Part shown: piece by piece, positions 1-64,000 of the stretch
Position numbering within the stretch: the stretch's first letter is position 1
Layout of the letters: each line of letters begins with the position of its first letter
Assembly: GCF_006345805.1 (NCBI RefSeq)
Contig: NC_043021.1
Coordinates: 23,746,001-23,810,000 of the forward strand
Direction of reading: 5' to 3'
DNA: 64,000 bases
Source: Octopus sinensis
Lineage: Eukaryota
Notes under the pieces: generated by a model
What the model saw: only the letters and a program-made list of their open reading frames with translations
Told to the model about the DNA's origin: nothing
The model's database searches: none
Position numbers and translations under genes: made by a program

Positions 1-357
1 AGCTCCAAAAATCGAATCGAAGCCGTTAACATCCTGGCACTTCCAGTAGTCCAATATAGTATTAACATAATTAACTGGACTCTTACAGAGCTCCAACGCT
101 GGACAGGAAGACAACAAATTAACATCGAAGAGAGCCATGTCTCAGAGAAATCCAAAAGATTGTGCTGGCAAAAACTGCCCACATCCTTAGAAAAACCCTA
201 TCAATTTAAATGTCTATGATGGTATTTCGCTACCGCCCCAGCCACTTTCCTACCCAAGCTTTTAGTCATATCGTGACATTTCTTATCTTTCACTGGCCCT
301 AGGATACTAGTTGTGTCTCAGCAAGTAATTGTAACAAAGATGCAGATTAAATGTAAA
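1..357 (+). mobile_element. R4/Dong-like RLE non-LTR retrotransposon 3' remnant, internally deleted
   Basis: Translates to NRIEAVNILALPVVQYSINIINW (post-RT) then jumps to KIVLAKTAHILRKTLSI* (RLE end); 3' UTR followed by (TAA)n. Confidence 0.7.
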
Positions 358-405
358 TAATAATAATAATAATAGTAATGGGCTACAGCAAAAAATGGTA
401 TAAAA

Positions 406-866
406 GATGGGCTACAGCAAATATTCTGTTCAATACCACAGACTTGCTTGTCAGTTGTTTGACCTTAACCAGTTGGGCATGTCCCTTAGTAGATGACGAT
501 AAGTACATCGCTGATCACGAGCAGAATTAGTGGGGGAATATCATAGCCATGTGTTGAATGAGATTCTTTGGGGTTTGAATAATTCGCCTCTGGAAACATG
601 GGTGTTTCGTTCAAAATCCTTAAACAACCGTTATTCAGGGACCCTTTGAGCAGGATGGGTTACTCAACCTGAAGACAATTCTAACTGGGCCCCACCTGCA
701 AGGTCATGTGCTGTTTACCTTGATATGAGATCACCATGTTGCGCACATTTGGTTATGATGCATGTGCCCAGTGTACCCTTATCAGACGGGTAGTCATGAT
801 GTGTATACTGGGCTTCGTATATTTCACCCCAGTGTCACTTTGATGGCATGTACTGCTCTCTCACTC
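406..866 (+). mobile_element. About 460-bp non-coding interspersed element with (TAA)n tail (copy 1)
   Basis: Homologous reverse-strand copies at 2356-2551, 6704-7069 and a stub at 7237-7262; all end ...CTCTCTCACTC(AAT)n. Confidence 0.8.
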
Positions 867-924
<58 letters not shown>

Positions 925-926
<2 letters not shown>

Positions 927-1238
927 TCAGATACCAGGAAACCCCAAAATGGCAGAAATTCAAAAGATAGTGCTCATGGGAACTGCTCATATCCTACGCA
1001 AAATACTCTCTATGTAATCCCAAGGTTTAAAACAAACTTTTTTTAATTTTTATTTTTACTTTTTATTTATTTATTTATTGATTTATTTTTATGTATTAGA
1101 CATTCACTAGTACAACACCAAAAACAAAGCAAAAAACCCCAAATATATGGCACAGAACTTCCAACCTGTTGTCTTTTGAGGTCTCTGGGTGAGACTTGGA
1201 GCCAACTTGTACAAATATAAAGCAAAAGTCAAACATAG
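925..1238 (+). mobile_element. R4/Dong-like 3' end (TQIPGNPKMAEIQKIVLMGTAHILRKILSM* + 3' UTR)
   Basis: Same 3' UTR as the 3643-4589 copy; flanked on both sides by (AAT)n. Confidence 0.8.
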
Positions 1239-1239
1239 A

Positions 1240-1600
<361 letters not shown>

Positions 1601-1619
1601 TTATTTTTATTATCATGTG

Positions 1620-1730
1620 AGGACGCATGGCCTAGTGTTTAGGGTGTTACATTCACGATCGCGAGATTGTGGTTTCAATTCCTAGACCGGAAGGTGCGTT
1701 CTTGAGCAAAAAACATCATCTGCGATCACT
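1620..1730 (+). mobile_element. tRNA-derived SINE head fragment
   Basis: TGGCCTAGTGTTTAGG (A-box-like) and GGTTTCAATTCC (B-box-like). Confidence 0.55.
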
Positions 1731-1889
1731 TCGACACCCAAAGCATAGTATACTGTGTAGCTGTTCAAACAACATCGAGTTGATAGAGGGAGTGAGCTAA
1801 TGTACACCGCTTACAGTTGATCTCTATGAACAAATCATTTGAGCAGGTCTTTCAGCAAAACTTGAACTCTCATAAGTCGTCTTCGACGT

Positions 1890-2345
1890 GAGAGTCCATT
1901 GTTGTTGTTATTTTTTTCTTTCTTCTCTCTTCAAATTTTCTTCCGTTTCTCGCCGAGTGTTTTCTGTACACCTAGGGCATAGAAGCTCATTGTATGATTC
2001 CCAGATTCACGCGCAAATTCACAGATAAAATATGTATTTAAAAATTAATAAATAAATAAATTCATGGATGGATGTTGTTTTCACAGCGATAATGCACTTC
2101 TCAGTACATAAGCTGTTCCAGTTAATACGATTTTTTGCACTTCCTGTAGGGATGGTAAGCCTGGAATCATTTTCAAATAGGTTTCAGTACGTTTCTTTAT
2201 CATTCCAAGAGATCCTACAATCACTGGTACTGTAGTCGCTTTGGGATGCCACATTTTTTCAATTTCTATTAGCAAGTCTTTATATTTACTAATCTTGTCA
2301 AATTCTTTCGCCGCCATATTGTGATCGCAGGGAATACTCATGTCT
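1890..2345 (-). mobile_element. R4/Dong-like RLE 3' end, second subfamily
   Basis: ORF 2081-2341: KEFDKISKYKDLLIEIEKMW...PVIVGSLG...QKIVLTGTAYVLR; abuts (TTA)n at its truncated 5' end. Confidence 0.8.
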
Positions 2346-2355
2346 TATTATTATT

Positions 2356-2551
2356 GAGTGAGAGAGAAGCGCATGCCATCAAAATGACATTGGGGTAAAA
2401 TATACGAAGCTCAGTATACCCATCATGACTACCCGTCTGATAAGGGTACACTAGGTACATGCATCACAACCATACGTGCGCGACATAGTGATCTCATATC
2501 AAGATAAACAGCACATGACCTTGCAGGTGGGGCCCAGTTAGAGTTTTCTTC
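2356..2551 (-). mobile_element. (TAA)n-tailed non-coding element, 5'-truncated copy 2
   Basis: Reverse complement of about 670-866. Confidence 0.8.
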
Positions 2552-2585
2552 TGCTCTAGTATTATTATTATTATTATATTATTAT

Positions 2586-3420
2586 TATTATTATTATTAT
2601 TATTGGATCTTTTCCCTTTGAACGGCAAATCAAGAAATTATTTTTTTGTAACTAAACACTTTCAAACTTCGGGCACTGGTAGAATGCGTCATATAAAACA
2701 TCTGTTACTCTTAGCGTTTTTCAGAAAAGTTTCTATTTACGAAGTTATTTCGTGTTAAAGTTGTCGTATTTCTGTAATTTCAACAAATCAATGTCGTGTA
2801 TTCAGCTGAATAAATTTACTGCTGTCTGTCTGCAACAACTTCCGGCGGTGTATATTTCGTTTGTCACTGTTATTTATGACATCGTTCGTGAGTTTGTACT
2901 GATTTTAGCGTTAGGGTTTTAGGGTTAGGATTTTAGGGTTAGGGTATTAGGGTTAGGGTTAGGGTTTTAGCTTTAGGTTTAATGGTTAGGATTAGGGTTT
3001 TAGGGTTGGGGTTAAGGATTTAGGTTTAGTGTTAGGATTTTAGGTAAGGATTTTAAGGTTAGGATTTTATAGTTAGTGTTAGGTTTTAAGGTTAGGATTA
3101 GGGTTTCAGGGTTAGGGTTAAGGTTAGGCTGGGGTTTTATGGTTAGGCTTGTGGTTTTAGTGTTAGAGTTACGGAAAAAGTGAAAAATGAGAAAATTGAA
3201 GGGAGAGGGGAGGCAAAATGTCTCTCCGAAAATAGTAGCTGAAAAACGGGAAAACAAAAACTAAAATCAGTAGAAATATACGAACGTCTATGGTGGTGCC
3301 ATGAAGTAAACATGCTTCAGATACATTCGTTTATTCATACAAACGTATGTGAGATGAAATATGCCATAAATGATAGTGACAAACGAAATATACAACGCCA
3401 GAAGGTTTTGTTAACAAACA
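2586..3420. mobile_element. Non-autonomous element with a degenerate (TTAGGG)n core (about 2905-3170) flanked by inverted repeats
   Basis: 2833-2880 pairs with 3362-3412; 2885-2910 pairs with 3260-3287; 2680-2810 is homologous to 31340-31470 (reverse). Confidence 0.6.
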
Positions 3421-3430
3421 ACAGCAGTAC

Positions 3431-3470
<40 letters not shown>

Positions 3471-3596
3471 TATTATTATTATTAGTAGTAGTAGTAGTAG
3501 TAGTAGTAGTAATAGTAATAGTAGTAGTAGTAGTATTAGCAGTTGTAGTAGTAGTATCATTATTATTATTATTATGATTATTTATTATTATTATCA

Positions 3597-3635
<39 letters not shown>

Positions 3636-3642
3636 TATTATT

Positions 3643-4588
3643 CTATGTTTGACTTTTGCTTTACATTTACACAAGCTGGCTCCAAGTCTCACCCAGAGAC
3701 CTCAATAGACAACAAGTTGAAAGTTCGTGTTGGTGTTATGCCTAGGGTGCCATATATTTGGTTTTGTACTTAGTGTTGTACTAGTGAATGTGTAAAAAAA
3801 ACATACGAAAATTACGTTTGTTTTAAAACTTGAGATTACATAGAAAGTATTTTGCGTAGGATATGAGCAGTTCCCATGAGCACTATTTTTTGAATTTCTG
3901 CCATTTTAGGTTTCCTGGAATCTGAGTTAGGTAGCAATCAGCCCCTTTTGCTATCATTCTCAGGGCACCTCTGACAACAGGTATTGTTTTAGTCTTCAGG
4001 TTCCACATTTTGCTGATTTCTATTTCCAGATCTTTATATTTGTTCAGTTTCTGGTAGGTCTTGACAGATACGTTTATATCGATTGGTACAGTCATATCAA
4101 TGAGGAGGCATGTTCTTTGTTTGAAGTCTTTCAATATGATGTCTGGCCTATTTGCATCTATCTTTCTATCAGTTTGGATGGTGAAGTTCCAGAGGAGTGA
4201 GAAGTGGTCATTTTCAAGCACTGGAGGTGGATTGTGTTCCCACCATTTTTTTTTCATGGGGCAAATCCAGGTTTTTGCAGATTAACCAGTGAATATATTG
4301 TGCAGCTCTATCATGCCTGTTGAGATACTCTGTAGGCGCTAGAAGACTGCACTTGGAGACAACATGATCAATGGTTTCATTTTGTTGTTGACATACACGA
4401 CATGTTGGGCTACAGCCGTTCTTTAATATGTTGGCCTGGTAGTTTATTGTAAGTAGGCATTGATCTTGAGTTGCTATGATAAACCCTTCTGTTTCAGATT
4501 TTAAGCCAGGGGCCATTAGCCATTGATGGGTCAGGGCTTTGTTAACATCTGCATTATTCGCTCTCTTTGGGTATTTGCCAGAGAGAAG

Positions 4589-4589
<1 letters not shown>
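3643..4589 (-). mobile_element. R4/Dong-like RLE non-LTR retrotransposon, 5'-truncated, frameshifted
   Basis: GLKSETEGFIIATQDQ, CRVC...ETIDHVVSKC zinc knuckle, RHD motif, NRPDIILKD...LIDMTVP...KYKDL RLE nuclease; (TTA)n on both sides. Confidence 0.9.
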
Positions 4590-4624
<35 letters not shown>

Positions 4625-4653
4625 GTTGTTGTTGTTGTTGTTGTTGTTGTTAT

Positions 4654-4690
<37 letters not shown>

Positions 4691-5038
4691 ATTATTATTA
4701 TCATTATTTTTATTATTATTATTATTCCAACTAATATTTCTTGTACTGTAATGCTTTGTAATGTAATGCTAGATTGTTTTAAATATTACCTACTTTAATG
4801 CTGTGAAAAATTGTTTTCCTCAATATGAGCGGCTGAAATTTGGCTGTCGATGTATTTAATGTTCGAAACATAGGAAAACTAAAGCAGAATATAATAATTA
4901 TAAAGTAAACCAAAAGGAATAATATTAAAACATAATACATTCTTCTACATTATTTTCTTTAATCGTTCTATATTTTTTACACATTTTTTTTTTCTTTCTG
5001 CTTCTCACAGACGCTTCCAATGAAAAAATTTCATTTAC

Positions 5039-5196
5039 CTCATAATACAAATCGTTATCCTCTAGAAAGACTCGGTCGCAATAAATATTCTGTAGTTTCT
5101 TAGCCAACCGTTCTGTGCAAGGGAACCTTTCGTACCAACATTCATAGAACTTGCAGTCGGAAGTGTGAATATGTTCAAGACAAACTTCATTGACCG
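5039..5196 (-). CDS. STC: Stanniocalcin-like paralog B, exon 2 (AVNEVCLEHIHTSDCKFYECWYERFPCTERLAKKLQNIYCDRVFLEDNDLYYE); later exons presumably left of the window
   Basis: TTTTTCAG acceptor, 158 nt (phase 1 to 0), donor GAG|GTAAAT; same five Cys and CKFYxC-xxERFPC motif as gene A exon 2. Confidence 0.85.
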
Positions 5197-5289
5197 CTGA
5201 AAAAATAAATCAAGAAAAGAGAAACACAAAGGTGTTGTACAGCATGTCGGTATCATCATTGTCACGCCGCCGCCACCACCGCCGTCGTC

Positions 5290-5374
5290 GTACTAGCAGT
5301 CGTGAGTAGTAGTAGTAGTAGTAGTAGTTGTTGTTGTTGTTGTTGTAGTAGTAGTAGTATTAGTAGTAGTTGTT

Positions 5375-5406
<32 letters not shown>

Positions 5407-5505
5407 TGTTGTTGTAGTAGTAGTAGTGGTAGTAGAGTAGTAGTAGTAGTTTTAGTAGTAGTAGTAGTTGTATTAGTAGTAGTAGTTGTAGTAGTAGTAG
5501 TAGTT

Positions 5506-5538
<33 letters not shown>

Positions 5539-5708
5539 TAGTAGTAGTAGTAGTATTTGTAGTAGTAGTAGTTGTAGTAGTTGTAGTTGTAGTTGTAGTA
5601 GTTGTAGTAGTAGTTGTAGTAGTAGTAGTAGTTGTTGTAGTAGTAGGTGTAGTAGTAGTTGTAGTAGTAGTTGTTGTAGTAGTAGTAGTAGTTGTAGTAG
5701 TAGTAGTT

Positions 5709-5743
<35 letters not shown>

Positions 5744-6358
5744 TGTAGTAGTAGTAGTTGTAGTAGTAGTTGTTGTAGTAGTAGTAGTAGTAGTTGTAGT
5801 AATAGTAGTTGTAGTAGTAGTAGTTGTAGTAGTAGTTGTTGTAGTAGTAGTAGTAGTAGCTGTTGTATTAGTAGTAGTAGTTGTAGTAGTAGTAGTTGTA
5901 GTAGTAGTAGTAGTTGTTGTAGTAGTAGTTAGTAGTAGTAGTAGTTGTTGTTGTAGTAGTAGGTGTAGTAGTAGTTGTAGTAGTAGTTGTTGTAGTAGTA
6001 GTAGTAGTTGTAGTAGTAGTTGTAGTAGTAGTAGTAGTAGTAGTAGTAGTTGTTGTAGTAGTAGTAGTTGTAGTAGTAGTTGTTGTAGTAGTAGTAGTAG
6101 TAGTAGTTGTAGTAATAGTAGTTGTAGTAGTAGTAGTTGTAGTAGTAGTTGTTGTAGTAGTAGTAGTAGCTGTTGTATTAGTAGTAGTAGTTGTAGTAGT
6201 AGTAGTTGTAGTAGTAGTAGTAGTTGTTGTTGTAGTAGTAGTAGTAGTTGTAGTAGTAGTAGTTGTAGTAGTAGTAGTAGTAGTAGTTGTAGTAGTAGTA
6301 GTTGTAGTTGTAGTAGTAGTAGTTGTAGTTGTAGTAGTAGTAGTAGTAGTAGTAGTAG
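5290..6358. repeat. About 1.07-kb (TAG/TTG)n microsatellite in intron 1 of paralog B
   Basis: Direct reading; source of spurious poly-L/T/Y ORFs. Confidence 0.95.
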
Positions 6359-6703
6359 ATGGCACTGTTCTTTTGCATAGACATAGGAAACTCCGATCAT
6401 GCACGCATAGCATGAAAGGCGCTCCAAACCAGGAGCACCCTGTCATTTTAGGCATATCTTGGACTATTTAACGTTTCTATTTTATTTATTCTTAAAGCCG
6501 GCAGTGTGTAAATTCTAGCAGGCTAAGTGACTGCATTTAGGCTTTCGTTTTAGTTGTAGGCGAGATTTGGTAGGGCAGGCCTATCATCAAAAGCATTCCA
6601 AGCGCGTGACAATCACTTATTTTCCCCTAGACATTATGTAAGTGGCTGGCCGATGGCATTTCGGTAGATGTTCAGAAGAGTTAGGTTTATTATTATTATT
6701 ATT

Positions 6704-7067
6704 GAGTGAGAGAGCAGTTCATGCCATCAAAGTGTGACACTGGGGTAAAATATACGAAGCCGTCTGATAAGGGTACACCAGGCACATGCATCACAACCAT
6801 ATGTGCGCGACATGGTGATCTCATATCAAGGTAAACAGCGCATGACCTTGCAGGTGGAGCCCTGTTAGAATTTTCTTCAGGTCGAGTAGTCCATCTCGCT
6901 CAAAAGGTCCCTGAATAAGGGTTGTTTAAGGATGTTGAAAGAACCACCCATGTTTCCAGAGGTGAATTATTCAAACCCCAAAGAATTCCTCTCAACACAT
7001 GGCTATGATGCTCCCCCACTACTTCTGCTCGTGATCAGAGATGCACATATCGTCAGCCATTAAGGGA

Positions 7068-7069
<2 letters not shown>
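6704..7069 (-). mobile_element. (TAA)n-tailed non-coding element, copy 3
   Basis: Reverse complement of about 480-866 with a small internal deletion; (TTA)n both sides. Confidence 0.8.
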
Positions 7070-7136
<67 letters not shown>

Positions 7137-7329
7137 CATTATTATTATTATTATTATCATTATTATTACTATTATTATTATCATTATCATCATCATCATC
7201 ATCATTATTATTATCATTATTATCATTATTATTATTGAGTGAGAAAGCAATGCATCCCATCGGAATGCAAGATGCAAGATGCACGGTAACATACCCTTGC
7301 ATCGGAGTCAAGTCTCGGCGGGTGGAAAA

Positions 7330-9050
7330 TGCTCCTGAGAGCCAAGTACGAAAATGCCTTGGGTGTATGTGGGAATAAAAGACCCACATCACCCAAGGAA
7401 TGAAGTTTGGAACTACTGAACTGAGATTTGGAACGGAAGAAGAAGCTAGATGTAATTCCACAACCAGTTTGAGGATTGACAACTTTTATTTAATTCCCAG
7501 TTATCGTGGCCAACGTTTTGCCAAGATTTGGGTGCTGAATGTGCCACCAGAAATATCCATTACCTGGTTAGTGGCGGCCATCTTGGCAAGTTTACAAGAA
7601 GATTAAGTCACAATATTGGAGGTTAAGAAACTACCTAAGCAAAACTGGTTAGGTATTGGTATGGAACTGACCTTTCAATGCAAGCAGGATCATATCAATC
7701 AGCTGCCCGATCTAATCGATCTCCCGCAAGGTACTCACCTGTCAGTGTTCGTGTAAAGTAGAAAACCGAGATGCCACACATGTGGACCTGTAAATCACTT
7801 GAAAATTTCTTGCCCTGAAACAAAGTAAATTAAAGTCCCACAGCTGCCAACATTACAAACACCATAAGTTCAAAGTCATGAACAAGTGTTTAAGACTCCT
7901 ACGCCTACTCCCACACTCACACTCACACCCACTGAGGGGAACAAAGAAGGAGTCTACTCCCGATTGCCACAGAAAATCATGTTTCTCCTGATGCTCTTCC
8001 TCCCAAACCAACCTCATTTGCAATGACATGGAGAAAGAAGAGCTGAACGATCAATGGATCACAGTGACAAAAAGGGGGCAGGCGAAAGAGGAGGGGAGTA
8101 CATAGCCCTACTCCAAGAAATCAACAACTGCAACACAATTCCCAATCACGCCAACAAAAACAATAAGAACAAGATCAACAATTTAAAAAACAGCAACATC
8201 ATCAACAACAGCAACATCAATCACATAAACTCAGAAACAACCAATTACAGAACTCCAAAAATATTTATCAAACTGTAGACGCAATGTATCCATCAATTTC
8301 ATTGTTGTGGACAAGTGTAACAGTGAATTGATGATTTTGTATGTGAAAACAAAAACAAAATAGAGACAGAGGGAAAGGAATCTGAGGATTACAGCCTCAA
8401 AACCCCCAAGGACATACCTTCAATCAAAACGTCGTCAGACGTTTATAAAACACTAATAGTAAAATTTCCAGATAGTGTGGGGAATAAAAAAAACAATCTG
8501 TTGATAAACGGTTGTTGGAAGAGCCTGTTAAAACGTTTTCGTCGGTAGAGAGGCCCGGAACTTCCGGGGTTCTCGAAAATCAAGGTGAGTAACCTCATTT
8601 TCTTTCTCCGACTAGCATGACTGTGTTGAGATGGGGGGTGAATGTGCGAGGCCTGGGATCAACAAGGTCACTTATTCAACGATCTCAGGTCACTTGATTT
8701 GGATGTAGTAGCCATTAGTGAAACAAGGATCTCCGGGAAACACACTCTGGCATCCAAATTCGAGGTCTGTCGGGAGCGGGTAGCGGTGTAAGAGAACTAC
8801 TCCGGAAATCCTTAGATCTCCGAGTACGGGCTATCTTTCTTTGTCCCGGATGGTATGGTGATGGTCTTGGATGTGAATGGAAGTGAACGTGTCGCCTTTA
8901 TACTGGTGGCGGTTTATGCCCCAACAGAGGCTGCAAAGCCAGATTTCTTCAGGCGTCTAGGAACATTCTTGGGAACGTTGCGCACTTTAGTACTAGTGGG
9001 GGACTGGAATACTATCTTCGACGCACAGAAGTTTTTGTGTGGATGCCCCC
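7330..9050 (+). mobile_element. Degenerate L1/Tx1-like LINE 5' part (ORF1 remnant + APE endonuclease remnant)
   Basis: LRFGTEEEAR...IPSYRGQRFAKIWVLNVPPEI aligns to ORF1 at 50434; VAISETR and LVAVYAPT...FFRRL...LVGDWN align to the endonuclease at 52389. Confidence 0.75.
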
Positions 9051-9231
9051 AGACGATAAGTAGGCTAGTCCAATACGTGTAAATATTGGACGTGATAGGT
9101 TGACGGGAAGCGTCGAGTAGAGAATTTTTGAGTTGTTAATTTAGTCTGGCGATAACATTGTTGTTGAGAGCGGTGAGTTATTCTACGTTGAAATTTTTTT
9201 AATTGTTATATTGTTGGAATTTTGTTAATTA

Positions 9232-9735
9232 TTGTTGAATTTGTTTCTTTCTTCCCCATTTTTTTGTGGAGATATGGAAGCTGGCAGTTACGCTGCGGTG
9301 GCAGGAAAAGGCCTGCAAGCTGACAAGCCGCAACTGAAAGAAGTGAAGTTAGAAGACAAAAATTTTAAAAAGTTTAATGGACTGTTTGAAAAGGAGGGGG
9401 ATTACCTCCGGTTAACGCCTCCTGGCGACTCTTTACAAAAAGCTGAGAAGAAAATTATAGTTTATCGTACGTTGAACGTTGAAACTAAACGTGTGGAAGT
9501 AGCAGAGATTGAAGCCATTGAAGAGTGTATGTGGGAAGTCAAAGGGGTGACCACATTCTACGCCAGAGGAAGGAAATCCGGCACATTGGCAGTGCGCTTC
9601 GTGAACAAAGAAGAAGCAAAAAGGTACTCCACGGTGCCTTTGAGAATGGCCAAGTGGGCACTCATGCCAACTTGCTGCAGAAAACGAGCCGCAAGAATCA
9701 GGGTAGGGAGAGTGCCCCCGGAAATCTTTTCTTAA
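9232..9735 (+). mobile_element. N-terminal ORF1 fragment of another L1/Tx1-like subfamily
   Basis: SYAAVA motif; TLAVRFVNKEEAK...ARIRVGRVPPEI resembles TVVVRFPNQEVEK...SKIRIKNVPTDI of ORF1 at 50434. Confidence 0.55.
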
Positions 9736-9906
9736 TAGTTTTATTTTTATCTTTTTATATTTATTTTTTTATTCTTCATCTCTCCTTATATCCAGTATGT
9801 GTCTTATGGTTTCGGCAATACAAAAAGTTTTTAACTTTATGTTTATTTGTCTATTTTTTCATTTTATAAATCCCAAATTTAAAATTATATATATATACAT
9901 ATACAT

Positions 9907-10072
9907 AGGTGTAGAAGTGGCTGTGTGGTAAGTAGCTTGCTTACCAACCACATGGTTCCGGGCTCAGTCTCATTGCGAAGCACCTTGGGGAAGTGTCTTC
10001 TACTATAGCCTCGGGCCGACCAAAGCCTTGTGAGTGGATTTGGTAGACGGAAACTGAAAGAAGCATGTGTCG

Positions 10073-10103
<31 letters not shown>

Positions 10104-10313
10104 ATGTTTGTGTGTCTGTGTTTGTACCCACCCCCAGCATAGCTTGACAACCGATGCTGGTGTGTGTACGTCCCCGTAACTTAGCAGTTCGGCAAAAGAG
10201 ATCGATAGAATAAGTACTAGGCTAGCAAAGAATAAGTCCTGGGGTCGATTTGCTCGACTAAAGGCGGTGCTCTAGCATGGCCACAGTCAAATGACTGAAA
10301 CAAGTAAAAGAGT
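9907..10313 (+). mobile_element. tRNA-derived SINE family A (CORE-like CCTTGGGCAAGT box, internal (TA)/(TG) tract, GTAAAAGA tail)
   Basis: Near-identical copies at 11890, 23484, 29780, 30560, 63448. Confidence 0.85.
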
Positions 10314-10339
10314 ATATGTATATATATATATATATATAT

Positions 10340-10530
10340 ATAGTTAATCCAAACAAGAAAACACAAAAAAACACATCAACGCGAGGACGTGGAACAAATA
10401 TAGTATTATTGGACGCTCAGGAAAGAAGGGAAGAAGGAGGGTTTAACGTTTCGAGCGGAGCTCTTCGTCGGAAACATAGTAGAAGGAAAGATCCCGAGAA
10501 GGGAAGACAGAGGAAAAAAATCGCCAACGG
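10340..10530 (-). mobile_element. Penelope pLTR-like fragment with minimal hammerhead motif (10441-10475)
   Basis: GTTT-CCGACGA-A-GAGC/GCTC-GAAAC-GTT-AAAC on the minus strand; between (TA)n tracts. Confidence 0.55.
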
Positions 10531-10899
10531 TATATATATATATATATGCATGTATGTATATATATGTATATGTATGTGTGTGTATGCATTTATTTCTTCA
10601 TTTTATTTTTTGGTGTATTTTATTTACTCTTTTATTTTATATTATCTTGAATTAAATTTTGCATTTAGCATACTTGTTTACCCTCCCATACACTGGTGTA
10701 AGATTTTATGATTTGTAGAGGGATTGTATCTTCTCTCTACAGTTAATCATGGTAAAGCAAAATACGATATGGTATTTACATTTTATGTTTTCAGTTATTT
10801 ATAATTACATTTTATAATTATAATATATGAATGTAATCTGAATGTAATTATGGGTTCATTGTTTGAATGGTTGTATCATGACCACCTTAAAAATTTGCT

Positions 10900-11796
10900 A
10901 CGAAGCTTCTATTTTATATAAAAGCAGTCTACTTTTCTATGACTTAAATTGGTTTATATATCTCCAGTTTTTCTTATTCGGTCCTTATATCCCTTTCTAA
11001 ATTTTAAAATTTTACGTTTTATTATACAAAATATAATACTATATAAATTTTGCTAAATTTTTGGTAAAGTGTTTTCCCCTTGTACCCTTAATGTCCATTT
11101 CGATCTCATTGTGACGTCCTTTGCTTTCTATTTTAGGCCCCTTTAATTGATAATAATGAAATAGTTAATGTCACCCCTACCCTCCCATTTTCTGGGTATA
11201 TAGTACTATCTTACTGACTTCTGAGATTTGTTTCTTTATGTAGTCATAGTAAATTAGGGGTTTGGGAGAGTATTTGACATTAGTTTATTATCAGCAGCTA
11301 GAACTTAACTGTCAGTTCTCAGTGGTTTTAATTCTTAGTGGACATAGTATAAGCTGCATTAGATCTTTTGATGGTGATAAAGAGAGAGATAAATATACTA
11401 TCTCATGAACTCTGTTGTTATTCTCTTCTGCCACTCCAAATTAAAGTTGGGGTATTTTCTCCCTAGGTTCATTATGCTATAAAAATAGCAGCAAGCATGT
11501 AGTTCTTTTATTCCCTAGTTCTGATGAAATATTTGCTAAAGAATTATAATGGAGTATCCTGAATGTTGAAAACCTACATGGTTTTATGCATCCGAAGAAG
11601 GCGGTGCATTTCAAATTGATGTAATTCTTGCATTGTTCGATTAAATGGTGCCGCCTGAAACGGCTGTAATGCAATAATACTTTGACATCCTTGTTACTTA
11701 TTTGCTTTTTTATTCACCTTACTTCGAGGTGTGCCGATAACACCGGACTGTCTAGGCACCTCAATTTAAGTACCTAATTCAACTGAATCTTAATTA

Positions 11797-11800
<4 letters not shown>
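10900..11800 (-). mobile_element. Highly decayed non-LTR retroelement remnant
   Basis: Frameshifted YIPRK-GG-RG-IN motif near 11165-11205; many stops. Confidence 0.3.
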
Positions 11801-11889
<89 letters not shown>

Positions 11890-11895
<6 letters not shown>

Positions 11896-12274
11896 TTTTA
11901 CACGTTTCAGTCATTTAACTGCAGCCATGCCGGAGCACCGCCTTGAAGGGTTATAGTCAAACAAATCGACCCCAGGCATTTTTAAAGCCTAGTACTGATT
12001 CTATCGACCTCTTTAGCCGAACTGCTACGGGGACACACACTAGTACCGATTGTCAAGCGGTGACGAGGTGGAGACAGACACAAGAGTAAAGGCACACATT
12101 CATATATATAAGACGGGATTCTTTTAACTTCCACCTACCGAATCAGATCACAAAGATTTGGTCGGCCCAAGGTTTTATAAAAGACACTTGCCCAAGATGC
12201 CACGCAGTGGGACTGAACCCAGAACCAAGTGGTTGGGAAGCAAGCTTCTTCCCACACAGCTATGTCTGCACCTA
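11890..12274 (-). mobile_element. SINE family A copy
   Basis: Reverse complement of the 9907/23484 copies. Confidence 0.85.
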
Positions 12275-12559
12275 TTAATATATATATATCATTGAAGAAA
12301 TCCGACAAAAGCGCTCTCTCGGCACACACCATGAGTCTATCAGCCGCTAGTTTCAAATGCAAATATGAACTGTAAATTATCTATTGCATCAAAAGCTCGA
12401 ATTATGGAGAACTATATATTTTTCAGACAGGAAACACATTATCGAAATGCCTGCGATCACGCAAGCAACAAATTCCAAACCAAAATATTCATTAGATCCC
12501 ATTAAGCAATCATTTAGAAGCATGCGGTAAGAAAATAATTTTTATATCTTTATTTTACA

Positions 12560-12780
12560 AGGCGGCGAGCTGGCAGAAACGTTAGCTCGCTGGGCGAAAT
12601 ACTTAGCGGTATTTCGTCTGTCTTCATGTTCTGAGTTCAAATTCCACCGTGGTCGACTTTGCCTTTCATCGTTTCGGAGTCGATAAATTAAGTGCTAGTT
12701 GAGTACTGGGGTCGATGTAATCGACTGGCCCCCTCTCCCTCGAAAATTTTGGGCCTTGTGCCTAAAGTAGAAAAGAATAT
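12560..12780 (+). mobile_element. tRNA-derived SINE family B (GGCGGCGAGCTGGCAGAA... GAGTTCAAATTCC)
   Basis: Homologous to 20697, 22530, 26780. Confidence 0.85.
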
Positions 12781-12999
12781 TTTCATTTTACAAACTTAAC
12801 GGCTCAAGCGAAGAGCAAGAAAAAAAAAAACGTTTTATTGAGTAGCTTAAACCCGTTCTGAATGGACAACAACGAGAGCAACAGCAGCAGTAGCAGCAAC
12901 AACAGTAAGATCAACAACAACAGCAACAACAGTAAGATCAACAACAACAGCAACAACAATGATTTATTATTAGTGATGATAATAATAATCCTTTCTCCT

Positions 13000-13150
13000 A
13001 TAGGCACAAGGCCTGGATTTTGTGGAGAGGGGAACAATCGTTTACTCCACACCAGTACTGGCGCTTAATTTATCGACCCCGAAAATATGAAAGGCAATCT
13101 CGACCTTGACGGAATTTGAACTCAGAACGTAACGGCAGACTAAATACCGC
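13000..13150 (-). mobile_element. SINE family B fragment
   Basis: Reverse-strand match to the family B body. Confidence 0.7.
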
Positions 13151-13499
13151 TAAGCAACAGCAGTAACAAAAACAACAACAACAATAGCAATAATAATAAT
13201 AATAATAATGATGAGGATGATGATAATAATAATAATAATATAATAATAATAATAATAATAATTTTGATATTGATTTAAATTTAATTTTACTCAAAAGCCG
13301 CCGTAAACTTGATACTATTCGTCTGAATTTGCCTTTAATTTCATTTTAAAATATTTAGAGGGGGTTACGGTTCGTAGTATCAGATGTTTCTCAACACCTC
13401 TATCCATGTCTCTGATTGGTTAATACGTTTTTATAAATAAGCACGGTCAGTGTCAACTGTGTTACCGCATCCACCAACCGTTTATGGGAAAATTTCACT

Positions 13500-13970
13500 C
13501 GTTTCTCTAGAAAGACCATGGATGCAGATATTTATTGCCAACAATTTGATAGTATAAATGAAAAATTACGTCAAAAGCGACCATCTTTGGTAAACGGAAA
13601 GGGTGTTATTCTTCAGCAGGATAATGCATAGCCACATTCTTCAAAACAACCCCGCCAAATAAGATCGCTAGAATGGAAGTTCTTCCACATCTTCCATGTT
13701 CGCCTGATTTAGCAACTGCGGAATTCCCTCTGTTCTGGCCACTAGAACATTTTATGAAACTGAGAGGAAGTTGAAAACAGACTTTCAAACATTTTTCAGG
13801 GAGAAAAATCGGTTTCTTTGAACGTGGCATAAAAATGTCACTTTCCCGCTGGGCTGCTGCCACTTAAAATGATGGTAATTACAGTCTTGACTAAAACTAT
13901 TCAGATAAATGCAGTTTACATTGCTTTCTATATCCTGGTAAAACGCAATTACTTTCCGAACAGACTAATA
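13500..13970 (+). mobile_element. Mariner transposase 3' remnant with right TIR
   Basis: YCQQFD...VILQQDNA*PH...LPHLPCSPDLA; ends ...AATTACTTTCCGAACAGACTAATA. Confidence 0.75.
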
Positions 13971-14004
13971 CAAACCCACGCACAAATACACACACACACA
14001 CACA

Positions 14005-14047
<43 letters not shown>

Positions 14048-14744
14048 GCATATACACACACACGTATATACATACAGACATACATGGTGGCTGCCCCTCG
14101 CTACCGAGTATGGCCATTGCGTGAAGCTTAATCAATGTTGTTATCGTGCAATACCTGTGCAAGATTATTTTTTTAAAGTGAGGAAAGGCTGTGCACTGAG
14201 TCAATCCCACTCACTAAGCAACAGCAGCCATAATCCGAAAAGAACATCGCCGGTAACCACTGAACCGCAGGTTTTATGTCGGAGTTATCCCAGTTACCTG
14301 AGTTACCTTCTCCTAGAAGGATGCCCTAACAAAGGCTAGGAGTCCTTCACTTCCAATGGCTTAACCGAGCGATCGGGTATTCAGTCCGATTATTTCTATG
14401 TCCCCGCGCATGATATATCCTTAAGACATTTATTGGATGGCCATTGACTCTCAAAAGTTCCTCCGCCCTTTGACGGGGTTTGTTTTTCATCCCGCATGGT
14501 GTCCAATAAACACTCTCCTAACCAAGCAAGCTTGGTGGGGTTGCCGGTTTAGTCGCCGACGACCCGACCATGCAACAGGTTGTACTGGGTTACATGTTAC
14601 CAGTAGCACTCGAAAGTGACCTGATATACATACATACATACATACATACATACATACATACATACATACATACATACATACATACATACATACATACATA
14701 CATACATAATACATACATGCATGCATGCATGCATGCATACATAC

Positions 14745-14917
14745 GAATACACACACTTGCATGAGTGATACAGATTAACGAGTGGAAAAAGCTGGTAACT
14801 GCATCGACAAGGTTGTGAATACATACAAGTATATAGAAACAAATGAGTTAAAGTATAATGCAGTTACCAGCTTTTCCCACTCGTTAATCTGTATCACTCA
14901 TACAAGTGTGTGCATTC
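14745..14917. repeat. 60-bp inverted repeat with 53-nt spacer (MITE-like hairpin)
   Basis: 14745-14804 vs 14858-14917, three mismatches. Confidence 0.9.
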
Positions 14918-15104
14918 ATCCAATACAACTGAATAAATAGGCATACTTGAATGCTTACTGGCTGATGTCTGTCCATTTTATATCCTCTCCATTTTCTTGT
15001 TTGCCGTATGAATATATAATACTCAGTTACGAGATTGCCATGCAATAACAAGTACTTGACTATGAATAATTGGGTACACTACGAGCAGTATATTCTCAAC
15101 CTCT

Positions 15105-15290
15105 AGATCGTTAGCCGCTACACACATTTTTTATCTCCTTGTTTTTTCTGTGTCCCTTTCTGTAGAAGAGCGTAGGCTCGAAGCGTAAAAGACTTTTTCT
15201 ATTCCTGAGCGTTATACTAATACATCTGTTTGTTTTGTGCACCACCTGTCTTCGTCTTTTGTTTTTTTCGTAAACTCTCCTATATATATA
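15105..15290 (+). mobile_element. Penelope pLTR-like fragment with degenerate hammerhead motif (15156-15191)
   Basis: CTTT-CTGTAGA-A-GAGC/GCTC-GAAGC-GTA-AAAG; shares TCCTGAGCGT...AATA with the 10340 fragment. Confidence 0.5.
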
Positions 15291-15604
15291 TATATATATA
15301 CATATATACACATATCATACATAGAATTGTATGTGTGTATACGTTTATGTTTATTTCTTTCTCCACCATCTGACAACCGGTGTTGGTTTATTTAAGACTC
15401 CTAACCTCAACTAAGCGGTTACGCAAAAAGACACCGATAGAATGGGTATCCAAATATTTTTTAAATCAGTATGGAGGGCGATTTGTTTGCCTGAAACCCT
15501 TCAAGACCGTGACCCAGCGTGGTCGCAGTCCAATGAGTGAAAAAAGTAAAAGATAAAAGGAAATGCATTAATATATACATATGCTGAAGCACTGATATAC
15601 TAAC

Positions 15605-15704
15605 CTTTGCGGGGTAGCATAACATCTGGCATTCTTTGTTTCCTTGGATTAGAAAATCCGGTTAATACAAATGACATCAAAATAACCGTGGAGAACTTCC
15701 ACAT
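15605..15704 (-). CDS. STC: Stanniocalcin-like paralog B, exon 1 (MWKFSTVILMSFVLTGFSNPRKQRMPDVMLPRK + 1 nt)
   Basis: 36/42 nt identical to gene A over the first 14 codons, homologous 5' UTR, donor G|GTTAGT (phase 1). Confidence 0.8.
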
Positions 15705-15854
15705 GCTTGCCTATTTCTTTCTTTATACTTAAATGACAAGGTCTTGTGTTGCTTCTAACGTGTACTGTCTTCAAGTTATAGGCTCGGACTCACGCGCTCA
15801 CACTTCACATATTTTAAATATATATGTGTGTGTGTGTATGTATGTATATGTATG

Positions 15855-15925
<71 letters not shown>

Positions 15926-15926
15926 G

Positions 15927-15977
<51 letters not shown>

Positions 15978-16028
15978 AGATATGCATACATCCATACTTA
16001 CATACCTACATATACACACACACACACG

Positions 16029-16079
<51 letters not shown>

Positions 16080-16083
16080 GTAT

Positions 16084-16127
<44 letters not shown>

Positions 16128-16589
16128 TATACATACAGAAAGAGAGAGTGAGAGAAAAATGTATGTATGTATTGTATGCCTATAAAACACACATATACGT
16201 ACGCATAATACACGCGCCATCTTTAACAAGCTGGCAGAGTATAATAAATTAGTTAAAGAATATAAATAAAACATAATGTCTTAAGAGAAAGAAAGAGAAC
16301 TCGCTATTACATTGTTTTGGTGTCAGGAAAAACTCAATGTATCTTTCCATATGTTTTTTTTTTGCGTTAATTCCAGTCGTTTGTATTCAGCACGTAACAG
16401 TAACTCTAAAGCCCTGGTAACAAGATTTCTGATTACACAATATCAAACTTACGGAAATTGTATGACATAACAGTTAATTTGATAATTTCGCCTTCACGGA
16501 GATTTGGGTTAAGTTTTAACGATTTTAAAAACTAAAACCATGATATCCATATATGTACGAAAAAATAATCTATTTTTAAAATAACCCTT

Positions 16590-16710
16590 TCTACTATAGG
16601 CACAAGGCCTGAAACTAAGGGTGGGTGCTAATCGATTACATCGATTCCAATAGTCAACTCGTACTCTTTTCATCGACTCCGAAAGGATAACCTCGGCGGA
16701 ATCTGCACCC
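16590..16710 (-). mobile_element. SINE family B fragment
   Basis: Reverse-strand match (GCACAAGGCCTGAAA...CTCGGCGGAAT). Confidence 0.6.
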
Positions 16711-18089
16711 AGAGCGTAGCCACTGACGACATGCCGCAAAGACACCGCCCGGCGTGCCAACGCCGCCTTCTATTTTAAAAATAATGTTTGGTATGATACT
16801 TTGATACACCCAGCAGCTCTTTTTGTCACTGTCTTCTTCATTCTCTGAACAGTTATGTTGATTACTGCCTACAGCTTTAATTTTTTTGCGAACTAATTTT
16901 TTCGTTATCATTTTTTTTATTTGTCATTGCTCTCAAATTTCTTGACTACACCTATCCACGTCCTCCTCTTCTCCACCTTGTTTGTATATGCTGGAAGACA
17001 AAGAAATGTGTTAGAATGGAGATTACTCTTTCCTTGGATTCTTCTGTTTTACAATTTGGTGTGGATTCTCGTATCTATCGCTGCTGCTTTCGAATAAATA
17101 TAAACGTATACAATATAATGCATTGAAACTGGAGAAAATGTATGAGGTGGAATTGAAGGCAGTAATGCGAAAAGTCGTTTGAGACAGGTTAATCTAATCG
17201 TCAAGCTTGATGTTTCACAAAGATTTCGTGCAGAAGAATAACTCTTACATTCCTAAATGCATACATACACACATAGGTACATATGAATATGATAATTACC
17301 TCGCCTTGTCGGACGATACCCGTCTCACATTCAGCCTGATTGTTCTGTTATATTTTCACCCCTGCATGTGTGCGGAGATCTGTTTCCAGGATGTCGCCAC
17401 ACATCCAGCGCAATAGGACTTCATAAAGTACAAAACGGTTGATCAAGAAATGAAATGATAGCGAGACATCAATACGTCATTGAATTTAGGTGACAAAGAT
17501 TGCCGATGTTGGTTCCAGTGGTAAGCATTGCAAGATGATTGTTACTATTTTGATAGAATGTTTTATGTCAGAGTATCTTGCTCCTAGAAGAGATGTCGTA
17601 CTCACGGTTCTGTCAAAAATAACGGAAGCCTCTCCTACCCTTGGGAAATATATTCAACTCGTAGATGGGACTCTGACAGCCACTATCGTTCTGGGTCAGC
17701 ACGGACCTTGGAGTAATGGTATTTAAGGGGTGAAGCCTGGTGCTTATTCCCTGTAGGCCTGGTGCTGAACAGCTAAATTACAGGGTCGCAAACGCACCAA
17801 CATCGGTTGTCAAACAATGGTGGTGGTGGTGGTCAAACACAAACACACACACATACATACATACATAAATGCATACATACATGCATACATACATATAGAA
17901 AAGGCTTGGAGGTAGTGGTGATGCTGGTTGGTGCGATCTTGTGGTTTTCTGTTATGCCGGGAGAGATCCAGCGAGCCCCTAACTGGTTCTCCAAACTTAA
18001 AAGTGTAATGTGGATGTGTAATGATCGAGCGGCTGGTGTGGTGGTGATGCTAGCTGGTGCGGCGGTCTTCCCCACAGTAGTTCATGGTA

Positions 18090-18720
18090 GACAACATTTT
18101 GTGTGTATGCCACACCACGTTTTTGGCCTTGTTTGTTATCCCAATTGAGTATCATAATCCTCACTTTGATATTGTTCATAGATCGTGCTCTTGAAAATGC
18201 GACATATAATTGGCCATGAGAAAATACCGGTTGAGGCAAATGTATTCTTACATTTTCAAATGTTTGCCTTTGAGCCTTATTAATTGTCATTGAATATGCA
18301 AATTGAAGTGGAAACCGAAGTCTGTTTAATGTGAATGGAATATTTGCATCACTTGGGCTAAGTTTAATTCTGAGAATTAGAACTGTACGACCTCTTTTGG
18401 AGTCTGTTACCAATGATGCCTCTATACAATGTTCATGAAGTCTTTGCACTCTCATGCAAGTTCCATTACATAATCCTTAACTGATCGAAAGATTTCTTAG
18501 CAGCATTACAATAACCTTACATTTAAGTTGAGGCGATGAGGAGACATACCGGATGGAGTGAATGAGTTTATGAATTTAAATGGATAGTTCTGAACCTCCT
18601 CTTCATTATTGCAGGACACTGAATCTGTCCTTAAGTACGTTTTAAGTGCCTCTGGTATAATATTAAGAACTTTTTCATTTATTGCAAGACAGTCAGAATT
18701 TTTAGCGTGCAGCTGGTGAA
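18090..18720 (-). mobile_element. Helitron Pif1-type helicase C-terminal remnant
   Basis: INSFTPSGMSPHRLNL; RFPLQFAYSMTINKAQRQT; FSHGQLYVAFSRARS; TQNVVYHELL; frameshifted. Confidence 0.85.
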
Positions 18721-19815
18721 ACTTTCTGGGTACAAATGTACAAATTGAAATGCAAAAGAACGAAATAATAAATGGATTTATTATTTGCAAACATGTTTTG
18801 ACTGACCTAAATTATACACACGCACAAATACATTCATATATATATGTCTGGAGTTGTAGCTGTAATTCAAAAATGCCGTCTTGTCATATTCTTTGTGAGG
18901 TTGAATCTACCTGAGAACTATGTTAATGTTATGCATGCTTGTGGAGTACTCAGCCATTTGTGAGTTAATTTTATCCTCGTGTGGTAATGAAAACTGAACT
19001 TGACACCCAATATTTGCTGTGTCTGTGTATCTAGATACGAACTTTTCTTTGGATTTTTGTATCTACTATCGCACTTTCTTTCTAGTTCACTTCCTTTGTG
19101 CCCCTCTTCTCTTTTGATTTAACAATGTATATATGTATCTATGTATCTACTTCTCTTGTGATGTGATTAACATTGAAAAACACAAAACGAATTCCGTACC
19201 CACCCACTGTCTCTTTCATTCTCTCTTTCTCTTTCTCTCTTACTTCCTCTCTATCCTCCTCTCTCTCGCTTTGCCACTTCTTTGAAGTAAGTGCGACGCA
19301 CACAACAGTACGTACAAAACAAAAAAAATAGCCTATTAATATTATTGATGATTATTAATAGAGCAATAGGATACATACCGGCCCGTCTGGAGCAAAGTAT
19401 GGATGAACATGGGTTTTGGCAGGTGAACGGAAATCATTAATTTATACACTACAAATGATCACGATATCCGAGACTATAAAACTCTTCAAGGCTTTAAGTT
19501 TTAACAGGTGGTGAGTGAAGCAAGATGCTGTCCTTCACAACCTTGCCACCAAGCAGGTGACCGGTCAAAATATATTCTCAATTAAAAAGAGAAAGAGATG
19601 AACATACATAAATGATAATGCGCACAACTAATAATTATATTTATGGTGAGTCATAAAGATAAATAGCATAAAAGATGCCAACTTAAGATATAAGAACTTT
19701 GTTTCACGATGCGGTGAGGACTGATTTATGAGTCTATGAAACAGCTGCGTTGTAGTTATATATACATGCATATATGTTTGTATATATTTATCATGTGTAA
19801 ATTTATGTATGTACA

Positions 19816-19916
<101 letters not shown>

Positions 19917-20228
19917 ACTAACAAATATAGGATGAAGCCCCTTTCTCTACAGAAAAGAATTCCATCAGGAAGCGTGGCAGTATATTAAAAAAACCTTTAC
20001 GGTTGAAATATGAACATTTTATAATAAAGGGCTAAAGAAGATATTTCTGAAGCCAATATACTGGTTATCCACTTATAATCCACTTGCTACACGAAAAATT
20101 GAACTGAAAATCGGGCAACTAACCTTTAGAAAATTTAAATTTCGTTATCTCTATATTGAATCAATTTCGGAATTAATCCTATAAAGGATACGTTCTTCGT
20201 CAGTAGAGCTTACGAGGGAATATAAATA

Positions 20229-20274
<46 letters not shown>

Positions 20275-20696
20275 TATGTACGCTTCTAAGTATGTATGTA
20301 TGTATGTATGTATGAGTGTGTGAGTGTTTGCCTGCTTGCATATGTGCATGTATGTATGTATAACTGAACAATTATTCTGTGCTGATGAGGGGAAATAACC
20401 CGGAAATCTCGATACTAATATTGTTTTGAGCTGTGAGGGTGTGCTAAATGCCCTTGTTCGAAAATATAAGGACACAGATCGTGTCGTATAGTTAGCTGGA
20501 GACGATGTCTCCTTGGGCTAAATTACAGCAACATTCGTCCTAAACCAGGACTGCCAATGTTATGTTGGAAGAAATCCCAGCACTGGTGGTATCTTCTACA
20601 TGCAACACAGTCCTTTACCTACTCCACTTCTTAGTAAATAGAGCCTGTCGTATTATCTTTAGAGTGGTGTCTGTTATGCATACTGAGCATCTTGTT

Positions 20697-21060
20697 AATG
20701 TGGTGAGCTGGCAGAAGTGTTAGCACGCCGGGCGAAATGCTTAGCGGTATTTCGTTTGCGGTTACGTTCTGAGTTCAAATTCCACTGAGGTCGACTTTGC
20801 CTTTCATCCTTTCGGGGTCGATAAATTAAATACCAGTTACGCACTGGGGTCGATATAATCGACTTAATCCGTCTGTCTGTCCTTGTTTGTTTCCTCTGTT
20901 TTTAGCCCCTTGTGGGTAGTAAATAAACAAGTATTTCGTCTGTTGCAACGTTCTGAGTTTAAATTCCGCCGAGGTCGACTTTGCGTTTCATCCTTTCAGG
21001 TCGATGAAATAAGTACCAGTTCCCCACAAAATTTTCGAGGCCTTGTGCCTAGAGTAGAAA
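20697..21060 (+). mobile_element. SINE family B with a partial second internal unit
   Basis: Head at 20697; GTATTTCGTCTG... unit restarts at 20931. Confidence 0.8.
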
Positions 21061-21329
21061 TAATAATAATAATTATTATCATCATCATCATCATCATCAT
21101 CATTATTATTATTGTTTGGAAAAATAGAACGTTTGTTCATGGCTCGTCAGTTTCCTTTAGAATATGTTTTATTATTTGGTATACGAATTATTGTTTAACT
21201 GTTTACTAGATAAGGTAGCTCGCTTTGCTTGCAGTTCACTGGTCTGGCGAAAACTTCGCTTTTGAAAGACGAATTTTGAAAATAATGATAAAATAACAAC
21301 ACAAGCACGACCTCCCCTACCGCTACCAC

Positions 21330-21900
21330 CAATACAAAAATTAATACAACCAAAACATCGGCGTTCTTATTTCTAAACAAACTGGGTTTCGCTTCGCACA
21401 ATTATGTCGTAGAAGGAAGGACGTTGACGTGTCTGAAAACAAGGTAAGCGATGCAAAAGCACACTTTACAAAGAGTGACAGAATAATATTTCTAAACACG
21501 CCAGAGGAAATAGAGGAAGACACTAAAAAAGTATTATATACAAATAGCACTACTCTGGAGGTTACAGGAGCAAACTTTAACAAAATAAAATCAGTGGGCC
21601 TACAGAGAGGTAGGTCCATACAGTCCAATAACGTCGTGGAACGCTGGACGTGAAGGCCGGTTAAATAGCTCGGGGTCTAGTTTGGTCTGCATCTCCTGGT
21701 GGAGAAAAGATAGTACAAGGTAACGATCAGGGTGGCTAATGTCACTGAGAAATAGGCTGTGATTAAGCTGTCCCTGACAAGTCGGGCAAAGGTGGCGAAT
21801 GCTTACGTCACTCCGTTATATATTATCGTCTGACCCAGTTTACGCCTGACCAAACTTGAGCGCGCATTCTTCCGCTCTCTGTGGTAGGGAGGTGTTTCAC
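21330..21900 (+). mobile_element. L1/Tx1-like remnant: ORF1-like piece fused to the post-RT part of ORF2
   Basis: VVERWT*RPVK*LGV*FG...KLSLTSRAKVANAYV...LTKLERAFFRSLW aligns with GRWTDGPVKLLGVWFG...KLSLKGWAEVANAYI at 48600-48870. Confidence 0.65.
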
Positions 21901-21904
21901 TAAT

Positions 21905-22132
21905 CAGGCGCTTCATTGTTTCTGCTTTCAGGCTCCACATTCAGGTTGTTTTTATTTCCAGGTCTAGGTATTTCGGCAGTTTATCTGTTTCTTTTAGAGA
22001 TACAGAGATAGATTACCATCTGTCGGGACTGATATGTCGGTTAGAAGGCATTTATTTTCTTGGTTGTCCTTGAGAACAATATCTGGTGTATTAGACTTGA
22101 TCTCACCTCTATCTGTGTATAGTAGCATAAAC
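21905..22132 (-). mobile_element. R4/Dong-like RLE nuclease remnant
   Basis: TDRGEIKSNTPDIVLKD...CLLTDISVPTD...KLPKYLDLEI...MWSLK. Confidence 0.7.
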
Positions 22133-22269
22133 TATACTTTGAATAAAATGGGAGGATAGTTAAATGTACTTTAAAGCAATAAAATTTAAGTCTAACAGGC
22201 GATATCCTTTATGGCTAAAAATAGAAGAGCTACAACATAAAGTAATGAGATTCTACCCACCTCCTTTAA

Positions 22270-22500
22270 TGCAGCTTACATTTGTCTAATACACTGGTTT
22301 CAAATTTGGGGACAAGGCAAGCAATTTTGAGGGAATTGCCAAGTAAAATACATCGACCACACCAGTGCTCCACTAGTAGTTATTCAATCAACCCCGAAAA
22401 TCGAATTCGGTGGAATTTGAAATCAGAACGTAAAGACGGCCGAAATGCCGCAAGTATTTTGCGCAGCGCGCTAACGATTCTGTCATCTCGCCACCTAACA
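22270..22500 (-). mobile_element. SINE family B copy
   Basis: Reverse-strand match. Confidence 0.7.
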
Positions 22501-22529
22501 TCTGTTTAATATATTAGGCTGTCAGAAGG

Positions 22530-23320
22530 CTGCAAACTGGCTGAATCGTTAGCGCGCCGGGCAAAATGCTTAGCGGTATTTCGTCTGCGTTACGTTGTGA
22601 GTTCAAATTCCGCCGAGGTCGACTTTGCCTTTCATCCTTTCGGGGTCGATAAATTAAGTACCAGTTACGCACTGGGGTCGATGTAATCGACTTAATACCT
22701 ATGTCTGTCCTTGTTTGTCCCCTCTGTGTTTAGCCCCTTGTGGGTAATAAAGAAATAGGTATTTCGTCTGCCGCTACGTTCTGAGTTCAAATACCGCCGA
22801 GGTCGACTTTGCCTTTCATCCTTTCGGGGTCGATTAAATAAGTACCAGTTACGCACTGGTGTCGATGTAATTGACTTAATCTGTTTGTCTGTCCTTATTC
22901 GCCCCCTCTATGTGTAGCCCCTTGTGGGTAATAAAGAAATAGGTATTTCGTTCTTGTTTACGTTCTGAGTTCAAATTCCGCCGAGGTTGACTTTACCTCT
23001 CATCATATCAAGGTTGATAAAACAAGTAGAAGTTGACCACAGGGGTCGATGTACTCGTTTGTAATCACCCCCCATAATTTCAGTTCTTGTGCAGTAGAGA
23101 AGGGTAGAAACGTAACATTGGGCGGCGAACTGGCAGAATCATTAGCATGCCGTGCAAAATACTTAGAGGCATTTCGTCTGCGTTTACGTTCTGAGTTCAA
23201 ATTCCAGCGAAGTCGACTTTACCTTTCGTCTTTCGAAATCGATAGAATAAGTACCAGTTGATGTAATCAACTTAGCCCTCCTCTAAAATTGCTGTCCATA
23301 AGCCAAAATTTGAAACGAAT
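22530..23320 (+). mobile_element. SINE family B with three tandem units of about 182 bp, followed by a further copy
   Basis: TATTTCGT... unit starts at about 22577, 22760, 22944; new head at about 23121. Confidence 0.85.
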
Positions 23321-23483
23321 ACATTAAGGTGTCAGATAATTTTTTTTATTGTTTTCCCCCTGCTTCTCACTTTTAAAAAGTGTAAAGATAAACGATAAAC
23401 CAAAGTGGCAGACAAAGAACAAGTCTATAAATAAACCATAAAACACTACGAAAGAAATATTAATTCGAATAACATTGTAAAGG

Positions 23484-23890
23484 AGGCGCAGGAGTGGCTG
23501 TGTGGTAAGTAGCTTGCTAACCAACCACATGGTTCCGGGTTCAGTCCCACTGCGTGGCATCTTGGGCAAGTGTCTTCTGCTATAGCCCTGGGCCGACCAA
23601 TGCCTTGTGAGTGGATTTGGTAGACGGAAACTGAAAGAAGCCTGTCGTATATATGTATATATATATATGTATGTGTGTGTTTGTGTGTCTGTGTCTGTCC
23701 CCCTAGCATTGCTTGACAACCGATGCTGGCGTGTTTACGTCCCCGTCACATAGCGGTTCGGCAAAAGAGACCGATAGAATAAGTAGTGGGCTTACAAAGA
23801 ATAAGTCCCGGGGTCGAGTTGTTCGACTAAAGGCGGTGCTCCAGCATGGCCGCAGTGAAATGACTGAAACAAGTAAAAGAGTAAAAAGAG
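23484..23890 (+). mobile_element. SINE family A, full-length copy
   Basis: GGCGCAGGAGTGGCTGTGTGGTAAG head through GTAAAAGAGTAAAA tail. Confidence 0.9.
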
Positions 23891-24534
23891 AGATCAAAAT
23901 AGACAGGTGGGTTGGTTTGTGGGAGGGGAGGTGACTGGAAACGAACATATTTTTCTGACAACCTGATAGAACTGAAATCTATTCCAAAGCCTAGCAGCTT
24001 GGACCGCTCATTCACCTCCACCCGACCCCATCCTCTGTCATTATAAGTCCCTAAAGTGCTAGACATAGCAGCCATTTATTCTACACACTATACCATTGTC
24101 ATCTTAAGGACAAAATGTCGCTATGCCTTAAGTTGGAGCATGCCTGAATTTAACTAACCATCAGCCCCAGCACCACTACCACAAAAAACAGCAGCAGCAG
24201 CACCACACCACCACCGCCACCATCACCACCAAAAACAATAATAATTACAACAACAACAGCTGCAAGTATGAAATCCACTGCAGCAGCAGCAGCAGCAGCG
24301 TTTGCGGGCTTAAGAATCGTTGTTATAATAAAGCACCTGCAAGCATTGTAACTATTAGTTACTATTGTAATTATGATGGGTGTAAGGGGGGATAACTCTA
24401 AATACTTTGCACAAGTTGTAGCACGAATCGAGCTATCATCGACAAACCATAACTTATGAACTAAGTCTTTCCAGTAATGACCATCCTGTCGTATTTTCAG
24501 ACATATTACATCTAGGACTTTACCATCTAATAAG

Positions 24535-25145
<611 letters not shown>

Positions 25146-25712
25146 CTGTCTCACCTCGTGCTCTTCCGTCTCTCACAAAGAACAGAAAGGACGCATTGAA
25201 CAGCAACATGGTCGCGGATATAAAAGAAATGTGATGGCTGTGATAACAGAACGCCTGTTTTGCATGGTTTCACCGTTGAACGACCACATACACAATAACA
25301 GAAATATAAACACAACGACAATTTGCAAGGAATCATGTCAAATTTTATTTGTAGCAAAAACAAAAAACATCATCCTTTGGTGCATAGGATCTGTTTAGGT
25401 CACTGATGATGTAAAACAATAGGAGACTGGATCTAGGGAAGCGTGGCAGGGTTCCAAATCAGCGGGAATAAATTAAAGGATCAGGAAAAAAAACCAAGTC
25501 ATGTGAAGCTTATCAGATCGTTTTGAATATTTTAATTATAGTAAAGGTGACTGGAATTTTCATTCGCATTTACCTTAATTAAAATATTCACAATGATCTG
25601 ATGAGCTTCTCCTGTTTTGTTTTGTTTTTTCCTCCTTTAAATTATATATGTAATTAATATTAATATTAGGGAAGTTATTTCCGAGTCCACAGGGGAAAGA
25701 AAAAATTAGTAC

Positions 25713-25770
<58 letters not shown>

Positions 25771-26060
25771 GAAGATTTGAAAATGCAATTTTCAAGATGT
25801 TAAAATATCATTTTCAAACCTTCTTTCATATATTTCCACACGTGCGGTACCTTATAACTTTACTATGTTATATATAGAAATATACATATTACAAACATGA
25901 ACATATATTCACAAACTTATATGTATAACTATATTTATCCATGCATATACATACACACACAAAAACACATGTATATATGAATATATATGCATATGTATGT
26001 ATATATATATATTTATATACATATACATGAATATACATACAAATACATACATACATACAT

Positions 26061-26190
<130 letters not shown>

Positions 26191-26575
26191 ATATACATAT
26201 ACACACACATATATAAATGTATATGCGTATATATATACACACACAGGGTATTTGTGTTCGTATATCTGACTGGGCGCGTATGTGATTAAAAGCACTAATC
26301 AAATAGATGCTACAGGCTGTATTATTATTATTGTTGTTGTTGCTGTTGTTGCTGCTGCTGTTGTTGTTGTTGTTGTTGTTGTTGTTATTATTATTATTAT
26401 TATGATTATTGCTGTTGTTGCTTTGTTGTTGATGATGTTTTTTTTGGTTTTTGGCGTTGTTATTGGTGACACACGGCACAAAAGCCTAAAAACCAAAGAA
26501 AGGACAATATTAATGAACCTTTGACCAAAAAGTTGTCCCCGAAATTTACATAACATATTATTCAATACATTCTCT

Positions 26576-26681
26576 TTAATTCGTCAATGATTCTCCAGCT
26601 TTGGCGTTGATCCATGCTGTCAACTTAGGCGCGTTTTCCGAAGTGCATTTTGAAGATATCTTACCAATATTTTCCCATAAC
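26576..26681 (-). CDS. STC: Stanniocalcin-like gene A, exon 4 (ALWENIGKISSKCTSENAPKLTAWINAKAGESLTN*)
   Basis: Strong acceptor (TTTCTCTTTTTTCTTTTGCGTTGCAG), phase 2 matches exon 3, supplies the tenth Cys, TAA at 26578-26576. Confidence 0.85.
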
Positions 26682-26779
26682 CTGCAACGCAAAAGAAAAA
26701 AGAGAAATATTGGTGTCTTTTTGAATCACACACAAGCAAATTAAAATTTTTCTGTTGTTCGTGTGCTTGTTTTAGTACC

Positions 26780-27195
26780 TATTTCATTATTACCCACAAG
26801 GGGCTAAACACAGAGGGGACAAACAAGGACAGAAATAGGTATTAAGTCGATTACATCGACCCCAGTGCGTAACTGGTACTTAATTTATCGACGCCGAAAG
26901 GATGAAAGGCAAAGTCGACCTCGGCGGAATTTGAACTCACAACGTAACGCAGACGAAATACCTATTTCATTATTACCCACAAGGGGCTAAACACAGAGGG
27001 GATAAACAAGGACAGACATAGGTATTAAGTCGATTACATCGACCCCAGTGCGTAACTGTTACTTAATTTATCGACGCCGAAAGAATGAAAGGCAAAGTCG
27101 ACCTCGGCGGAATTTGAACTCACAACGTAACGCAGACGAAATACCGCTAGGCATTTCGCCCGGTATGCTAACGATGCTGCCAGCTCACCGCCTGC
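26780..27195 (-). mobile_element. SINE family B with two tandem units, in intron 3 of gene A
   Basis: CCTATTTCATTATTACCCACAAG at 26778 and 26961. Confidence 0.85.
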
Positions 27196-27526
27196 TTGTT
27201 TTAGTACCGACTCAGTACAAACATTAACAGACCTGACATATGATCGGAGACATTTCAAACATGGTTGCCATGTCTAATTTTCAGCAAAAAGGTATCTCCA
27301 GACTACATTATTGTCATTTGACTGCGGCCATGCTGCAGCACCGCCTTTAGTCGAGCAAATCGACCCCAGGACTTATTATTTGTAAGCCTAGTACTTATTC
27401 TATCAGTCTCTTTTGCCGAACCGCTAAGTTACGGAGACGTAAACACACCAGCATCGGTTGTCAAGCGATGTTGGGGGAACAAACACAGACACACACACAG
27501 GCACACACACACACATACATGCATGC

Positions 27527-27592
<66 letters not shown>

Positions 27593-29441
27593 GTTTAAAT
27601 ATTTGTTGGGCAAGATTTTTATGTGAAGTCGTGTGTTGAAACAGATATTGTTATATAACAATATAACACATCCAATTCAGATACACGTACATACATCTTT
27701 CACTGTCTCCTATCTTTCACTTTTTGCTCTCACTTCAAAGCAAATGTCTCCTTTTCACTTTCTCCTGTCTTTCAATTTCTTCTCTTTTCAAGCATAAAGA
27801 AATTAGATATTTTTTACGGAAATTAACGAACAATCATAAGATCCTGTATGATCGACCATGTGAACGATTTGACAACTTTGATGCTTCAAACGAAAGAATT
27901 TCATAAAATAAATTCTTTTGGCAAACACACGCGCGCACACACACATATACATTCACACACACACGCACCACACACACACACACACACACAACACACACAC
28001 ACACACCACACACACACACTCTAGGTAAAACTTCTGTACGAATTATGTTATTTGTTGCTGTGTGCACGAGCAAAATTACAGCTAAAATCAAATTGAAATT
28101 ACCATTTTATGCTCCTCAATTTGTGTTTGTGATGAGCGAATTTATAAACCTGATCTTCCATATAAACTTAAAGGGAAGGTTACCCAGAAATCCTGTTGTT
28201 TCCAGGATGTCCAAGGTGACATTTGTGCCCCTACCTTATTTTTTTCCTAAATTTCTTCCGATTCCAATGCCTTTGATACAGGAGATTTCACCCCCAAAAC
28301 ACGTTCTTAACATTTTAATTTTCTCCCTCCCCACCCCATTTTTTTCATTTTCATATCAATTCTTTTCTTGGTAACCCACGGAGAAAAAAACAGAGTACGA
28401 ATCTTTAAGAATTTTCATCTTCCTTTTTCCTAAATAAAATCACTAAAATCTCCTTCGCAAACAACTACCCATCACCCTCCCACTTTCAAAAAGGTACAAA
28501 CTCCCTGTGTTTCACTTTTAACCTTATGGAAAGCAGGGAAGTTTCTTCAGAAATAATGTCGTTTACCTGTTGATTCTAGCATGTTGGATTTTCTGGTGGC
28601 AATCTGGTATTTTTTGCGCCTGCTATTTCAGTACAATTCTATGCAAGCCTGAAGCATCAGACAAATGTGCAACATTGGAAAGTTTTAGCTTTCTGAAAGC
28701 GGGTAGGTGATGGGTAGGCGTGTGGGGTATTGAGTGTTTCTTAGAGAAAAAATAAACTTAAAAGAAATATGTATATTTCCCAGATTCGTAGTCGCAGTGT
28801 TTTTCTAAGGGGATAAAAAAATCGAAAAGAAGTTACAAATTCAGAAATTGTTGTGGGAACGGGGAGAAATAAAAATTTTGAAAACGTGATTTCTGGGTAA
28901 AATCGTATAAACCCTGTTTTATACGATGAAACAATACATAGTTTGTGATCCTTCTTAAGAACAGAAGCGCTTTCGCGCTAACCCATTTCACTTTTAAAAC
29001 TCACTTTACTTTTAAACCCACTTCATTTTTAAACAAACATTTTAAAACCCACTTCACTTTTAAACAAACAATACCTTCCATTACTCCAGTAATCCAGTTC
29101 ACTATATATCAGCTGTGCCGATTCTGCCCATAAGTAAGGAACGAATAATGCAATGTGTTTGTAGGTCATAACAGCTGGGCAACGCCGGAATGCATTGCTG
29201 GTATATAAGATGGCCATTCAAAGCTATGAAATGACTATGAAATTCAATCTAGCAAAACTTGACAGTGGAAAAATGGTTCCTCACAAACATCACTAACAAC
29301 AACAACGACGACGATGACAACAACAACAACTACAACAACTACAACGGCAGCTGCAGCAACAGCAGAAACAATGTCGACGACTGTAATAACAATAAAAGCT
29401 AAGAAAACAACGATGGAAACAGATGTACGCGAAATACTTAC

Positions 29442-29668
29442 GCTTTATAATGCTGTGATTTTGATTTCTCTATGGGCCGTTTAAAAATCTGCCACAGTCC
29501 CTCGCGATTATCCCAGCCGACTTCACAAAAATCGTTTTTCATGTAACAAGTGTGTTGTATAGCCAGGGTTTTTTCGAGGATAGAATTACAATCGAGTGTA
29601 TCAGATTTGTACATATCAGTGAGTTCATTCATGAAACATCCAATTATTGAATTGATCCAAATTTTCCC
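29442..29668 (-). CDS. STC: Stanniocalcin-like gene A, exon 3 (GKIWINSIIGC...HTCYMKNDFC...QHYK)
   Basis: TTTACAG acceptor, 227 nt (phase 0 to 2), donor GC|GTAAGT; C-x15-C-x13-CY-x5-C spacing and GK start as in STC1 exon 3. Confidence 0.9.
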
Positions 29669-29779
29669 CTGTAAAGTTAGGAAGTTTTTGAGTGAAAAAT
29701 GAAATTAGTTTATGAGCGGTTATTCTTGTGGTTTTCTTTTCTGACGATTAATACGGATCATTATGGAAAACTAATCGTA

Positions 29780-30195
29780 TCTTTACTCTTTACTCTTTTA
29801 CTTGTTTCAGTCATTTGACTGCGGCCATGCTGGAGCACCGCCTTTTTTTAGTCGAGCAAATCGACCCCGGGACTTATTCTTTGTAAGCCCAGTACTTATT
29901 CTATCGGTCTCTTTTGCCGAACCGCTAAGTGACGGGGACGTAAACACACCAGCATCGGTTGTCAAGCAATGCTAGGGGGGGACAAACACAGACACACAAA
30001 CATATATACACACACTTATAGATATATATACATATATACGACAGGCTTCTTTCAGTTTCCGTCTACCAAATCCACTCACAAGGCATTGGTCGGCCCGGGG
30101 CTATAGCAGAAAACACTTGCCCAAGATGCCACGCAGTGGGACTGAACCCGGAACCATGTGGTTGGTTAGCAAGCTACTTACCACACAGCTACTCA
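29780..30195 (-). mobile_element. SINE family A copy, 110 bp from the exon 3 acceptor
   Basis: Reverse complement of 23484 copy. Confidence 0.9.
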
Positions 30196-30559
30196 TATGC
30201 TAATCATTATTATGTTATTTAAAAGCAGATGTGAAACATGTATGAATGAGATATTAATTAGAAAAAGAGACATAGAAATGAAAAACTCAGAAAAGTAAAT
30301 GAATCTAAACGCGCTCACACACCTACACACACACATCACAGATAAATTAGCAATCAATTGTAATGTTGGTTAGAATCCAGTTATCTCAACAATCAGGACG
30401 CCCTAAAAGGGTCGAATCCCAACACGTACATAAACGTTCATATAGATACATACATTTATACGAATATGTATATACACACACATAGGTTATTGATATAATG
30501 CAAGTTATAGATCCAACATAAGGATGATTCAAGGGTTTATATATAAAAAAAAAACAAGT

Positions 30560-30980
30560 GGCGCAGGAGTGGCTGTGTGGTAAGTAGCTTGCTAACCAAC
30601 CACATGGTTCCGGGTTCAGTCCCACTGCGTGGCATCTTGGGCAAGTGTCTTCTGCTATAGCCCCGGGCCGACCAATGCCATGTGAGTGGATTTGGTAGAC
30701 GGAAACTGAAAGAAGCCTGTCGTATATATGTATATATATGTGTGTGTGTGCGTGTATGTTTGTGTGTCTGTCTTTGTCCCTCTAGCATTGCTTGACAACC
30801 GATGCTGGTGTGTTTACGTCCCCGTCACTTAGCGGTTCGGCAAAAGAGACTGATAGCATAAGTACTGGGCTTACAAAAGAATAAGTCCCGGGGTCGAGTT
30901 GCTCGATTAAAGGCGGTGCTCCAGCATGGCCAAAGTCAAATGACTGAAACAAGTAAAAGAGTAAAAGTGTAAAAGAGTAA
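30560..30980 (+). mobile_element. SINE family A copy
   Basis: Near-identical to 23484 copy. Confidence 0.9.
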
Positions 30981-30990
30981 GTGGAGTTTA

Positions 30991-31076
30991 AAAATTCACA
31001 ACATCTGTTTCAGCAACATTTCGAATTGGTTATTGCAATTATATCGCGGAAAAATCCGCAATCATCAGGTGATTTT
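30991..31076 (-). ncRNA. Type I hammerhead-like motif with enlarged stem II
   Basis: AAAATCAC-CTGATGA-[insert]-GAAAC-AGAT-GTT-GTGAATTTT; stem I 8 bp with one bulge. Confidence 0.5.
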
Positions 31077-31111
31077 AAACATGGGCAGGAAGAGAAAATT
31101 TATACAGACCC

Positions 31112-31490
31112 ACTAGATTTTTTCGGTTTGAAAGGCAGTTTTTCTAGCGGTGTCATATGAAATTGTCACCCATAATTATGACCCTAGAATCGATCTATTG
31201 CATTTCAATCTGTTTTAGGGTTAGAGTTAGTCAGGGTTATTGTTAGGAATGGGTGGAAGGTTATCTTTTTTTTTCTTCAGAAATGTAAATAAACACAATC
31301 TGTTTCTTAAACGAGGGACATATTCATACGGCACAGAATGTTTTTACCTCAATAGACGTCAGTGATTGGTTGAAATTGCAGAAATTGAAGAAAAAAAACA
31401 ACAAATATCTTAGAAACTATAGAATTTTCTCTATAAAGCCAAGAGAAAAAGATGTTTTATAAACGCATTCTAAACCGAAACGATCCGATC
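31112..31490. mobile_element. Small element with imperfect terminal inverted repeats and TTAGGG-like core, related to 2586-3420
   Basis: GATTTTTCGGTTT at the left, AAACCGAAACGATC at the right; internal homology to 2680-2810. Confidence 0.5.
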
Positions 31491-32430
31491 CACTTTGCTA
31501 AGCCATTAGCAATGCAGAATTTAAGAACCGTTGAAAATTTAAATGACTGTCGGCGATTGACTTACGGCAGAGATTAAAGGCAACAACATTTTTATAGATC
31601 GCTCTCATAATTAATTATGCACCTAATGAGGACTGGGGTAGGCAATAAAGGATGAGAAGAAGATAGAGAAAGGAAAATAAAGAATATTATAGAGGAAGAA
31701 AGGGAAAGAAAGTTCATCATGGCGTCTAAATCTTTGTGCCATTCAAGTGATTACCGCAACTGGAGCCTTCGTTATCACACACACACATCAACATAGATTT
31801 ATACACATCTAAACAATATATTGCTTCATACATCTTCATACACGCGAATATATACACCTAAAAATCCATAAATACGTAAGTACACATACTTATAGAGACA
31901 ACCACACCCACACATAAACACACACAAACACATAAACATACACACATACACACACATATATACATACACTCAGATATACATACAAACACGCTCATATGTG
32001 TGTGTGTGTGTGGGGGGGTGATATGTCCTAAAATAAGCACACTCTAAAGGACTGAGCAGTTAATTATATGTCCGGTCATAAAGTAACCAATGGGTTAGCA
32101 TCCATAAAGCGTTAAGTTTCATGGACGGCTCGTCAGACACAAATGGCAGATGGTATATATCCCTTTTCAAACAGAAAAGGGAAATGTTATGGTCAATTAA
32201 TTTGTTAACAAAAGCTAAAATACCGTTTGAGACTTGTCCGAGTTATTTCACTGAGACAAGTTCAGATGGCAAAATTTATGATCTGAAGTGGCGAAAGGGG
32301 AATCTCCGCCCTTACGCAGTTTCAAGTTTGCGGGGACATTTTTCGTCTCAAATCAACGTATGGGGAATACCACACCCGTAGTATGAAGCGTTTGAGATGA
32401 AGGCATGGGCTATAAATCTCGTTTCTAGAA

Positions 32431-32472
<42 letters not shown>

Positions 32473-32641
32473 AATATTAGGGAATGAATCCAAAATTACA
32501 GGGAAAAATCAGATTTAGGGTTAAATCCAATTTTATAGTAAAATATTATATAATATAATTCGAGACAAAACAACTATTTTAAAACCAAACAAGGAAAGAC
32601 TTAATCAATACATAAAATTTTAATATAAATTAAATAAACCG

Positions 32642-32684
32642 CCACTACAAATGTTTCATGTCTGCTCCGACAATCTTCAGGTGG
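32642..32684 (-). ncRNA. Minimal type I hammerhead ribozyme motif (left arm)
   Basis: CCAC-CTGAAGA-T-TGTC/GACA-T-GAAAC-ATTT-GTA-GTGG. Confidence 0.7.
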
Positions 32685-35600
32685 ATTTTCGATCTAAGAA
32701 TAGCAATATTTTAAAATATAATTTAAAATAATTTAAAATGATAAAACAATAAAATTATCAATGAAATAATGTAAAAAAATAAAAATATAATCTATATATA
32801 ATCTATATATAATCTATATATAATCAATATATAATCTAAAATAATCTAAAATAAACCCTATAAACAATTGAATATAAAAACCTATTATAAAATTTCTCAT
32901 ATTTAAAAATGTACAAAAACCAAAAAACAACACGCAAAAAACAAAAACCAAAACCTAAAAACAAAAAACAAAAAACAAAAAACAAAAAATAAACTATATA
33001 TACACATACATGCTCATACACTCAACACATTACTTATTCATACATCCTCACACACACATACAACACTCAATTCATAAACAATATACATATACCCGCTCAC
33101 ACATACATATACATACACATACATACAGAACACGATATATACCAATATATAAACACCCACACCCATACAGATAAATAAATTACGCAAACAATCACACACA
33201 CACACACATTTTCACACATACATAAACACTCAAAAGAAAACTGAACAATTCTTAGCACGTGGATATCAAACATTTAAAAAAAATTATGAATGGAAATGAA
33301 ATCCATACATACAAGTATAAATATAACTATACAAACCCTAACACAATACACACAAATACACACACATATATACACACACCCACAAACATAACCATATACA
33401 CACTCACACATACATATACATACGTACAAGTCCCGATACAAACAAACTTTAATAAAACGACCATTAAAAACGAAAACTCATATATATTAATATATATATA
33501 AAAAAGAGTGTGTACACGCAGACGGGTGCAATCACACGCACATTCAAAACTTACATATATACAAGTGCATAAATAATCACACCCAATTACATAGCACTCA
33601 TACACTCCCACATCTACACTTACACTTGTACACTCTCACACATACATACACACCCATACCTACATACAAAAAATATATTTCTAGTTTTATAGTTTAGGCT
33701 TTAATTATAGTTAGTATTTAATTGGTATTTCTTTGTTTTGTATTTAATTAATATTTTATTGAGTGTGGGAATGAATAATAGTGTATATATCGAGTTTGTA
33801 CGTAAGTATATGTATGTGTGAGTGTGTATTTGGTTATGTTTGTGGGTGTGTGTATATGTGTGTGTATTTGTGTGTATTGTGTATGAAAGGGGTTTTATCT
33901 TTATCTTTTTATTTGTATGTATGGACTTCATTATCATGATTAGTTTAATAAGTATTTTGCATGAATGTATGGGTGTGTATGTAGGTGTGCGTGTGTACAA
34001 GTGTAAGTATAGATGCGGTAGTGTATGAGTGCTATGTAATTGAGTGTAATTATTTATGCAATTGTATACATGCAAGTTTTGAATGTCTGTGTGATTGCAC
34101 CCGTCTGCGTGTACACACTCATTTATATATATATATATTAATATCTATTTGAATTTTAGTTTTTATGGGTTTTTAAAAAAATTGTAGAAAGTTTTGTATA
34201 TTCCATTCATATTATGTGTAGAAATGTTGTTTTTCTTTTGTATGTTTATGTATGTGTGAATTTGTGTGTGTGTGAGTTTTTGCTTGTATCGAGTTTTGTA
34301 CGTATGTATTTGTATGTGTGAGTGAGTATAAGGTTATGTTTGAGGGTGTGTGTATATATGTGTGTGTATTTGTGTGTATTGTGTAAGGGGTTGTATCTTT
34401 ATATTTATACTTGTATGTATGGATTTTATTTATCATGATTATTTTAATAAGAATTTTTGTATGTAGGTATGGGTGTGTATGTATGTGTGAGAGTGTACAA
34501 GTGTAAGTGTAGATGTGGGAGTGTATGAGTGCTATGTAATTGGGTGTGATTATTTATGCACTTGTATACATGTAAGTTTTGAATGTGCGTGTGATTGCAC
34601 CCGTCTGCGTGTACACACTCTTTTATATATATTTTAATATATATATATGAGTTTTCGTTTTTAATGGTCGTTTTATTAAAGTTTGTTTGTATCGAGATTT
34701 GTACGTATGTATATGTATGTGTGAGTGTGTATATGGTTATGTTTGTGGGTGTGTGTATATATGTGTGTGTATTTGTGTGTATTGTGTTAGGGGTTGTATA
34801 ATTATATTTATACTTGTACGTATGGATTTCATTCATAAATGATATATAAATTAATAAAATTAATAGCCCCCTATTAAAGGTTACTGTAGATTAATTTGTT
34901 TTTAGTTTAGAGTACAATATATTTATTTTTAGTTATATAGTTTAGACTTTAATTATAGTTAGTATTTAATTGGTATTTCTTTGTTTTGTATTTACTTAAT
35001 ATTTTATTGAGTGTGTGAATGAATATTAGTGTATATATCGAGTTTGTACGTATGTATATGTATGTGTGAGTGTGTATATGGTTATGTTTGTGGTGTGTGT
35101 ATATATGTGTGTGTATTTGTGTGTATTGTGTATGAATGGGGTTTTATCTTTATCTTTATATTTGTATGTATAGACTTCATTGTCATGATTAGTTTAATAA
35201 GTATTTTGTATGTAGGTATGGGTGTGTATGTATGTGTGCGTGTGTACAAGTGTAAGTATAGATGCGGTAGTGTATGAGTGCTATGTAATTGAGTGTGATT
35301 ATTTATGTACTTGTATACATGCAAGTTTTGTATGTCCGTGTGATTGCACCCGTCTGCGTGTACACACTCATTTTTTTTATATATATATTAATATATATGA
35401 GTTTTCGTTTTTTTGGTTTTTTTAAAGAATTTGTAGAAAGTTTTGTATATCCATTCATAATTTTTTAATTTACGTTTGTTTACTACGCGCTAAGATTTTT
35501 ATATTCCATTCATAATTTTAAAGACGCTGTTTTACGCGGCGCTAATAATTTTTATATGTTCGGTTCCATGGTAACGCAATTTTTTGTTTATTGTAATAAC

Positions 35601-36941
35601 GGATAAAGTTATTCACTTCAAAATTTGATACTGATTAGAAGGTATGTATATTTTTCTCCTTGTTAATCTTGTTACTTATGATATCTGATTTCTTATGGAG
35701 TATTTTATATATCGTATTATGTGTAGAGATGTTGTTTTCTTTTGTATGTTTATGTATGTGTGAATTTGTGTGCGTGTGCGTATTTGATTGTATCGAGTTT
35801 GTACGTATTATTTGTATGTGTGAGTGTGTATATGGTTATGTTTGTGGGTGTGTGTGTATATATGTGTGTGTATTTATGTGTATTGTGTAATGGGTTGTAT
35901 CTTTATATTTATACTTGTATGTATGGATTTTATTTATCATGATTATTTTAATAAGAATTTTTTGTATGTAGGTATGGGTGTGTATGTATGTGTGAGAGTG
36001 TACAAGTGTAAGTGTAGATGTGGGAGTGTATGAGTGCTATGTAATTGGGTGTGATTATTTATGCACTTGTATATATGTAAGTTTTGAATGTGCGTGTGAT
36101 TGCACCCGTCTGCGTGTACACACTCTTTTTATATATATATTAATATATATGAGTTTTCGTTTTTAATGGTCGTTTTATTAAAGTTTGTTTGTATCGGGAC
36201 TTGTACGTATGTATATGTATGTGTGAGTGTGTATATGGTTATGTTGTGGGTGTGTGTATATATGTGTGTGTATTGTGTGTATTGTGTTAGGGTTTGTATA
36301 GTTATATTTATACTTGAATGTATGGATTTCATTTCCATTCATAATTTTTTTTAAATGTTTGATATCCACGTGCTAAGAATTGTTCGGTTTTCTTTTGAGT
36401 GTTTATGTATGTGTGAAAATGTGTGTGTGTGTGTGTGATTGTTTGCGTAATTTATTTATCTGTATGGGTGTGGGTGTTTATATATTGGTATATATCGTGT
36501 TCTGTATGTATGTGTATGTATATGTATGTGTGAGCGGGTATATGTATATTGTTTATGAATTGAGTGTTGTATGTGTGTGTGAGGATGTATGAATAAGTAA
36601 TGTGTTGAGTGTATGAGCATGTATGTGTATATATAGTTTATTTTTTGTTTTTTGTTTTTTGTTTTTTTTTTAGGTTTTGGTTTTTGTTTTTTGCTTGTTG
36701 TTTTTTGGTTTTTGTACATTTTTAAATATGAGAAATTTTATAATAGGTTTTTATATTCAATTGTTTATAGGGTTTATTTTAGATTATTTTAGATTATATA
36801 TTGATTATATATAGATTATATATAGATTATATATAGATTATATTTTATTTTTTTACATTATTCATTGATAATTTTATTGTTTTATCATTTTAAATTATTT
36901 TAAATTATATTTTAAAATATTGCTATTCTTAGATCGAAAAT

Positions 36942-36984
36942 TCACCTGAAGATTGTCGGAGCAGACATGAAACATTTGTAGTGG
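36942..36984 (+). ncRNA. Minimal type I hammerhead ribozyme motif (right arm)
   Basis: TCAC-CTGAAGA-T-TGTC/GACA-T-GAAAC-ATTT-GTA-GTGG. Confidence 0.7.
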
Positions 36985-37076
36985 CGGTTTATTTAATTTA
37001 TATTAAAATTTTATGTATTGATTAAGTCTTTCCTTGTTTGGTTTTAAAATAGTGGTTTTGTCTCGAATTATATTAT

Positions 37077-37116
<40 letters not shown>

Positions 37117-37121
37117 CACAG

Positions 37122-37166
<45 letters not shown>

Positions 37167-37360
37167 ATTTTCGAGCTACAGTGATTCATCAACTCGAAAA
37201 TTTAAAGAAATTAACAGCCATGAAACGATCGTAGTGATATATTAATTATATTTTTTTAATAATTTTGTTATATATTTAAATAATATAAATTAAATAATCT
37301 TATGTATTGGCTTAAGTTTTTCATTGTATGATTTGCCTAATAGTGGTTTTGTCTCTAATT

Positions 37361-37419
<59 letters not shown>

Positions 37420-37421
<2 letters not shown>

Positions 37422-37710
37422 CGTGATCACCGTGACCGACCAGGCTATCAGATGTTGCTACACATCGCTGGTCAAAATGTGCTTCGCATTGTTTTAGCCT
37501 TCAAATGACGCCATCCCGCTGACTGAGCGACCAGGCCAACAGAAGAAGGAGTGAAAGAGTACAGCAGAGATCACCACCACACCCTGCCGAAGCCTCGTGG
37601 AGCTTTAGGTGTTTTCGCTCAATAAACACTCACAACGCCCGTTCTGGGAATCGAAGCCGCGATCCTACAACCGCGAGACCGCTGCCCTAACCACTGGGCC
37701 ATTGCGCCTC
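37420..37710 (-). mobile_element. tRNA-derived SINE family C
   Basis: Reverse complement of 56129-56432. Confidence 0.85.
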
Positions 37711-37798
<88 letters not shown>

Positions 37799-37807
37799 CT
37801 ATGTATG

Positions 37808-37839
<32 letters not shown>

Positions 37840-38245
37840 AAGAGAAGAGGGGAGGAAGAGTGAGAGAAAGGAGGAAAATGAGAGATAGCTTCTGGGAAAT
37901 AATTGTACAAAATCTTTAATATAATATCGGGTCATTGCTGAGCGCAGCGAGGACCTTCATTTTCTTGTATTTCGTATATGTTTGTTTGGATATATTATAC
38001 GTATCTAAATCTATACATGTAAAGTCTTTATATTCCACAGTCACCACTTCAAGAAGATGCACAGTCCACTATCAGTTTAGGACAAGATGTTGACAACTAA
38101 TTACTATCCATATGGATACAGCTGTAAATTATTTTATTTGTACAATCCGAAATCGTCCCTGAATTTGTATTTAAAATGGTGTCATTGTGCATAAATAGCA
38201 TGAATTTTGATTCCTGCTATATTCTCTGCCTTAGCTAAATTCTTT

Positions 38246-38304
<59 letters not shown>

Positions 38305-38341
38305 CACATACTATACACTCTCTCAAACACACACTCATACA

Positions 38342-39169
38342 CAGGGTGATGAATTGGGGAATAGAAAGCAGAAATACTAAATTTGTAGTAGAGAAAATGT
38401 TAGCTGACTTGGAGTACTGAATGCCATCTTAAAAAGTTTTATATGCATCTTGATTTCGCTGGGTGTCAAAATGCCGACCTCACGACCGCTGCTCAAAGCT
38501 CTGTGAACGCTGTAAAAGCTGTAAGACATGACATAGACAGCTTCAACGGCAGCTACAAAGTTGTGAGCTATGATCAGCGGAAGGGGCACAGTAGACTTTC
38601 TGACTGGGTTTCTACGCCGAGATTCCGCCCCACATCTCCAAACAGGGACTGAGGTTCAATTCAGACGGCTATGTGACGCTGCTGGAGAATGTGGCAAATC
38701 TCTGGCTGGAGAGGGTTGCTAGCGGATAACCATACATATGGCACAAAGATTCAACTCCTTGCTATACCTTCGGAAAGAGTTAGAATTGGTTGTCGGAGAA
38801 TTTATGCGTCTTTACCAGTCCTAATTTCTGGGCCTCCTAATTCTCTCCGATTATAAGCTCATGTTTGGGCACGGTTGAGACAGACGCCAAACGCCAAACA
38901 CTCTGCGTGCAACTCCAAGGCCTCGTTCATGGCCAAGATGAAGGTGTTCGAAGATCTTCTCAGAGACACAGTGAGGTACGTATGTACCAGATGCTGCAGC
39001 CGTCTTAAGGCCTTAGTGAAAGGCGAGGGAGGTTATTTTGAGTAAAGTGTTATTTGCCAGCAATATTCTAGTTGATATTTTTGAATTATTTAAAAGGTAA
39101 TTTATTTTTAGATGGGATATTTTGTCTTCTACTTTTATAGAAACTGTTCAATTTAGCCCAAACACCCTG
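38342..39169 (+). mobile_element. Tc1/mariner-superfamily (maT-like) decayed transposon
   Basis: CAGGGTG...CACCCTG termini; YIWHKDSTPC and FW-PPNS motifs; ends GEGGYFE*. Confidence 0.65.
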
Positions 39170-39240
39170 TACAAACTTTATTCACTCTTTCTCATTCTAT
39201 TTCTCACGCACAATTCTTTCCACTTAAGAATTTCACTTAC

Positions 39241-39401
39241 TATATCATTCAAAGTTTTTGCCACGTTCAAAGCTCTTCTACATTGCCTATACGAGGTATC
39301 CTGCTTCTTTCTTTCGGGATGACAAGGGAACCTCTCATCCAAACATTTGTAAAACTTGCAGTTGACATTTTCACTATGTTTGAGACATTTGGGAGTAACG
39401 T
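39241..39401 (-). CDS. STC: Stanniocalcin-like gene A, exon 2 (DVTPKCLKHSENVNCKFYKCLDERFPCHPERKKQDTSYRQCRRALNVAKTLNDI)
   Basis: Polypyrimidine+CAG acceptor, 161 nt (phase 1 to 0), donor GTAAGT; five Cys with C-x8-C-x4-C spacing as in stanniocalcin. Confidence 0.9.
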
Positions 39402-39504
39402 CTGAAAAAGAAAAAGAAAAGAAATACAAAGGTATTAAACACGGTGTTACCGATTCTTTCTGGTTATTAATAATAAGACCCCCACCTCCCCTAAGAGAGC
39501 AAGA

Positions 39505-39808
39505 CAAGAAGCTGGCATTCCGTCGCTTGCTCCCACGAGGGTTCCAGGTGATCCGATCAATGGAACAGCCACTCCACAGACACGTGTACGTTTAACGTAC
39601 TTATCAGGGAGATTTAGCATGACACAAAACGCAATCAGGTTGGCCCTTCGAAATACAGGTACTACTATTTTTTTTGTTTTTGCTCACTGAGTGGATTGAA
39701 GCAATATGAAATAAAGTGTCTTACGCAAGGACACAATGTGTCGCCAGGAACTGAACTCATGACCTTACGATTGTGAGCCGAGAACCTTAACCATTAAGCT
39801 ACGCACCT
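39505..39808 (-). mobile_element. tRNA-derived SINE family D
   Basis: Head GGTGCGTAGCTTAATGGTTAAG...GAGTTCAGTTCC, then TGTGTCCTTGCGTAAGACACTT; related fragment at 18880-18960. Confidence 0.65.
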
Positions 39809-39859
39809 GAAACGGGTAAAAGGTAAATAAAAGATGAAATTTTGATGGTGGGAGCCAAT

Positions 39860-40930
39860 CGGACAAAATAATGGAAACACCTTAAAAATTCAAATAAATT
39901 AATTTTAATATGGGGTAGGACCACCTTTGGCAGTAATTAGAGCTTGTTTTTCTAAAATGCACCATAAATGTTCAATAATATTGAGATCTGGGGATTGTGG
40001 TGGCCAGATAAGATGTTCAACTACACTAGAATGTTCCTCGTGCCATTCAATAACAACTTTAGCTGTGTAAATTGGTGCATCATTATACTGAAAGATTGCG
40101 TTTCCCTCTGGAAACAGTTCCGCAACCATAGGATGAATTTGATGAGATAAAATGCTTAAACTGTCTTGACTATTAATACTGCCATGAAGGAAAACCATTG
40201 AGCCGGCGGATTTCCAAGATATAGCCCCCAGATCATCAGATCCACCACCATGTTTAAGAGTTAGAAGAAGGCAGTCTGGGTCAAATGCCTCTTTTGGCTG
40301 TCTCCACACGTATACTCGCCCGGTGGTCGGAAATAATATAAAGGTTGACTTGTCCGAGAAAGTAACATTCTTCCACTGCTCTAGGGACCAATTTTGTAGG
40401 TTTTTACTCCACTCTAATTGCTTTGCAACGTTTATTTTTGAATGTAGTGGTTTTCTGATTGCAGCCCTCGCGTGAAATCCGGCTTTGTGCAGCTCCCGGC
40501 GAACAGTTTTTGTGGAAACTGGGTTCTTAAGGTGGTCATTAAGCTCTGCAGTAAATTGGGGAGCTGTACTGTTGTGATCCTTTCTAATAATTCGCGTAAG
40601 AGTCCGGAGATTTGTTTCAACGAGGAAGTTTTTCCCTCTTTCTCAAAGGCTGCCATTACTTTCCAGACAGTATTTCTTGATACACCAAACATTTGGGCTG
40701 CCATATGCGCACCAACAATTTGACCCCTTTGAAAGTCCGATAGATCTATCATGTTAATGGATTTTGATTATCTTTTTCTGGTGATATCTGAAAGAAACAG
40801 CAATTTTAGCAAAACATATTAAGCAACACTAATAATAAATCAAAAGCAGAAAAATAAACAAGCTTTTGACAGTTTTATCAATATTTCAAAATTATGATGC
40901 TATGATGCTAGGTGTTTACATTATTTTGTA
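39860..40930 (-). mobile_element. Tc1-like transposon, internally deleted and frameshifted
   Basis: TIRs ACAAAATAATGGAAACACCT / AGGTGTTTACATTATTTTGT; DLSDFQRGQIVG, KHGGGS, WPPQSPDLNIIEHLW. Confidence 0.85.
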
Positions 40931-40939
40931 AGTAGCTGT

Positions 40940-41060
40940 GAGGTAAGTAGCTTTCTTCCCAACCACATGGTTCCGGGTTCAGTCCCACTGCGTGGCACCT
41001 AGGCCAAGTGTCTTCTACTATAGCCTCAGGCCGCCAAAGCCTTGTGAGTGGATTTGGCAT
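40940..41060 (+). mobile_element. SINE family A head fragment
   Basis: Matches family A 5' part. Confidence 0.75.
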
Positions 41061-41954
41061 TCAAACCTGGCTTGAATGCTTGCAACAGAGTAGAATTTGC
41101 TTAAGGCAGCTGAGGTCCCAGGTCGTGCTGCTAAGTCCGGACAACGGATTGAATATGCCGTGTCTGCTGGCCGTCTCGGGATTTGAACTCATAACGCGAA
41201 GACCGGGCAGTAATCTAGCAAGGTACCCGATCAGCTGCTTTCAAAGATCGTCAGTTCTCTGTTATGAATTCGTACCATTGTTGATGACTCCGAAAATGGT
41301 GGAAGGCAAATTTGACCTCTGGGAGACTTGAACTCAGAACATAGATATTGAAACAAATGCTACAAAGTAATCCTTGATATTAGCCTTCCATGTGTCGAGA
41401 TCTTTAATATCTAAGAAAGCATTTTTTAATATTTCACTACTGAACATGTACATACTGTCTGTTTTTAACGCAATCAAGCATGTCGAAAGACCCTCCTAAA
41501 TCTATGGGATTAATAAAATTAATATTCCTCTTGAAGACTTGCAGGAGAGACATGTACAAGGAGGTAAGTTAGAGGAAAGATGGACTGGGTGCTGTGGTTA
41601 TTAACTCGATGGGTCACAAGGGTGACAAGAGGAGGAAAGACAAATGTTTTGGAAATGCTTGAGTTGAGGAGATATGAACTCACTTCGAGGGGCATTCGAG
41701 ATCAGAAACCATTCCCTGTGGCAAGAAACCTATCGCTCCCCCAGATTTTAATTCCTCACTCCTTCTAATATAATGTAACCCCGTTATACATACATTGCCT
41801 AAGCTAAGATTCATGTAGTTCCTTCGGATTTTCAGACTTTATTCCTATATCACTCTACTAATTTATGTAATCCGGTTACACATGGCGTAGAGAATCACTC
41901 TTTGTTCTCTTATTTTATTAACATCTTCGTTCAACTCCATTTATTTATTTATTC

Positions 41955-42012
<58 letters not shown>

Positions 42013-42152
42013 TATATATATATATATACATATAATATATATTAGGGAATAATTTAATATAATATATATACATATATATATATATATATAATAATATATA
42101 TAATATATACATATAATAAATATTAGGGACTAATTTAATATAATATATATAC

Positions 42153-42184
<32 letters not shown>

Positions 42185-42185
42185 G

Positions 42186-42217
<32 letters not shown>

Positions 42218-42269
42218 TATATATATACATATATACATATATACATATACACATATATACATATACACG

Positions 42270-42427
42270 ACGAGCTTCTTTCGGTTTCCGTCTACGAAAT
42301 TCACTGAGAAGTCATTGGTCGACCCGTCGCTATATTAAAAGATACTTGCTTAGGGTGCCCCGCCGTGGTAATGAACCCGGAACCATGTGTTTGAGGAGCA
42401 ACTTCTTATCACACAGCCACGCCTGCG
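42270..42427 (-). mobile_element. SINE family A head fragment
   Basis: Reverse-strand match. Confidence 0.7.
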
Positions 42428-43059
42428 TCTGTTACTACTCAGCCAATCCTGCGCATTGATAACCTGTTCATGGAGTACTGGAATATTAGCAACAATTGTG
42501 ACTGTTCCGGAAACTTTTGATACCACTTCGTATGTATGTATATTATATTTGCTGATGTGTCTGCATTTATACATTACACTATACTGGAAATCGTCCAGTG
42601 ACAAGACTAAGTCACTACAGTTAGAGATAGGACGGGATACAGTTGATGACCCCATTGTCATCACCGGGCCCTGTTCGCACTCCAAAACGCTTGTTGTTCT
42701 CCCCACCCATGAGATATATCTGTGAGATAGACAAGGTTGAAATTAAACTGTAATTGTCCAAAACAGAAAAAAATTACTTAGCTATTGCAACAACGACTGT
42801 TTAGGTGAGGTGACTACATTGTTAACAGAAGGAAGACGGTGAGCTATGCATTGGGTCAAATCAATTTAAACAGTCCCTGTTAGCAAATAACAGTGTTAGA
42901 GAACACTATAAGTATTGATACTGTTTGAAGGTGCCGAAATCTTTGGAAACACAATTCGAGACCTGATGTAGAAGCTCCACATAAAATACAAATAATATAT
43001 ATTAATAAATATATACACAGACACACTGATGCAAAAAAGAAAAACACTGATGCACTCAC

Positions 43060-43165
43060 CTGCTTTGGCTTTAATAACACGAGCAGGGTCAAGTTCAGTG
43101 TGAAAATAAAATCCTTTGATTGCTAATACAAATGACATCAAAAGAACCGCGAGAAACCTCCACAT
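43060..43165 (-). CDS. STC: Stanniocalcin-like gene A, exon 1 (signal peptide; MWRFLAVLLMSFVLAIKGFYFHTELDPARVIKAKA + 1 nt)
   Basis: ATG at 43165, hydrophobic N-terminus, 106 nt ending G|GTGAGT (phase 1); splices in frame to the exon at 39401; homologous to the paralog exon at 15605-15704. Symbol is family-level only. Confidence 0.85.
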
Positions 43166-43272
43166 GTTTTCTACTTCTTTCTGCCTACTTAAATACCAAA
43201 GTCTTGTGCTGCTATCAATGTGTTCTGCTCTCTTCAAATCCTTCTCTCGAATTGTATTACTGATGTCTGCAT

Positions 43273-43279
43273 TATATAG
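43273..43279 (-). promoter_or_regulatory. Possible TATA box (TATATAA) upstream of gene A
   Basis: About 110 nt upstream of the ATG, just 5' of the UTR segment shared with paralog B; AT-rich context makes this weak. Confidence 0.25.
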
Positions 43280-43342
43280 TTTTTGTTACAATTTATTTTC
43301 CCCCTCTCACTTTCTTGTCTCAGTGTCACTCTCTTCATATGC

Positions 43343-43412
<70 letters not shown>

Positions 43413-43417
43413 ATATA

Positions 43418-43484
<67 letters not shown>

Positions 43485-43919
43485 TATATATATATTATAT
43501 ATATATATACACGTATATATGTATGTGTGTGTGTCTGACTCTCTGTGTCTATACATACATATATATTTGTATGAACGCATATATATATATATATAATATA
43601 TATATATACGTATGTTTGTATGTTTGTATGTATGTATGCCAACGCACTCGCTCATCAGACAACCCGCTAACTCATTCATTGGTATTCTGTCAAGTTGACA
43701 AACACTGATATATTAGCTAAAGGAATATAAAAAAAATATATGATTCGTTTTCATAAAACAATATTCGCAAAAAGAGAAAGGGAGACATACCTGTACTTCA
43801 ACCATTTTGAATTTAAGGGCTTCCAAAATTTGCCTGGCATCGGTAAACTCAAACCTACATGGTGTTATCAAATTCTTCCCTATCATTTGCAGTCAATAAT
43901 TAACAGTTAAATAATAACC

Positions 43920-43921
43920 CA

Positions 43922-44000
<79 letters not shown>
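43920..44000. repeat. (TATC)n microsatellite, left flank of the LINE stack
   Basis: Direct reading. Confidence 0.95.
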
Positions 44001-44001
<1 letters not shown>

Positions 44002-45370
44002 CATTTGCTGTCAACACCCGTTAAAAGGAGGACTGGGCATGCCGTGGTTGATGATGCGCAGACACGCGCTGAGACTGCGACATCTCAGGCTCTTCGTAGA
44101 CGACGGTGAACAGGTGTGGTCGCCGTTTGTGAGGCACGCTTTCCCGCAGCTCGTCTCCATGACCGAACTGCAGTCGTGGATCAAAAAGAGGCCGAGGAAG
44201 GGTGAATGGCACCACGAGTGTCGCGTTGCTCTCAAGCAACTCTGCCGTCCTGGGTCGACCTTGAGTGACTTCAACACAACCAAAGCATTCTATAGGGGAT
44301 TAGTGGAGGGGAGGTACGACGACGAGCTCGGGGCGAACCTGGACGTCGACGAGGAGTACCTGACCCGCCTGTTCAGGACGACTTTCGGGCCAGGGCCCAT
44401 GGACAACGTCCAGAGATCCCTGGCCTGGCAGTGCTACCGAGAAGCGCTACACGTTCGGGATAAGCTCTACAGACACGGCTCGAGAAACACGGGGCCGACC
44501 TGCCCGAGATGCGGTCAGAGCGACGAAACCGTTCTGCACGCACACGTGCAGTGTCCAACAATTTCCGACCTGTGAGCTTATGTCGAACAACTGTCACGTG
44601 TGGGACGAGTCGGTTTATCAGCTGAGTCTATCGTCAATATTGTCACGCCTCCTTCCTTCAAACGGGAAGGAAGAGCTATTTTCATCATCTTTGTGGCTAT
44701 GGCGAAAGAATGTATCTGGTGGACGCGTCTGAAAGGATTGGAGACAAACACTTTCCTCTCTGGTCAATCTCTCATCAACTTCTTCAAGTACCACTTGAAA
44801 AGGAAAGTGAGATTAGAGAGGCAAGTTTTGTCTAGCGAATGTTTTAAAAAAAGATGGGTGACTGTAGCAAGGATGGCACGTATGAATGACGAAGCCACCT
44901 TGAGCATAATCCTATGAACCCAGAAATTGAAAACAGAGGGTTACCCACTTGCAAACAAATGTGGTAACATGTAACAATATTGACCAAGGTTACCGTGGTC
45001 TTTTTCGTAGGCTTTTCTTCCCACAGATAAACCTTACTTGTTTTCCCCTTTACACCATATATCATAACACTGTGATACACGATCCCTATTGATCGTTTTT
45101 TTTCCTCTTCCCCTTTTTTCCCCCTTTTTCTTCTTTTTTCATTTCTCTTTTCTTTTGTTCCTTTTCCTTTTCTTTTTTTTCTTTTTATTCTTTTTATTTT
45201 ATTTTATTTATTTTTTTGTTCTTTTCTTCCCTTTTACGATCCCTCTTGATCGAAAACCTACGCCACCCCTTTTTTTTCTTTTGTTTTTTGTTTTTTTCAT
45301 CCCCAAAAGAAAAGCTCTACCTTGTAACTTGTCCCATCTATGTGCAGCCCTGTGTGGCCAATAAAGAAAC

Positions 45371-45371
<1 letters not shown>
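43999..45371 (+). mobile_element. L1/Tx1-clade LINE, 5'-truncated copy (ORF2 C-terminus + 3' UTR)
   Basis: ORFs 44039-44575 and 44600-44917 with CPRCGQSDETVLHAHVQCP; AATAAA at 45360 then (TATC)n. Confidence 0.9.
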
Positions 45372-45418
<47 letters not shown>

Positions 45419-45419
45419 A

Positions 45420-45452
<33 letters not shown>

Positions 45453-45460
45453 CTGTCTAT

Positions 45461-48400
45461 GGATGTGCTGTCTCATCGACTCCGAAGGTAATTCTTTATT
45501 TTGACTATTTATAGCCCAATTTTTGTGTACATTTTTGTAAATAAGTTGTGTAAGGCACCCAACTTTCGTTTGAGTGCTTTTCCAAGGGAGGAATTCGCCC
45601 CTAGGGGCAGTTTCAACCCTATTTAATTTTTGTAATTTCTTTCTAGACATTTTCAAAATGTCAAGAAATTGTATTGTAGAACAATGGTCGCGTTCCTTTA
45701 TCGACCAGCTTTCTCCTAGACTGGAAACGCTAGGAGAAAAAAAGAATTTTTGCGCGCAAAGTAAAATTATCAATGACTTTGCAATGAACGCTACATCTAC
45801 GTGTAGTAACAGCCCTGTCACCAACATCGCCACTAGCAAGAACAACATAGAGACTACTACTGTTACCACCACCGCCTTCACCACCACCACCACCGCCTTC
45901 ACCACCACCACCGCCGCCACCTCATCCACTACCTCAACTACCAACAGCAACAACAATAACAATGACAACAAAAATAAAAATTGCGCCACTATTTAAATAC
46001 AAACACACCATCATCAAACCCCCCAACAATGTTGACAGCCATAAACACAAATAACCACGACCTAATGGAATACATTAGGTCAAACACCAACATAACTGAA
46101 AACGACATAAAAACAAATAACCACCCACGCACAACACCACCACAACATATTAAAATAATACACGTAACACAGAACACACACCCAGCACCCTGAAATCTCT
46201 CTACCCTGATACAGTAGGGAGATTTCAAAAATACCTATCAAAGAAACTTTACAAAACCTCATGGGAGAAGACTGTGAGGTGAAAAACAAAGGACTTTCGG
46301 ACGATAAGTAACCTTTTCTCTCTCTCTTTCCTTTCTTCGCACTTTCTTTTCGTGTGTAAAACACAATTTTCTATAGGAGCATGCTCAAAATAGGCAGTAT
46401 AAATGTACGTGGCTTGGGGTCGCCTTGGAAACAAGGCTACCTGTTAAATGATATCAAGTCACTAAATCTGAATGTCATAGCCATCAGTGAGACCAGACTC
46501 CACAGCTCGGGGGCACTCCAGCACATGTTCGGCACACATTTCAACATTTATTTTTCTCCGTGTCTACCGAGAATGGGCGGAGGTGGCACCGCGGTGCTTC
46601 TCCGGAAGAGTTTGAACCTCAAAGTAAGAGCAAATTTCCTAGACCCGGAGGGTAGGCTGGTTGTTTTTGGATGTCGATGGCAGCAATGAGTATGCTTTTC
46701 GACTGATAACAGTTCATGCACCGTCCTTAACAGGCCGACCAGATTTCTTTCGACGTCTAGAGTCTTTCATGGGAACGTCTCGTCCTTTACTTAGTGGAGG
46801 ATTGGAATGCCACCCTGGACACGCATCTAGACTACGTGGGCAGAGATAGCAATAGAAAGGGATGCAAATGCCTCAAAGACCTGCTCAGACGTTTCCAACT
46901 GTCTGACAGGTACCGACTGGACCATCCGAATGTGCCAATGTGGACGTGGAGTAACCGCATCGGGTCGTCCAGATCGTACTTAGATAGAGTATTCTGTAGG
47001 ACAATATATAAAAATAGTGTAGGTTGTCCACAATTTCATATAGTCAGTTACACAGATCACAAGTTTGTGACTTGTACACTTGACTTAGATAAGACACATA
47101 GGCAGGGTCCTGGTTACTGGAAGCTGAACGCGTCTTTTACAGCACGACAGATTTACAGGGACCGGATCAGCACATTAGTTAAGAGAGCTTTGACGGGTAC
47201 CATCATCAACAACAGATGGTGGTATGCCCTAAAAAAAGCAATTAAAGCAGAATCAGTCAGATACAGTAAAGCCCTAGCATTAGACCGAAATAGAATAGAG
47301 CGAGACTTAGTTAAGGTTTTAGAAGAGGCACTTAGGAGTGGCATCGCGTCCAACGTACTGGCAGCGAGGTTGGCCCTCGACCAACACCTCAACGCCAAAC
47401 ACGAAGGATGCGTTGTCAGAGCTAGGATGCGTGATCTGAGGAACGAAGGAGTTGGAGCCGCCCAAGAGGCCCGAGTGGTGGAGACGCAACGAGGCAACAG
47501 AGCCACCATCAAGTCTCTTACAGATGAACAGGGGCACGAATTGCTCGAGCCTAAAAGGATGTGTGGGGCTTTTCAACAACACTTCACCCAACTGTTTGGG
47601 ACAAGTGGTGGGTCAGAACGCAGAGTAGACTTTAGTGCCTACCTGCATGCCTTGTCACGACTCACAGCAAGAGAGGTGGAGTCTTGTGAAAGGCCAATCA
47701 CAGTTGCGGACGTACAGGATGCGATGGTAGGCTGTGCGAGAGACAAGTCACCAGGCTTGGATGGTCTGCCCTACGAACTTTATTTTCATATGCCAGACTT
47801 GTTTGGTGGCGTCTTGGCAGCTGTCTACTGCAACTAGCAGCAAAACGGGAGTATCCCTGCTTTTGTAAAGCGAGGAGCTGTGGCACTGATTAAGAAAGAC
47901 CCAAACAAGGGGGACGTCATAGATAATTTCAGGCCCATCACTCTGCTCAACGCAGATTTGAACATTTTGGCCAAGGTGTTAGCCGAGAGGTTGGCACTTG
48001 TCATCAGGAAACTAGTCGACAAGGCGCAAACATGCGCCCTGTCGGGTAGAAGTATTCATGACAACCTCCATCTGATGCGCTAATTCATAGACAGGGTAGT
48101 CAAGAATCCTGGCATGGGTGGGGCGCTGATCAATTTGGATCAATCAAAAGCTTTCGATAGGGTAGACCATCACTACTTGGAGGCTGTCCTTAAAGCGGCT
48201 GGTTTCGGTCCAGTTTTCCGCGGTTGGATCGCTGCCTGATACAGCGGCATCCGCTCAGTAGTTCGCGTAAATAGTCATTTATCCAGACCTTTTAACATCA
48301 TGCGTTCGGTTCGTCAGGGATGCCCCCTCTCATCGCTTCTGTATGTATTGACTCTTGAGCCACTACTGCGGAAACTGGCGATGCTGACGGGCATCCCACG

Positions 48401-50118
48401 AGAGCTGGGATGCGGGAGGAGCGTGTCTGCATACGCGGATGACGTCACCGTCATAGTGACGAGCTACCAGCACATCGAGCTGGTCGGCGAGATACTAAAA
48501 GAATACGAAGCGGTAACGGGAGCAAAAATTAACCGGGAAAAGTCAGTGGGCTTGCGGCTCGGCACCTGGAGAAGCAGGCCCATGCCGTCCAACAGCGTCT
48601 CCATCGTGGGACGCTGGACGGACGGACCGGTTAAATTGCTCGGGGTCTGGTTCGGTCCGGACCTCCAAATGGAGAAGAACTGGGGCGAAATAACGACTAG
48701 GGTGGCTACTCTCACCAAGAAATGGACTGAGAGAAAGCTATCCCTAAAAGGTTGGGCGGAGGTGGCGAACGCGTACATCGCATCTGTCATCGAGTATCGT
48801 CTGACCGTCGTGCCTTGTCCCGACCCTACCATCATCAAACTTGAACGTATACTCCTCCGCTTCCTGTGGAAGAGAAACGTCCCGATGGTTAGGCGATCCA
48901 TTTGCTGTCAACACCCGCTAAATGGAGGGCTGGGCATGCCGTGGTTGATGATGCGCAGACATGCACTGAGACTGCGAAATCTCCGGCGCTTCATAGACGA
49001 CGGTGAACAGGTGTGGTCGCCTTTTGTGCGGCGTGCTTTCCCGCAGCTCGTCTCCTTGGCCGAACTACAGTCATGGATCAAGCAGAGACCGAGGCTAGGC
49101 GAATGGCACCGCGAGTGTCGCGTTGCTCTCAAGCAACACTGCCGTCCGGGATCGAACTTGTGCGACTCCATCACAACAAAGGCATTCTATAGAGGATTAG
49201 TGGAGGGAAGGTGCGATGACGAACTCGGGCAGAGTCTGGGCGTCGACGAGGAACACCTGACCCACCTTTTCAGGACAACTTTCGGGCCGGGACCTATGAA
49301 CAATCACCAAAGATCCATGGCCTGGCAGTGCTATCGAGAAGCATTAACTGTTCGGGATAAGCTCTACAGACACGGTCCCAGACACACAGGACCGACTTGC
49401 CCGAGATGCGGTCAGAGCGACGAAACCGTTCTGCACGCACTCGTGCAATGTCCAACCATTTCAGACCTATAAACTTATGCCGAACGGCTGCTGTCACGTG
49501 TGGGACGAGTCCACCTAACGGCCGAGTCTATCGTGGAAATTGCTCCGCCCCCTTCCCTCAACCGGGAAGGCAAGGCAGTTTTCATCGTACTGGTGGCCAT
49601 AGTGAAAGAATGTGTGTGGTGGACCCGAGCGAAAGGATTAGGGACAAATACTTACCTCTCTGGCCAATCGCTCATCAACTTTTTCAAGTACCACTTGAAA
49701 AGGAAGGTGAGAATGGATAGGGAAGTTTGTCTCGCGAAAGATTCAAAAAAAGATGGGTGAATGTTGCAAAGATGGTGCGTGCGAGTGACGAAACCATTTT
49801 GAGCATGATCCTGTAGATCGTAAAAAAGAAGGAGAGAGAGCATTTTGCTCTCATGTGGTTATTTCCTCCCTGACTGAGGTTCCCGTGGTCTTTTCTGTAG
49901 GCTTTTCTTCCCACGGATGAACCTAATCTTGTTTTATCAATGTTTTTTTATCAATGTTTCTGTGATACACGATTTCTTTTTTTTTTGTTGCCTCCTCTCG
50001 ATCCCTTTTGATAGCAATCTTACATTTATTTTCCTTTTTTTCCACCCTCGAAAAGAAAAGCTCTACATTTGTATTTGTCCCATCTGTATTCAGCCCTGAG
50101 TGGCTAATAAAAGAAAGT
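45461..50118 (+). mobile_element. L1/Tx1-clade LINE copy 1: intact ends, ORF1 internally deleted, ORF2 disrupted
   Basis: APE endonuclease (46381; NVRGL, AISET, GDWN-type motifs), RT (KSPGLDGLP, FRPITLLN, DQSKAFDRV, RQGCPLS, YADD), CCHC finger; AATAAA at 50106 then (TATC)3. Confidence 0.95.
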
Positions 50119-50130
50119 TATCTATCTATC

Positions 50131-53100
50131 GACTGACGTGTTGTCACATCGGCTCCGAAGGTAATCGTTTATTCTGACTATTTATAGCCCACATTTTGTG
50201 TACATTTTTCTAAATAAGGTGTGTAAAGCACCCAACTTTCGTTTGAGTGCTTTTCCAAGGGAGGAATTAGCCCCTAGGGGCAGTTTCAACCCTAATTAAA
50301 TTGTATAGTTTTCTTCTCGACATTAAAAAATGTCGATAAATTTTATTGTCGAACGCTGGTCAAATTCCTTCATGGACCAGCATTTTCCTAGCCTTGAAAC
50401 TCCTGCACGCACACACATTCGAATAGAACAGACATGACCAGCAAGACATCAAAGACAAATCTGAGTGACGTGGAAGTGAACGCTGCAACCACTTTCGTTA
50501 ACAGCCCTGTCACCACCACCACCAACAACAACAAGACTACCACTGCTACCACCACCACCACCACCACCACCACCACCACCACCACCACCACCACTACCAC
50601 CACCAACATAAATGATAAAAATGAAACTGACTCAAATAGCATTAACAACAACAACAAGAAGAATAACAACAACAAAGATGAAATAAATATCATATCATCC
50701 AATAGTGAAGATATTATTAACATAACAGAAACAACAGTACCTGAAAAAGCCACGTCCAAGAATATTTTGGATACAACAACAACAAAAACACACAACGACA
50801 ACAACTGCCAGAATAGAACAGTGAATTTCGCTGACACCCTGCGTCAGAAAAAGGAAATAATAAAATTTACAAATGAAGAGTTGATAGAAACGAGAGCACT
50901 CTTTACAACCTCAGGGCAGGATTTAGTATTGCATACACCTCAACACGTAAAGGAACAAATAGAAAACAAAACGATTATATATAAAATTATTAAAAAAAGC
51001 AAAAAACAAAATGAACAGATAACAAAAACGGACATAGAAAAGTGTGCAAAAAACATGAAAACAAAAGAATATATAAACTGGGATCCCCAGTTTAATACAG
51101 TGGTGGTCCGCTTCCCTAACCAGGAAGTGGAAAAAGCTCACTCTACGGAGACTTTACAAAATGATGAAATCATCATGATTCCGTATTACAAAGGACAAAG
51201 AGTGAGCAAAATTAGAATTAAAAATGTCCCAACAGATATACCACCGAAATGGATAACATCGGCGATATGTTACCATTTAAAAACGATAAATATATTAGAA
51301 ATCGCCGTGTACAAAAATTACAATTGGGGTGGTAAATCGATAGAAGTTACCATCCAGATTGATGGGTCCTCTATCGAGAACCTACCTGATAGAATCCATT
51401 TAGAAAATGGGCAAAGCCTATATGTTGTAGCAGAAGGGAAAAAGCCAAGATGCTACAACTGTGGCAGACCAGAACACTTAATTGCAAAGTGCATTCTAGG
51501 ACAGAAAATAACAAGAAAGAACAAATCAGAAAACAAATAAAAAACCCTTGCTACCAACACCAACGCCACACTCAATTATGGAACAATGCCAAGAAAAACA
51601 ACAAACCAGCAAACAATCCCCAACAACATCACCAAGAAAAGAAACAGCACCAACACAATCACAGTTGACGTCGCAACCAATTCAACATACTGAACCAACA
51701 CCAAAATGTAAACCAACACCAGCACCAATGATGACAACTAAAAAAACAGAAAACAGTAACGAGAAAACAAATTCTACCCCTAACACCACAACACAAACAC
51801 CGCACAAAACATCAACAATTTCTACAAACATATATATTAACGCAAATGCTTTGCCTTTACCCGCTTCTGATTCGTCGGACTCGCCGTCCAACGACAAAAG
51901 TTCGACGTAATGGCAAATAGCCACAGGGGGTAAAAGGAAAAGATAAAAAAAGCCCACCAAACAAGTAAGTAAAGCAGGAAGATATTTAACTCCGGACAGC
52001 ATCCCCTTAGACAATAAAAAAAAATCAATGACCCCCTCGAAACCACACAAATAGACACAGACAATGAAAAACTAATGGATTAAATTGCATCCAACACGAA
52101 CATCTGTGAAGATGACTTTAAGACAATCATCCGCGCACCACACCACCGAAACACATAAGAATTGTACACATAAGACAAACACAACACCATACACTGAAAA
52201 CAATATTTCCAAATGCGGTAGGCGGGTTTCAACGATACCTCTCCAAAAAACTATACAAACACCTCCTCAAAGACACTACAAAAGAAGAAGAAAAAACTGA
52301 AACTTTCGAAATGAGAAAGTGACCTTCCCTCTTGTCTCTTGTCTCTTCCAATGTAGTGTGTGAAACACAAATTTCTTAAACTTCAATTATGCCTAAATTA
52401 GGTTGTGTGAATGCACGTGGCTTGGCGTCGGCTTGGAAGCAAGGTTACCTTCTAAACGACATCAAATCACTGAACGTGGACATAGTAGCTATCAGTGAAA
52501 CCAGACTCAGCAAGCCGCGGGCCCTCGCGTCCATGTTTGGCGATCAATTCGACATTTATTTTTCTCCCTGTCTGCCGAATATGGGTGGTGGAGGTACCGC
52601 AGTGCTTTTTCGAAAGAGTCTAAATGTAAAAGTAAGAACAATATTCCTAGACCCGGAGGGTAGGCTGGTTGTCTTGGACGTGGATGGCAGAAATGGGTGT
52701 GCATTCCGTCTGATGGCAGTTTATGCACCGTACGTAACGGGTCGGACGGATTTCTTCAGACGTCTAGAGTTTTTCCTGGGTACGTCTAGACCTTTACTGT
52801 TAGTAGGGGATTGGAACGCTACCTTGGAAACGCATCTAGACTATGTGGGAATGGATAGGAATAAAAGGGGGTGTAAGTGCCTCAAAGACCTACTCAGACG
52901 TTTCCATTTGTCTGACAGGTTCCGACTCGACCATCCGAACGTGCCAACGTGGACTTGGACAAACAGCGTCGGATCGTCGAGATCTTATCTAGATAGAATT
53001 CTATGCAGGACAGCGGATAGGGATAGTGTAGGATGTCCACAATTTAAAATAATCAGCTACACAGATCACAAATTTGTGACGTGTACGCTCGACTTAGATA

Positions 53101-55655
53101 AGACATATAGACAGGGTCCCGGTTACTGGAAAATGAACACGTCGCTCTTAGCGCGACAGGTTTACAGGAACCGGATTAGCGAGTTAATTAAGAGGGCGTT
53201 GGAGTGAGCCGTCGTTAACAACCGCTGGTGGTACGCCCTGAAAATGGCAATAAAATCGGAATCAATTAGGTTTAGCAAGGAATTAGCGATAGATCGAAAT
53301 AGAGTAGAGGGAGACCTGGTTAAGAAACTAGAAGAGGCACTTGCCACTGGCAGCACAACCAACGTGCTGGCTGCGAGGATGGCCCTCGACCAACACCTCA
53401 ACGCCAAGCACGAAGGTTGCGTCGTCAGAGCTAAAATGCGTGCCTTAAGGAACGAAGGGATCGAAGCTGCGCGAGAGGCCCGGGTAGTGGAGGCGCAACG
53501 TGCCCACAGAGCCACCATTCGGTCTCTAATAGATCAACAGGGATGCAGTTTACTCGAACCCGAAAGGATGTGTGAGGCCTTTCAACAGCACTTTGCTCGA
53601 CTGTTTGGTGCGAGTGGTGGATCGGAACGCGGGATGGATTTCAGTGCCTACCTGACCGACCTGCCGCGGCTCTCGGCAAGAGAAGCGGAGTGTTGTGAAA
53701 GTCCCATCACAGCCGCTGACGTGCGGGATGCGATGGCGGGCTGCGCGAGGGATAAGTCGCCTGGATTGGATGGTTTACCCTATGAGCTGTATTGTCAAAT
53801 GCCAAACTTGTTTGGCGACCTCTTGGCATCAGTCTACTGCAACTGGCAACAAAACGGGAGAAACCCCGGTTTCGTGAGCCGAGGTGCAGTGACGTTGCTG
53901 AAGAAAGACCCAAACAATGGGAATTTTATAGATAATCTCAGGCCCATCACTCTGCTCAACGCAGATTTGTCGGCATATGCGGACGATGTCACCGTCATAG
54001 TGTCGAACGAAAAACACATCCAGATGATAGGCGAGGCACTAAGAAAATACGAAACGGTGACGGGAGCGAAGATTAACCCGGAAAAGTCAGTGGGTTTGCT
54101 ACTCGGCATCTGGAGAAGCAAGCCCATGCCGTCCGACTGCGGCTCATTAGTGGGACACTGGACGGACGGACCGGTTAAATTGCTCAGGCTCTGGTTCAGC
54201 ACGAACCTCCAAATGGATAAGAACTGGGACGAGATCATGAGTAGAGTGGTCGCTCTCAGCCAAACATGGGCCGAGAGAAAGCTGTCTCTAAAAGGTCGGG
54301 CAGAGGTGGCGAACGCGTACATCGCATCCGTCATCGATTACCGCCTGACCGTCGTGCCTTGTCCCGACGCCACCATCACCAAACTGAAACGCATACTCTT
54401 CCGCTTACTGTGGAAGGGTGGCGTTCCGATGGTGAGGAAGTCCATTTGCTGTCAACATCCGTTAAATGGGAAACTGGGCATGCCGTGGTTGATGATGCGC
54501 AGGCATGCGCTGAGACTGCGACATCTCTGGAACTTCATCGACGACGGTGAACAGGTGTGGGCGCCGTTTGTGAGGCGCGCCTTCCCGCAGCTCGTCTCAC
54601 TGACCGAACTGCAAACGTGGATCAAAAAGAGACCGAAACTGGGCGATTGGCACCGAGAGTGTCGCCAAGCTCTACAGCAGCTCTGCCGACCAGGGTCAAA
54701 CTTGTGCAACTTACAAACTACTAAAGCGTTCAATAGAGGACTAGTGGAGGGGAGGTCCGACGACACACTCGGGGCAAACTTGGGCGTCGACGAGAAATTC
54801 CTAACCTGCCTGTTCAGGACGTCGTTCGGGCCGAGGCCTATGGATAACTTCCAGAAATCCCTGGCTTGGCAGTGCTATCGAGACGCACTACATGTTCGAG
54901 AGAAGAGCTACAGGCACGGTTCGAAAACCATCACCGGACCGACCTTCCCGAGATGCGGTCAGAGCGACGAAACCGTTCTGCACGCAGTCGTGCAGTGTCC
55001 AGATATTTCAGAGCTGTGGACCTTCGTCGAACAGCTGTTGTCGCGTGCAGGACGGGCCCGCTTATCGGCCGAGTCTATCGTGAATATTGCTCCACCACAT
55101 TATTTTAAACGGGAAGGGAAAACGGTTTACATTACGCTGATGGCTATGGCGAACGAATGCCTGTGGTGGACGCGTTTGAAAGGACTGCAAACAAACACCT
55201 TCCTCTCTGGTCAGTCTCTCGTCAAGTTTTTCAAGTACCACTTGAAAAGGAGGATGAGAATAGAGAGGAAGTCTTTGTCGAACGAATGTTTTAATAAAAA
55301 GTGGGTAAAAGTGGCAAAAATGGTCAGTATGAAAGACAACACTATTTTAAGCGTAAATCTGTAACCAAAAGAGACAACGAGAGGTAATGTGACTTACTCA
55401 TGTGTTCTATTTCGAACTGTCTGAGGTGACCTTGGTCTTTTTAGTAGGTTTTTCTTTCCAAGGCTACACCTAAACTGTGAACTTATATATATATATATTG
55501 CTTTTTTATACACCACACAACCCACAGATCCCTATTGATTGAACGTTTTTTTTTCTTTGTATGTCCCACCCATCCCACGTCGAAAAGAAAAAACTCTGCG
55601 TTGTATTTCGTCCATTTTTATTCTGTGTTTAGCCTTGTGTGGCTACAATAAAAAG

Positions 55656-55656
<1 letters not shown>
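50131..55656 (+). mobile_element. L1/Tx1-clade LINE copy 2: near-complete ORF1, ORF2 with in-frame RT deletion
   Basis: ORF1 50434-52312 (frameshift near 51540) with CYNCGRPEHLIAKC knuckle; endonuclease 52389-53207; ORF 53244-55364; AATAAA at 55647 then (TATC)n. Confidence 0.95.
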
Positions 55657-55713
<57 letters not shown>

Positions 55714-55715
55714 GC

Positions 55716-55777
<62 letters not shown>

Positions 55778-55915
55778 CTCTATCTGTCTGTGTATCTGTC
55801 TGTCTCTCTGTCTGTCTGTCTATCTGTTTGTCTGTCATTCTGTCTATAAATATATCTGTCTATCAATCAATCAATCAATCTATCTATCTATCTGTGTGTG
55901 TGTGTGTGTGTGTGT
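55657..55915. repeat. (TATC)n grading into (TGTC)/(TCAA)/(TG)n, right flank of the LINE stack
   Basis: Direct reading. Confidence 0.95.
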
Positions 55916-56128
55916 ATAAATGTGAGTCTGGAAGGATATACTATCCGGGCGGATACCGTATTAGCCCTTAGTTAAGTTCCAGTTAACGGCTAACCACGTC
56001 GGTCAGTATCTAATGTCTGTGACATTAGATACTGTTGTTAGCCGGTCCGTGAATTCTTCCGATGTGCAATTCCGCATACTCTTCGCTGGACGGTAAACAT
56101 ATTTTGGAGTATATATTAATACTAATAT

Positions 56129-56432
56129 ATAGGCGCAGTGTCCTAGTGGTTAGGGCAGCGGACTTGCGGTCGTAGGAACGCGGTTTCGATTCACAGACCG
56201 GGCGTTGTGTGTGTTTATTGAGCGAAAACACCTTAAAGCTCCACGAGGCTCCGGCAGGGGGTGGTGATCCCTGCTGTACTCCTTCACCACTCTTTCTCTC
56301 ACTCTTTCTGCAGTTGGCCTGCTCGCTTAGCCAGCAGGGTGGTGTCATTCGAAGGCTAAAACAATGCGAACGCATTGTGACCAGCGATGTGTAACAACAT
56401 CTGATGGTCTGGTCGGTCACGTGATCACGTGA
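56129..56432 (+). mobile_element. tRNA-derived SINE family C
   Basis: GGCGCAGTGTCCTAGTGGTTAGG / GGTTTCGATTC head; ...GGTCACGTGATCACGTGAT end. Confidence 0.85.
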
Positions 56433-56459
56433 TATTAATACTAACAATAATAAAGTGTA

Positions 56460-58500
56460 TGGAGACTTGTACATACACAGAATTCAATTTGTAGTTATAT
56501 ACTGCATATCATAATGATCTACACGTGTTTCCGCTGCAGACACTACTCATTGTTGCAATATTGTCGGTGCAGCTTCATCAACGTTTGTCCTTTTGGTATC
56601 TTCGAAGTAAATTTTTGTTAGATAGCGCTCTGTGGAAGATGGGGTCTTGTTATTTATAGGTATGTGCTGTTGAACTCATCTTCACCCCAGTCTCTGTCCG
56701 AAGTTAGGGCTTTGTCTAAAATAGGCCCACATTGAGATTATTATTTTTGTTCGTTTTAATTGTTGTGTTTGTTGCTTTTGTTTTCGAGCGTAGTGCTTGT
56801 ATTTGAAGCGTTCATATTTGTTTATATAAATTTTTAGTTGGGCTGTTCATGATTTGTGTTATAAATTGTGTAGGGTTCTTTTTTATTCATGCTGGTTATT
56901 AAATATTTTAATGTTTTTACGTTCAGTGTATGTTATTCTATTTGTTTTATCAAGCTCAATTGTTGCTGCGGCATTGGCTCTCTTGAATTATCCGCATATC
57001 TCTTAAAGGTCCTACCGTGTTTGTGCAAACATCATATCTCATATTAATTAATGTGCGTTTGATAAAAATATTTGGTAAAGTTCTGCGCATAGATTGCATA
57101 TATTTCCCCTTACTTGATAAGACTTAGCAGGATTAATTAGTTGCCAGTCGATAGAATAGCTATTGTTTTCGTCTCTAATTGATAAAATTAGTTTAGTTAG
57201 GCTTGTATTATTTAATATTTACTATTTGTCAAAGAATTTAAATGATTGGGCAGTCTCTTTTTGAAAGAAAGAGAGCCGGCTTCTATGTAAACGTATTATC
57301 TTCCCTCTGTGGTAACTTTGCATCTATAAGCCAGGTTCTTAGTTTTACATCTTGAGTCCAACCTGCTTTATCTTTAGCACTGTATGAGTGTTTGTGTGTG
57401 TGTGTGTGTGTGTGTATGGGTTTGCTTGCTATATTGTTTGCATGCATATCATGTATATAGTTTTCTGCTTACTTATATATCTCTGTTTCTTATATTTCAT
57501 CATAAATATGTGTTTGTTTGTCTTTTGTGTGTGTATTTCACTGTTCATACCTGTCTTTTTTCTTCCCGTCTGTCTTTAGTCGTTGTGTTGCGTGGTGTGG
57601 TGATGGGGGTGTTATTGTTCCATTCGTGTTTTCTGTTGAGGATTGGTCTGTCTATTAGCATGTGAGTGCCTTCTGTAATCTAAGTGTTGTGTCTGTTCTA
57701 TGCGCCGATAATACCTTAACCTCTGTGTTATTAACCGATCCTCTATGTTCTACTTGAATATGTTGGTAGAGCACTGGCGAGCCTTTCTCCTCCTTGAACT
57801 TCCGTCAGTGTTTCGTCTATTCTCTCCCTTATGCTACGCGCCGTCTCCCCGATGTAAGTTGTCTTGTTTCTGCACCGTCCCTCAGTACACCATAAGCTAT
57901 AATCTACATTTCTAATCTTACAACTAACCTGTGGGTTCATCCTAAATAATATACAATTGTTCTCCGCACATGGGGACCGATCGAAGGGATAAGTTCAGGG
58001 ATTTTATGGGGCTTCTTGGCCTTTCTACTACTTTAATCCGCAGATTTAACTTATTTAATTCTTTTCTGAAAAGGTATGTTAGTTCGCCACTAGGAGCAGT
58101 CTGAACAAACATTACACTCCGGTATTTTTGTTGTTATACCATGAGTTGGCGTTATCTATTTTTTCTTGGTCCTTTCCGTGGTGTTCCAGGATTTACTCCA
58201 ATATAGCGAGCAGAAACTATTTACATCACTCTCTATGATGACCTTGTATTCCGGCTCCCTTGTACACTCTAGATTTGTCCCTTCAGTTGTAAATAGAGAA
58301 TTGCCTGCGGTGGATGAGGTGTTGTATGTCTTTTTCCAATTTCATTGGGTCGCATATGTGGGTCACATTCCTCATCACTGTCACTAAGTCCGCTATTAGG
58401 ATATTGAACTTTGCGTTGTCTGCAATAGCTGCGTTCTTGTGGATCTGGTATTTGGAGGCAATGGATTTGGCATAATATCTGTGTGTGCGTTTGTGTGTGT
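56460..58500 (-). mobile_element. Penelope-like retroelement remnant (RT thumb + GIY-YIG endonuclease + pLTR with hammerhead-like motif)
   Basis: NAKFNILIADLVTVMRNV...ICDP (58300-58480); NVDYSLWC...TTYIGETARSIRERI (57800-57920); RPILNRKHEW; hammerhead-like motif at 56516-56585. Confidence 0.8.
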
Positions 58501-59056
58501 GCATGTGTATGTATGTGTGTGTGTGTATGTGTATGTACAGGCGTTTTTATTGATTCCTTATTAAAATCAATATTTTTCATCCGACTTCGTTCAGGCTGGA
58601 AATATAAATCCCTTGTGCTCCAGAGATGGTCATAGACTCTTCAAACTTTTCACATAATGAGTAATATTATAATAAAAGGAAAGCTAGAGTGTTCCCGTAT
58701 CACTTCCGGCAATTTTGAAGTGCAAATATAAAGTACACACACACACACACCACACACACACACGTGCCTTTTTTTGTTACCACTTTTACCCCTCCGCAAA
58801 TAACCTCAAATTTTATTAATTTGTTTTGCGGGAAGGACCGTTTCACCGGAGTCGTGTCTCGCCTTTACCTTCGAAACATTAAAAAAAATGTCCGTTTCCA
58901 TGGTTCTGTTTTTATGTTATCGTTTCTCATTGTGTTCGACGTTTTTTGGTGTCCTGTACCTATATATGCATGTATATATACATATAGATGTAGGTACGTA
59001 CATATATTTATGTATATATGCATATGTTTTATTTACTATTTTGTTATATATATATA

Positions 59057-59097
<41 letters not shown>

Positions 59098-59782
59098 AGT
59101 ATACCTCACTCTAAGTTGTTAATTGGTTCCAGAAGAGACGACTTAAGTCGAATCGCTTGCCTATAGGCTGAGCTAGGCTAAACTGCTAATAGTCATTCTC
59201 CGGTGCTGTACTTTATCTATGAATGCTTAATAAAAATAATAGCTCGCTTCAAATATTAAATCTGTATTGTAATTATGAAGAAGATTAGGAAAGATGTGTG
59301 TGTATGTGTTCTTTTTGTGCGGGAATGAGAGAAAGAAAGTCATGGAGTTGGCATCTCGTCTTAGTTTCACTTTGCAGGACAAGCAAGGAGGCAGAAGTAG
59401 GATGGCGGAGAGACAGACATGCAGGCAGACAGAGAATATAGAGGGGGAGAGATAACAGAGGGGACATAAAAAGAAAATCATAGAGAGATGGTGCCTGGTT
59501 TTAGTTTCACTTTTTGTGACAAACAGACAGACAGAATATCACTCTCTCTTTTATATATATCTATATCTATATATATATATATTTATATTTACATAGTAAT
59601 ATGTAAGGATCGAAGTGTAATCTGCAAGAGGTATAAAAAGAACCTTCAGGTACAGTAGTTGTTTTTTCAAGACTTATACACGCTCTGATACCGTATGTAT
59701 CTACAGATCAAATTTGAGTGTAATCGGATGGAGGATGTCCTAAATCCTAGAAGATATACACACAGACAGACAGAACGGATTT

Positions 59783-59925
<143 letters not shown>

Positions 59926-59942
59926 GAGATAGATAGATAGAT

Positions 59943-60593
59943 ATATTGTTGTATTTAGGATTGGTCATTTTGCCAGTTTAGCCAATAAAACACACGCTCT
60001 ATATATTTGGTGTTACTTTGCCTCAGCGTTATTTATTTTTTACATTAATCTTAATATTATTTCGGCCAGAGTTATTTCGTCATACTCCTGTGACCACATC
60101 AGTGGTCCTTTGCTTTCTTCTTTCTTATTTGTGTGTCTCTCCTTACTAAACTGCAGCCATTTTGTATTTCTATTGTATGTGTCTTCATTTGCGCATGCGT
60201 ATATCTCTATGTGTGTCTATGTGTAGTTAGTGTGTGTGTAGGGGGGGGGAGAATACCTGTAATATAAACAGGAGATATAAATATTACAGACATTCCTCCC
60301 ACACACACTAACTAAACATAGACGCACATAGAGATATACGCAAATGAAGACACACACAATAGAAATACAAAATGGCTGACGGTTAGTAAGGGGAGACAAA
60401 CAAATAAGAAAGAAGAAAGCAAAGGACCACTGATGCGGTCACAGGAGTGTGACGAAAGAATTGTGGCCGAAATAATATTAAGATTAATGTAAAAAATAAA
60501 TAACGCTGAAGCAAAGTAACACCAAATATATAGTGCGTGTGTTTTTTTTATTGACTAAACTGGCAAAATGACCATTCCTAAATACAACAATAT
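59943..60593. mobile_element. 190-bp inverted repeat pair with degenerate hammerhead cores (Penelope-type inverted pLTR fragment)
   Basis: 59943-60132 vs 60400-60593; GGACCA-CTGATG(T/C)G-GTCAC/GTGAC-GAAA...TGGCC; end motif also seen at 27610-27655. Confidence 0.6.
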
Positions 60594-60659
60594 CTGTTTC
60601 AACACACGATATCACAGCAAAAATCTTGGAAAAAATGTATATAAACGTATATATATATT

Positions 60660-60728
<69 letters not shown>

Positions 60729-60792
60729 TATATATACGGTAATAGCAAACACTGAGAATGAGCGCACGACACTGCGTTGCATTTGATATATA

Positions 60793-61362
60793 TATTGGGT
60801 TGTCCGGAAAGTTCATGCCGATTTATAGTAGCTTACCTTTCGACTTATTTTAAAACATGGTTGAGTCCATAAAATAGGATTTGACTATACCTCCATTTAG
60901 AGCATAGTTTAAGCTATCTTTTTGTGGAAGAAAGTTTATGTTCCTATAACCTGTGTTAATTCTGTAACCCTTTAAAATGGAAGATAAGAAAGTCCCTTTT
61001 CGGCATTTGATGCTTTGGGAACTAGACAAAAATTGTTGCAGCTCGGCTGGGATGTGTTACCCCACCCTCCATATTCACCAGATATTGCTCCTTCGGATTT
61101 CCACTTATTCAGGTCTCTACAGGATAGTCTTAATGGTAAAAATTTCAATTCTTTGGTTGACGTAAAAAGATACCTTGATGAATTCTTTGCCATGAAACCA
61201 CCTTAATTTTGGGAAGAGGGTATTTTCAAGTAAAAGGAAAGATGGAGACGCATTGTACAACAAAATGATTTATATTTGGTTGATTAAAAATGTAATGGCA
61301 AGTATTTATTGGCCTTTTTCTTTCCTTTAAATATCGGCACGAACTTTCCGAACAAGCCAATA
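60793..61362 (+). mobile_element. Internally deleted mariner with both TIRs and TA flanks
   Basis: TATTGGGTTGTCCGGAAAGTTCATGCCGAT / ATCGGCACGAACTTTCCGAACAAGCCAATA; LGWDVLPHPPYSPDIAPSDFHLFRSL. Confidence 0.9.
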
Positions 61363-61538
61363 TATATATATTATTTCGCACTTATTCAAACGTTCTACAC
61401 AAGGATATTGGTAATCATCCTCTTTGTTGGATAAGACTAGTGGTAGACTAACTGCTGTACTGGAAGCTGATTGGATAATGATAATCTACGTGGAGAGCTT
61501 TAACTCTTAAAAATGTAGATCTAAACTGTACATACAAG

Positions 61539-61593
<55 letters not shown>

Positions 61594-63299
61594 TATATAT
61601 TATATAAATCTATAGATAGGCTTTCATCACTTTTTCCGTTGAAATTTCGTTGACATAGCATTGCTCAATTCGATAATATCTATATGACTGATTTAGTATA
61701 GTGTCAGGCGGTAGGTTCCAACTGGTGACATGTGCTACACTGGGTGACCACAACAATTAGTAAAAGGCAATAGCAATAAATATAAGTATATCGTCTTAAG
61801 TAATGACTGTATTCTATTTAGTAATAAAAACCATTAGCTTAAAGATGTCTAGATGTTTGGCATAACGCATTTGATTTACGATGGCATGTGGATTTATGAA
61901 TATATCTTGCGCAATATGGTAGCTGTAAACGCATTTATGTGAATGTATGTTAAATGAATGAACAATGTGTTCGTATGCATATATGTATGTGCGTCAAGAA
62001 CCGGTTTCTAACCAAGATCCGAGGCTCCTTCATTGGAATTTCAAGAACATCAACAGGGCGTTTTTGTATGTATGTATGTATGTATGTATGTATGTATGTG
62101 TGTATGTATGTATGTATGCATGTATGTATTATGTATGTATATATGTATATGTGCAGATTCGTATGTTTTGTTTTATGCATGTATGCTCATTCGTATATTT
62201 GAACGTCTAAATATGTTCATACATACTTAAACAGATTTTTACAGTTCCAGTGATGATTTCGATCTGTAGTCTTCGAATCAGTTCTCTCCTTTCAGAATTT
62301 GAGAAGCCTAAATTTTCAAGTTTGTTATTTAAGCAGTATGTTACATATCCCCGTGTTCCAGTAATTACAGGTATAAACCTGAACGTGTAATCTCGAAATG
62401 TATGTATGCATGTAGGTAAGTACGTATTTTTATATATATGTATGTATGTTTGTTTATATGTATGTATGTCCTTTTTGCCTTCGTATTCTTCCTATAAGGA
62501 AGACCGTAATTTGGATACAGACAACAATAAATGTTATATGTTGAAATGTCTTATAATTGTACTGTTCCGCAAACAGATTGCATTGGTGAAGTAGGTGTTA
62601 GCTGGTCACTTTCTTCACCTGAAAAGCTTAGCTTTTCCTTTGGATCTCTTAAACATTTTCTAACATAGCTAAGACTATGGCTTAAACATTTTCTAACATA
62701 GCTAAATTAGAAAATGTATATCCAAGTACTCCAAGAATTATTGGTGGAAATATGAATTCATAGTGAGTGAGACAGAAGTAGTTATCCATAAAGTGCTTTT
62801 TCTTAATAATTTTGGCAGAGATATCCCCATCGCACGAATACCTGACCAATGTGAATATATACGACTTTTCTTTCTATCACAAGGTATTGTATCATGCCTG
62901 TTACGTTTGCGATTGGCACAAATTTTGAATTACGACGTAACTTAATGACCATGAGCCAAAAAGAAGTTTTTTTTTCACGTCATTATTATCCTCAAGATTA
63001 CAGGGTGTTTTCGTTCCAGATTTTTGGTGAGGGTTCCTAGTTTTGCAATTTTGAGTTCACATGGGAGATCATCAAGAAGTAAAAAAAACTTCTTCAGGTG
63101 AATGTCATTCTGCTTACTTTTGAGCACTTGACTAATGCATTTATTTCTGTAATAGTTCTTTTATAGAAATTGTCTGCTGAGAAAATCTCGAACGCGACTG
63201 AAGATAGAAAACTCCGAATGACCCGTCCTTGTTTTTTCCTGTCCTTTTTTGTATCGTCTAACTGTCCGGATGTTTTGTTATGTTCTTGTTACATTTTTG

Positions 63300-63765
63300 C
63301 TTCATTTTCCGTCAATCAAATCCACTCACAAGTTTTTGGTCGGCCCGAGTCTATAGTAGAAGATACTTGCCCAAGGTGCCACGTAGTGGGACTGAACTCG
63401 GAACCATGTGGCTGGTAAGTAAGCTACTTACCACACAGCCATTCCTAGGCGCAGGCGTGGCCGTGTGGCAAATATCTTGCTTTCCCACCACAAAGTTCTG
63501 GGTTCAGTCCCACAGCATCGCATCTTAGGCAAGTGTCTTCTGCTATAGCCTCGGGGCGATCAAAGCCTTGTGAGTGAATTTGGTGAATGGAAACTGGAAA
63601 AATCCCGTCGTATATATACTTATATGTATACATTTGTGTATGTGTGTGTGTGTGTCTGTGTTTGTCCCCACAACATCGCTTGACAACCGATGCTGGTGTG
63701 TTAATATCCCCGTAACTTAGCGGTGGGGCTCCAGGACGGCCGCAGTCAAATGACTGAAACAGGTG
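63300..63765. mobile_element. Two SINE family A copies head-to-head (63300-63447 minus, 63448-63765 plus)
   Basis: Both match family A; the heads abut directly. Confidence 0.8.
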
Positions 63766-63768
63766 AAG

Positions 63769-63816
<48 letters not shown>

Positions 63817-63833
63817 TATATATATATTTACAC

Positions 63834-63865
<32 letters not shown>

Positions 63866-64000
63866 ATATATTTGTATATATAAATATGTATATATATATA
63901 TATAGGAAAAAATATAGGTGGCTCGTACTCATCAGCCGAAAAAACATCAGAGATTCCCAAACATCAAAGGGGGTAATGTTACACTTATGAAACATCATGG

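Follow-up and report, generated by a model that had tools for sequence, protein, structure and literature searches.

A four-exon stanniocalcin-family gene in a tandem array of Octopus sinensis

The 64,000-nt stretch of Octopus sinensis DNA analysed here (the window) carries an intact four-exon protein-coding gene, LOC115224535, which we explain with high confidence as a secreted member of the stanniocalcin family and a diversified copy within an Octopus tandem array. The initial annotation had presented this gene as hidden; however, RefSeq LOC115224535 ("uncharacterized protein") is an identical 199-aa model with the same coordinates (CM016883.1, record positions 23772576-23789165, corresponding to 26576-43165 of the window), and its database entry already carries a PF03298 match. 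What is new is the array context, the gene itself being an existing NCBI prediction that is neither hidden nor a unique hormone gene.

Gene structure

Joining four minus-strand exons (106+161+227+106 nt; phases 1, 0 and 2) produces a 600-nt CDS encoding 199 aa, with the ATG start codon at 43165 and the TAA stop codon at 26578-26576, which reproduces in full the exons, GT..AG borders, phases and protein length given by the initial annotation. All three introns are GT..AG, with donors G/GTGAGT, A/GTAAGT and G/GTAAGT and acceptors ending in TTTCTTTTTCAG, CTAACTTTACAG and TTTGCGTTGCAG; the junctions are predictions based on the sequence, on homology and on the NCBI model. The features of the gene are:

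43166..43265, minus strand: proximal upstream 100 nt, containing TATTTAAG at 25-32 nt from the ATG; putative core promoter or 5'UTR
43060..43165, minus strand: coding part of exon 1, residues 1-35 and the first base of codon 36; phase 1; donor G/GTGAGT
43112-43165, minus strand: signal-peptide-like segment MWRFLAVLLMSFVLAIKG, within exon 1
39402..43059, minus strand: intron 1, 3658 nt, GT..AG
39241..39401, minus strand: exon 2, 161 nt, residues 36-89, Cys1-Cys5; acceptor ...TTTTTCAG, donor A/GTAAGT, phase 0
29669..39240, minus strand: intron 2, 9572 nt, GT..AG, repeat-rich
29442..29668, minus strand: exon 3, 227 nt, residues 90-165, Cys6-Cys9, conserved GW.NR motif; phase 2 at the 3' end
26682..29441, minus strand: intron 3, 2760 nt, GT..AG
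26576..26681, minus strand: coding part of exon 4, residues 165-199, Cys10 = C177; ends in TAA

The exon 2/3 junction directly precedes Gly90-Lys91, a pair that aligns with G99-K100 of human STC2. Intron 1 contains a Tc1/mariner-type DDE transposase fragment (39905-40309), and a donor-like G/GTAAGA occurs inside exon 4, at about 26665. The gene had also been described as invisible to the ORF track. This holds insofar as no mechanical ORF reveals the gene, although such ORFs do overlap exons 1, 2 and 3 (42896-43237, 39178-39507 and 29438-29632, respectively).

Family membership, fold and comparison with known stanniocalcins

The encoded protein belongs to the stanniocalcin family and is predicted to form an all-helical bundle resembling human STC2. 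It matched the Pfam Stanniocalcin profile (PF03298) at 49.2 bits (E-value 5.6e-13; curated cutoff 23), a phmmer search against the PDB retrieved STC2 only (E 7e-4), and a family profile compared with human STC2 gave an E-value of 3e-15. In a Foldseek search of the PDB with an AlphaFold model built from the alignment (pLDDT 90.5, pTM 0.80), the four best matches were all human STC2 (TM 0.53/0.61), and the next match had a probability of 0.28. Together with the intron positions and phases shared with Lottia (below), the profile and fold matches support the earlier proposal of an intact, secreted invertebrate protein of stanniocalcin fold. The N-terminus is signal-peptide-like, as had been suggested, and the mature form would be about 21 kDa with a pI of about 8.9.

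The translation bears out the reported ten cysteines (positions 41, 50, 55, 62, 76, 100, 116, 130, 137 and 177; spacing 8,4,6,13,23,15,13,6,39), as well as the 22 residues that follow the tenth Cys and contain no further one. Since no Cys lies beyond the tenth, the protein cannot form a C-terminal interchain disulfide of the vertebrate kind, in line with the original view that it is probably not a covalent dimer through that site. This is no special feature of the protein, because invertebrate homologues as a rule have no 11th Cys: no Cys occurs beyond the tenth in 34/36 of those compared, and invertebrate stanniocalcins normally lack it (PMC5654410). The spacing 8,4,6,13,23,15,13,6 was common to 20/36 homologues and is modal for invertebrates.

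Human STC2 and STC1 are dimeric glycoproteins that inhibit PAPP-A and PAPP-A2 (PDB 8A7D, 8A7E, 7Y5Q; PMC9579167). The octopus protein is about 16-18% identical to STC2 and shares six of its nine Cys spacings (8,4,5,8,23,15,13,6,34 in STC2, from PDB alignments), differing in longer Cys3-4, Cys4-5 and Cys9-10 gaps and in a C-terminus about 100 residues shorter. It has no equivalent of the STC2 dimerisation Cys (C211), and no NXS/T N-glycosylation sequon was found in its 199 aa. Ser111 and Asn95 stand at the positions of STC2 Cys120 and Lys104, respectively, residues whose roles we take from PMC9579167; covalent trapping of a pappalysin in the STC2 manner would not be possible.

Invertebrate (protostome-type) homologues include the 'stanniocalcin-like protein' LOTGIDRAFT_170051 of Lottia gigantea, the oyster 'Stanniocalcin-2' K1PDI7 and a Mytilus 'stanniocalcin-like protein', which have in common with LOC115224535 a signal peptide, the modal ten-Cys spacing, the lack of an 11th Cys and a length of about 190-230 aa. 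The Lottia gene has introns at the same three positions, with phases 1/0/2 and an exon 2 that is also 161 nt long, but contains four introns as opposed to three. The octopus protein is 19-28% identical to non-cephalopod members; it has a short C-terminal tail (22 aa), and its Cys4-Cys5 loop is charged (HPERKKQDTSYRQ) where a hydrophobic stretch has been described as typical of invertebrate stanniocalcins. The canonical cephalopod type, represented by Argonauta hians 'LOC115215717' (P0004) and the transcript-assembly proteins P0151 and P0008, resembles LOC115224535 in its signal peptide, GW.NR motif and identical Cys spacing, including a cephalopod-specific 39-residue Cys9-Cys10 gap. However, these proteins are about 27-35% identical to LOC115224535, fall in a separate clade, and keep both the GY....G..YC hydrophobic loop and a Lys-rich C-terminal tail of 38-42 residues. 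P0004 bears a GeneID-style name, LOC115215717, with a number in the range of those carried by the O. sinensis genes identified here.

A tandem array of diverging copies

At least four stanniocalcin-like paralogues, LOC115224535 included, are arranged head-to-tail on the same strand. The other members are:

LOC118767942: some 217 kb upstream; shares record and strand with LOC115224535
LOC118767950: ends about 30 kb upstream, in adjoining DNA overlapping the window end
fourth copy: begins 10.9 kb downstream of the LOC115224535 stop codon
15605..15704, minus strand: exon 1 of the fourth copy, 100 nt, MWKFSTVILMSFVLTG..., phase 1, donor G/GTTAGT
5039..5196, minus strand: exon 2 of the fourth copy, 158 nt, phase 0, AG/GT borders; Cys1-Cys5 spaced 8,4,6,12

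The fourth copy is more divergent, and its exons 3-4 are expected past the left window end. In a rough neighbour-joining tree, computed from distances, without support values and with the canonical type represented as above, the array proteins form a clade seen so far in Octopus alone, apart from canonical cephalopod stanniocalcin. Further members of this clade are O. bimaculoides LOC106876188, LOC106876190, LOC128250800, LOC128250809 and LOC128250786 and O. vulgaris CAI9734732; the five O. bimaculoides genes with a genomic record are all on one contig. The Octopus paralogues resemble LOC115224535 in having four exons (where checked), short tails and charged Cys4-Cys5 loops; LOC118767950 comes closest, at 63% identity, and the others are 28-50% identical. 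All are labelled 'uncharacterized' or 'hypothetical', and within the collection of papers searched, none mentions any of the six identifiers queried, which stand for genes or proteins of O. sinensis and O. bimaculoides. The evidence thus supports LOC115224535 as a derived array copy, not obviously the canonical stanniocalcin of O. sinensis.

Divergence from the neighbour LOC118767950 is unevenly distributed along the gene. Exon 1 (94% nt identity, dN/dS 0.12) and exon 4 (94% nt identity, zero synonymous differences) are nearly unchanged, whereas exon 2 (dN/dS 1.06) and exon 3 (72% nt identity, dN/dS 0.67) diverge at about the rate of the intron background (74-78% identity), giving an overall dN/dS of about 0.8. 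Near-identity extends to intron patches (96-99%, including the first ~450 nt of intron 1) and to the upstream DNA (about 95% over 100 nt, 88% over 200 nt), of which the final ~45 nt before the ATG are recognisable upstream of the third paralogue too in a three-way comparison. The two neighbours differ at about half of their core residues, yet both retain all ten Cys, as well as the family-invariant F52 and Y109.

Possible origin and function

The family membership of LOC115224535, evident from its gene structure and Cys pattern as well as from the profile and fold matches, would also suit an ordinary octopus stanniocalcin hormone, an endocrine or paracrine factor that works like vertebrate STC1/2, in Ca/phosphate handling or in non-covalent inhibition of invPAPP-A via the C-domain/LNR3 exosite. 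Val48 aligns with human STC2 Val63, a PAPP-A contact (PMC9579167), and Lophotrochozoa have pappalysin homologues with a conserved LNR3 (PMC11925022). We nonetheless regard this reading as doubtful: a separate, less diverged canonical octopod type exists (P0004, Argonauta) while LOC115224535 sits in the Octopus-only clade, the hydrophobic Cys4-Cys5 segment described as a hallmark of invertebrate stanniocalcins and the long canonical cephalopod tail are missing, Ser and Asn replace STC2 Cys120 and Lys104, a mature-domain dN/dS of 0.7-1.1 between neighbours is unusual for a conserved hormone, and Kjeldsen and Oxvig thought an invertebrate STC-invPAPP-A interaction unlikely (PMC11925022). By analogy, the protein could instead be a venom 'doppelganger' toxin of the posterior salivary gland, injected to mimic the stanniocalcin of the prey, an idea we hold tentatively. 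It would accord with the lineage-specific tandem expansion, the conserved signal exon, the fast-diverging mature exons and the lost canonical features, and with the secreted SF5 stanniocalcin-like transcripts that the preprint cited below classes as highly expressed in salivary glands of two octopods. However, the protein scores lower against human STC2 than the canonical octopod protein (22.6 and 34.2 bits), a poor fit with sequence mimicry of the vertebrate hormone; its loop lengths are invertebrate (6 and 13) rather than vertebrate (5 and 8); and PMC5654410 and the preprint both state that stanniocalcins are absent from crustaceans, the main prey.

A dN/dS near 1 is equally expected from relaxed constraint, so the overall value of about 0.8 and the background-like divergence of exons 2-3 would also fit a recent duplicate heading to pseudogene, with little or no expression. 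The 90% cluster of the protein consists of one sequence, taken from a genome, with none from a transcript assembly, and in amphioxus the tandem STCc-like duplicates were considered pseudogenes by Roch and Sherwood (PMC5654410). Such decay is nevertheless improbable, given that nothing disrupts the reading frame, the start, the stop or any of the six splice sites, that all ten Cys, F52 and Y109 were kept while about half of the core changed, that exons 1 and 4 are conserved far above background, and that identity to the O. vulgaris copy reaches 98% across the shared part. It is highly improbable that open frames and GT/AG dinucleotides lined up here by chance, a reading with no more in its favour than that GT..AG pairs are generally easy to find in AT-rich DNA. 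The Pfam E-value of 5.6e-13 and the independent, identical NCBI gene call mark a real gene, and with the conserved Lottia intron positions they effectively refute chance; the paralogues also have the same exon structure.

For the diversified array copy that we favour, tandem duplication would have enlarged the array, with exon 1, exon 4 and the intron patches kept near-identical by selection or gene conversion, and the mature-domain exons drifting at about the neutral rate around a constant disulfide scaffold. Fixed disulfides combined with near-neutral mature exons suggest a secreted binding scaffold with a diversifying surface. The protein would most likely act extracellularly, as a monomer or non-covalent dimer with a protein partner bound. 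It is possible that this role is exocrine, in salivary or venom-gland secretion of the kind reported for two other octopods, and an endogenous paracrine or hormone-like role appears about equally likely; a duplicate in decay, with weak expression, has a lower probability than either, and a modest share of the probability falls to none of the three. The exocrine analogy draws on the SF5 'stanniocalcin doppelganger toxins' (Koch et al. 2026), octopod secreted proteins described as having stanniocalcin homology across the whole post-signal precursor. In the part of the preprint at hand, O. vulgaris was sampled too but SF5 is named for O. bimaculoides and H. maculosa, in which stanniocalcin-like SF5 transcripts are secreted and highly expressed in the salivary gland (bioRxiv 10.64898/2026.02.02.703354).

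A spliced gene already predicted as LOC115224535

Reading the sequence bore out every detail of the gene proposed in the initial annotation: four minus-strand exons with canonical borders, split at phases 1-0-2 by introns of 3658, 9572 and 2760 nt, join into a coding sequence of 600 nt that encodes 199 residues.

Exons of the focal gene (window coordinates)
43165-43060, minus strand: exon 1; ATG at 43165, GTGAGT after 43060
39401-39241, minus strand: exon 2; polypyrimidine tract and CAG ahead, GTAAGT after
29668-29442, minus strand: exon 3; borders of the same kind as those of exon 2
26681-26576, minus strand: exon 4; terminates with TAA

The gene had also been described as hidden and as invisible to the ORF track. 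No ORF reveals it, but mechanical ORFs do overlap exons 1-3. Nor is it hidden from the databases, since NCBI already predicts the identical protein over the same span under the name 'uncharacterized protein LOC115224535 [Octopus sinensis]' (100% identity over the full length), and the match to PF03298 is already in the database. The coding sequence of LOC115224535 occupies CM016883.1 23772576-23789165, which corresponds exactly to 26576-43165 of the window, the span first proposed (record position = 23746000 + window coordinate, an offset derived from the neighbouring locus that overlaps the right end of the window). A literature search for LOC115224535 and five related O. sinensis and O. bimaculoides gene or protein identifiers found no mention of them. 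The focal gene is unnamed but already predicted, and it is not new in kind; as stanniocalcins of invertebrates had already been described by 2011, it is no biological discovery. That a spliced gene and its family were correctly inferred from raw sequence validates that approach.

No canonical AATAAA occurs within 1 kb past the stop codon of the gene, and the sole match is an ATTAAA at +1040. Within exon 4, a donor-like G/GTAAGA follows codon Ile170 (~26665, minus strand). Scanning the window for Rfam families and for tRNAs yielded no match.

Membership of the stanniocalcin family

The focal protein belongs to the stanniocalcin family on four independent lines: a Pfam match, a sequence match to STC2, the fold of its model and the structure of its gene. 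Its PF03298 score is 49.2 bits against a curated cutoff of 23 (E = 5.6e-13), with residues 28-167 aligned to profile positions 26-158 of 200. Among solved structures, human STC2 was the only one matched by sequence (E = 7e-4), and a profile of 36 homologues matched STC2 with E = 3e-15 over STC2 residues 49-198. An AlphaFold model computed with the 36-sequence alignment reached a pLDDT of 90.5 and a pTM of 0.80, as compared with a poor single-sequence model (pLDDT 48.5); past the signal peptide, the alignment-based model has ten helices. When the alignment-based model was searched with Foldseek against the PDB, ranks 1-4 were all STC2 chains from complexes with the pappalysin PAPP-A (8a7e, 8a7d, 7y5q and 8hgh), with TM-scores of 0.45-0.53 (query) and 0.51-0.61 (target) and probabilities of 0.97-1.00, albeit with weak E-values (0.015-0.25); rank 5 had a probability of only 0.28. 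According to PMC9579167, STC2 consists of 11 antiparallel helices packed into a bundle, a structure for which no other homologue is known. In a stanniocalcin-like gene of Lottia gigantea, these three alignment positions likewise hold introns, in phases 1, 0 and 2, and exon 2 measures 161 nt in both genes, although the Lottia gene has one extra intron, of phase 0, beyond these three. The initial assignment as a stanniocalcin-like secreted protein is therefore correct by profile, fold and gene structure. A Cry1Ac_D5 Pfam match (E = 0.09, under its cutoff) and PDB matches to scorpion kaliotoxin (E = 0.3-0.6) were dismissed as chance.

The ten cysteines of the protein (residues 41, 50, 55, 62, 76, 100, 116, 130, 137 and 177) are separated by gaps of 8, 4, 6, 13, 23, 15, 13, 6 and 39 residues, with 22 residues past the last, and all of them fall in conserved cysteine columns of the 36-homologue alignment, the disulfide pairing being predicted. 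Such a ten-cysteine pattern is the hallmark by which the family is recognized, while an 11th cysteine is a dimerisation feature of vertebrates (Roch and Sherwood 2011, PMC5654410). The modal spacing of 8, 4, 6, 13, 23, 15, 13 and 6, present in 20/36 homologues, is identical to that of the focal protein, and the last gap of 39 is common to nearly all full-length cephalopod members, the canonical type included. As first proposed, the protein could not form a covalent dimer through the C-terminal 11th-cysteine site, since no cysteine occurs in the 22 residues after Cys177. This is normal among homologues and does not set the focal protein apart: 34 of the 36 aligned sequences have no cysteine past the tenth.

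The N-terminus, MWRFLAVLLMSFVLAIKG, is signal-peptide-like by inspection (Arg3, a hydrophobic core of 13 residues, Gly at -1); it aligns with the hydrophobic N-termini of homologues and forms a separate helix in the model (residues 2-19). The mature chain is basic (pI 8.9) and about 21 kDa. None of the 199 residues lies in an N-X-S/T sequon, in contrast to vertebrate STC1 and STC2, which are N-glycosylated at a conserved sequon of this type.

A branch apart from canonical cephalopod stanniocalcin

When 1.84 billion representative proteins were scanned exhaustively with HMMER, 147 matched, and the closest matches were exclusively Octopus proteins, of O. sinensis, O. vulgaris and O. bimaculoides. 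In O. bimaculoides, the five genes with a genomic record all lie on one contig. A profile search of a 5.8-billion-protein set with alignment A1 returned only 5 proteins. In a rough neighbour-joining tree the Octopus proteins formed one clade, apart from the canonical cephalopod group, which comprises two transcript-assembly proteins and the Argonauta protein that bears the name LOC115215717, and also from chiton, oyster, mussel, limpet, annelid and amphioxus homologues. A hydrophobic six-residue region between the fourth and fifth cysteines is a feature of protostome stanniocalcins (Roch and Sherwood 2011, PMC5654410); the canonical members have a hydrophobic segment there, for example GRKGYAHNIGMFY, whereas the focal protein has HPERKKQDTSYRQ instead. 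The canonical cephalopod proteins also carry a Lys-rich tail of 38-42 residues, as compared with 22 in the focal protein and 18-22 in its array, whose Cys4-Cys5 loops are charged, and against human STC2 the canonical octopod protein scores 34.2 bits and the focal protein 22.6. A search with the canonical Argonauta protein returned only itself, and a canonical stanniocalcin of O. sinensis was not found by it; judging from the gene name of the Argonauta protein, such a copy (LOC115215717) presumably exists in O. sinensis at a separate location. The modestly useful part of the finding is this context, a private, tandemly expanded and fast-diverging octopus branch beside the canonical copy.

A tandem array of paralogues

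The upstream neighbour of the focal gene, LOC118767950, encodes 195 residues that are 63% identical to the focal protein, in a four-exon structure identical to that of the focal gene; it ends ~9.5 kb outside the right edge of the window, ~30 kb upstream of the focal ATG. LOC118767942 follows on the same strand ~217 kb further upstream; in all, the array covers about 23.70-24.04 Mb of CM016883.1. Downstream of the focal gene, tblastn detected two exons of a divergent paralogue, distinct from both of these, whose other exons would fall past the left edge of the window.

Exons of the divergent paralogue (window coordinates)
15704-15605, minus strand: exon 1; phase as in the focal gene, intact splice border
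5196-5039, minus strand: exon 2; phase as in the focal gene, intact splice borders, Cys1-5 spaced 8, 4, 6, 12

An O. vulgaris gene-model protein of 308 residues, P0002 (gene span 102 kb), joins exon 2 of the neighbour to focal-type exons 2-4, followed by a low-complexity tail. We discounted it as a genuine isoform, and it has the look of a chimera created by annotation from the two neighbouring paralogues; it does reveal that the gene order in O. vulgaris is the same as in O. sinensis. The P0002 model appears to be spliced from the site equivalent to ~26665 into an exon of Glu/Gly/Lys low complexity, which would drop Cys10; this is probably an annotation artefact, though it could be a minor isoform. 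A 333-residue O. bimaculoides protein, P0149 (LOC106876188), likewise fuses adjacent array members into a two-domain protein. Because gene models are fused in these two other Octopus annotations, annotation-based paralogue counts for the array are unreliable.

The sequence upstream of the ATG is conserved in all three paralogues, at ~95% between the closest two, and contains a (T/C)ATTTAAGTA motif at about -32 to -23. It may represent a shared core promoter, as far as sequence conservation can suggest.

Conserved regions upstream of the ATG
43166-43265, minus strand: focal gene
15705-15750, minus strand: divergent paralogue
9901-10000 of L001, the neighbouring locus overlapping the right end of the window: upstream neighbour

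Uneven divergence between copies

Comparison of the focal gene with LOC118767950 revealed that divergence is distributed unevenly along the gene.

Divergence of the focal gene from LOC118767950
Exon 1: 94% nucleotide identity; dN/dS 0.12
Exon 2: 83% nucleotide identity; dN/dS 1.06
Exon 3: 72% nucleotide identity; dN/dS 0.67
Exon 4: 94% nucleotide identity; no synonymous change
First ~450 nt of intron 1 (42505-42960): 96-99% identity
200 nt just 3' of exon 2 (~39041-39240): 96% identity
Intron background around exons 2-4: 74-78% identity

The near-identical intron patches suggest gene conversion; the stretches in intron 1 and beside exon 2 could be gene-conversion tracts or, alternatively, conserved regulatory or splicing elements. 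In the mature-domain exons, divergence is about that of the background, as would also occur in a decaying duplicate, a reading of the focal gene that we hold improbable. All ten cysteines are kept, together with F52 and Y109, other residues invariant in the family, and by a rough estimate, neutral divergence to this extent would leave ten cysteine codons intact in well under 1% of cases. The pattern that the comparison points to is one in which the disulfide scaffold is held constant while the surface changes freely, the ends of the gene being homogenised or constrained.

Relation to STC2 and possible roles

The vertebrate cysteine spacing given in the initial annotation agrees with that of STC2 as read from alignments, where the gaps Cys3-4, Cys4-5 and Cys9-10 are 5, 8 and 34 residues, as compared with 6, 13 and 39 in the focal protein. 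PMC9579167 reports that STC2 forms its interchain dimer disulfide by C211, that its Cys120 bonds to Cys732 of PAPP-A, and that its contacts to the C domain/LNR3 of PAPP-A include Val63 and basic residues, among them Lys104, a key contact to LNR3. The focal protein has no equivalent of C211. Cys120 lies opposite focal Ser111 in an ungapped stretch of the alignment; Lys104 lies opposite Asn95 and is lost, and Val63 lies opposite Val48 and is kept. All of the exactly ten focal cysteines are at scaffold positions, with none spare. STC2-type covalent trapping of a pappalysin by the focal protein is excluded, because it has neither a Cys120 equivalent nor a spare cysteine.

For invertebrates at large, Kjeldsen and Oxvig consider an interaction between stanniocalcin and the invertebrate pappalysin, invPAPP-A, unlikely (PMC11925022). 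We commit to reading the focal protein, from its sequence, as a putative secreted protein with an extracellular binding function, encoded in a diversifying stanniocalcin array that is specific to octopuses. An endogenous signalling role for the focal protein is conceivable, if somewhat doubtful.

We hold a salivary or venom role for it in a similarly guarded way, and a lesser part of the probability we assign to none of these readings. The preprint of Koch et al. (bioRxiv 2026) lists SF5, a stanniocalcin-like cephalopod salivary superfamily, among the secreted products whose transcripts are highly expressed in the salivary glands of O. bimaculoides and Hapalochlaena maculosa, and reads it as hormone-mimicking toxins ('stanniocalcin doppelganger toxins'). 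An exocrine family would fit both the way in which the array evolves and the fact that its tandem expansion is confined to one lineage. However, the canonical copy lies closer to vertebrate stanniocalcin than the focal protein does, O. vulgaris was sampled by Koch et al. yet is not named for SF5 in the available part of the preprint, and the argument is one from sequence, in which SF5 membership of the focal gene is putative. It is rather unlikely, in our judgement, that the array as a whole is a stanniocalcin-derived exocrine (salivary or venom) family engaging stanniocalcin targets in prey. Such a family would have arisen in octopods through tandem duplication; the signal and C-terminal exons would stay near-identical across copies while the surface of the mature domain diversified, and the proteins would act on prey via whatever stanniocalcins bind there, a pappalysin or some receptor. 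On that reading, the variants, being compact, non-glycosylated and able to act as monomers, would lend themselves to probing for the stanniocalcin target that has long been sought outside vertebrates. Were the array to supply the stanniocalcin-like proteins of the venom gland, it would be a documented case of recruitment from hormone to secretion, as well as a source of small disulfide-rich proteins with which invertebrate stanniocalcin binding could be probed.

Repeats and other elements

Between the focal gene and its upstream neighbour, a non-LTR (LINE-type) retrotransposon is present in several degraded copies, whose ORFs carry Exo_endo_phos, RVT_1 and zf-RVT domains; this element also recurs many times, at 80-95% identity, within intron 1 (45 kb) of the upstream paralogue. 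A 152-aa ORF had no Pfam match at E 1e-3; on our own recognition, it resembles the C-terminus of a PIF1-type (Helitron-associated) helicase.

Other elements in and around the window
43999-55800, plus strand: LINE-type copies
7100-31500 and 60800-64000 of L001: LINE-type copies
39905-40309, minus strand: fragment of a Tc1/mariner-type DDE transposase ORF in intron 1, on the same strand as the focal gene (Pfam DDE_3, E = 1.7e-9)
17997-18455, minus strand: 152-aa ORF
1107-1628, 5360-6455, 15733-16274, 24150-25400 and 25889-26480: long microsatellite or low-complexity tracts

The low-complexity tracts include (CAA/CAG)n, beginning ~100 nt past the focal stop codon, (TA/CA)n and (CTG/ACA)n, and it is because of such tracts that the mechanical list holds many spurious long ORFs.
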